Shown here: positions 1 to 28,773 of the stretch, in pieces
Layout of the letters: every line of letters starts with the position of its first letter
How positions within the stretch are numbered: position 1 is the first letter of the stretch
IMG/VR virus record: IMGVR_UViG_3300030708_001195
Coordinates: 1 to 28,773 of that record
From: a virus
Lineage: Duplodnaviria; Caudoviricetes
DNA: 28,773 nucleotides
Direction: 5' to 3' (one strand)
The notes under the pieces: generated by a model
The model's database searches: none
The model's input: only the letters and a program-made list of their open reading frames with translations
What the model was told of the DNA's origin: nothing
Translations under genes and position numbers: made by a program

Positions 1-1
1 T

Positions 2-331
2 GACCCCTCATACAACAAGAGAGTCATTGAGGCACATGCCGGTAATGACCGCTCACTTGAACTGGCCCTTGCGGTTGGTCTTTCACCTGATGAGTTCGCT
101 GGTGCATCTCTTTTGATGCGTGAGATAAGCAATCACCCAGCGTGGTATGCTTACCGTAGCCCGCATGGTCTGATGGTGGATTGTATCTATCTCATGGCTA
201 AGAGTGTAGGTATCAAGATTAGTGCGATGAAGATGATTGAACTAACGAAGACCATCTTTGGTGTAAGCACACAACCAATGCCACACAAGTGGAAGCATCA
301 GTTCCCCTCTATCTTGGAGGAATACATATGA
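2..331 (+). CDS. TFIIB/TFB-like cyclin-fold protein, 5'-truncated by the window edge
   Basis: The frame of ORF 113..331 is open back to base 2 (DPSYNKRVIEAHAGNDRSLELALAVGLSPDEF...). GLSPDEFAGASLLMRE...YRSPHGLMVDCIYLMAKSVGIKIS resembles the TFB repeat pattern LGL...A..I...GRSP.G.AAAA.Y.A....G. The stop overlaps the next start (ATGA, 328-331). Confidence 0.55.
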   Translation, partial: DPSYNKRVIEAHAGNDRSLELALAVGLSPDEFAGASLLMREISNHPAWYAYRSPHGLMVDCIYLMAKSVGIKISAMKMIELTKTIFGVSTQPMPHKWKHQFPSILEEYI

Positions 332-1578
332 GATTCGCAGTGCTTGCTGACATACATGAGCGACTAAGGCTCGGTGCAGATAGAGTAGCAACTCTCTCGC
401 GATTGAAAACGAAGAATGATTTTCTGTTGTGTTACGAGTTCTTCTATCCTGATAAGGCAAGGCTCAGTAAGCACGCAGTGACGAAAGGATTAGCAAACGA
501 TGTTGGTATGTTCTTCGCAGTCGTGCAGGATATCCTTCCCGATGAAGAGCCGTGGCTCGCTCTCGCATCAGAGAGTAACACCACTACATCACGTGCGTTG
601 AATGCAGAGGATGTTCTCAACTTGGACTATGACGTTATGACGTTCACTGAAACTGCGAGTCGCTTCGATGAGAAGGAGGCTCGTCTCGCATGGCGTTGGT
701 TGTTGAAGGAGCGACCTGTGATTAGTAAGCGCACGTTCTTTGGTGTGCTCGCACGAATCGAAGGAATCCAACCACACATCCTCAAGCAGAACATGACACG
801 TGATACAATCATCAAGGTCTTCGATGCGCCTGAGAGTATACAGGTATTGGAACATTGGTGGGAGCATCCGAGTATGTTCCCTGCTCCAATGCGATGGAAA
901 CCGTGGACTAAGTTATACCCACCTGAGGAAGAGACAATCGCTGTTATGATACCTGATGGTGATATGTTGTTCACTTGGATGAGTAATGTATACACTCGGA
1001 GCGGAGAGTTTTCAGGAAAACCATTTGGTCAGACCAAACCTTACCTCTTTGAATACGCTGGGGGAAACTTAGTTGATGCTGTAAGACAGCATGAGCCAAA
1101 CGCTCCGTTCTCCAAACGCATGCATCAATTCAATCCTGAAAGTTATGACCTAACAGAACACGGTGCTTGGGAAACCGTCATGCAAAGATTACAGGATGAG
1201 GATGTAAGTGCTATTCGTTTCATTAGACCATCGCAGGTATACACACCTGATGGTATCGGTGGTTACGTGATGTATACTAATCGAACACACGTGTTCCTAT
1301 ACCTACGAGCAATTGATGATAGTCGCCGTTGGACGCTGGCTGCGCTTGACGGTTTAGATGAGCATGTTGATGTCTGTTCACTGGACGGCTCTGAGTTTGA
1401 TACACCTGAGTTAGATGACGATTCATATATTGTCGTGCAAGTAGCAGCGTCTACAGTAGACAAAGATGGTAACATAAACGAAGGGCATATTGTTTCAGTG
1501 CGTCATGATTTGGGGATTGGTGACGTTACACAATATACTGATTTGATAGAGCGGGGGATGGAGTATGCAGATAGATGA
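328..1578 (+). CDS. ATP-dependent DNA ligase-like protein, probably catalytically degenerate
   Basis: Likely start is ATG 328 after GGAGG. MRFAVLADIHERL resembles the ligase N-terminus. PAPMRW, VMIPDG (KxDG position), SAIRFIRPSQVYTP and the C-terminal IVSVRHDLGIGDVTQY follow the order of ligase motifs, but the catalytic Lys is absent. Confidence 0.55.
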   Translation: MRFAVLADIHERLRLGADRVATLSRLKTKNDFLLCYEFFYPDKARLSKHAVTKGLANDVGMFFAVVQDILPDEEPWLALASESNTTTSRALNAEDVLNLDYDVMTFTETASRFDEKEARLAWRWLLKERPVISKRTFFGVLARIEGIQPHILKQNMTRDTIIKVFDAPESIQVLEHWWEHPSMFPAPMRWKPWTKLYPPEEETIAVMIPDGDMLFTWMSNVYTRSGEFSGKPFGQTKPYLFEYAGGNLVDAVRQHEPNAPFSKRMHQFNPESYDLTEHGAWETVMQRLQDEDVSAIRFIRPSQVYTPDGIGGYVMYTNRTHVFLYLRAIDDSRRWTLAALDGLDEHVDVCSLDGSEFDTPELDDDSYIVVQVAASTVDKDGNINEGHIVSVRHDLGIGDVTQYTDLIERGMEYADR

Positions 1579-1984
1579 CGACCGTGACCTATGGTTAGGC
1601 ATGGGCTATGTCCTCGGAGCCATACGCTTTAGCGTGAGTGTCTCTAAATCAAACGACCACAAGAGCGGATTCCGTGTTCGTCTCCGAGTGGGATGGGTGA
1701 AAGAAGAGCCACCACTACGTGTCCTTCGACCTGTCAATCACGTGCTCTCCATGGGTGGTATACAGTATGCTGCTGAGTGGACAAACCAAGCAGAACTTCT
1801 CTACTGGGTTGCGTTCATCAAACGCATGGATGATGCGTATAGCATTCGTCCTATGTTTCATGACCAGCGTGGTTTGCATATGTTCATGTGGGTATTCGAT
1901 AACCCACCTCCCTCTGACTACGAGGAGTTTCTGTCTTGGGCAGAGGCGTTTGATTCAGAAGAAGAGGCTGTAAATCTTGGTTAA
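1565..1984 (+). CDS. LAGLIDADG-fold-like protein lacking the catalytic acidic residue
   Basis: WLGMGYVLGAIRFSVSVSKSNDHKSGFRVRLRVGW parallels the single-motif LAGLIDADG pattern (YLAGFVDGEG.F.V.I.K......G..V.L.F). It overlaps the upstream gene and has a GGAG RBS. Confidence 0.5.
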   Translation: MQIDDDRDLWLGMGYVLGAIRFSVSVSKSNDHKSGFRVRLRVGWVKEEPPLRVLRPVNHVLSMGGIQYAAEWTNQAELLYWVAFIKRMDDAYSIRPMFHDQRGLHMFMWVFDNPPPSDYEEFLSWAEAFDSEEEAVNLG

Positions 1985-1992
1985 TATATAAA
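1985..1992 (+). promoter_or_regulatory. Candidate archaeal TATA box (TATATAAA) upstream of the RFC gene
   Basis: TATATAAA lies in one of the few intergenic gaps and ends 21 nt before ATG 2014, a spacing compatible with an archaeal promoter and a short leader. Confidence 0.45.
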
Positions 1993-2013
1993 GCGACAAT
2001 GGAGAAATGAAAC

Positions 2014-2928
2014 ATGGCAAACGAACCGATGGGGCTGGAGGACATCGCTGGACAAGCAATGTTCGTTAAGGATGCAATGGGCTGGCGAGAGTCAGGTAAT
2101 TGGCCTTCGGCTATTCTACTACATGGTCCTCCGGGGACGGGTAAGACAAGCACTGCTCGTGTGATTGCAAGGGAGATGCTCGGTGAGTTCTTCGACCCTG
2201 TGAACTTTATCATGACCAATGCGAGTGACGAGCGTGGGATTGACTTCGTTCGTAATGACCTCAAGCGTTGGAGCAGTGTAAGAGCGATAGGCGCAGATAG
2301 GAGAGTCATTGTTGCTGATGAGTCAGACGGACTCACTCCCGCAGCACAAGACGCTGCACGACAGATAGTAGAGGAGAACTCTGAAACTACACTATTCATT
2401 TTCACAGCCAACGACTTCTCTAAGATTCGACCAGCAATCAAGAGTCGTTGTTTGGTATACGAGTTTAAGCCCTTGACCCCTGATGAGGGAGCAAGGCGTC
2501 TGTTACAACTATTCCCTGAGTCCGATTATGGACATGATGAGTTCATGTATAGTCAACTCATGTCCGCCACTGGCGGTGATTTACGCTCTGCGATTGCATT
2601 AGTAGAAAGCACTGGTGATTTGAAGAACTACCTTGCAAACGTGGAGGCCCCATCTTCCGCCGCCCTTGCCGCTATCAGCGGTGAGTGGATGGAGATGCGG
2701 CAAACTTTCTACAAGATGCTTGACCGAGGTATGACGCTAAACCAAATCATACGCTCGTTCCATCAGAACATGACGGAGTTCTTTGACATGGATTCTGATA
2801 CGACATTCAAGGTGATGAATGTCCTTGGTGAGATGGTGCCCACCATGTATGAATGGCCCATCGGTTCCTATTCCTTCGTGGACTGCCTCGTTGCGAGGCT
2901 CAAGAAGGAGGTTGAAAAAAATGAGTGA
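2014..2928 (+). CDS. rfcS: Replication factor C small subunit (clamp loader AAA+ ATPase)
   Basis: Walker A GPPGTGKTS, RFC box NASDERGIDFVR, Walker B DESDGLT, QDAARQIVE, the SRC motif (IKSRC) and sensor 2 GDLRSAI are all present. Confidence 0.93.
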   Translation: MANEPMGLEDIAGQAMFVKDAMGWRESGNWPSAILLHGPPGTGKTSTARVIAREMLGEFFDPVNFIMTNASDERGIDFVRNDLKRWSSVRAIGADRRVIVADESDGLTPAAQDAARQIVEENSETTLFIFTANDFSKIRPAIKSRCLVYEFKPLTPDEGARRLLQLFPESDYGHDEFMYSQLMSATGGDLRSAIALVESTGDLKNYLANVEAPSSAALAAISGEWMEMRQTFYKMLDRGMTLNQIIRSFHQNMTEFFDMDSDTTFKVMNVLGEMVPTMYEWPIGSYSFVDCLVARLKKEVEKNE

Positions 2929-4237
2929 AGAAAATATTGATGATGAAAATACCGACACAGGACTTCCACCTAGTGTCGCTGAACGACTGACGAAATACGC
3001 TGAGCGCACTAAGCGTGACGTAGATGATGTGATGACTGAGTTCTTCACATACATCACAAAGGAGCACCTGTGTGAGAATTGGCGTGACGAAGACGAGGAC
3101 TTGCTTGAGGACTGGGCAGAACAGATGCTCATTGAAACACGCAATGTTAGTAGTGGCGGTGGCATGGCGGGACTTGTTCCGTTTGTCGGTTGCTTCGTTG
3201 GAGTAGACCAGTCACAACGTGACCGTAGAGCAAACTTGGTGACTCGTGCTAAGCGTGACTTCACCATGGATGCGAATGCTGCCATCGGTGGTGGACAGAT
3301 TGGTCACTACACGAAGGGAGATGGGGCGTGGATTCTCACCACAAACAACGGTGATAGCACGACGGACATCCCTCTTGATGAGGAGCCTGAGCATTCCTTT
3401 ATCGCAGACGGTGAACGCATCTGTCTACTCGCTAAGAGCGGACGGCCTAAGGGCATGTCCATGATGGGACGGAACTACTACTTCCTTGGCGCGGCTGAGG
3501 AGGACTTCACCAAAGATGGTGCTATCCAAATATGGCGTCTCGACATGCAGGGTGAGGATGCGAATGCAAATGTGCGCATCGGTAAGCCTTGTCGTATCGT
3601 GGCTCGTCCACCAAATGAGAACACCTCTGAGGGATTCAAGGACGTTCTTTCTACGAGCATGGGCACACGCGACAACATCGTCTATACGAGTGACTTCGTT
3701 GATGAAGACAATCGCCATCTGCTTCATGCGTTTAAGATGTGGACAGATACTGAACTACACGACCACTTCGTTCCACTTGAGGAACTAGCAGAGGCATACG
3801 AGTCCAAGAGTCGCACCTTCACCATCAACGGTGAGCAGGGTCGCAGTGGACCGATTGTGTTCGTCAAGGGCACAGTCAACCGTCTTAGCAGTGAGCCTCG
3901 TGATAATCAGTATGATGAAGACAACAGAGGTTACTCTCTTGCTCTGACATCTTCTGCGTTGCAGAGTGAGTATGCTGGCTCTGAGATGAGTGAAGTCATG
4001 TGTTGGATGGGCAGTGCCTGTAACGACTTGACTGACCCGTTCGTGGCCTTCGATGAGTTCGATAACCCGATTCCATATGCAGAGCGTTCAACTGTTCTTG
4101 TGTGTGGTCGTATCGGTATCAAGCGTAAGGACGGTAGCGACATACCCAACCTCAAGGTAATGGGTGTCTTCGCTGACCCACGACGTATCCGACGCCGCCA
4201 AGAAGGTGGAGACACTGGCAGAGGCCAGTTTGAATGA
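2921..4237 (+). CDS. Putative ssDNA-binding (RPA/OB-fold-like) replication protein
   Basis: Likely start is ATG 2921 (MSEENIDD) after GGAGG. The protein is acidic and beta-rich with OB-like segments (IVFVKGTVNRL, STVLVCGRIGIK) and lies between the clamp loader and a RecA-like ATPase. Function is inferred from context. Confidence 0.45.
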   Translation: MSEENIDDENTDTGLPPSVAERLTKYAERTKRDVDDVMTEFFTYITKEHLCENWRDEDEDLLEDWAEQMLIETRNVSSGGGMAGLVPFVGCFVGVDQSQRDRRANLVTRAKRDFTMDANAAIGGGQIGHYTKGDGAWILTTNNGDSTTDIPLDEEPEHSFIADGERICLLAKSGRPKGMSMMGRNYYFLGAAEEDFTKDGAIQIWRLDMQGEDANANVRIGKPCRIVARPPNENTSEGFKDVLSTSMGTRDNIVYTSDFVDEDNRHLLHAFKMWTDTELHDHFVPLEELAEAYESKSRTFTINGEQGRSGPIVFVKGTVNRLSSEPRDNQYDEDNRGYSLALTSSALQSEYAGSEMSEVMCWMGSACNDLTDPFVAFDEFDNPIPYAERSTVLVCGRIGIKRKDGSDIPNLKVMGVFADPRRIRRRQEGGDTGRGQFE

Positions 4238-4247
4238 GGTGTGATGT

Positions 4248-5258
4248 ATGGCAGGATTTGGTAAGACAAAGGAAGCAAAGGCCGAGGCTAAGGAAGAAGA
4301 GAAGGCTGAGGTGCTGGAGGCAACTCCGGCGAACAAGCGCACGGATGACAACCCGTTCGCTGCACTTCGACGTGAACTTCAACTGATGGACCACAGCCCT
4401 CAGACACACATCTTCATGGGTATCGCTGGGCATGACAACACTGGTAAGACAGCAATCGTTACTGATGCGTTCAACAGATGGGTCAACGCTCCTGAACGCT
4501 CTGAGATAGAGCGGGATATGCAGTTGTGGATTCTTGACTTTGAAGGCGGAGGTGCGGCTAACAAGTCAGCATTCCATTCTGATGAAGACCGCATTCGTTG
4601 TTGGGAACCATGGGTTATGTCTCGTGGTGACCGCACTGCATACGACTATCCTGCTACTCACGACCGTGTGATGAGCATCGTTCAGTTCGCAGTAGACATT
4701 GCTCACAAGCAACGTTCCCCTGAGTATGATGGGCCTCGCCTATGGGGATTGCATGTAACTGGTGTTGACCTATGGGACAGCGTGTGTGTAAACTGTATGC
4801 GTATCGTTGACTTGAACATCGCCAAGGATGGTATTGAAGCAGCCGACTGGAACAAGAAGGTCGGTCATCAATGGGACTGGGCAATCCGTAAGACCCGATT
4901 CCATCAACTCACTGGGCTTTGCCGTGCACTTGTTAAAGCAGGTGTGCGAGTGTTTTGGGAGACGCATCTTCGTCTCACCAACTACTCATTCGGTAAGAAT
5001 GAAAACACTGACCCGAAGTGGCGACCTGACTGGGAGAAGGCGAGCAACAACTTCGTCTATCAGATTCTAATCTGTGAGCGTAAGGATACGCTTGATGACG
5101 AGACGGGCGATGTAGTCCGCTCAGAATACACAGTGACTTTCGACAAGAGCAAGACCAATGCTAAGTTGCAAGGTCAGAGAAGAACGACACTCATCACTGA
5201 GGCTGGTAAAGAGCCACAGTGGTTTGGCTTACCGGAGTTATACGACGGGACGCTATGA
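4248..5258 (+). CDS. P-loop NTPase of the RecA/RadA/Sak4-like (AAA_24-type) group, putative recombinase or annealase
   Basis: Walker A GHDNTGKT, followed by WILDFEGG and VFWETH as in phage Sak4/AAA_24 proteins. GAGGTG RBS upstream. Confidence 0.65.
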   Translation: MAGFGKTKEAKAEAKEEEKAEVLEATPANKRTDDNPFAALRRELQLMDHSPQTHIFMGIAGHDNTGKTAIVTDAFNRWVNAPERSEIERDMQLWILDFEGGGAANKSAFHSDEDRIRCWEPWVMSRGDRTAYDYPATHDRVMSIVQFAVDIAHKQRSPEYDGPRLWGLHVTGVDLWDSVCVNCMRIVDLNIAKDGIEAADWNKKVGHQWDWAIRKTRFHQLTGLCRALVKAGVRVFWETHLRLTNYSFGKNENTDPKWRPDWEKASNNFVYQILICERKDTLDDETGDVVRSEYTVTFDKSKTNAKLQGQRRTTLITEAGKEPQWFGLPELYDGTL

Positions 5259-5259
5259 G

Positions 5260-5375
5260 ATACACATGGGGGTTTAGCGGCACAATAAAAACGGGATACA
5301 GCGTTCATTTTTCTATTCCAGAATTAGTCGCAGAGGGGGTTCGTTTCCTCTCGTCCTGTTCCCCCGCCTGTGTAT
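5260..5375 (+). other. Structured intergenic element (candidate ncRNA, regulatory leader or origin)
   Basis: This is the largest non-coding gap in the replication arm. ATACACA(5260-5266)/TGTGTAT(5369-5375) and GGGGG(5268-5272)/CCCCC(5361-5365) can close a long stem around an inner hairpin AGAGGGGG-TTCG-TTTCCTCT (5332-5351). Confidence 0.4.
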
Positions 5376-5391
5376 ACGTTAAGGTGATAAT

Positions 5392-5613
5392 ATGAGTAAA
5401 TGGAAAATATGGAAACGGATTACTGAGGGACCGCCACGTCGCCTACCGATGGCACGCTTGTGTCAATGCGGTGGTATCAAGACACGGCAGACCACATTAC
5501 ACGAGTTCTTTGACTTGACATCAGACCGTCAGGCACGACTACCGGGCTATAAGCCTCCACAACAACGTGTGGGTATGCACAGCAGACCGAGAGATTACAG
5601 GGGGTCATTGTGA
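5392..5613 (+). CDS. Small basic protein with a canonical PIP box (QTTLHEFF)
   Basis: GGTGA RBS before ATG 5392. QTTLHEFF (5488-5511) matches Qxx[LIM]xx[FY][FY]. The stop overlaps the start of the clamp gene. Confidence 0.65.
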   Translation: MSKWKIWKRITEGPPRRLPMARLCQCGGIKTRQTTLHEFFDLTSDRQARLPGYKPPQQRVGMHSRPRDYRGSL

Positions 5614-6386
5614 TGGTTGAGGTCAACATCAAGACCAAGCAAGCACAAAGATTCCTTTCATCATTCGGAAGCAACGTGGATGACTTGAAGGTTACAATCA
5701 AGGATGGTGTTATGGAAGCAAGCATTGCTTTCCAAACCCACTTCTTCAAGAAGAAGCGAGCGATAGAGGACTTCACTGCTCTCAATCCCTCGCAGACAAA
5801 AGCAGACGGTGTGTTGAACATTAGTGAACTCACTAAGGTATGTCAGTTCATCAAGAGTTGTAAGACAGATACAATCAAACTCAAGCAAACTGGGTCGGGT
5901 AAGACGCTCTATGTTATCTCCGGCTCATCGAAGTTACAACTTCCTGTGAGTGCAACAATCATCAGTAGCAGTAAATCTCATCTCGTTGAGAAATTACTTA
6001 CTGCATCTGCTGAGGCGCAGTGGGAATCATTCAACAACAGTGAACTCACAACGAGTGGCTCTGTTACTATCTCTGATGTGCTATCTGTTACGAAGATGAA
6101 AGGTATACTGTCCGCTAATCCATCGTTCAAGGTCACTGGTAATGCTGGTGAGAAGGAGTTCGCTATCTCTGCTGGTAAGACACACGAGGCGCGACTGTTC
6201 ACCACCACTGAACTGGTTGACCCTATCGGTCCTAATGCAAGTGTGCAGTCACACTTCGGCCCGTGGCTTATGGAGTCACTGGGCTTACTGACAGGTGCGA
6301 CTGCCACTGTTCACATGGGTGAGACATCACCTATCATTTTCCGACAGAACGACGACCTTCTCTTAGTGGTAGACCAAAGGGTGTGA
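5610..6386 (+). CDS. pcn: PCNA-like DNA sliding clamp
   Basis: About 257 aa with two alpha/beta repeat halves and a PCNA-like C-terminus (FGPWLMESL...ATVHMGETSPIIFRQ..LLLVV). It lies directly upstream of PolB and near RFC. The sequence is divergent, so the call rests on pattern plus context. Confidence 0.65.
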   Translation: MMVEVNIKTKQAQRFLSSFGSNVDDLKVTIKDGVMEASIAFQTHFFKKKRAIEDFTALNPSQTKADGVLNISELTKVCQFIKSCKTDTIKLKQTGSGKTLYVISGSSKLQLPVSATIISSSKSHLVEKLLTASAEAQWESFNNSELTTSGSVTISDVLSVTKMKGILSANPSFKVTGNAGEKEFAISAGKTHEARLFTTTELVDPIGPNASVQSHFGPWLMESLGLLTGATATVHMGETSPIIFRQNDDLLLVVDQRV

Positions 6387-6390
6387 TTAC

Positions 6391-8757
6391 GTGATTGTGG
6401 ACTGGTTCTACCCTGAGTATTCAGATGACTTCGGGTCGCCGTCTCTGTATCTACGCACACGTGATGCTAATGGTGATGTGCATACTCGTATCATAGAGCC
6501 TGAGGATGATGATTACATTCGTCCCTTCTGCTGGATTCCTGTAGACACTGCCAACTGGCAACTCAATCGACTGACTTCTCGCCACCCATCTGCGCGTGTG
6601 CTTGAGAGTGTTCGGTCGGTTGGTATTGATGGAAGAGAACTGATGAAGTTAGAGGTAGACAAGCCCAATGAACTGTGGGAAATCAAGGAGATGATGCCCA
6701 CATACGAGGCTGACCTCAACTACAAAGAGCAGATTCTACTCCAACTATATCCTGAGAAGATACCTGAGTTCCATCCTCGTGTATGGTTCTTCGACCTTGA
6801 GTGGCAACCTAAGGAGGACTTCACGACAGTCATGGCTGTAGTGGATAGCCACGCCGAGCATCCTATTGTATTTGCATGGAAGCCTGAGATACATACGATG
6901 CAAGTCAACTGGATTGACCGCGAAGGTGGGTATCTACTGCACGAGTTCGGTAGTGAGGAAGCGATGCATGAAGCATTCATTCAACACATGGATGTATGCG
7001 ACCCTGACATCCTCGTCGCTCACGCTATCATGTGGGCTGACCTACCTCACCTAATGCGACGACTGGAAGACCCGCATCGTTTGTCTCCTCTGAATCAAGT
7101 CATTAAGCCGTTCAAGGACGGTGGATACAAAGAGACACAGCAACCCATCAAGGGTCGCCTTTGCTGGGACTCATCGTCTCGTTGGCAGACGGGTAGTGGG
7201 TTTGAGACACTATGGCAGAAGTCAGGGCGTGGGCAACTACCCAACCGGAAGTTGAATACTATCGCTGGTCTGATGGGTCTTGGCTCTAAGTTGACTGATG
7301 AGATTGAAGGTATGACTGTCCATAATGGATGGGAGGATTACTATCCCTTCTTCGTGGATTACTGTCTACGAGATACAACTTTGTTATCTGATATCGCTGA
7401 GCGACTAAACGCGATTGAGTTCTTCGTTGCTATGCAACAACTGTGTGGTGTATCATGGGAGAGCACACACAAGGTTACACGATACTTCCGTGGACTTGTT
7501 GGTCGTCGCACTGAGATGAAGGCGAAGAGTGCAAGCAATGTGAAGCGCGACAAGTTGGTCGCTGCACACATCCCTGACCCAAAGACAGGTCGGCATGAGG
7601 GTGTTGGTTTGTTCGACTACGCCTCTCTATATCCTAACATTATCACAAGTGATAATCTCTGCTTTACTACTAAGCGCTCAGCCCCCGGCCCCGGTATCAA
7701 GACACTGGGTAATGGGACACACTGGGACCAAACCGAGAAGGGTTTGCTTCCCTCTATCGTAGATGAGATGCTTGAACTTAGAAAGGAATACAAGCAGAAG
7801 ATGAGAAACGCTGAGACATCGGAGGAGCGCCTCGGTTACGATATGCTACAGACAGCAGCAAAGGTTGCAGTCAACGCTCTCTATGGTATGTGTGGTATGA
7901 AGTCCGTCCAAGGTATGTGGGTGGAGAACGACATTGCCGCATCTATCACCTTCCGTGGGCGAGAGGCTATTCGTCACTTGCTTACAGAGAGCGAAGAGCA
8001 AGGTTATCACTCGCTATATGGTCATACTGACTCAGCCTTCATTCAAGTTCCGTTCGATGAAGCAGAAGCATTGGCCGAGCATCTCACTAAGACCGCTAAG
8101 GAGATGTTAGACCTTCCTTACATGGATGTTGAACTTGAGGCTTACTTTGATTATTGGACCACTGCTCCTGTGAAGAATCGTTACTTCGGTTACAAGGTGT
8201 GGCCTGAGAGCGACAAGGGGCAACTCAAAGTTACAGGCTATGCTATGAAAGCATCAAGCACAGCGAAGATAACAAAGGAAATACAAGAAACTGCTATGCG
8301 CCTTATCGGACATGGTGCTGAGGAAGAAGAAGTATCATCTGCTCTAAGAGAACTGGCTCTCAAGGTTAAGAGTGGCGAGATACCAATCAACGATGTAGTT
8401 CTCTCTACAAGGCTCACTAAGGAGCCTGATGCTTACGACTCACCCACACCCGGAGCAAAGGCAGCGATGTATTACAATGAGCACCTCGACGGTGAGAAGT
8501 GGCGTCAAGGCGACAGCGTCACATGGACATACATCTCTGACGCGGGTGCTTTACCTGATTACGTTACGATTAACGGTGAGCGTCAACGTGTGCAATTCAT
8601 GGCTTTCCGAGATATTGACGAACTAGGCGGAGCAATTATTGACTGGGAGAAGATTCTCGATGTGCTTGTGAAGTCCAAACTCAAGCGTCTCTACGAGAGC
8701 GTAGGTTGGGACATAGCAACAGCAGCGGGCGACGTGGTGCCACGGGTGTATTGGTGA
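6391..8757 (+). CDS. polB: Family B DNA polymerase with 3'-5' exonuclease domain
   Basis: ExoI FFDLEW, ExoIII YCLRDT, motif A DYASLYPNII, motif B KVAVNALYG, motif C variant YGHTDS, and KNRYFG. No intein is evident. Confidence 0.96.
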   Translation: MIVDWFYPEYSDDFGSPSLYLRTRDANGDVHTRIIEPEDDDYIRPFCWIPVDTANWQLNRLTSRHPSARVLESVRSVGIDGRELMKLEVDKPNELWEIKEMMPTYEADLNYKEQILLQLYPEKIPEFHPRVWFFDLEWQPKEDFTTVMAVVDSHAEHPIVFAWKPEIHTMQVNWIDREGGYLLHEFGSEEAMHEAFIQHMDVCDPDILVAHAIMWADLPHLMRRLEDPHRLSPLNQVIKPFKDGGYKETQQPIKGRLCWDSSSRWQTGSGFETLWQKSGRGQLPNRKLNTIAGLMGLGSKLTDEIEGMTVHNGWEDYYPFFVDYCLRDTTLLSDIAERLNAIEFFVAMQQLCGVSWESTHKVTRYFRGLVGRRTEMKAKSASNVKRDKLVAAHIPDPKTGRHEGVGLFDYASLYPNIITSDNLCFTTKRSAPGPGIKTLGNGTHWDQTEKGLLPSIVDEMLELRKEYKQKMRNAETSEERLGYDMLQTAAKVAVNALYGMCGMKSVQGMWVENDIAASITFRGREAIRHLLTESEEQGYHSLYGHTDSAFIQVPFDEAEALAEHLTKTAKEMLDLPYMDVELEAYFDYWTTAPVKNRYFGYKVWPESDKGQLKVTGYAMKASSTAKITKEIQETAMRLIGHGAEEEEVSSALRELALKVKSGEIPINDVVLSTRLTKEPDAYDSPTPGAKAAMYYNEHLDGEKWRQGDSVTWTYISDAGALPDYVTINGERQRVQFMAFRDIDELGGAIIDWEKILDVLVKSKLKRLYESVGWDIATAAGDVVPRVYW

Positions 8758-8762
8758 TTGAA

Positions 8763-8978
8763 ATGAATGAGTATTACCCTCCATACTTTCGTAATCGCCT
8801 TAGCCCAAAAATGAACATGGCTAACTTAAATCACCCTTCGTTTCCGGGGCATTGTGATGTATGTGGTGATACCAAAACAATGAGAATCTATACCCTTCCC
8901 AGTTTGGTTGTGTGCCATGCTTGTCTAATTGATGATGATAATGAGTTTCCTGATTTTGATACAGGGGTGAATGAATGA
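8763..8978 (+). CDS. Small zinc-finger protein
   Basis: Likely start is ATG 8763 after GGTGA. It has CDVC...CHAC pairs and an acidic tail, and an ATGA overlap with the next gene. Confidence 0.6.
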   Translation: MNEYYPPYFRNRLSPKMNMANLNHPSFPGHCDVCGDTKTMRIYTLPSLVVCHACLIDDDNEFPDFDTGVNE

Positions 8979-9163
8979 GTAGAATAGAAGATGAAGTATG
9001 CAAGAAGATTCAGGCGAGGTCTGATGTTGGGAAGACAAAGTATGGTGTGACCATGGAGACAGCACCGCTGTCTCGGCTTGAATGGCTTATCCATGCACAA
9101 GAAGAAGCGATGGACCTTGCAGTGTATTTACAGAAATTGATTGAAATGGAGGAAGGACAATGA
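8975..9163 (+). CDS. Small all-alpha MazG-like/NTP-pyrophosphatase-like phage protein
   Basis: RSDVGKTKYGVT...WLIHAQEEAMDLAVYL contains the EExxD metal-binding helix pattern of all-alpha NTP-PPase-like viral proteins. Confidence 0.55.
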   Translation: MSRIEDEVCKKIQARSDVGKTKYGVTMETAPLSRLEWLIHAQEEAMDLAVYLQKLIEMEEGQ

Positions 9164-9288
9164 GTATGGCAGATGATATTCGGAAGTATATCGCTGGTAT
9201 CAGGAGAGGTCAAGGCCCTCATATTTCCCGTCGTGCTGTTGCAGAATCGTTGGAGAACATCTTGCGTAAGGCAGGTGAAGTGCCATGA
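9160..9288 (+). CDS. 42-aa hypothetical microprotein (not in the ORF track)
   Basis: MSMADDIRKYIAGIRRGQGPHISRRAVAESLENILRKAGEVP has ATGA overlaps at both ends, a GGAGG RBS, and exactly fills the gap. Confidence 0.6.
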   Translation: MSMADDIRKYIAGIRRGQGPHISRRAVAESLENILRKAGEVP

Positions 9289-10277
9289 GATGGAATCCTA
9301 ATCCTGACGGTGGAAACATCGACCGTGGTGACGCAGAGTATCCTTACAAAGAGATGCTTGAGCACCACAAGAAGAGCACTTACGCTTGGCAACCCGGTGA
9401 TACAGACAAAGTCCTTCGTGTGACTAAATCAGCACTTGGAACCTTTGACTGGTGCCCTCAGCAATACTTCTTACAGAAGGTGCTTAAGTTACCACAAGGC
9501 CCTGCGACAGAGGACCAGATTCGTGGTTCTAATGTCCATGATGCAGTAGAGTATTGGTGGAACGCGATGCACGATGTAGTGCATGATGTATACGAGTTGT
9601 TTGAGAGCGGTGATGTAGAGAAAGCACTGTCTTTGTGCATAGACACTTTACCGCAGCCACCTGAACCATACATCTACGGAGAAGTAGAACAACTTCACTT
9701 GTATGTGCTATGGCAGTTCCAACGACTTTGTAACACAGACAAGGACGACATACACAACTGGTTCCCAATCGGTAACGAAGCATTGGTTCATGGTGTCCGC
9801 ACTGTCACTGCTTCTGATGGAACAGAAGTAGAGATTCACATGAACGGTTTCATTGACCGTATCTTTCTTGACGACGACAAGATGGGGATTGTATTGATGG
9901 AATTGAAGACAGGTAAGTTCTCTAAGAACAAGCCATCACAGATGCGAGCCGAGATGCAATTCTACCGAATGCTTCTTGAGCATAGCCCCCATGAAGAGTT
10001 CCTACCCGTAGTGGCTTGGGGATGGCAATTCCCCGGTGGTGATAGAAATGGAGGAACAGGACCAGAATGGGATTACGAAAGTGTCAGTGGACCCGGAGGA
10101 CGTTACGCACCGCGCACAGTGGAGAAGCGTCTCAAGCGGTTGGTGGATGCTCACTTGGCCCAAGATTTCCCACCAATTAAGGTTGACAACTGGAACGATT
10201 GGAAGTGCTCATACTGCGACTACATGGAGTTCTGCCCAGCATGGGGAGGAGAGGTGAAGATAGATGAAGAAGAATGA
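9285..10277 (+). CDS. Stand-alone Cas4-like / RecB-family PD-(D/E)XK exonuclease with Fe-S cysteines
   Basis: N-terminal WCPQQY, GSNVH, GFIDRI, ELKTGK, MQFY and C-terminal CSYCDYMEFC give the 1+3 cysteine arrangement of Cas4/AddB nucleases. Confidence 0.85.
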   Translation: MRWNPNPDGGNIDRGDAEYPYKEMLEHHKKSTYAWQPGDTDKVLRVTKSALGTFDWCPQQYFLQKVLKLPQGPATEDQIRGSNVHDAVEYWWNAMHDVVHDVYELFESGDVEKALSLCIDTLPQPPEPYIYGEVEQLHLYVLWQFQRLCNTDKDDIHNWFPIGNEALVHGVRTVTASDGTEVEIHMNGFIDRIFLDDDKMGIVLMELKTGKFSKNKPSQMRAEMQFYRMLLEHSPHEEFLPVVAWGWQFPGGDRNGGTGPEWDYESVSGPGGRYAPRTVEKRLKRLVDAHLAQDFPPIKVDNWNDWKCSYCDYMEFCPAWGGEVKIDEEE

Positions 10278-10545
10278 CATTCATTATGCAAAGGCACTTA
10301 TTAAAGCGGCACTGGAAGAAATGTTTCCTGATGCCTCGTTTGAGGTCGCAGTGTCTCTTATCGAAGGGGACTCACACGTGCGCTCATTCAAACAAACTAC
10401 TCTTGGTGACTTTGCTAAGATTGGATTAGAGCCGACCGAAGAACCCAGCAGACATTTCTTCGTAACACTACATCCTCAATCACTTCTTTCATACAAAGCA
10501 AAGGGGCTTTTGAAATCGTTAAAGGATGACATAAACAAGTATTGA
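10264..10545 (+). CDS. Hypothetical protein with a PIP-box-like motif (KQTTLGDF)
   Basis: GGTGA RBS, overlap with the upstream gene, and QTTLGDFA at 10393-10416. Confidence 0.6.
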   Translation: MKKNDIHYAKALIKAALEEMFPDASFEVAVSLIEGDSHVRSFKQTTLGDFAKIGLEPTEEPSRHFFVTLHPQSLLSYKAKGLLKSLKDDINKY

Positions 10546-10554
10546 GGTGAGGAG

Positions 10555-11655
10555 ATGTTCATTGAACTTGATTTTCCTCGCGAGATTCTTGAGATGGGTT
10601 CGCAGACAGGACGGGCAGGTAGATTCCTTGTTCGTGATTGGGATGAGTTAGAGCGCTATTGGAAAGGTAAGAACGGAAGTGGTAATGCTTACTTCACTGC
10701 GTATGGGTATCGTGCCACCAAAGCACCTCGTAACCATCGTGTGGATTACGACACACCGATTATTCGACACTTCATCATGGACTTTGATTGTAAGGATTTC
10801 AAGAAGAGGGGACAGGATGTTGACTTCTCTTACATGCATGAGCAAGTAAAGCGACTTCATGAGTATCTACTAAGCGAAGATTATCGTCACTTCATATGGT
10901 TCAGTGGCGGTGGGTTTCACATTTGGATTCCGCTCTCAGAGACATTCATTCCATCCTCAACAACCGACATACGACGCATCAAAGATGCTGGAAGGAAGTT
11001 ACTCGCTGAGTGGGATAGTAAATTGAATCTCGGTTGTAGTGACCCTGCTGTAGCATTTGATACGAGTGGTATGATACGTTTACCTAACTCATACAACAGT
11101 AGACGTGGATGTTGGAGTGTCCCGTTGAACACAGAGGAGATACTTGGTTTCAGTCATGATGACTTGATGGAGTTAGCCCAAGATGCTCGTAGAGGATACA
11201 TAGCACATGGTAATACACCAATCACCATCACACTCGCTAAGCGTAAGAACAACTTCAAGCGAACAGTAGAGAAGGTAGAAAATCTACCTGATGTCACACT
11301 GGATGATATCATCGTTCTCCCTTGTCTCGCACAATCAGCGTTAGGAGAGGGTAATCCTATCCATAAAGCACGATTCCACTTAGTCGCATATCTCGCTGCT
11401 CGTTTTCGTTGGTTCTACCCACCTGAGTCAGTTAATGCTAATGAGAAACAGAAACACGTAGACCGTATCTGTGGTATCATAAGTGCACAAGGCTGGGCCG
11501 ATTATAACCCCTCAGTTACTCGACAGCAGGTAGAGAGTATTGTATTCGGTAGTGGTGGTAACAAAGGATACTCTGCGTCTTCATGTGCCACAATACGACA
11601 TGATGGTCTTTGTGTGGGTGATTGTAGATATTATGATAACTCGGAGGACGAGTGA
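10555..11655 (+). CDS. priS: Archaeo-eukaryotic primase, catalytic domain fused to a PriL-like Fe-S domain
   Basis: AEP motifs DFD, FSGGGFH and RLPNS. The C-terminal LPCL...HKARFHLVAYL...YSASSCATIRHDGLCVGDC is typical of the PriL C-terminal domain. Confidence 0.85.
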   Translation: MFIELDFPREILEMGSQTGRAGRFLVRDWDELERYWKGKNGSGNAYFTAYGYRATKAPRNHRVDYDTPIIRHFIMDFDCKDFKKRGQDVDFSYMHEQVKRLHEYLLSEDYRHFIWFSGGGFHIWIPLSETFIPSSTTDIRRIKDAGRKLLAEWDSKLNLGCSDPAVAFDTSGMIRLPNSYNSRRGCWSVPLNTEEILGFSHDDLMELAQDARRGYIAHGNTPITITLAKRKNNFKRTVEKVENLPDVTLDDIIVLPCLAQSALGEGNPIHKARFHLVAYLAARFRWFYPPESVNANEKQKHVDRICGIISAQGWADYNPSVTRQQVESIVFGSGGNKGYSASSCATIRHDGLCVGDCRYYDNSEDE

Positions 11656-12069
11656 ATGGCAGGTAAAAGAAAAGGGAGAAAAACACACTTGGTAAAACAA
11701 ATTAGGGAAGTGATATACGACCTTGGGAAACCTGTTACACTACAAGAAATATTAGACAATTGCAATCACATAAAACAAAAACCAACTAAACAACGACTCT
11801 CTAATATCTTGCGTAAGAAAGAGTTTGTAGTTACATCTCACTACAAATCAAGCACTGCTGTTAAAGTTTGTAGAGTTGATAATAGTCGTTATGACTGTAA
11901 TTTATATTGGGTGACTGACACAGAGAATATTGCATCAATACCAAAATGTCTAGTTTGTGGTATCAATATTAAAACGACACGTATGCAATCACAAAAATGT
12001 TCAGATTGTTATAAACTTACAAAAAAGGGGGAAAGAAGGAATGGTGACCAGAAAGGGACGGAGGAGTAA
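11656..12069 (+). CDS. Winged-helix-like DNA-binding protein with a C-terminal zinc finger
   Basis: Basic N-terminus, KPVTLQEILD...PTKQRLSNILRKKEF, and C-terminal CLVC...CSDC. The DNA is AT-rich. Confidence 0.55.
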   Translation: MAGKRKGRKTHLVKQIREVIYDLGKPVTLQEILDNCNHIKQKPTKQRLSNILRKKEFVVTSHYKSSTAVKVCRVDNSRYDCNLYWVTDTENIASIPKCLVCGINIKTTRMQSQKCSDCYKLTKKGERRNGDQKGTEE

Positions 12070-12301
12070 ATTGATTGGTTGTATTGCAAAAATCATACGC
12101 GATGCAGGTGAACCACTTTCAGCGCAGGAAATTATGAATCGCGCAAGTCATCTTTACATTTGTCCTACAATGAATCAACTGGCTATGATGTTAAGAAGAC
12201 ATCCAGAGTTTGTTACAATAGGAACAATAAGAAACAATGAGAGTAGACAGTTGGTTAAACTCTATTGGTTGAGTGAAAAGGAGGAGGAGAGAGGTGCCTA
12301 A
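12041..12301 (+). CDS. Winged-helix-like DNA-binding protein, paralog of the upstream gene
   Basis: Likely start is ATG 12041 (MVTRKGRR). EPLSAQEIMN...PTMNQLAMMLRRHPEF...KLYWL aligns by eye with the upstream protein. Confidence 0.55.
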   Translation: MVTRKGRRSKLIGCIAKIIRDAGEPLSAQEIMNRASHLYICPTMNQLAMMLRRHPEFVTIGTIRNNESRQLVKLYWLSEKEEERGA

Positions 12302-12995
12302 ACATGACCTTATTATTGACAGCAACGAAAGGGGGAGCCTTTGCGAATCCATTGAAAGAAAAGCCAAGAAAGCGGGACTCTCAGTGGCACGAAAGACACT
12401 GGTCGTCGGTGACTACTTACTTGGTGCAGCGTGTGTTGAAGCCAAGAGTATTGGCGACTTATTTCAGTCAAGTCACAGTGGGCACCTTTGGCGTCAACTC
12501 GACAACATGGATGCCAACTACGAACGCTTCTTCTTGCTTGTCCACGGGAGCATAGCCAAGCACGTAGCGATGGCTAAGAACAATGGTAAGCGCTTAACGC
12601 ATACACGTGTGCAGAACGAACTTACTGGGACAATCGCACGTATCATGGCTGACTTCGATTGTCAGGTGTTCTATACACCTAACGTCAGTGAGGCAGCGCT
12701 CTTTGTCACTAAGTTACACGACAAGTTACACAAGCCAGCGAGTAGTCATGGTGCGCGAGCCATACGACGTGTATCCACGAATGATGTGCGTAAGGATGTA
12801 TTACTCGCAGTGCCGGGTCTTGGGCCTGACCTTGTAGACCGCCTATTGGACAAGTGTGGTTCTATTGAGGAGATGATGTTTCCTGAGTCACTAAAGCAAG
12901 TGAAAGGTCTTGGTGAGCAACGTAGAGCCATGTTGACCCGTGTTCTTACTAGCGAAGACCCAGTTCATATAGAACGTTCAGTTCGTAAAGTATAA
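12294..12995 (+). CDS. ERCC4-domain (XPF/Mus81/Hef-type) structure-specific nuclease with HhH motifs
   Basis: Likely start is GTG 12294 after GGAGG-rich sequence. IIDSNE, VGDY and VEAKSIGDL (ERKxxxD variant) are present, plus HhH motifs VPGLGP and VKGLGE. Confidence 0.88.
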   Translation: MPKHDLIIDSNERGSLCESIERKAKKAGLSVARKTLVVGDYLLGAACVEAKSIGDLFQSSHSGHLWRQLDNMDANYERFFLLVHGSIAKHVAMAKNNGKRLTHTRVQNELTGTIARIMADFDCQVFYTPNVSEAALFVTKLHDKLHKPASSHGARAIRRVSTNDVRKDVLLAVPGLGPDLVDRLLDKCGSIEEMMFPESLKQVKGLGEQRRAMLTRVLTSEDPVHIERSVRKV

Positions 12996-13033
12996 GAACA
13001 ATACATACTACAGAGTTAACAGAGGTCACTGAA

Positions 13034-14464
13034 GTGACCGAGGATTTGATTGAAATGAGAAAGGCAACAGAATATAGAGTAGTAGACAGATACCCGTTCT
13101 TCAAGGGGTATGTGGAAGAGTTTGGAAAGGTAAGTATTGACAATGACATCCCAGCGATGCTGTCGTTCTTCTTTATCCAAGGACAGGTGGCGGCGCCCTT
13201 TGTGCGTATACCATGGGATGCAACTCATCTTGACCCTCGTGTCCATTCGTTTTGGATACAACCATCAAGGACTGGAAAGTCAATCGCATGGGAGTTTGTA
13301 GGTAAAGTGCTTGAGGACTGTGGTGTTCCTACTGACTCCTACAATGGTGGCTCTGATGCTGGATTGATTGGTGGCACAAAGACCGAGGTAGTCGTAGACC
13401 CTGACACTGGGAAAAAGAATAGTGAGATTGTAGAAACAGAAGGACTACTACACCATAGGATTGCGCTTAACTTTGATGAAGGGTCGATACTCCTTAACCC
13501 TAACAAGAACAGTCAAGATACAGTCCTCCATCTTCAAACTGCTTGCAATCCAATAGGGAGTAAAAGCAACATAATCGTAAAGCATCTAAGTGGACGGCGA
13601 TTTGAACTTGAACCCTCCGCATCCATGTGGATTACAACATATCCACCTGCTGGTGTAAAGGAGTATGTGTTGACGAAAGGTATCTTCCAACGTGTTCTAT
13701 TGTATTGGTCACACTGGGATATGGAGAGACGTAAGGGTGTTAGCCAAACACGTATGAGTATGGCTTTTGCAAAAAGTCCTGAAAGCACAGTGTCTTATGA
13801 CGACATTGTGGATTACTTCAAGACATTAGAGAAGCGCCTACGTGACCGCCTTCTTAATCTCACTGAGACAACTTTCACTGAGTGGGACGAAATGAACTCT
13901 ACCGATAAAGAGGAACTGGTGCAATCAGTTATGCGTGAGATGTTTACAGCGGACGAATCATTCTACGCTGCTACATACGATGTGATTGATGATTTCTACA
14001 GCCTTCTTGATGGCCTAAGTTTTGCAATCTCTGATGTAGTTTCATCCTTCATACCAGCGATGGAGAACTACTCTGTTATCCTCGCTACACACATCGCTAT
14101 GATGGACGATAAGTGGGTAGTAACTGGAGAGCATCTCGATATGGCGAAAGACGTTCTATATGACTTGTTCAAGAATCTCATCTCTTGGCTTGAGGGTGAA
14201 GTTGAAGTGGGCGCTAAGAAGGTCGAAAAGGCCACGCACAAGAAGGACTGGTTGGAGGCATACAATGCAATCAACCCAGTCGAACTCGACAAGCGTGGTG
14301 ACGGTTGGAGAAAGAAGGCTGCTGTTATCAAACAGTATATGCTCAATCAACATGTGACACGGCCCACTGCATTCAAGAAGTTCAATGACTGGGCAGCACA
14401 TATGTTCAGTGCAGCAAAGGACGGCACAGTGGTATACATCCGACTGAAAGAGGGAGAACAATGA
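13034..14464 (+). CDS. Divergent MCM-like AAA+ ATPase, putative replicative helicase
   Basis: Walker A QPSRTGKS, SDAGLIG (compare MCM S.AGLT), Walker B NFDEG and Arg-finger-like GIFQRV. The start is GTG 13034 or ATG 13055. Confidence 0.6.
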   Translation: MTEDLIEMRKATEYRVVDRYPFFKGYVEEFGKVSIDNDIPAMLSFFFIQGQVAAPFVRIPWDATHLDPRVHSFWIQPSRTGKSIAWEFVGKVLEDCGVPTDSYNGGSDAGLIGGTKTEVVVDPDTGKKNSEIVETEGLLHHRIALNFDEGSILLNPNKNSQDTVLHLQTACNPIGSKSNIIVKHLSGRRFELEPSASMWITTYPPAGVKEYVLTKGIFQRVLLYWSHWDMERRKGVSQTRMSMAFAKSPESTVSYDDIVDYFKTLEKRLRDRLLNLTETTFTEWDEMNSTDKEELVQSVMREMFTADESFYAATYDVIDDFYSLLDGLSFAISDVVSSFIPAMENYSVILATHIAMMDDKWVVTGEHLDMAKDVLYDLFKNLISWLEGEVEVGAKKVEKATHKKDWLEAYNAINPVELDKRGDGWRKKAAVIKQYMLNQHVTRPTAFKKFNDWAAHMFSAAKDGTVVYIRLKEGEQ

Positions 14465-14547
14465 TTTGCATTAGATGTGAGGGACAATTCAAAGGTGTAT
14501 GGGGCGACTCATATTGTAAAAGATGTTGGGAGATGATGAAGAGATGA
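14461..14547 (+). CDS. 28-aa CxxC-CxxC zinc-finger microprotein (not in the ORF track)
   Basis: MICIRCEGQFKGVWGDSYCKRCWEMMKR has ATGA overlaps on both sides and a GGAG RBS. Confidence 0.6.
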   Translation: MICIRCEGQFKGVWGDSYCKRCWEMMKR

Positions 14548-14642
14548 GTAACCCACCGCAGGGTATCTATGAATACATAACACAAAGAGGCTTCATACCT
14601 TACATTTGGGATTGGTGGGATATATTGGAGGGAGAGCAATGA
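14544..14642 (+). CDS. 32-aa aromatic-rich microprotein (not in the ORF track)
   Basis: MSNPPQGIYEYITQRGFIPYIWDWWDILEGEQ has ATGA overlaps at 14544-14547 and 14639-14642. Confidence 0.55.
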   Translation: MSNPPQGIYEYITQRGFIPYIWDWWDILEGEQ

Positions 14643-15250
14643 CAGACATAATGGCATTGGACATTGAAACAGGTAACTACTCATGGGAGATTGGTGGTTG
14701 GGACAAGCACGCTTTGTTTGAACCGACTGTAGTCGCTACATGGGATGGCTCAAACGGCCACGTGTTTAGCAAAGAAGACGTTGATATGGCGGCAGCAAAG
14801 GTTCATGAGTTGCACCCGCGCACGTTAGGCGACCATCTACAGAAGCATGTGGATAATGGTGGTATCATTCTCGGTCACAACATCAAGAAGTTCGACTTAC
14901 CAGTTCTTAATGCGGCATTAGATTGTTGGACAGCAGGTGACTTAATGTCGAAAGCGGACAGCATTGTGGATACCAATTTGTTAGTTAACAAAGCCTCCAC
15001 TGCTTATGGTAACGTAGCGACGAGCCTACAGGTTCTCGCGAGCGCCACATTAGATGTGGGAAAGAGTATGTCTAGTGAACTAGCACCCGAAGCATGGCGT
15101 GCTGGTAAGTTCCTTGAGGTCGCTGAGTATTGCTTGAAAGATGCACAACTCACCTACGACTTGTATCAATACGGGAGGGAGAATGGTATCATTAAGAGTC
15201 GCTCCCTTGAAGACGGTTCCATCATTGAGATGGAGGTTGATTGGATATGA
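14639..15250 (+). CDS. DEDD/DnaQ-like (RNase H fold) 3'-5' exonuclease
   Basis: Likely start is ATG 14639. ExoI ALDIETG, ExoII GHNIKKFDL and ExoIII EYCLKDA are present. Confidence 0.85.
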   Translation: MTDIMALDIETGNYSWEIGGWDKHALFEPTVVATWDGSNGHVFSKEDVDMAAAKVHELHPRTLGDHLQKHVDNGGIILGHNIKKFDLPVLNAALDCWTAGDLMSKADSIVDTNLLVNKASTAYGNVATSLQVLASATLDVGKSMSSELAPEAWRAGKFLEVAEYCLKDAQLTYDLYQYGRENGIIKSRSLEDGSIIEMEVDWI

Positions 15251-16737
15251 GTGATAACAAGAATAATGATGCACAACGCATGAACATAGAGGCAGTAAAG
15301 CGAATCGTCGGCACAGTAAAGACGACGCTTGGTCCGATGGGCATGGACAAGATGATGGTTGATGGTGGCGGAAACGTCATTGTTACAAACGATGGAGCGA
15401 CAATCTTACGTGAACTAGATAGTGCACACCCTGCTGCAAAGATGATTGTTGAAGTATCCAAGATGCAGGAGGCAAACTGCTACGATGGGACGACCAGTAG
15501 TGTAGTCCTTGCGGGTCAGTTACTCGCGAACGCAGAGTCATTGTTCGACAAGGGCCTACACGCGAACGTCATTAACAAGGGTTACATTTACGCTATGAAT
15601 ATGGCATTAGACATTCTAAAGGGACTTGACTCTGCTGACTATGACCTTACTGACCTTGCTCGCACTGCGATTACAGGTAAGTCGTTAGAGGCATCTGAGG
15701 AGAAGGTAGCGAAACTATGCGTGGATACGATTGAAGCAGCAGGTGACGCATCTGATGTGAAGATTCTCGCTGCACCCGGTGGTTCTCTCAATGATTCGTA
15801 TCTGTTCAACGGAGTCGTAGTCAACAAGGATTTCGTCACAGCAGATGGTAAGTGGGATGGTAGCGATATACCTATTCTGCTCATCAACGGTGGCTTGGAG
15901 CCACAGAAGCAGGACGGGAATGTGCAAGTGCAAGTTGATGCAGCGAATTACAGTTCTATCAAGAATGCTGACCGTGAACAGATGCTTGCTTCTGCAAAGC
16001 AGATTGAAGACATTGGTGCTAAAGTAGTATTCGTGCGTGACGGTGTGCATGACACCATCGTGCAATACCTACGCAAGCGTGACATCTTCGTGTGTCGTCG
16101 TGTGCCACCAAGCACCATGAAGCGATTGAACAATGAGACAGGCGCAGTCATTTACCAAACTCCTGAGGATGGTATGGCAACAGTTGTAACACACGTATCT
16201 CGCAAGCGACTAAACGACGTTGACTATCTGTTTGTAACAGGTAGCAAAACGGAGGCTACTTTGATTCTCTTTGGTGCGACACAGTCCACACTGGATGAGG
16301 TGCAACGTGGATTTGATGATGCTCTTGGTGTCGTCTCACTCGTTGCTAACGGCGATGAGGTCTGTGTTGGCGGCGGGGCTACATATCTTTCTCTTGCGGT
16401 GTTTATGCGCTCTCGTGCCGCCGAAGTAGGTGGTCGTGCACAGATGGCTATTGAAGCGTTCTGTGATGCACTGGAGGCTATTCCCGGCACTATCGCTGAG
16501 AATGCTGGTCACGATGCGTTAGATACTATTCTTGCCATGCGTAACAAGGTCATCGAAGGAGAGACATGTTACGGTCCTGACACCGATAATGGTGGTATCT
16601 GTGATATGACTGAGTTATCTATCTTTGAACCAATGTCCCTTATCCGTAGTGCTATCACAAGCGCTACTGAGGTTGCTACAGCCATCCTACGCATTGATGA
16701 TGTAATTGGGAGACGTGGTGATGGGCCGTCTGCTTGA
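15247..16737 (+). CDS. ths: Group II chaperonin (thermosome-like subunit)
   Basis: TLGPMGMDKM, VTNDGATIL, HPAAKMIVEVS, DGTTS, GGGA and ILRIDDVI are present. Start ATG 15247 overlaps the upstream stop. Confidence 0.95.
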   Translation: MSDNKNNDAQRMNIEAVKRIVGTVKTTLGPMGMDKMMVDGGGNVIVTNDGATILRELDSAHPAAKMIVEVSKMQEANCYDGTTSSVVLAGQLLANAESLFDKGLHANVINKGYIYAMNMALDILKGLDSADYDLTDLARTAITGKSLEASEEKVAKLCVDTIEAAGDASDVKILAAPGGSLNDSYLFNGVVVNKDFVTADGKWDGSDIPILLINGGLEPQKQDGNVQVQVDAANYSSIKNADREQMLASAKQIEDIGAKVVFVRDGVHDTIVQYLRKRDIFVCRRVPPSTMKRLNNETGAVIYQTPEDGMATVVTHVSRKRLNDVDYLFVTGSKTEATLILFGATQSTLDEVQRGFDDALGVVSLVANGDEVCVGGGATYLSLAVFMRSRAAEVGGRAQMAIEAFCDALEAIPGTIAENAGHDALDTILAMRNKVIEGETCYGPDTDNGGICDMTELSIFEPMSLIRSAITSATEVATAILRIDDVIGRRGDGPSA

Positions 16738-16909
16738 CCGTCTAACCGTCAAGTGTCGTAAGTGCTTGCATGAGCATATACCACGTCGCCTACAGGCTCG
16801 ATTCCTCGATGGTGACCGTGAGCGTATCAGCCTATGGTGTTGCAAGGAATGCGGTCATCTATGGGTAGATAGCGCTTTCAAATCAGACGAACGAACGTCG
16901 GGTCAGTAG
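16721..16909 (+). CDS. Zinc-ribbon protein resembling the TFS/TFIIS C-terminal ribbon
   Basis: CRKC...LQARFLDGDRERISLWCCKECGHLW. Likely start is ATG 16721. This is the last gene of the + strand arm. Confidence 0.55.
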   Translation: MGRLLDRLTVKCRKCLHEHIPRRLQARFLDGDRERISLWCCKECGHLWVDSAFKSDERTSGQ

Positions 16910-18029
16910 CATGGCTAACTGTGCATACAAAGCGAGCATAGCCTCCATCCGCATCACCAGTATCACCGATAGCAGATGTTGTTGCATTCGTTAGTGCGAA
17001 TGTTCCTGTGTTAGAAGCGTGTGTGTTCTTTATCTCAATCACATAACCTGCTGGGAATGGTCCGCTTGTAGTAACAGCGAATGTGCCACCGGGTGTGAGC
17101 ACGAGGATGTTAGCATCAGTGGACTTTAGGTCAATAGACGTAGCAGTGCTGGTCAACACACGGTCGAAGACAGAGCGAGTGAAACGAGCAGCGTGTGTGC
17201 CACTATAGTAGAGCACATCCTTGTCGTTATCACCAGCAGTAGTGCTTGTGATTTGTTCACCATGAGATTGCCATAGAGCACCGGCCTTTCCTAAATCACC
17301 ACTGGGTGACGTGTGTGCAGCAACCAACTCAGTATGGTCCACTATCGCTGTAGTAGCATCCACGGCACCCGGTGTTACTGGTGTGAAGTAGATAGGCGAA
17401 GGCCGGATGAACACACGCTTGTCGTTGAACTCACTGGCTGTTTGTATCTTAAGGTCACCAACTTCTGTCCCACCTGTATGTGTGGCTCTCACCGTGCCAA
17501 GAACAATTGTCTGACGGTTGTTACCACTTCCAACACCTGCTGTGAGGTATGTCGCGGGTGTGCTTGATATTGATGGGTATGCTCCAGCCGCAGTGGTGAT
17601 TAGCGCTGTTTGTGAGAACTTTACGCCACTTGGTGTAGCGAGTATAACGAACAGGCATTCTTTACCGTTAGACAGAGCAGCAGTGCTTGTCCCTGATAAC
17701 TTGTCTCCCGACCCACTGGTGAGTGTAACGGTGATATCAGAGCCACCGCCGAAGTTGTATAGAACACCATCAAGAACAGCATCAAATGACTTGACTGTAA
17801 TAAGATTAACAGCAGCACCAGCGCTAATAGCACCGGGTAGATTCTGTGGGTTATTACGGTCGCTATCACCATATGCTGTATCTTCATACAGAAGAATACC
17901 GTTACCATGAACGCCTTCGTAAAGATTGGTTAGTGAAGGGCTGATAATGTGGTCACCATCACGAAGACCATCAGCGCCACTTGTGATATTCGCAGCAGTA
18001 TGTCCTGAAAGTGGGTTACCAGTCGCCAT
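16878..18029 (-). CDS. Putative virion structural (tail/fibre-type) protein
   Basis: 383 aa, G/T/S/A-rich and beta-strand-like, coupled to upstream structural genes (TAATG overlap). No catalytic motif is seen. Confidence 0.55.
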   Translation of the reverse strand: MATGNPLSGHTAANITSGADGLRDGDHIISPSLTNLYEGVHGNGILLYEDTAYGDSDRNNPQNLPGAISAGAAVNLITVKSFDAVLDGVLYNFGGGSDITVTLTSGSGDKLSGTSTAALSNGKECLFVILATPSGVKFSQTALITTAAGAYPSISSTPATYLTAGVGSGNNRQTIVLGTVRATHTGGTEVGDLKIQTASEFNDKRVFIRPSPIYFTPVTPGAVDATTAIVDHTELVAAHTSPSGDLGKAGALWQSHGEQITSTTAGDNDKDVLYYSGTHAARFTRSVFDRVLTSTATSIDLKSTDANILVLTPGGTFAVTTSGPFPAGYVIEIKNTHASNTGTFALTNATTSAIGDTGDADGGYARFVCTVSHATDPTFVRLI

Positions 18030-18376
18030 TACTTCACCTCGATTAATAGTTGGATTCTAATTTCATTCTTCGTAGTTTTACTCAAAGGAGATATTGTGTG
18101 CCTCGCCACTGGTGTAAATGCTGTGCCGGTGCCTCGAAACTGCACATAGACCTCCTTCAATGTATCATCAAAGGACTCGGTCGCAGGGATGAACCCTTCG
18201 ACTAAAATGGTGCTATCATCCACCACTCTTACAGTTGGATTGACTGTAATTGCAGGTCGTCCAGCAGCACCATCAGAACTCGTAGACGGGGTGCCATCGA
18301 AACCAATCACCATCTCGTTGATGTTGCTCACTAACGTGTCCAACAATGTTCTCTTTATGTGGTCACTTATTGGCAT
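18029..18376 (-). CDS. Putative tail/baseplate protein
   Basis: 115 aa. IGFDGTPSTSSD...TLKEVYV...RHTISPLSKT..EIRIQ resembles small tail-fibre-base domains. Overlapping start/stop on both sides. Confidence 0.5.
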   Translation of the reverse strand: MPISDHIKRTLLDTLVSNINEMVIGFDGTPSTSSDGAAGRPAITVNPTVRVVDDSTILVEGFIPATESFDDTLKEVYVQFRGTGTAFTPVARHTISPLSKTTKNEIRIQLLIEVK

Positions 18377-19803
18377 CAGTCATCACCTCTTATCATAACA
18401 CCAGTGCTCTTACTACCACCGACTGTCTCTTGGCTACTGGTTGCTCCGATGGTGCCTCTATTCATGGCCTTTCCTATGATAAAGCCGGTGCCGGAAGCAC
18501 CATGGTGCGTGATAGTAACTAACGGAGTGACCTTAATCTTGATGTCACCAAACAGTGATAGATTCTTCTCACTGATTTGTTCTACAATGTTAGGCTCAGA
18601 ACCAGTGTTCACAGCACCCTCTGCAATGCCTTGTAATACACCTTCGATACCAGTATCTACAGTTAAGAATACAAGGTCTGTAGCATCCTTTGCAAGATTG
18701 TGTCTAACTTCAGTTAGTATGCGCCTTACGCCTTCATACTCTATGATTTGACCCGGTCGTAAATCCCATGATTGTGGGTGACCGCTACTGCTTTTGTTTC
18801 CTGCAAGTAGATTGTTTGCTTTCAAAATATTACGCGCCACTCTTCGTGCTGACTCATTTGTTTTCACAGTCATGTCTGTAATCACTTGCGCCTCTTGTTG
18901 TGTATCAGGCGCCCTACCACTCTGCCTTTCAGCATCGCTAACCTCTGCGAAAGCGGACTCATTGAGTGATAGCGATATACCTTGAACTGCGATTGTGCTT
19001 GGAGCGTTCTCTACTGGATTGGTCTGCGAAGGCCCGACTCTTGAATTAGCATCAACAAATCTACCTGCCTCGCTAAAGTTGAATGGGACATATAGGATGT
19101 TACCAAATCGGTCGAAGTAAATGATATGATTATCATGACGACCAATAAAACGGAGAGCGGAAATTAGATTAGCGCTATTGAAATCAACAGCAGTAAACGT
19201 GGTGCTATGTTTTCTGCGGTCTGCTACTGAGCGAGTGGGGGACATAGGAAGAGCGATGTTCACAGATGTGAATGAATCAGCAACGTCCCTACCTAATCGT
19301 AGTGCCATGTCCGTAGTGCGGAAACCCACGTCAATGGGATATCCAATGTGAACAAGATTACTGTTGAAACCTATCTCTTGGAGTGTTCTTCCCTTGAGGT
19401 TTCGCACCGATAAAGTCGCACCCTGACTTCCAGTCAAGACGCTTCCTAACGATATGCGCTCAGTGTTCGTATCTATAGAATATAGCAGCGGCGGCTTATA
19501 TAAAGCGGCATCATTTTCCACAAATGACCCCATATAAACCAACGAAGATAGATGTTCATGCCCAGCGACTTGTCGATGAGTCAAACGCACTCCATCTTCT
19601 AACTCATTTACCTCGTATGCGCGTTCTGTGCCGATAGGATAATTAGCCTTCTTGCGCTGACGTAGCGTCACCTTTTGCTTGGAACTACCTTGTAGTGATA
19701 CCTCACCAAGATGTAGGGCGTTATCTACAAACTTGGGCTTACGCACGTGTTTCATGACGACATCACTGTCGCCAGTCAAGCGTTGCTGTGCGAGGTAAGG
19801 CAT
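18376..19803 (-). CDS. Putative tail-tip/baseplate hub-like protein
   Basis: IYFDRFGNILY and ARRVARNILK...WDLRPGQIIEY...ILTEVRH resemble phage hub/tail-tip proteins. Likely start is ATG 19803 (TGATG overlap). Confidence 0.55.
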   Translation of the reverse strand: MPYLAQQRLTGDSDVVMKHVRKPKFVDNALHLGEVSLQGSSKQKVTLRQRKKANYPIGTERAYEVNELEDGVRLTHRQVAGHEHLSSLVYMGSFVENDAALYKPPLLYSIDTNTERISLGSVLTGSQGATLSVRNLKGRTLQEIGFNSNLVHIGYPIDVGFRTTDMALRLGRDVADSFTSVNIALPMSPTRSVADRRKHSTTFTAVDFNSANLISALRFIGRHDNHIIYFDRFGNILYVPFNFSEAGRFVDANSRVGPSQTNPVENAPSTIAVQGISLSLNESAFAEVSDAERQSGRAPDTQQEAQVITDMTVKTNESARRVARNILKANNLLAGNKSSSGHPQSWDLRPGQIIEYEGVRRILTEVRHNLAKDATDLVFLTVDTGIEGVLQGIAEGAVNTGSEPNIVEQISEKNLSLFGDIKIKVTPLVTITHHGASGTGFIIGKAMNRGTIGATSSQETVGGSKSTGVMIRGDD

Positions 19804-21206
19804 CACATTCCCTCCTTAATTTGAGTCAAGAACTTAGGGTCAACATCGTCCATAAACCGATAGTCATCAGGGAATAACCGTTTTGTGTCCTCGCCAGTAT
19901 CATCACCATAACCTATGTATTCTTCGGGCATTCCTGCGCCTTCCCTAACACCAATTAATGCTGGGGCCGGAATTGGTCTATACGACCAGCCTTTTCTTTC
20001 TGCATACCTATGCGCACGCTCAGGTTTTGTGGTAACAAACGCACCTCTGTAAGTTGGGTCATAATTTTCCATAAACTTATCATAAGAACCATCCTCCATG
20101 GCTTGAACATATTCTTCTATGTTTTTGTATGGGTTTCTATTAGCCCTTAATCCCTGCCTCATAATTTGTTGAACATTTGTTTCAGGAGTCCCATGATAAT
20201 ACTTCACTGGTCCATAGGAAGAAGGTAAGTCGGGATGAAACTCACCAAGTTCTGTTTGGCGTTTGAGCAACGCAATGTTAGCACGTGGGATTGCACTGGG
20301 TCGGACATTCGACATGGTGCCACCGAGCACACCGAATGGCTCTTGGTGTTGTATAGGAGAAGGGAGGCCACCGGCTCTCACGCCCACAACTCCAACCTGA
20401 GAAGAAGGTAGACCAAGTGACTGCGCACGCTCTTGAGCAAACGCAAGTGCTCTCTCTCGGTCAGGTGTAGTGTATGTGATATCTTGCCCACGTAGTTGCT
20501 CAGGCACATACTTCTTGGAACGCTTACGACTGGACCGTGCTTTGATGCCCTGCTCGCTCACAGCAGGTAGATTCATCGTGCCGTGATACTCGGTCACAGG
20601 GCCGAGGGATGAAGGGAAGTCCTCGTGGAACTCACCAAGTTCTGTTTGGCGTTCTGCTTTAGTAAATCCTGTTTCTTCACTAAACGGTATATTTTGGAAA
20701 GTAGGCATTGGTGTAGTTTCAACATAACTAAGTTGCCCTGACTCATCAAATACAGGTTTAGTATCTTCCAACACGTGTTTTGATGATGCAACCAATTCTT
20801 CTTTTGTCCCATCAGGTCTTGTGACTATTTTTCTATCAGGGAACATATTTTCATCAGCATGACTAGGATGAATCGCAGGGTGATATAATCTAGCATCAGG
20901 ATTTAATTGAGCACGTCCCTCGCCCGTTTTAGGATTGTAATGTATTAGAGGCCCCTCCCCTCTATCAAGATACATTCTATCATAGAAATCTTGGTCATCA
21001 AAATAATCAGTATCATGACCCAAAAAGTGTGCTATAGATTCACCCGGATGAGTTTCACGCTTTAGCAACCGCCAAGCGAGGTCCATTGGACTCTTCTTTA
21101 CCTTTTCAGGTAGATTCTTCTTCTTGGTCTTCTTCTCAAACCGCTTTGCCATCTTTGGGTCAGTCGCATACATAAAGCGACGTTGAGCCTGAGATTCAAA
21201 CGGCAT
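19803..21206 (-). CDS. Modular protein: basic leader, PMDLAWRLLK motif, unknown domain, and two tandem ADP-ribosyltransferase-like domains each preceded by RQTELGEFH
   Basis: Domain A reads YHGTMNLPAVSEQGI...ITYTTPDRERALAFA...VVGVR...AIPRANI. Domain B reads YHGTPETNVQQIMRQGL...AFVTTKPERAHRYA...LIGVR...VDPKFL. Both show the HGT / (Y,F)xT / (Y,F)A pattern of HYE-clade and Tpt1/KptA-like ART folds. Confidence 0.7.
   Translation of the reverse strand: MPFESQAQRRFMYATDPKMAKRFEKKTKKKNLPEKVKKSPMDLAWRLLKRETHPGESIAHFLGHDTDYFDDQDFYDRMYLDRGEGPLIHYNPKTGEGRAQLNPDARLYHPAIHPSHADENMFPDRKIVTRPDGTKEELVASSKHVLEDTKPVFDESGQLSYVETTPMPTFQNIPFSEETGFTKAERQTELGEFHEDFPSSLGPVTEYHGTMNLPAVSEQGIKARSSRKRSKKYVPEQLRGQDITYTTPDRERALAFAQERAQSLGLPSSQVGVVGVRAGGLPSPIQHQEPFGVLGGTMSNVRPSAIPRANIALLKRQTELGEFHPDLPSSYGPVKYYHGTPETNVQQIMRQGLRANRNPYKNIEEYVQAMEDGSYDKFMENYDPTYRGAFVTTKPERAHRYAERKGWSYRPIPAPALIGVREGAGMPEEYIGYGDDTGEDTKRLFPDDYRFMDDVDPKFLTQIKEGM
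20239..20653. repeat. Exact 25-bp direct repeat pair AACTCACCAAGTTCTGTTTGGCGTT (20239-20263 and 20629-20653)
   Basis: Read directly from the sequence. The copies are 390 bp (130 codons) apart and encode RQTELGEF on the minus strand. Confidence 0.95.
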
Positions 21207-21261
21207 TACTCATCGCTCCATTTCTTTGCATCTTTAGCAACCGCCAAGCGAGGTTCATTGG
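21060..21261. repeat. 30-bp direct repeat pair CTTTAGCAACCGCCAAGCGAGGT(C/T)CATTGG (21060-21089 and 21232-21261)
   Basis: 29/30 identical. It encodes PM(D/N)LAWRLLK in two different ORFs. Confidence 0.95.
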
Positions 21262-21674
21262 TTCGCTTGCATTTTTCACATAAGAACCACCTACGCTTAT
21301 TTTTTGTGGCTCAAAGGATTCAAAATCTTCTGCGAATGTATAAGCATCTTTCCATCCGGGAGTAAGAGGATTAGTTCTATGTGGTTTCAAACGCCAAGCA
21401 TTCGCTCCGGCGGCGACACTTTGCCATGGAGTCACTTCGAGTGAATCTCTCCGATTTCGATTTTCCCTCCGCTCTTCCTCCCGTTGCTGTAAAAATTCTC
21501 TATGCTGAGCGTTCAACTGTTCCCTTTGCTTTTCCCTTGGCCTTTCCCTTGCCCATTCCTCTTGAGCAAGCATTTTACGGCCCTCAGCGATACCGCTTAA
21601 ATACGCTTGACTTTTTGGTATTTTTTCCACGCCCACCTTTTCAAACGGCATTACTCATCACCCCATTTCTTTGC
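21195..21674. repeat. 35-bp direct repeat pair TTCAAACGGCATTACTCATC(G/A)C(T/C)CCATTTCTTTGC (21195-21229 and 21640-21674)
   Basis: 33/35 identical. On the minus strand it carries an RBS plus TAATG plus MPFE, the translation start of both the 151-aa and the 467-aa ORF. Confidence 0.95.
21196..21651 (-). CDS. Hypothetical protein with a charged coiled coil and a C-terminal EPMNLAWRLLK motif
   Basis: 151 aa, starting MPFE like the downstream gene, with an E/R/Q-rich helix. It is bounded by the 35-bp repeats. Confidence 0.65.
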   Translation of the reverse strand: MPFEKVGVEKIPKSQAYLSGIAEGRKMLAQEEWARERPREKQREQLNAQHREFLQQREEERRENRNRRDSLEVTPWQSVAAGANAWRLKPHRTNPLTPGWKDAYTFAEDFESFEPQKISVGGSYVKNASEPMNLAWRLLKMQRNGAMSNAV

Positions 21675-21767
21675 CTCTATCTCATTGAAACCTATATGCA
21701 TGCCGATTGGCACACCGATAAAGAAACCACCCAATACACAAATAAAGAATAATTTGAGCAAGGTCAA
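21651..21767 (-). CDS. 38-aa single-pass membrane microprotein (not in the ORF track)
   Basis: A TTG start overlaps the giant gene's TGA and follows GGTGAT. The product is MTLLKLFFICVLGGFFIGVPIGMHIGFNEIEAKKWGDE, and its TAA overlaps ATG 21651. Confidence 0.55.
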   Translation of the reverse strand: MTLLKLFFICVLGGFFIGVPIGMHIGFNEIEAKKWGDE

Positions 21768-24700
21768 GAAGCATCACCGCTGTGGTCTGATGTCGTGAAG
21801 GTAACGTCTTCTTTATGCCCCTTGCTATGTAATGATTGACTGAAGCGCGGTTTAACGGTGAAGTCCTTGTCTACACCAGTGTTACGAGGCGCGTCACTAC
21901 GGAAGTGTTGTAGTGTATTCTCACTGATAACTAAGCGAGTAACTGTGCCTTTCAAGGTGGTCTTATCGAAAGTTGTTGCTTCAGTGCCGGGTAGTTTCGG
22001 CCCTTTCGCGACCGGCACAGTATCACTACTTGTCTCCATTAGGTATACTGGTTGGTATGGTGCGTTTGTGGCTGGGTTGCTACTACCACCAATGAAGAAG
22101 CCATCAGCAGCACGACCATTAGTTGTCTCATAAGTGAACAAACCATACTTACCACCAGCAGTTGCTGAGAAGAAAGTGCCACCATCTTGTGGGCTACTGC
22201 TATGCAGATTGTGTTCAGGCCGGAACACTTCGATGTGTTGATTGTCAAGAAGACGCACAGGTCGCACCATAAACTTCACACTTGCATCCTTGTAGTTCGT
22301 CTGTGCACTTGTGCTGTCGTATGTTGTGGTTTGATACGGATTGCTTGTTTTCTGCCCACCAGCCAAACTAGCGCGACCCCAACCAGTATCATCGAATGGA
22401 TTGACGAATGAGCGCGACTCAAGGATGTATGACCCGCCCATCGGTTTAATGTTTGAAGTGTGACTAAATCGCATTACACCACCATGTGGTTGTGCAGCGA
22501 AAGATAGGCTTGTGAGGTCATAATCACCAAGTGTCTGCGACCCTGCTTGCATACCACCGTGTAACACAACACGTTGCCCTACACCACGGTCAGTGTGAAG
22601 GCTGTGCGCTTCGGTATTGATAGCAACCATATCACGATTGATTTCACCCTTTAGAGATTCAAGGGACTGAGCGTCAATTCCAATACGTGGGCTGGTCCTA
22701 GATATAGCATCCTTGTGGACGCTGGTCCCACTGATTTCTTCAACACGGTCACTGACCACAGCCTCAGGCTTGAGTAGTCCGTCTTCATCAATCTCAAGCC
22801 TTGCACTGATACCACGTGTTACTTCGTCAGATTGTAAGACATCGTTGCGTGGTCTAACATATCCTTGACCGAACGCTGGCTCTGCTGTGTGGTGTGATAG
22901 AACAACTCCCGACCCTTCATACACAGCATCGAGTTCAACCAATAGGTCTTCGTTAAACTGAGTTGGATAGCGAACACCACGACCACCACCCATGTCGCCA
23001 ACACGCATGGCGTTTGTAGGTGCGAATACATCAACAAGAGAGTTGGAGTCGTTGTTGTTTGTGCTGTTCTTTGTTCCACCAAATCGTGGCACAGACGCAG
23101 TGGTAGCGGAGAGTAGGTTGCCACTGCTATCTAATACGCCCTTAACATTGAAGATAGGTTTACCATTGTTCCAAATCCTTGCATGTGGTGTGCGATTGTT
23201 TGTGCGGTCATACTCGTATGCATCACCAGCATCCCATGCTGGGCGGATACCGAAACCACGCACTGGTGCGCGACGCACGTCTTCGCCACGTGTGTTGCCC
23301 CACCAATCAACAAGGTAGTATCCTACAGCAGCATCAATTGTAGTGATACCTAATGCTTCGCTGTCACCCCACCAATCACGAGGCACCGCTTCAGCACCAC
23401 TGAAGTCACTCTTTGTTAGATTGGCTAAGTCCTCGGTGATAGTGGTGTTGCCAGCAAGCCCTGTCTTTGCTTGTGTGAGCGTTATGGCTTGGTTACCGTT
23501 TGCCTCCGTAGGAACTGCTGAGACAGTAATCTTACCATTGTGACCATTTGCGTGCTCTATCGCAGCCTTGAGTTGAACTAAGAATGCGTTTTGTGTAGAC
23601 GCAGAGCCAGTTAGATTGATGGCTACAGCGATACCACCAGCAAGCGCAGAACCAGCAGTGCTGGCACCTGTATCAGATGAAGCAGTGAGGACATCACCAG
23701 TCGCAACAGTCGTTGCATTATCATCTACCAAGACGTATGTTCTTGATGTTCCATCAGTTGATGTTAGAACAATAGTTTGCTTCTCTGTCATACCACTTGC
23801 AGCATCACCGTCCGTGACTGTTAGTGTAGCAGTGGCTGCACTGTTGGTGTCTCTTAGTGTTCTCACAGGGCATCCGAAGCCTCTCGTCATACGACGACCG
23901 TCACTGTATCTTACCTGCCACTCAGGTTTGTCCACACCAAGCATAGCAGATGCGTTTGTCTGTCGCTCCATTATACCGACATAGGTGACGGGCAGAGTGC
24001 TATTTGCAAGACCAGCGCCTCCGGCATAATTCCAACTTTGTGTCTCATATTCAGTTAGTGGACCTGCTTTGTATCCCACTGTGAAGTTACTTGCACTTGC
24101 GTGTGTAGCGGCCTCTTGGTAGGCTCGCATTCCGTAGTGCCCCCATTGCGGTCGGTTCCATGGTTGGCGAAGGCCAAAGCGATAACCAAACGGATAACGA
24201 CGCGTTGTGATTGATGAAGCAGCAGCGGTTGTGATTCCGCTACTTACAGCGTAAGAACCATCATCGTCAGCATCTGTCCAGTATGTGGCACCGGCAGCAG
24301 TGTAAGCACGTGGGACATGCCATGCAGCAGACCAAGCGGCATAACCATCAAGGCGACTATTGAGTGGGCCACCACGACTACCACACGGCCAATAGTGACT
24401 GAGCATGACTGTGGCGCTACCCTGTGCTTCGTATCCCGACATAGCGTGAATATTTGTTGCAGTATCTACAGAGCCATCTGCGTTCTTGTAAATGAAATCA
24501 CCAACACCCGGATTGTTAATCAAATTAGTTGTGAAACCTGCTGTAGTAGTTCCTGAAAAGTGTATGGCGCCTGATGTTTTACCAATAAACAAACCGTCTG
24601 ACGTAAACAACAAAGTTCCCGCTGACATTTCTGACGCGTTGTTACCAGAGAATGTTAAGAATGTAGACCCAACGCTTGCGACAGCGAGTGAAATCTTTTC

Positions 24701-27700
24701 CGGTGGTTTTGGTGTATTCATATCAAGATTAAACGGACCGTGACTCACAGCGTAGTTTGCGCCATGATAGTGAACTGTCTCAAAGTGTTCAGGCATACTG
24801 TTGTATGCAGCCTTGTTGACTGCTCGGTCACTGGTGAGATTACCCCAAGTTCTTGAACCATCAGAGTAGAAGGTGTGTGGGCGACCAAGATTTGGATGCC
24901 ACATACAAAGGAAAGCATCAGGTGTATGAAGGCTATTCGTATCACGAGTCCCTGCGAGCATTTGAGGGAGAGTTCTTGTTAACACACTTGACTTACTATC
25001 GTTGAATAATGAAGACGCAGCGGCGGTTGAGTATTCTCTTGTAAGACGGAGAATTGCTCCATCTTGCGGCATAGTTGTGGTTGTCGGGACAATGATGAGG
25101 TTGGTTTTGTTCATCGTTGTAGCATTGTTTGTTGTGCCCGAGCGAACAGTATAATCGAACTCAGCAGTGGTTCCGTCGCTTTTTGTATATTGCAACTTCT
25201 GCCCATAATAAGGAACTTCAGGGAGATGCGATGCATCATCTACCACAATACCGTAAAACGTCAAGGTGCCGTTTGTTACTGCACCGCCAGTGGTTGATGC
25301 GCTCAATTCAAACTCAGTATCACTTGTTACAGATGCAACAAACGCACCTGCTGGTATACCAGTGCCAGTCACCAACATACCTGCTTTGATTTGACCATCA
25401 TCATCATCGTGTGTGATAGTAGGGTCATTGTTGTAATCACATGTAGCATTCGTGAAGGATGTTGACTGAACAGTCATCACTGGAGACAGGCTTGCGTTAG
25501 CCAAGACCTTAGAATACATATCAGGATAGATACTTGGGTAACCAGCAAGAGTCAACTGACAGCCAATAGAGCCGAAACTAGCGCGACAGAACTCGTAGTA
25601 ATTATCTATACGCGCAAGAGAAAGATGTCTAAAACCAGTAGCGGTGCTATCATCGGGTCCAACCTTGTGCATGATAGACCACCAAGGAATGTGTAGTGTT
25701 CTTCCGGGTGTTGAGTCACTAAACATACCCACGTGATATGCATGTGTAGAGCGAGTAAACGCTGGACTCTGATTACCCTGCACGCCAAGAGCGTTATAGG
25801 TCAACAACGGTGGTATGTTGGTGAACTGTCCACCGTGGTCAGGGTCATGGTCAAGAATAACCTCGTTGATGAACACCTCACAACCACGCACATCCGCAAG
25901 TGTAGCCTCTGCGAGAATTAACGTCACACCACCAATAGCAGAGCCTCGCTCGCTATCATACTTGATACCAACAACAAGATTGACTTGTTGACTGGTTAAC
26001 TCTACAGCAGAGCCGTTTGGTAGAGAAGTGGCTGAACTATGATTTGCATGGAAACCAGCAATCTGTTGCTTACGTGCATTTGGTTGTATAACAATCTGAT
26101 ATGCACCAACTTCAGCAGGGTCAGGGAAGTGCCTGTCAAGAGTGTAGTTACCCGCTGCTTCGAGAATGATAGAGTGACCACCGGCCTTGTTCATATCACC
26201 AGCAGTGCCCTTAGATGCAAGGATTCCATACCCGTCATACTTGACTTTAGTTTCAAACATCAGCGTAAAAGCACCACCATGAATATCACTTGGACCTGAT
26301 GGTAACGCTGTTAGAGAACCAATGCGGAGTGGTGGGTTAAGTGGATGCATCTTATCTGTGATTGTTGAACTGAGTGATGTATCAACTAAACCAATATTGT
26401 CTTTGAGTGTGATGTAATCTTCATCAACACGAGATACTCTATTCTCACTACGAGAACGTGAGTAAAGACCTTGATAGGCAGGATGCGCCCAATGACCCGG
26501 TAGCATGGGCATGGTTGCGTTAACGAAGTGATGACCCATACGTGGGTATGGCATGGGCGTCAATTGCGGCTTACTGTATCGCGTGTGTAAGAGAGTGTCT
26601 TGGTCACCATCAAAGTAGAGTGTATGCGCCATATCTGGACTATTACCACTAACTTCAGCGTGGTCACGAAGACGACGAGCAGCAAAGAAGCGAGTGCTTC
26701 CCGCTGGCACATAGTAGGATGGTGAGATATTGATTGTTGATGTTGCAGGTGGATTATCGACTAAGAACTGGTCAAAGTCAATATCACCTATTACACCTGT
26801 AAAAGTAGCACCGCTAATACCCGTATACGATACAACCACTGCGTCACTTGCAGTCGCGAGGCGCAGGAAGCGACGATTATCACTTCGCTCTTTTGATGCA
26901 AAGTCAGCATCAAAAACAGCAGATGTAACAGTTGCTGAAGCAGTTAACGTAGTGCCGCTGAAACTACTCACCGTCAAGGATTGGTTAACAACACCGCTGG
27001 CGTGATTGTAAGTTACAGGATAGCGTTCTGTGTGACTATGTCCCATCTTTGTAATATGGAAGAACAACGTCCTATCATGTAGTTCGTAAGATGATTGTAT
27101 TGGGTTGTCCTGTGTTGCGCCTGTCCAACCATCTCGCGTGCTATCAGGGAAAGATTCAGTTTGTGAGATATGTTCCCAACCAACTTCACCCATTGTAGGA
27201 CCAAAGCGCGGCCCTTTGATTACGTTGTCAAACAGGTGACCAACATGAGATGCACCAAGGTCTGGATGTAACATACCACCGTCACCAATGTTCTCATTCT
27301 GATAGGCTTGCAATCTATCATATCCTGAACGCACGATGATGTTACCCGGTATCGCGTCAGGATTGGGAAGGCGAACTTTCAGGTTTGGCTCAACACCACT
27401 ATTCGCATTGGCTGGTTGTAACCCACTAGCAAGTCGTTCACCTGCTGTTTGGAATGCACGAATGATTACACCAAATGGTGAACCACCCTCAATCTTGTGT
27501 GTCTGCCCTGTGTCATCAACAACTTCTATTGCTTCAAATTGCAACTCCTCGTTTGGTATCTCCAAAATATTACGCAACTCATGCGGGTGTCGTGCTGCTA
27601 GTTGAGGATGTGCAAGTTCTTGTGCCTGTAGAATAGGCATCATAGCGCTGTTTGTTGTTTCAAACGAGAATCGCACGTTACCATACAACTTCTCTCCCAT

Positions 27701-28773
27701 AGTGTATTCTGCGTTACTCTTGACGCGGTTAATCCATGGGATAGCACCAAGACCACGTGCATTGACTGTAGGAAGGGAAAGGCTCCCTCCATCCATACGT
27801 TTCCAAACAGCGTGCTCGATGTTGAAGTTCTTCGCAGGAGAGCGTTTGTAAACATCATATCCATTTACGTCACCAACCCAAAATGATTTTCCAGTAGCGT
27901 CATTTTTGAAAGAGGCAGACGGGCGATTGGTGGGATTAGCATAAAAGTCAGCACCAACGTTACGTTGCCCAGTGGCAGTGGCTGAGAACTCAGTCCCTAT
28001 GCTGTGGTCAAGGTCAAAGAACAGGTCGCCGGTTTCAGCCCTACAAGGTGTAGCGTTCTCAAGGCTGGTGTCAGCAGAAATTGCATCATGAAGGAAGAAA
28101 GTGTCATCAAATGGGGCGGCGTCTAATCCATTAGTAGCAGTGTAATCAGCAACACTCGGTGTGCTGGTGCTACTTACAATCAGCGCCTCTACATTTGGAC
28201 CAGCGTTTGCAGTGCAGGTAAAACGGTCTTGTCCGTGTATGCGTTCATCCCAGCGTGTAGTCCCAGCCTTTGCCTTGTTTGTTTGCTGTTCAGCAAGAAG
28301 CCAGTCACCAGTGCAAGTAATCCCATCACGGTCATACTTAGCGATAAGTGGTAACTCCGACTCATACGCTACAACAAGGAATGCGCGAGCATAAACACCC
28401 TGAGGGTGACGAAGTTCAGATGCAATATTTTCTTCACTGTAGTAAGTCGGTGTGCTATTAAAATCAGATGTGTCCGCATAACCGGGAACATAAGCATTGT
28501 AAGCAGACGTAGTGCGCGCTTCGTTTGTCATATTACCAAGTGTCCCATAAGGTGCGAATGTTCCACCAGCACCGGGGAAGTTGATGTAGGATTCATCAGG
28601 ACGTATGGATTCACCACTGTTCGGCATCGGTGCTGTATGTGGTAGATGAGATAGAGTTGTCATGCAACTGTTCGCATTCCCGTATGGTGAGAAACCAAGT
28701 GAGGGATGCCATGCACCAAGCCCAGCGGCATAGGATGAGCCAACTAATAGGCTGTTGAGATACGAGTATCGTT
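21764..28773 (-). CDS. Giant (>2300 aa) putative virion structural/tail protein, 5'-truncated by the window edge
   Basis: The frame of ORF 21764..28663 remains open to the window end (RYSYLNSLLVGSSYAAGLGAWHPSLGFSPYGNANSC-MTT...). It is G/S/T/A-rich with embedded beta-rich modules and lies upstream of hub-like genes. Confidence 0.7.
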   Translation of the reverse strand, partial: RYSYLNSLLVGSSYAAGLGAWHPSLGFSPYGNANSCMTTLSHLPHTAPMPNSGESIRPDESYINFPGAGGTFAPYGTLGNMTNEARTTSAYNAYVPGYADTSDFNSTPTYYSEENIASELRHPQGVYARAFLVVAYESELPLIAKYDRDGITCTGDWLLAEQQTNKAKAGTTRWDERIHGQDRFTCTANAGPNVEALIVSSTSTPSVADYTATNGLDAAPFDDTFFLHDAISADTSLENATPCRAETGDLFFDLDHSIGTEFSATATGQRNVGADFYANPTNRPSASFKNDATGKSFWVGDVNGYDVYKRSPAKNFNIEHAVWKRMDGGSLSLPTVNARGLGAIPWINRVKSNAEYTMGEKLYGNVRFSFETTNSAMMPILQAQELAHPQLAARHPHELRNILEIPNEELQFEAIEVVDDTGQTHKIEGGSPFGVIIRAFQTAGERLASGLQPANANSGVEPNLKVRLPNPDAIPGNIIVRSGYDRLQAYQNENIGDGGMLHPDLGASHVGHLFDNVIKGPRFGPTMGEVGWEHISQTESFPDSTRDGWTGATQDNPIQSSYELHDRTLFFHITKMGHSHTERYPVTYNHASGVVNQSLTVSSFSGTTLTASATVTSAVFDADFASKERSDNRRFLRLATASDAVVVSYTGISGATFTGVIGDIDFDQFLVDNPPATSTINISPSYYVPAGSTRFFAARRLRDHAEVSGNSPDMAHTLYFDGDQDTLLHTRYSKPQLTPMPYPRMGHHFVNATMPMLPGHWAHPAYQGLYSRSRSENRVSRVDEDYITLKDNIGLVDTSLSSTITDKMHPLNPPLRIGSLTALPSGPSDIHGGAFTLMFETKVKYDGYGILASKGTAGDMNKAGGHSIILEAAGNYTLDRHFPDPAEVGAYQIVIQPNARKQQIAGFHANHSSATSLPNGSAVELTSQQVNLVVGIKYDSERGSAIGGVTLILAEATLADVRGCEVFINEVILDHDPDHGGQFTNIPPLLTYNALGVQGNQSPAFTRSTHAYHVGMFSDSTPGRTLHIPWWSIMHKVGPDDSTATGFRHLSLARIDNYYEFCRASFGSIGCQLTLAGYPSIYPDMYSKVLANASLSPVMTVQSTSFTNATCDYNNDPTITHDDDDGQIKAGMLVTGTGIPAGAFVASVTSDTEFELSASTTGGAVTNGTLTFYGIVVDDASHLPEVPYYGQKLQYTKSDGTTAEFDYTVRSGTTNNATTMNKTNLIIVPTTTTMPQDGAILRLTREYSTAAASSLFNDSKSSVLTRTLPQMLAGTRDTNSLHTPDAFLCMWHPNLGRPHTFYSDGSRTWGNLTSDRAVNKAAYNSMPEHFETVHYHGANYAVSHGPFNLDMNTPKPPEKISLAVASVGSTFLTFSGNNASEMSAGTLLFTSDGLFIGKTSGAIHFSGTTTAGFTTNLINNPGVGDFIYKNADGSVDTATNIHAMSGYEAQGSATVMLSHYWPCGSRGGPLNSRLDGYAAWSAAWHVPRAYTAAGATYWTDADDDGSYAVSSGITTAAASSITTRRYPFGYRFGLRQPWNRPQWGHYGMRAYQEAATHASASNFTVGYKAGPLTEYETQSWNYAGGAGLANSTLPVTYVGIMERQTNASAMLGVDKPEWQVRYSDGRRMTRGFGCPVRTLRDTNSAATATLTVTDGDAASGMTEKQTIVLTSTDGTSRTYVLVDDNATTVATGDVLTASSDTGASTAGSALAGGIAVAINLTGSASTQNAFLVQLKAAIEHANGHNGKITVSAVPTEANGNQAITLTQAKTGLAGNTTITEDLANLTKSDFSGAEAVPRDWWGDSEALGITTIDAAVGYYLVDWWGNTRGEDVRRAPVRGFGIRPAWDAGDAYEYDRTNNRTPHARIWNNGKPIFNVKGVLDSSGNLLSATTASVPRFGGTKNSTNNNDSNSLVDVFAPTNAMRVGDMGGGRGVRYPTQFNEDLLVELDAVYEGSGVVLSHHTAEPAFGQGYVRPRNDVLQSDEVTRGISARLEIDEDGLLKPEAVVSDRVEEISGTSVHKDAISRTSPRIGIDAQSLESLKGEINRDMVAINTEAHSLHTDRGVGQRVVLHGGMQAGSQTLGDYDLTSLSFAAQPHGGVMRFSHTSNIKPMGGSYILESRSFVNPFDDTGWGRASLAGGQKTSNPYQTTTYDSTSAQTNYKDASVKFMVRPVRLLDNQHIEVFRPEHNLHSSSPQDGGTFFSATAGGKYGLFTYETTNGRAADGFFIGGSSNPATNAPYQPVYLMETSSDTVPVAKGPKLPGTEATTFDKTTLKGTVTRLVISENTLQHFRSDAPRNTGVDKDFTVKPRFSQSLHSKGHKEDVTFTTSDHSGDAS

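Follow-up and report, generated by a model that had tools for sequence, protein, structure and literature searches.

A hypervariable cassette array with in-frame module exchange at short coding repeats in a likely magrovirus

The window, i.e., the whole stretch of DNA that was analyzed, comprises 28,773 nt of virus IMGVR_UViG_3300030708_001195 (Duplodnaviria, Caudoviricetes) and contains a hypervariable cassette array. The overall reading that we favor, and hold to be reasonably probable, is that of a magrovirus array with in-frame module exchange, in which the repeat R2 would act as a capsid-loading and protease-cut tag and the repeat R3 as a predicted PIP box for the host clamp. Magroviruses infect some of the most abundant archaea of the surface ocean, and their accessory genes are almost unannotated. 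The locus provides natural before and after forms of module exchange at coding repeats, as well as a simple rule for splitting many magrovirus ORFans into modules.

Organization of the locus

The window holds a TCP-1/cpn60 match, whose thermosome type was judged from sequence, and a single 788-aa PolB ORF. PolB, primase, clamp loader, and thermosome form a replication block opposite the structural block, as in magrovirus group A according to the accessible parts of two papers (PMC5434244, PMC11706807). These parts make no mention of the locus, the tag, or the ART modules. Criteria for group A include a thermosome instead of GroEL, an unsplit PolB, and the position in marker trees. The virus is likely a group A magrovirus, and its host is likely archaeal. 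The host is uncultured, and no host genome was reached when the viral thermosome was used as a lead. The features of the window are as follows.

21764..28773 (-), giant gene, upstream flank of the insertion site; its 5' end lies outside the window
21651..21767 (-), ORF W, 38-codon hydrophobic peptide; its TTG start overlaps the stop of the giant gene
21640..21674 (-), R1, comprising the end of W, a ribosome-binding site, and the start MPFE
21196..21651 (-), ORF X, 151 aa: orphan module (21262-21651), then tag R2, then 11 residues
21232..21261 (-), R2, long tag PMNLAWRLLK
21195..21229 (-), R1', duplicate of R1, which supplies the polyprotein start
19803..21206 (-), polyprotein of 467 aa, Y-tag-Z-ART_A-ART_B, with a stop that overlaps the following gene's start
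21090..21206 (-), module Y, basic peptide of 39 aa
21060..21089 (-), R2', long tag PMDLAWRLLK
20652..21059 (-), module Z, 136 aa; 20652-20687 is a recurrent linker tail
20629..20653 (-), R3, PIP-like box RQTELGEF, N-terminus of ART_A
20262..20651 (-), ART_A, predicted ADP-ribosyltransferase fold, with LLK at its end
20239..20263 (-), R3', second copy of the PIP-like box, at the N-terminus of ART_B
19803..20261 (-), ART_B, homolog of ART_A
18376..19806 (-), conserved 476-aa core gene, downstream flank
5610-6386, viral clamp candidate

The segment order described in the first-pass annotation, including the AT between R2 and R1', was reproduced, and the repeats are real: R1 and R1' are identical at 33 of 35 positions, R2 and R2' at 29 of 30, and R3 and R3' at all 25 of 25. 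The longest exact direct repeats at the locus are 20-25 nt, compared to 13-15 nt in 30 triplet shuffles of the window. The similarity of the DNA at R3 extends over 76 nt at 76%. R1 takes its 5' part from the 3' end of ORF W, an ORF that had been missed earlier. The shift in base composition that had been noticed by eye was also measurable, with GC contents of 55.0% (ART_A), 38.5% (Z), and 42.8% (ART_B), and GC3 values of 48%, 21%, and 35%, respectively. The flanking genes, previously labeled 'giant structural' and 'hub-like', had no family match (0 Pfam or PHROG matches for the giant gene). No Pfam match to MuF, portal, another anchor domain, or ART-PolyVal was found at the locus at E ≤ 0.1 or 0.5, and Rfam gave 0 matches. 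In the relative G004, the locus lies on the same strand and in the same block as capsid, protease, portal, and terminase.

Variation of the site among relatives

Both flanks were present in 53 related loci, of which 9 were filled and 44 were empty, with the giant gene abutting the next core gene. Site length ranged from empty to ~2.9 kb, and the flank-gene tree gave at least 3, and at best estimate 4, gains or losses. Among close relatives, 22 proteins yielded 21 module strings, all of which remained in frame. Payload number and identity differ among relatives, as had been predicted. It is nearly certain that the site varies in size and that the tag, R3, bare hydrophobic-hydrophobic-Lys junctions, and stop/start overlaps are places where modules recombine.

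Forms that run directly from one repeat copy to the other, also predicted earlier, exist. The R1-R1' interval, with module X, was exactly missing in 3 of 8 runs (X12, X13, and X15), which contained a 445-nt joint; this joint was absent from one set of 4 runs. The R3-R3' interval was exactly missing in P0193, which corresponds to the window ORF minus 130 aa. An R2-to-R2' fusion, which would join X to Z of the window, was seen in none of the 8 runs. Compared to the window, L015 differs by a block bounded by tags, with the breakpoint inside R2', and an exact 21-nt tag duplication surrounds Z in L022. R1 itself looks like a local duplicate on either side of module X that arose as a side effect of X being inserted.

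Such arrangements could in principle be assembly chimeras formed at the repeats. P0193 is based on one member sequence from one contig, and all evidence comes from assemblies: the run evidence consists of assembled contigs, not raw reads, and bins without cover in the runs were left out of it. We consider this explanation extremely improbable, because the exact repeats are as short as 20-25 nt, contigs from independent studies bridge them with at least 31 letters on each side, and several strings recur across many member sequences. In run X5, 19622-21093 is covered by a single contig; contigs from runs X3, X4, and X5 (three studies) reach across 21194-21721. The locus L019 encodes the same proteins as the window.

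The first-pass annotation had proposed that the repeats are recombination handles, with breakpoints at R1, R2, and R3. Breakpoints do cluster there, as 12 of 30 distinct breakpoints were at R1-R3 on both sides (null mean 0.3, maximum 3 in 3000 draws), but the remaining 18 were not. Most of the latter involved either a stop/start overlap or a bare hydrophobic-hydrophobic-Lys junction. More than half of all breakpoints were at junctions even shorter than R1-R3; these wider junction classes were defined post hoc, after the data had been seen. The handle proposal is thus partly supported: R2 and R3 are family-wide peptides with likely functions (a tag and a PIP-like box) rather than locus-specific sequences, and R1 looks like a by-product.

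Repeats as peptides and as DNA

The codons of the long tag and of R3 are homogenized at the DNA level. The Arg codon of the long tag is CGG in 36 of 58 cases (6% background), and synonymous identity at R3 is 61%, compared to 33-37% further in. In 27 short N-terminal tags, residues are kept and codons are mixed. The repeats are peptides in the first place and DNA handles in the second.

The earlier claim that no dedicated integrase is visible was extended: neither PF00589 nor PF00239 (tyrosine and serine recombinases) matched in the own fragment (0/1) or in the complete relatives (0/5). These two profiles bear on a further alternative, namely that the repeats serve an integron- or shufflon-like, dedicated site-specific system as DNA sites and are read in frame by chance. 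The strong codon fixation in R3 and in the long tag, where a rare codon is among those fixed, and the exact 21-nt duplication around Z in L022 would agree with such a system. We nevertheless regard it as improbable, since the five complete genomes gave 0 recombinase matches, hairpin or att-like structure in the tag showed no excess over synonymous recodings (5/63 at p ≤ 0.05), the crossover point is not invariant but falls into several junction classes, and short tags keep residues, not codons. The locus differs from integrons and shufflons in having no dedicated recombinase and no hairpin-forming site with a fixed crossover point.

Exchange by short-homology recombination is likely, given that codons are homogenized, breakpoints cluster at the tags and R3, and the 5 complete relatives gave no integrase or resolvase match. 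The underlying step would be a crossover or template switch between co-infecting genomes over 6-30 nt of homology, and we have considerable confidence that it proceeds in the absence of a site-specific recombinase. Insertion may duplicate resident sequence, as with R1 around X and the 21-nt tag around Z in L022, so that clean excision would then be possible.

A similar process is known from the T4-type phages RB49 and phi1, where, according to the accessible part of the report, ORFan cassettes excise and insert at short repeated elements (PeSLs), no dedicated integrase is involved, and mini-circles form (PMC2839356). Both cases share indels bounded by short repeats, with one chimeric copy left. 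However, PeSLs as described there are elements between genes, non-coding and of promoter and RBS type, whereas most of the handles here are coding and connect modules in frame.

Three other candidates were rejected. Concerted evolution of tags within genomes was not significant (77.1% within a contig versus 75.9% between contigs; 152 of 1000 permutations). An internal Shine-Dalgarno sequence before the tag Met was not supported, with GGCGAA in 20 of 33 'GE' cases and GGTGA in only 7. The ORF at 4248-5258 had been considered a Sak4/RadA-like recombinase but had no match in Pfam, NCBIfam, PHROGs, or PDB sequences; Philosof et al., in the part accessible, list a RadA-like ATPase, which is not linked here to this ORF. 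R1 contains a ribosome-binding site, and a bacterial-type promoter scan, which does not cover archaeal promoters, showed no excess.

The tag as a putative capsid-loading and cleavage signal

R2 is a family-wide tag that ends in Leu-Leu-Lys and occurs on many unrelated late-strand proteins. In the complete genome G001, all 14 of 14 tag-motif matches were on the structural strand. In both G001 and G004, LLK is found at the N-terminus of the capsid protein and immediately before the S78 protease domain. The viral protease (PF04586/TIGR01543) belongs to the HK97 family, not to the T4 gp21 type. The HK97 gp4 protease has Lys specificity. By analogy with the T4 CTS, R2 is likely a capsid-loading and protease-cut signal. 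The tag would send the polyprotein into the prohead, and cutting after Lys by the HK97-type protease would there free single modules, a course of events to which we give somewhat better than even chances. In the window, ART_A is preceded by FTKAE, not by the tag.

The shuffling could be the same if the modules were not virion cargo but late cytoplasmic proteins, acting in replication shut-off or superinfection exclusion; the tag would then be a docking or turnover signal for another partner, e.g., the viral thermosome or a scaffold. A PIP-tethered enzyme could work equally well when newly made, and the tagged genes of G001 lie partly in clusters distant from the head genes. On the other hand, all G001 motif matches are on the structural strand, the same LLK closes the leader of the capsid protein and stands before the protease domain, and the T4 internal proteins offer a precedent, as far as the accessible text goes (PMC9026906). 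We see this alternative as a minority possibility, at roughly one chance in five.

In T4, as the accessible parts of two sources describe it, IPI-III and Alt are unrelated, non-essential, variable proteins that share a short propeptide removed by the prohead protease, and the CTS cargo includes an ADP-ribosyltransferase (PMC9026906, PMC12373910). Here, too, variable proteins that are not related to each other carry one short peptide in common at the N-terminus. The T4 CTS so described is N-terminal and served by gp21, whereas this tag also occurs internally between modules, ends in Lys, and is accompanied by an S78/HK97-type protease. Phage polyvalent proteins, in the accessible text of Iyer et al. 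2017 (PMC5512222), are multidomain mosaics near virion genes that have accreted from solo domains, combine modules of the ART, GNAT, and peptidase-like kinds, and are proposed to be packaged and injected. The mosaic of ART/GNAT-type modules in one polypeptide resembles these proteins as described there; unlike them, the modules here are small and separated by one recurring 10-residue tag, and the host is likely archaeal. The word 'linker' is absent from the main text of PMC5512222. The locus would be a variant of these polyvalent and CTS cargo systems. A literature search found no paper on the tag, the module swapping, or the PIP leader. The tag might also serve as a cargo-loading signal for HK97-type heads.

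ART modules

ART_A and ART_B share 39% identity over 113 aa (E 3e-16). The model of ART_A (pLDDT 86.6) has the split beta-sheet of the ART fold with His in strand 1, and nearly all of the best 34 VIA rows for it were ART-fold chains. The best fold match was the RNA 2'-phosphotransferase KptA (Z 8.8, which is just above the usual background; rmsd 2.6, 79 aligned residues), with the common start YHGT. On this model, ART_A is an ADP-ribosyltransferase fold nearest to the NAD-binding lobe of KptA/Tpt1. Foldseek gave no match for ART_A at E ≤ 0.001, and Pfam PTS_2-RNA did not match ART_A or ART_B alone. The own model of ART_B was poor (pLDDT 42), and its fold is assigned through sequence homology to ART_A. 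KptA/Tpt1 membership involves both halves and the tetrad Arg-His-Arg-Arg, whereas the module of 126-130 aa aligned over one lobe, to residues 92-176 of a 179-residue chain, with the PIP-like leader replacing the N-terminal half.

Of the 54 ART_A matches, 17 were 98-100% identical. The ART family comprises at least 150 clusters at 50% identity and keeps the PIP-like leader. Two or more unrelated effector-type domains occur per polypeptide, with the ART fold twice in the window; relatives combine ART with GNAT-like and HD modules, although only one HD match (P0010) was above its cut-off. The modules are putative effectors and putative virion payload.

On a reading of neutral or selfish accretion, the short repeats would turn a tolerant site into a mutational hot spot, with most modules useless to the virus. 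This fits the empty site in 44 of 53 loci, the out-of-frame filler that ends ORF X after the tag, and X and Z being without known family. It is at odds with the frame being kept in every string, with the PIP-like leader being kept in the at least 150 ART clusters, and with the recognizable family motifs retained by HD and GNAT modules. We judge accretion of this kind to be quite improbable, slightly more so than a site-specific system.

R3 as a predicted PIP box

R3 resembles the PIP (clamp-binding) tails found on PolB and FEN1 of Poseidoniales. Both of these host proteins have at their end a box that matches R3, but viral PolB does not. R3 ranked in the top 6 among 13,113 8-mers of the window, and a PIP-like motif followed the tag in 11 of 131 cases, compared to 0-1 in four control windows. 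It fits Q-x-x-hydrophobic-x-x-aromatic in a flexible terminus (residues 1-7 of the ART_A model had pLDDT < 50), with the second aromatic position mostly His. The modeled complex of R3 with the host clamp scored 0.66 (best control 0.02) but passed in only 2 of 3 runs, at a run agreement of at least 19% and a partner pLDDT of at least 37; the same mark was reached by 116 of 157 solved pairs and 2 of 215 mismatched pairs. In the model, Leu5 faces residues 43-46 and 237-241 of the clamp. PIP and PCNA are a textbook pair, and the model may pass through likeness to solved pairs. R3 is predicted, with fair probability, to bind host PCNA. A leader-versus-body tree (120 columns, long branches) carries little weight; the exact leader was scattered over it, with 13 changes for 23 rows.

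Once freed, ART_A and ART_B would expose the PIP box at their N-termini, attach to host PCNA, and ADP-ribosylate a target at the replication fork. DNA ends or nicks would be the first candidates, and we give DNA as the substrate somewhat less than even chances. Some archaeal Tpt1 enzymes ADP-ribosylate DNA 5'-phosphate ends, as stated in the accessible text of PMC6182162. With modules swapped at tag and PIP sequences, the enzymes that the virus delivers would change from one form to another. If the PIP-ART reading is true, host take-over or counter-defense by these viruses would have a target, the host sliding clamp, and a chemistry. The literature search found no archaeal-virus attack on host replication by PCNA-riding transferases.

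A more far-reaching proposal, which we put forward tentatively, is an integrase-free 'protein integron', where one coding tag would be capsid address, protease site, and recombination handle at once. Template switching would bring in modules and duplicate the resident tag in doing so, and each insertion would thereby create a new handle. The single-lobe KptA-like transferases (~150 clusters), PIP-tipped and cut in the virion, would then travel on host PCNA and cap the ends or nicks of DNA.

Other modules

ORF W has a diverged allele in L088-L090. ORF X was found only as 98-100% copies, with no longer relatives, and its 11 out-of-frame residues after R2 are read through R1'. The searches returned no function for X or Z. 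Module Y is first in 11 of 22 strings and weakly matches phrog_1375 (E 0.015). Module Z also sits inside a conserved gene near terminase in other magroviruses.

Repeats at the cassette locus

The repeat-cassette feature is real. The three repeat pairs claimed in the first-pass annotation lie on the minus strand of the window as follows:

21640-21674 and 21195-21229 (-): R1 and its second copy R1', 33/35 identical
21232-21261 and 21060-21089 (-): R2 and R2', 29/30 identical
20629-20653 and 20239-20263 (-): R3 and R3', 25/25 identical

Their exact cores measure 20-25 nt, compared to a maximum of 13-15 nt in 30 shuffles. The repeats are bridged by contigs of three studies, one possibly the window's own source sample, and the GC differences reported between segments were confirmed. 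A hydrophobic ORF of 38 codons (W), located between the giant gene and X, had been overlooked; the 5' part of R1 consists of the final codons of this ORF. Of note, several relatives, e.g., locus L007, lack a stretch of ~140 residues that separates the GCPVR and RDWWGD motifs in the giant gene (23400-23800, minus strand), so this gene appears to carry an insertion of its own.

Occupancy and module content in relatives

Among 62 loci examined, some of them near-copies, both flanking genes were present in 53. The insertion site was empty in 44/53 and filled (0.4-2.9 kb) in 9/53, and the filled state required 4 changes, at least 3 of them forced, on the flank-gene tree (40 distinct rows). The anticipated deletion forms were found. 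In sequencing runs X12, X13, and X15 from three studies, a joint leaves out 445 nt, which equals the R1 spacing; this joint was absent from four other runs, those used for contig bridging. The R3-to-R3' form is represented by protein P0193 (one contig), which corresponds to the window ORF shortened by 130 residues, a length matching the R3 spacing, with 184/185 and 146/152 residues identical on either side. The number of payloads also differs, as had been proposed: locus L015 has two additional modules, and both blocks that it shares with the window stop inside R2'. In protein P0003, Z is missing and the tag (the R2-type peptide) is fused straight to R3.

ART_A was 98-100% identical in 17/54 longer matches, one of which is the window's own cluster. 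When these 17 and five locus proteins were cut at junction motifs, 21 module strings were obtained among 22 proteins, two of which are fragments. Among the partner modules are GNAT-like and HD domains, most of them under Pfam cut-offs. Module swapping among relatives is well supported.

Two further tagged genes were observed:

L018:5084-5608 (-): short-tag gene separating the thermosome gene from the last gene of the structural block, a position with no such gene in the window; apparently a second insertion site
L030:773-2911 (P0052): tagged polyprotein with a CCA/poly(A)-polymerase-type nucleotidyltransferase before the ART module

Breakpoints of exchange

Of 53 shared-block ends, 30 fell no more than 12 nt from a tag, R3, or R1 (null mean 10.8, maximum 21 in 2000). 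In a second count, with repeated events collapsed and a stricter flank filter picked after the first count was seen, 12/30 ends lay at R1-R3 repeats on both sides (null 0.3, maximum 3 in 3000). The proposal that breakpoints coincide with R1, R2, and R3 holds for these ends; the others lie mostly at bare hydrophobic-hydrophobic-Lys junctions or stop/start overlaps. Because 29/30 ends are covered once these two post hoc classes are included (null 0.9), exchange takes place where modules meet, with the named repeats being the longest among several handles. L088 shares 92-nt blocks (98% identity) with L018 and L023 where the downstream core gene begins, although these alleles are otherwise diverged, indicating that exchange extends into this flanking gene as well.

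Insertion and target duplication

In locus L022, Z interrupts a conserved gene and is flanked on both sides by exact 21-nt copies of the tag variant belonging to this gene, with the window's linker tail ahead of the second copy. The ortholog in the complete relative G004 has a single tag and no Z, and in P0197 and P0198, Z lies between two resident-type tags. This gene, upstream of terminase (L022:995-2653, P0195-P0198, G004 4516-5706), carries 0, 1, or 2 modules inserted at its own tag. Insertion thus seems able to duplicate its target. Such duplicated flanks would result from two template switches at short homologies, or from later gene conversion. Five complete relatives yielded no tyrosine or serine recombinase. 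Identity among X copies is 98-100%. Since X is flanked by the R1 duplicate, like Z between tag copies, the X-less form is likely ancestral.

The R2 tag

R2 is a family-wide tag, with 102 distinct copies of the motif across related loci; the tag forms no hairpin. In the complete relative G001, 14/14 motif matches (13 tag-like) are on the structural strand, N-terminal or between modules. Short N-terminal tags (n = 27) conserve the amino acids but use mixed codons, pointing to selection at the peptide level. In long tags (n = 63), codon sharing is far above background (CGG 36/58 vs 6%, GCT 54/56 vs 39%), as would be expected if they spread through DNA copying, although these copies are related to one another and p-values are therefore overstated. 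Tags from one contig resemble each other no more than tags from different contigs do, indicating that genomes share a common pool. In the two genomes checked, G001 and G004, LLK (the end of the tag) is also found at the end of the capsid-protein leader and immediately ahead of the HK97-type protease domain. The HK97 protease cleaves after Lys.

ART modules and the R3 leader

The predicted structure of ART_A is confident (pLDDT 86.6). KptA is its closest structure, with 79 positions aligned over chain residues 92-176 at Z 8.8 and rmsd 2.6; other ART folds rank behind it. Foldseek gave the same ranking, though at E 0.015. The N-terminal half of KptA is missing, so ART_A is not a Tpt1. A clamp tether could stand in for this absent substrate-binding half. 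Some archaeal Tpt1 enzymes are described in PMC6182162 as capping DNA 5'-phosphates with ADP-ribose. Homology supports ART_B as a putative ART module.

R3 is the leader peptide of a large ART family, for which a profile search gave 152 clusters at 50% identity. In the 122 clusters having the leader and sufficient upstream sequence, it is preceded by hydrophobic-hydrophobic-Lys in 104 and by the tag in 89. Across its first 8 codons, synonymous identity reaches 61%, compared to 33-37% beyond. Poseidoniales PolB and FEN1 have C-terminal boxes closely resembling R3, whereas viral PolB has none; R3 and R3' are both in the top 6 of 13,113 window 8-mers by likeness to these tails. A PIP-like motif follows the tag in 11/131 cases (7 on non-ART modules) vs 0-1 in control windows. 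When Poseidoniales PCNA was modelled in complex with ART_A residues 1-32, the score was 0.66 vs 0.02 for the best control; 116/157 solved and 2/215 mismatched pairs reach this mark. One of the three runs failed, agreement between runs was 19% or more, and partner pLDDT was 37 or more. The modelled contacts fall on clamp regions that we take to be the PIP pocket. PIP-PCNA is a textbook pair, and the model may have passed by mere likeness. R3 looks like a PIP box, and clamp binding is predicted.

Comparison with known systems

The locus resembles a blend of polyvalent proteins (PMC5512222, PMC9503650), T4 internal proteins with their capsid targeting sequence (PMC9026906, PMC12373910), and PeSL shuffling (PMC2839356), as described in the relevant parts of these papers. 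It falls short of each on a defining feature, as far as such features can be judged from sequence; capsid loading, cutting, and the substrate are what we infer or predict. No description was found in the searched literature that pairs magroviruses with ART, repeats, protease, or PIP, and "ADP" and "hypervariable" do not occur in the examined passages of the magrovirus paper PMC11706807. ART is listed in two haloviruses in a section of PMC8651126.

Gene blocks and host

The window is a 28.8-kb fragment, 26% complete. Its replication block contains PolB, a primase-like gene, a clamp loader, an ERCC4 nuclease, and a TCP-1/cpn60 chaperonin, and the repeat locus sits in the facing block on the opposite strand. 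This layout matches magroviruses, in which the thermosome belongs to groups A and D according to Philosof et al. (PMC5434244). We infer a group A magrovirus with a Poseidoniales host. Observations on individual plus-strand genes are as follows:

4248-5258 (+): conserved P-loop-like protein adjoining a 472-aa gene, with no database match; possibly the RadA-like ATPase of magroviruses, a candidate for short-homology recombination
5610-6386 (+): 258-aa gene immediately upstream of PolB; probably the viral sliding clamp
6391-8757 (+): viral PolB with a conserved non-PIP C-terminal tail, also in G001, suggesting that the viral clamp may read another motif than the host clamp
10264-10545 (+): 93-aa ORF holding the top-ranked PIP-like 8-mer of the window, a box that viral PolB lacks; candidate adaptor to the host clamp

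A viral thermosome copy at 50% identity was observed in L191 (NZQM01000180.1), from a genome labelled Parvibaculum; L191 is possibly a mis-binned magrovirus contig.

Follow-up and report, generated by a model that had tools for sequence, protein, structure and literature searches.

Predicted ADP-ribosyltransferase cassettes with PIP-like heads in a likely virus of marine archaea

Results

Organisation of the locus

The window, a stretch of 28,773 nucleotides of viral DNA that was analysed as a whole, carries a minus-strand ORF of 467 aa from 21206 to 19803, which was read as a string of cassettes. It overlaps the stop and start codons of its neighbour genes. The features of the ORF and of the gene upstream are:

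19803..21206, minus strand: cassette polyprotein of 467 aa (basic N-cassette, tag, cassette M, PIP-ART1, PIP-ART2), from the ORF translation and cassette comparison
21093..21206, minus strand: basic N-terminal cassette, aa 1-38; N1-50 is present on many other cassette strings
21060..21092, minus strand: lysine-ended tag SPMDLAWRLLK, aa 39-49, a putative capsid-loading and cleavage signal shared with many unrelated modules
20652..21059, minus strand: cassette M, aa 50-185, acidic, swappable and ending in a short Lys junction (cassette comparison)
20601..20651, minus strand: head 1, aa 186-202, with PIP-like Q187-L190-F193 and a conserved HxDxPSSxG extension (motif; PCNA interface in the model, residues 185-200)
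20271..20600, minus strand: ART1 core, aa 203-312, with H208, Y245, stacking F256 and a basic loop at aa 222-244 (fold model and conservation)
20262..20270, minus strand: LLK junction, aa 313-315, between both ART cassettes (sequence)
20211..20261, minus strand: head 2, aa 316-332, with PIP-like Q317-L320-F323 and the extension (motif)
19806..20210, minus strand: ART2 core, aa 333-467, with H338, F390 and stacking Y401 (fold model and conservation)
21196..21651, minus strand: 151-aa gene that shares this variable slot and carries the tag close to its C-terminus (sequence)

The tag at aa 39-49 is the sole full tag within the ORF. The 5' flank and the start of the gene recur at the upstream 151-aa gene (39-nt repeat, 92%). 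Family searches gave no match for cassette M, and no convincing family match was obtained for the neighbour genes in Pfam, PHROGs or annotated phage genomes. The neighbourhood would represent a structural operon.

A metagenome scan yielded 114 relatives among 166 stretches, while a relative was encoded in none of the 30 candidate stretches from GTDB genomes. ART cassettes occur singly as proteins of 122-195 aa, and the ART2 core is a stand-alone gene of 162-165 aa in other viruses. In relatives, the same ART cassettes are joined to HD, GNAT and nucleotidyltransferase modules, with several unrelated conflict domains per chain. Judging from these sequences, cassettes are exchanged between viruses at lysine-ended junctions. 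An assembly artefact was ruled out, as one 1472-nt contig from run X2 (possibly the source sample) covers 19622-21093 and the identical tandem arrangement of ART cassettes is carried by P0002, P0004, P0006 and P0007.

The repeated head and the two modules

The original prediction had described a repeated RQTELGEFH peptide followed by ART-like core motifs, and the translation bears this out. The peptide lies at aa 186 (nt 20651) and aa 316 (nt 20261), each time ahead of YHGT. HGT follows at aa 208 and 338, QG[IL] at 219 and 351 and GVR at 275 and 419; the [YF]xT and [FY]A motifs were read off the translation as Y245-T-T and F390-V-T and as F256-A and Y401-A. When aligned, the two modules scored 151 against 29 ± 5 in 1000 shuffles. 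Without the common head the score was 50 against 26 ± 4, matched by one of 1000 shuffles, and profile-profile comparison with heads included gave a probability of 99.7 (E 1.5e-26).

The PIP box has the consensus Q-x-x-[LIM]-x-x-aromatic-aromatic (PMC4929162). A PIP-like 7-mer by itself is weak evidence: one arose in 22% of the shuffles of the 467-aa protein and two in 2.5%. Conservation of the head spans 17 residues and is thus longer than PIP. Among 51 dereplicated heads, Q and L are present and the seventh position is F in 37, Y in 7 and H in 7; the eighth is not aromatic, being His in 48. Owing to these His residues, the affinity of the head for the clamp may be low. Across the same 51 heads, Leu and Arg are each encoded by all six of their codons. 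This scrambling speaks for selection on the protein and leaves DNA homology as no explanation of the conservation, so that retention of the head solely as a recombination handle was rejected.

A Lys junction or the start Met stands directly before 85 of 87 heads. Eleven of the 87 begin at the start Met with no tag ahead, and virion loading is therefore not needed by all. Some heads precede cores without the strand-1 His (e.g. GPVTMRRFHP, GPMTAISSQP), which may be inactive.

ART fold and catalytic residues

The ART fold proposed for both domains is supported by AF2 models, fold matches and PDB sequence matches. ART1 was modelled with a pLDDT of 90.0, and its top structural match was the NAD lobe of KptA (Z 8.4, rmsd 2.5, 80 aligned). 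The ART2 model (pLDDT 74.7, residues 1-7 under 50) aligned to the same lobe with Z 10.5 and rmsd 2.4 over 84 residues. Both top KptA alignments start at model residue 18, past the head. TreX ranked second or third among the fold matches (Z 7.0 for ART1, 8.3 for ART2). The models have the split beta-sheet of ARTs, nearly all of the structural matches listed were ARTs, and all 32 PDB sequence matches up to E 10 were Tpt1, H-clade exotoxins or PARPs (best E 0.008). Foldseek E-values for both cassettes were never below 1e-3. In Pfam, neither cassette had a match above the cut-off, and ART families too stayed below it (best E 0.013 in the window, 9e-5 in a relative). PHROGs gave no match for ART1 and one weak family of no assigned function for ART2. 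Among annotated phage genomes, ART2, the 476-aa gene and the 115-aa gene had no match, and P0089 had four weak ones, one labelled 'ADP-ribosylation' (E 0.9).

The strand-1 His (HG[TS]) and the strand-2 aromatic are present as H208/Y245 and H338/F390 and align with exotoxin and KptA motifs, the ART1 register following from spacing. Within the families, H208 and Y245 are invariant (29/29 each), as is H338 (22/22), and Y401 is found in 21 of 22. The strand-2 position of ART2 is more variable, with F in 15, Y in 5 and H and S in one each of 22. Strand 5 was located by DSSP on the models and not by residue-level superposition; on this basis, columns 299-302 of ART1 are S/T, N/H/R, V and R/H with an acid in 0 of 29 rows, and ART2 has D or E at column 448 in 9 and at column 447 in 12 of 22. 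As strand 5 has no conserved acid, the assignment to the HYE clade cannot be upheld. The alternative label, Tpt1/KptA-like, holds for the NAD lobe, but the KptA alignments cover residues 92-180 only, the N-terminal RNA lobe is absent and the H-H-h triad is not found. Since RNA lobe and conserved catalytic Glu are missing, both domains are neither Tpt1 nor H-Y-E enzymes. They are predicted to be mono-ADP-ribosyltransferases.

The missing catalytic acid also suits a quite unlikely alternative, in which the cassettes are mainly PCNA sponges or anti-defence NAD binders: the head would fill the pocket and the ART would hydrolyse NAD, bind a nucleotide signal or serve as a decayed carrier. The loss of the strand-1 His in many head-bearing cores and the PIP-only peptides of the same viruses agree with this, as does TIP, a small protein that inhibits PCNA and for which an N-terminal PIP has been proposed (PMC4929162). 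However, each of the two ART families shows little or no variation in the His, the Thr and the aromatics of strand 2 and the stacking position, and ARTs without Glu can be active according to excerpts of PMC9825190 and PMC6182162.

Docking of the head on PCNA

Thermoplasma PCNA served as a stand-in for the host clamp, as the thermosome scan had given two genomes, both non-Poseidoniales. ART1 alone was docked. PCNA_THEAC with ART1 scored 0.90 and the best of three controls 0.01. Of 157 solved pairs, 116 attain the mark set for this score, as do 2 of 215 mismatched pairs; this calibration is rough here (own alignment). At least 94% of the contacts agreed between runs and the partner pLDDT was at least 83. 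The modelled interface comprises ART1 model residues 1-16 only (aa 185-200), head extension included, and on the PCNA side 39-46, 116-123, 218-219 and 239-246 among others. As the extension also joins the interface, conservation of 17 residues rather than 8 would be accounted for. The ART1 head is therefore predicted to fit the PIP pocket of an archaeal PCNA, into which the exposed peptide would insert. Docking shows likeness only, and the score may reflect solved PIP-PCNA complexes.

The claim that the peptide is a PCNA-binding PIP box is supported by this model. It gains further weight from the head being missing from other ART-like cassettes, present on an unrelated fold and of low confidence at residues 1-7 of the free ART2 model. 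Three of 22 clusters of HG-type cassettes have no head, and Q-x-x-L-x-x-Y also leads a DUF3293/SAM-lyase-like cassette whose fold is unrelated to ART. In a scan by the tag only, a PIP-like motif stood at the start of 10 of 55 non-redundant modules (9 of the 10 from one head lineage and so non-independent) and at 1 of 269 control positions; HG-type modules had it in 7 of 7. Heads that differ in sequence share only Q, L and the aromatic residue (QMKLYNY, QTNLNQF, QSTLWGY). At the level of sequence, the head is thus optional and portable. That it forms a structural strand within the ART is disfavoured by the headless cassettes, the start of the KptA alignments and the low pLDDT at the N-end of ART2.

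It is very unlikely that the head is no clamp ligand at all, being instead part of a packaging or cleavage signal or bound by another partner, with the ARTs acting on translation or transcription like Alt and TreTu. Such a role would explain a conservation exceeding PIP and a His at the last PIP position. P0003 lacks exactly ART1, so the duplicated head doubles as a crossover site, and one of the best fold matches is TreX, a relative of the EF-Tu-modifying TreTu. Yet the head is missing from 45 of 55 tagged modules and is no general packaging signal, divergent heads retain just the three PIP residues, the modelled interface takes in 16 residues with the extension, and the scrambled codons exclude DNA homology as the cause of conservation.

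Virus, clamp and polymerase

The window resembles a group A magrovirus and is likely from a virus of marine archaea. It has an archaeal-type replisome with PolB, RFC, primase and clamp as well as a thermosome, as described in an excerpt of PMC5434244; no capsid gene was recognised in the window. The features relevant to the clamp are:

5610..6386, plus strand: likely viral sliding clamp, much diverged from cellular PCNA (features 0.92-0.93 to gp45-type clamp clusters)
6391..8757, plus strand: viral PolB with C-terminal P-x-x-Y-W and no C-terminal PIP (sequence)
5392..5613, plus strand: 73-aa ORF with QTTLHEFF and QARLPGY directly ahead of the clamp gene, a candidate PCNA decoy (motif)
10264..10545, plus strand: 93-aa ORF with QTTLGDF; the homolog in L006 retains QMTLGDY (motif)

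The product of 5610..6386 had no Pfam match, did not match one archaeal PCNA by profile and gave no useful match to PDB sequences. It is likely a sliding clamp, given its likeness to gp45-type clusters, its gene position and the literature. In its family, a His at position 44 is nearly invariant; in PCNA this position lies at the pocket. In all 11 clamp contigs, the PolB C-terminus is P-x-x-Y-[WF] and has no canonical PIP, and several viral PolBs have an internal Q-x-x-L-x-x-Y match. The PIP-like peptides that had been noted in the replication arm exist (QTTLHEFF at nt 5488, QTTLGDFA at nt 10393); they belong to the two small ORFs and not to replication enzymes. Small PIP-bearing ORFs adjoin clamp or PolB in 6 of 11 clamp contigs. 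The replication genes and the ART gene sit on opposite arms; in relatives, the arm equivalent to that of the ART gene is morphogenetic and carries a maturation protease (ICTV profile, PMC10768690).

An unlikely alternative is recruitment of the PIP-ARTs by the viral clamp, with the viral genome or replisome as their target, e.g. to shield new DNA against host nucleases or to give it a packaging mark. In favour of this, the virus encodes its own clamp (excerpt of PMC5434244) with PIP-bearing small ORFs beside it, its His44 is nearly invariant, and untagged, Met-started versions of the cassettes occur. This is countered by a PolB devoid of the canonical C-terminal PIP, a clamp too diverged for a Pfam PCNA match and the position of the ART genes on the opposite, presumably late, arm. 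In addition, the cores are hypervariable and swapped among distant viruses, which fits conflict better than housekeeping. The host clamp would be preferred over the viral one, given the divergence of the latter and a viral PolB that does not end in a PIP.

Discussion

Proposed role

The cassettes are proposed to be virion-delivered mono-ARTs that ride a clamp, likely the host's, and ADP-ribosylate at the fork, to which we assign a probability of about 0.5. Late expression and virion delivery are suggested by the arrangement of cassettes and tag together with the gene arm, and the tag would act by analogy to the capsid-targeting sequence of T4 and to Alt. Cleavage after the Lys junctions would free the cassettes and leave RQ at or near the new N-terminus. 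In the next cell, this N-terminal PIP-like peptide is predicted to dock on PCNA, probably that of the host, and the docked ARTs would ADP-ribosylate something at the replication fork. Preference for the host clamp would spare the virus's own forks, and host chromosome replication would be arrested early in infection.

An oxyanion acceptor is suggested because phosphates or carboxylates are what Glu-less ARTs like Tpt1 and TreTu modify. Asp/Glu side chains on PCNA or on partners of it are somewhat favoured as acceptors, 5'-phosphates at Okazaki nicks are a tentative option, and plain NAD hydrolysis instead of transfer is improbable.

Less likely would be a two-part address on magrovirus virion cargo, in which the lysine tag loads and frees the cassettes and the PIP head directs a diversified set of ARTs to host PCNA, where they cap Okazaki 5'-phosphates or modify clamp partners; the viral replisome would escape because its clamp reads another motif, P-x-x-Y-W.

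Comparison with known systems

KptA/Tpt1 (PF01885) is the best structural match of both cassettes; YHGT...GL aligns, and neither has the catalytic Glu. Some archaeal Tpt1 ADP-ribosylate 5'-phosphates of DNA or RNA (excerpt of PMC6182162). The cassettes differ by the absent RNA lobe and by Tyr/Phe instead of His in strand 2, and stayed below the Pfam cut-off (E 0.34).

Polyvalent phage proteins are likewise multi-domain strings with ART, GNAT, HD and nucleotidyltransferase, repeated ARTs and a late-gene context, and virion delivery has been predicted for them (excerpt of PMC5512222). In contrast, small cassettes with Lys-ended tags are found here. ART-PolyVal (PF18760)/Tox-ART-HYD2 has an H-Y-D triad whose Asp is not conserved here; the window cassettes did not match PF18760, and relatives reached 18.8 and 14.2 bits (E 0.003 and 0.074; cut-off 31.2). 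The terms 'PCNA' and 'clamp' were not found in the available text of PMC5512222.

Phage T4 Alt is a head-packaged, injected ART, and diverse T4 cargo shares only the capsid-targeting sequence (excerpts of PMC5512222 and PMC3012670). Unlike the cassettes, Alt belongs to the R-S-E clade and targets RNA polymerase; packaging is proven in T4, whereas we infer it here. To our knowledge, Alt has no clamp address.

Human PARP10 (ARTD10) is a mono-ART with a PCNA-binding PIP box (excerpt of PMC8053099). It is a large cellular repair protein of no common architecture and a fold Z of only 4.1, so that the likeness is one of logic. The Rhs toxins TreX and TreTu are minimal single-domain ARTs, and the triad of TreTu is unorthodox and Glu-less (excerpt of PMC9825190). 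They rely on type VI secretion and an immunity protein, and TreTu hits EF-Tu, whereas an immunity gene is not apparent in this case. Similar to the heads in its proposed N-terminal PIP, TIP of Thermococcales is a small archaeal protein that inhibits PCNA (PMC4929162). It is cellular, has no enzyme domain and is closer to the viral PIP-only ORFs than to the ART cassettes.

Significance

Virion-borne ARTs in bacteriophages and a PIP-bearing ART in humans are already known. The literature search gave no report of a clamp-directed ART in archaeal viruses. 'ADP' was not found in the text of PMC11706807, PMC5434244 and PMC10160649, whose supplementary annotation tables could list such genes as ARTs. 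Magroviruses infect an uncultured group of marine archaea that ranks among the most abundant, and the literature searched held no account of how magroviruses stop their host. PIP-headed modules are common in the sample of tagged modules (10 of 55), with dozens of differing cores. If true, the two-part address would be a fork-specific, clamp-addressed attack without need of an immunity protein. The cassettes offer a small and cheap test of host shut-off, of archaeal ADP-ribosylation and of the reason why these viruses have their own diverged clamp.

Two ART-like cassettes in one protein

The gene under study was translated from the window:
21206 to 19803, minus strand: 467-aa ORF

The original prediction had described two ADP-ribosyltransferase (ART) domains, each opened by a PCNA-interacting-peptide (PIP)-like head. 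RQTELGEFH was indeed found at aa 186 and 316 and HGT at aa 208 and 338, together with the remaining listed motifs. The cores span aa 203-312 (ART1) and 333-467 (ART2) and are homologous outside the shared head, with an alignment score of 50 vs 26 ± 4 that 1 of 1000 shuffles reached. Both modules lie on one contig of an independent assembly, whose run may be that of the source sample, and the same tandem occurs in four other proteins. Head 2 (20211-20217) has four linked positions at which runs X2, X3 and X5 all depart from the window (Tyr vs His, as in the homologue P0002).

ART1 was modelled with a pLDDT of 90.0 (from 29 sequences) and ART2 with 74.7 (from 22). The Foldseek top match of both was Thermococcus KptA, an RNA 2'-phosphotransferase, with E-values of 1.8e-3 (ART1) and 7.6e-3 (ART2) that do not reach the 1e-3 line. 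A wide structural search agreed with Z 8.4 and rmsd 2.5 over 80 residues for ART1 and Z 10.5 and 2.4 over 84 residues for ART2; the aligned part is KptA 92-180, and TreX and other ARTs rank behind it. The ART2 profile matched 32 PDB sequences at E-values up to 10, every one a Tpt1, a His-clade exotoxin or a PARP. Judging from these models, the predicted ART fold is nearly certain for both cassettes.

In the PDB profile alignment, H338 and F390 of ART2 fall on triad positions one and two, and Y401 falls on the stacking Tyr; the ART1 counterparts by equal spacing are H208, Y245 and F256. Conservation is high for H208 and Y245 (each 29/29), H338 (22/22) and Y401 (21/22), while neither family alignment has a conserved acid in strand 5. 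Because of this, and because an RNA lobe and a second His are lacking, the cassettes are His-clade ARTs outside H-Y-E, ART-PolyVal (H-Y-D) and Tpt1. The proposed HYE membership is thereby unsupported, and of the Tpt1/KptA likeness only the structural match to KptA 92-180 stands. ARTs without the Glu can be mono-transferases: TreTu, which lacks it, is active and modifies an Asp (PMC9825190, in excerpt), and some Tpt1 enzymes cap DNA 5'-phosphates (PMC6182162, in excerpt). Since the ART1 loop aa 222-244 is basic (8 K/R, 2 D/E) and the ART2 insert near-neutral (5 K/R, 7 D/E), their targets may differ. Many headed cores at other loci (L120-L143, L007, L025, L034) carry other strands in place of YHGT (TMRRFHP, TAISSQP, RGYRA).

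Modular architecture

The 76 homologues found have pieces of the 467-aa ORF in common rather than its full length. The N-cassette (aa 1-38), cassette M (aa 50-185), ART1 and ART2 recur in differing orders at 85-100% identity and adjoin HD-hydrolase, GNAT and nucleotidyltransferase modules. P0003 is without exactly ART1, P0004 is without M, and ART2 is a separate gene in L002 and L003. Islands at the DNA level coincide with the borders of modules: ART1 forms an island of 97.6% in L085 and of 94% in L084, where the genes downstream are only 73% alike. Cassette M (20652-21059, minus strand; 134 aa, acidic) had no match in the family search; its terminal motif PTFQxIPFxEETGFT closes other cassettes too.

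A full, Lys-ended tag of the MDLAWRLLK type, or else a short Lys junction, separates the modules. The 91 proteins compared, many of them near-duplicates, contain 87 heads: 52 are preceded by a full tag, 22 by a short Lys junction and 11 by a start Met, and the other 2 by none of these. The head therefore lies close to, or at, an actual or potential N-terminus. The 467-aa ORF has a single full tag (aa 39-49), and both its heads come after short junctions. By analogy with T4, the tag may act in capsid loading (PMC3012670, PMC5512222, both in excerpt).

A neighbouring 151-aa gene (21196-21651, minus strand) ends 10 residues after a tag, and a 39-nt repeat (92%) is common to its 5' flank and start and those of the 467-aa gene; it has the appearance of a cassette string that was disrupted or rearranged at a junction. 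Other magroviruses (L081, L104, L109) have arrays of 7-11 adjoining tagged genes with, by eye, HD, GNAT-like and kinase-like modules; L109 includes three ART-like genes, one PIP-headed.

The head as a probable detachable clamp ligand

A PIP-like 7-mer alone is poor evidence, as it is present in 22% of shuffles of the 467-aa protein. Four lines say that the head is a detachable clamp ligand: it is outside the fold, portable, enriched on modules and fits PCNA in a model. The best KptA alignments begin at model residue 18, ART2 model residues 1-7 have pLDDT < 50, and 3 of 22 HG-type clusters (strand-1 HG motif) open directly with MP(V)YHGT, within 195 clusters of tagged modules that the fetching procedure biased toward heads. 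A Q-x-x-L-x-x-Y head also occurs on a DUF3293/SAM-lyase-like cassette; other heads retain Q, L and an aromatic alone. The tagged cassettes concerned (L068:10480-10827, L081:14811-15350; DUF3293 E 4e-6, SAM lyase E 0.005) are possibly clamp-tethered SAM sinks directed against methyltransferases.

A tag-only scan covering half of the collection found 127 matches at 121 loci and, with those < 20 aa dropped, 55 non-redundant modules, about five apparent chance matches in other phages being retained. A PIP-like motif opens 10/55 modules vs 1/269 control positions (7 HG-type, 3 with Arg-type strand-1 variants); as a single head lineage covers nine of the ten, this is enrichment and not ten origins. 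Q, L, G and E do not vary among the 51 dereplicated heads, which is partly circular for loci fetched with the motif, and all six Leu and all six Arg codons are in use; selection therefore acts on the peptide.

Thermoplasma belongs to the same phylum as the host. Co-folded with its PCNA, the whole ART1 cassette scored 0.90 vs 0.01 for the best control, a mark attained by 116/157 solved and 2/215 mismatched pairs in a calibration that is roughly applicable here. Contact agreement between runs was at least 94% and partner pLDDT at least 83. Only ART1 residues 1-16 made contacts, on PCNA 39-46, 116-123, 218-219, 239-246 and a small number of further positions; we take these to be the PIP pocket and connector loop. 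Because PIP-PCNA is a textbook pair and this PCNA a stand-in, the model shows fit and accessibility of the head rather than binding. The predicted PIP identity agrees with the docking and departs from the consensus QXXhXXaa (PMC4929162, in excerpt) at position 8, which is His in 48/51 heads; position 7 is His in 7/51. We consider PCNA binding by the head quite probable.

Host or viral clamp

The plus arm codes for an RFC-like AAA protein, PolB, PD-(D/E)XK and ERCC4 nucleases, a thermosome and, by a weak match, a primase; language-model features place the 5610-6386 protein close to gp45-type sliding clamps (0.92-0.93). This fits group A magroviruses, which infect Marine Group II archaea and have the thermosome, the clamp being coded by all magroviruses (PMC5434244, in excerpt). 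A contig of 9.6 kb in a Parvibaculum MAG (L149), whose thermosome has 51% identity to that of the virus, is probably a misbinned magrovirus piece.

The viral clamp had no PCNA match in Pfam, nor did its profile match one archaeal PCNA, a weak test. Twelve clamp loci on 11 contigs were compared. PolB terminates in P-x-x-Y-[WF] without a C-terminal PIP in 11/11 contigs, and in 6/11 the clamp or PolB is adjoined by small ORFs whose PIPs look canonical (RQSTLDEFF, RQTTLDEF, KQSSLTDF); the window has both features. The simplest reading would be two codes, canonical PIPs addressing the host clamp and another motif the viral one. We regard this as reasonably likely, with an internal Q-x-x-L-x-x-Y in several PolBs left unexplained by it, and action of the ARTs on the host rather than the viral clamp, suggested by the same motifs, as likely to a similar degree.

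The PolB end (6391-8757, L147, L151-L161, L018, L108) possibly serves as a binding motif reserved for the diverged clamp of the virus. The small ORFs (5392-5613, plus strand; L151:2801-3001, L147:7148-7279, L156:2756-3001) consist mostly of one or two PIP-like motifs, the L147 ORF having two in 44 aa; they are candidate viral PCNA decoys like TIP. A family of ~95-110-aa ORFs before the primase (10264-10545, plus strand; L006, L055, L112, L130) has an internal Q-T-T-L-x-[DE]-F.

Discussion

The ART gene is located on the arm opposite the replication genes. According to the ICTV profile of a relative (PMC10768690), its replication genes and its morphogenesis genes cluster on opposite strands, it has a maturation protease, and it depends little on host replication factors. 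Neighbours of the ART gene gave no convincing match in the family search, so their structural role is putative.

Literature searches of main texts returned no report of a clamp-addressed ART cassette system. The text of a survey of viral NAD systems contains neither 'PCNA' nor 'sliding clamp' (PMC9503650), and PMC8651126, in excerpt, annotates ARTs in two haloviruses with no clamp link seen. The cassettes would act as packaged ART cargo, as T4 Alt and the polyvalent proteins do, with an addressing logic that resembles that of human PARP10 (PMC8053099, in excerpt).

Late in infection, the tag would likely load the polyprotein into the virus head, with likely cleavage after Lys; delivery of the cassettes by the virion is slightly favoured. 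Once in the next cell, an ART would dock on host PCNA via its head peptide and mono-ADP-ribosylate a nearby oxyanion, which could be an acidic residue on the clamp or on one of its partners, or else a 5'-phosphate at an Okazaki nick. We put the probability that an ART is active on the host clamp at roughly 50%.
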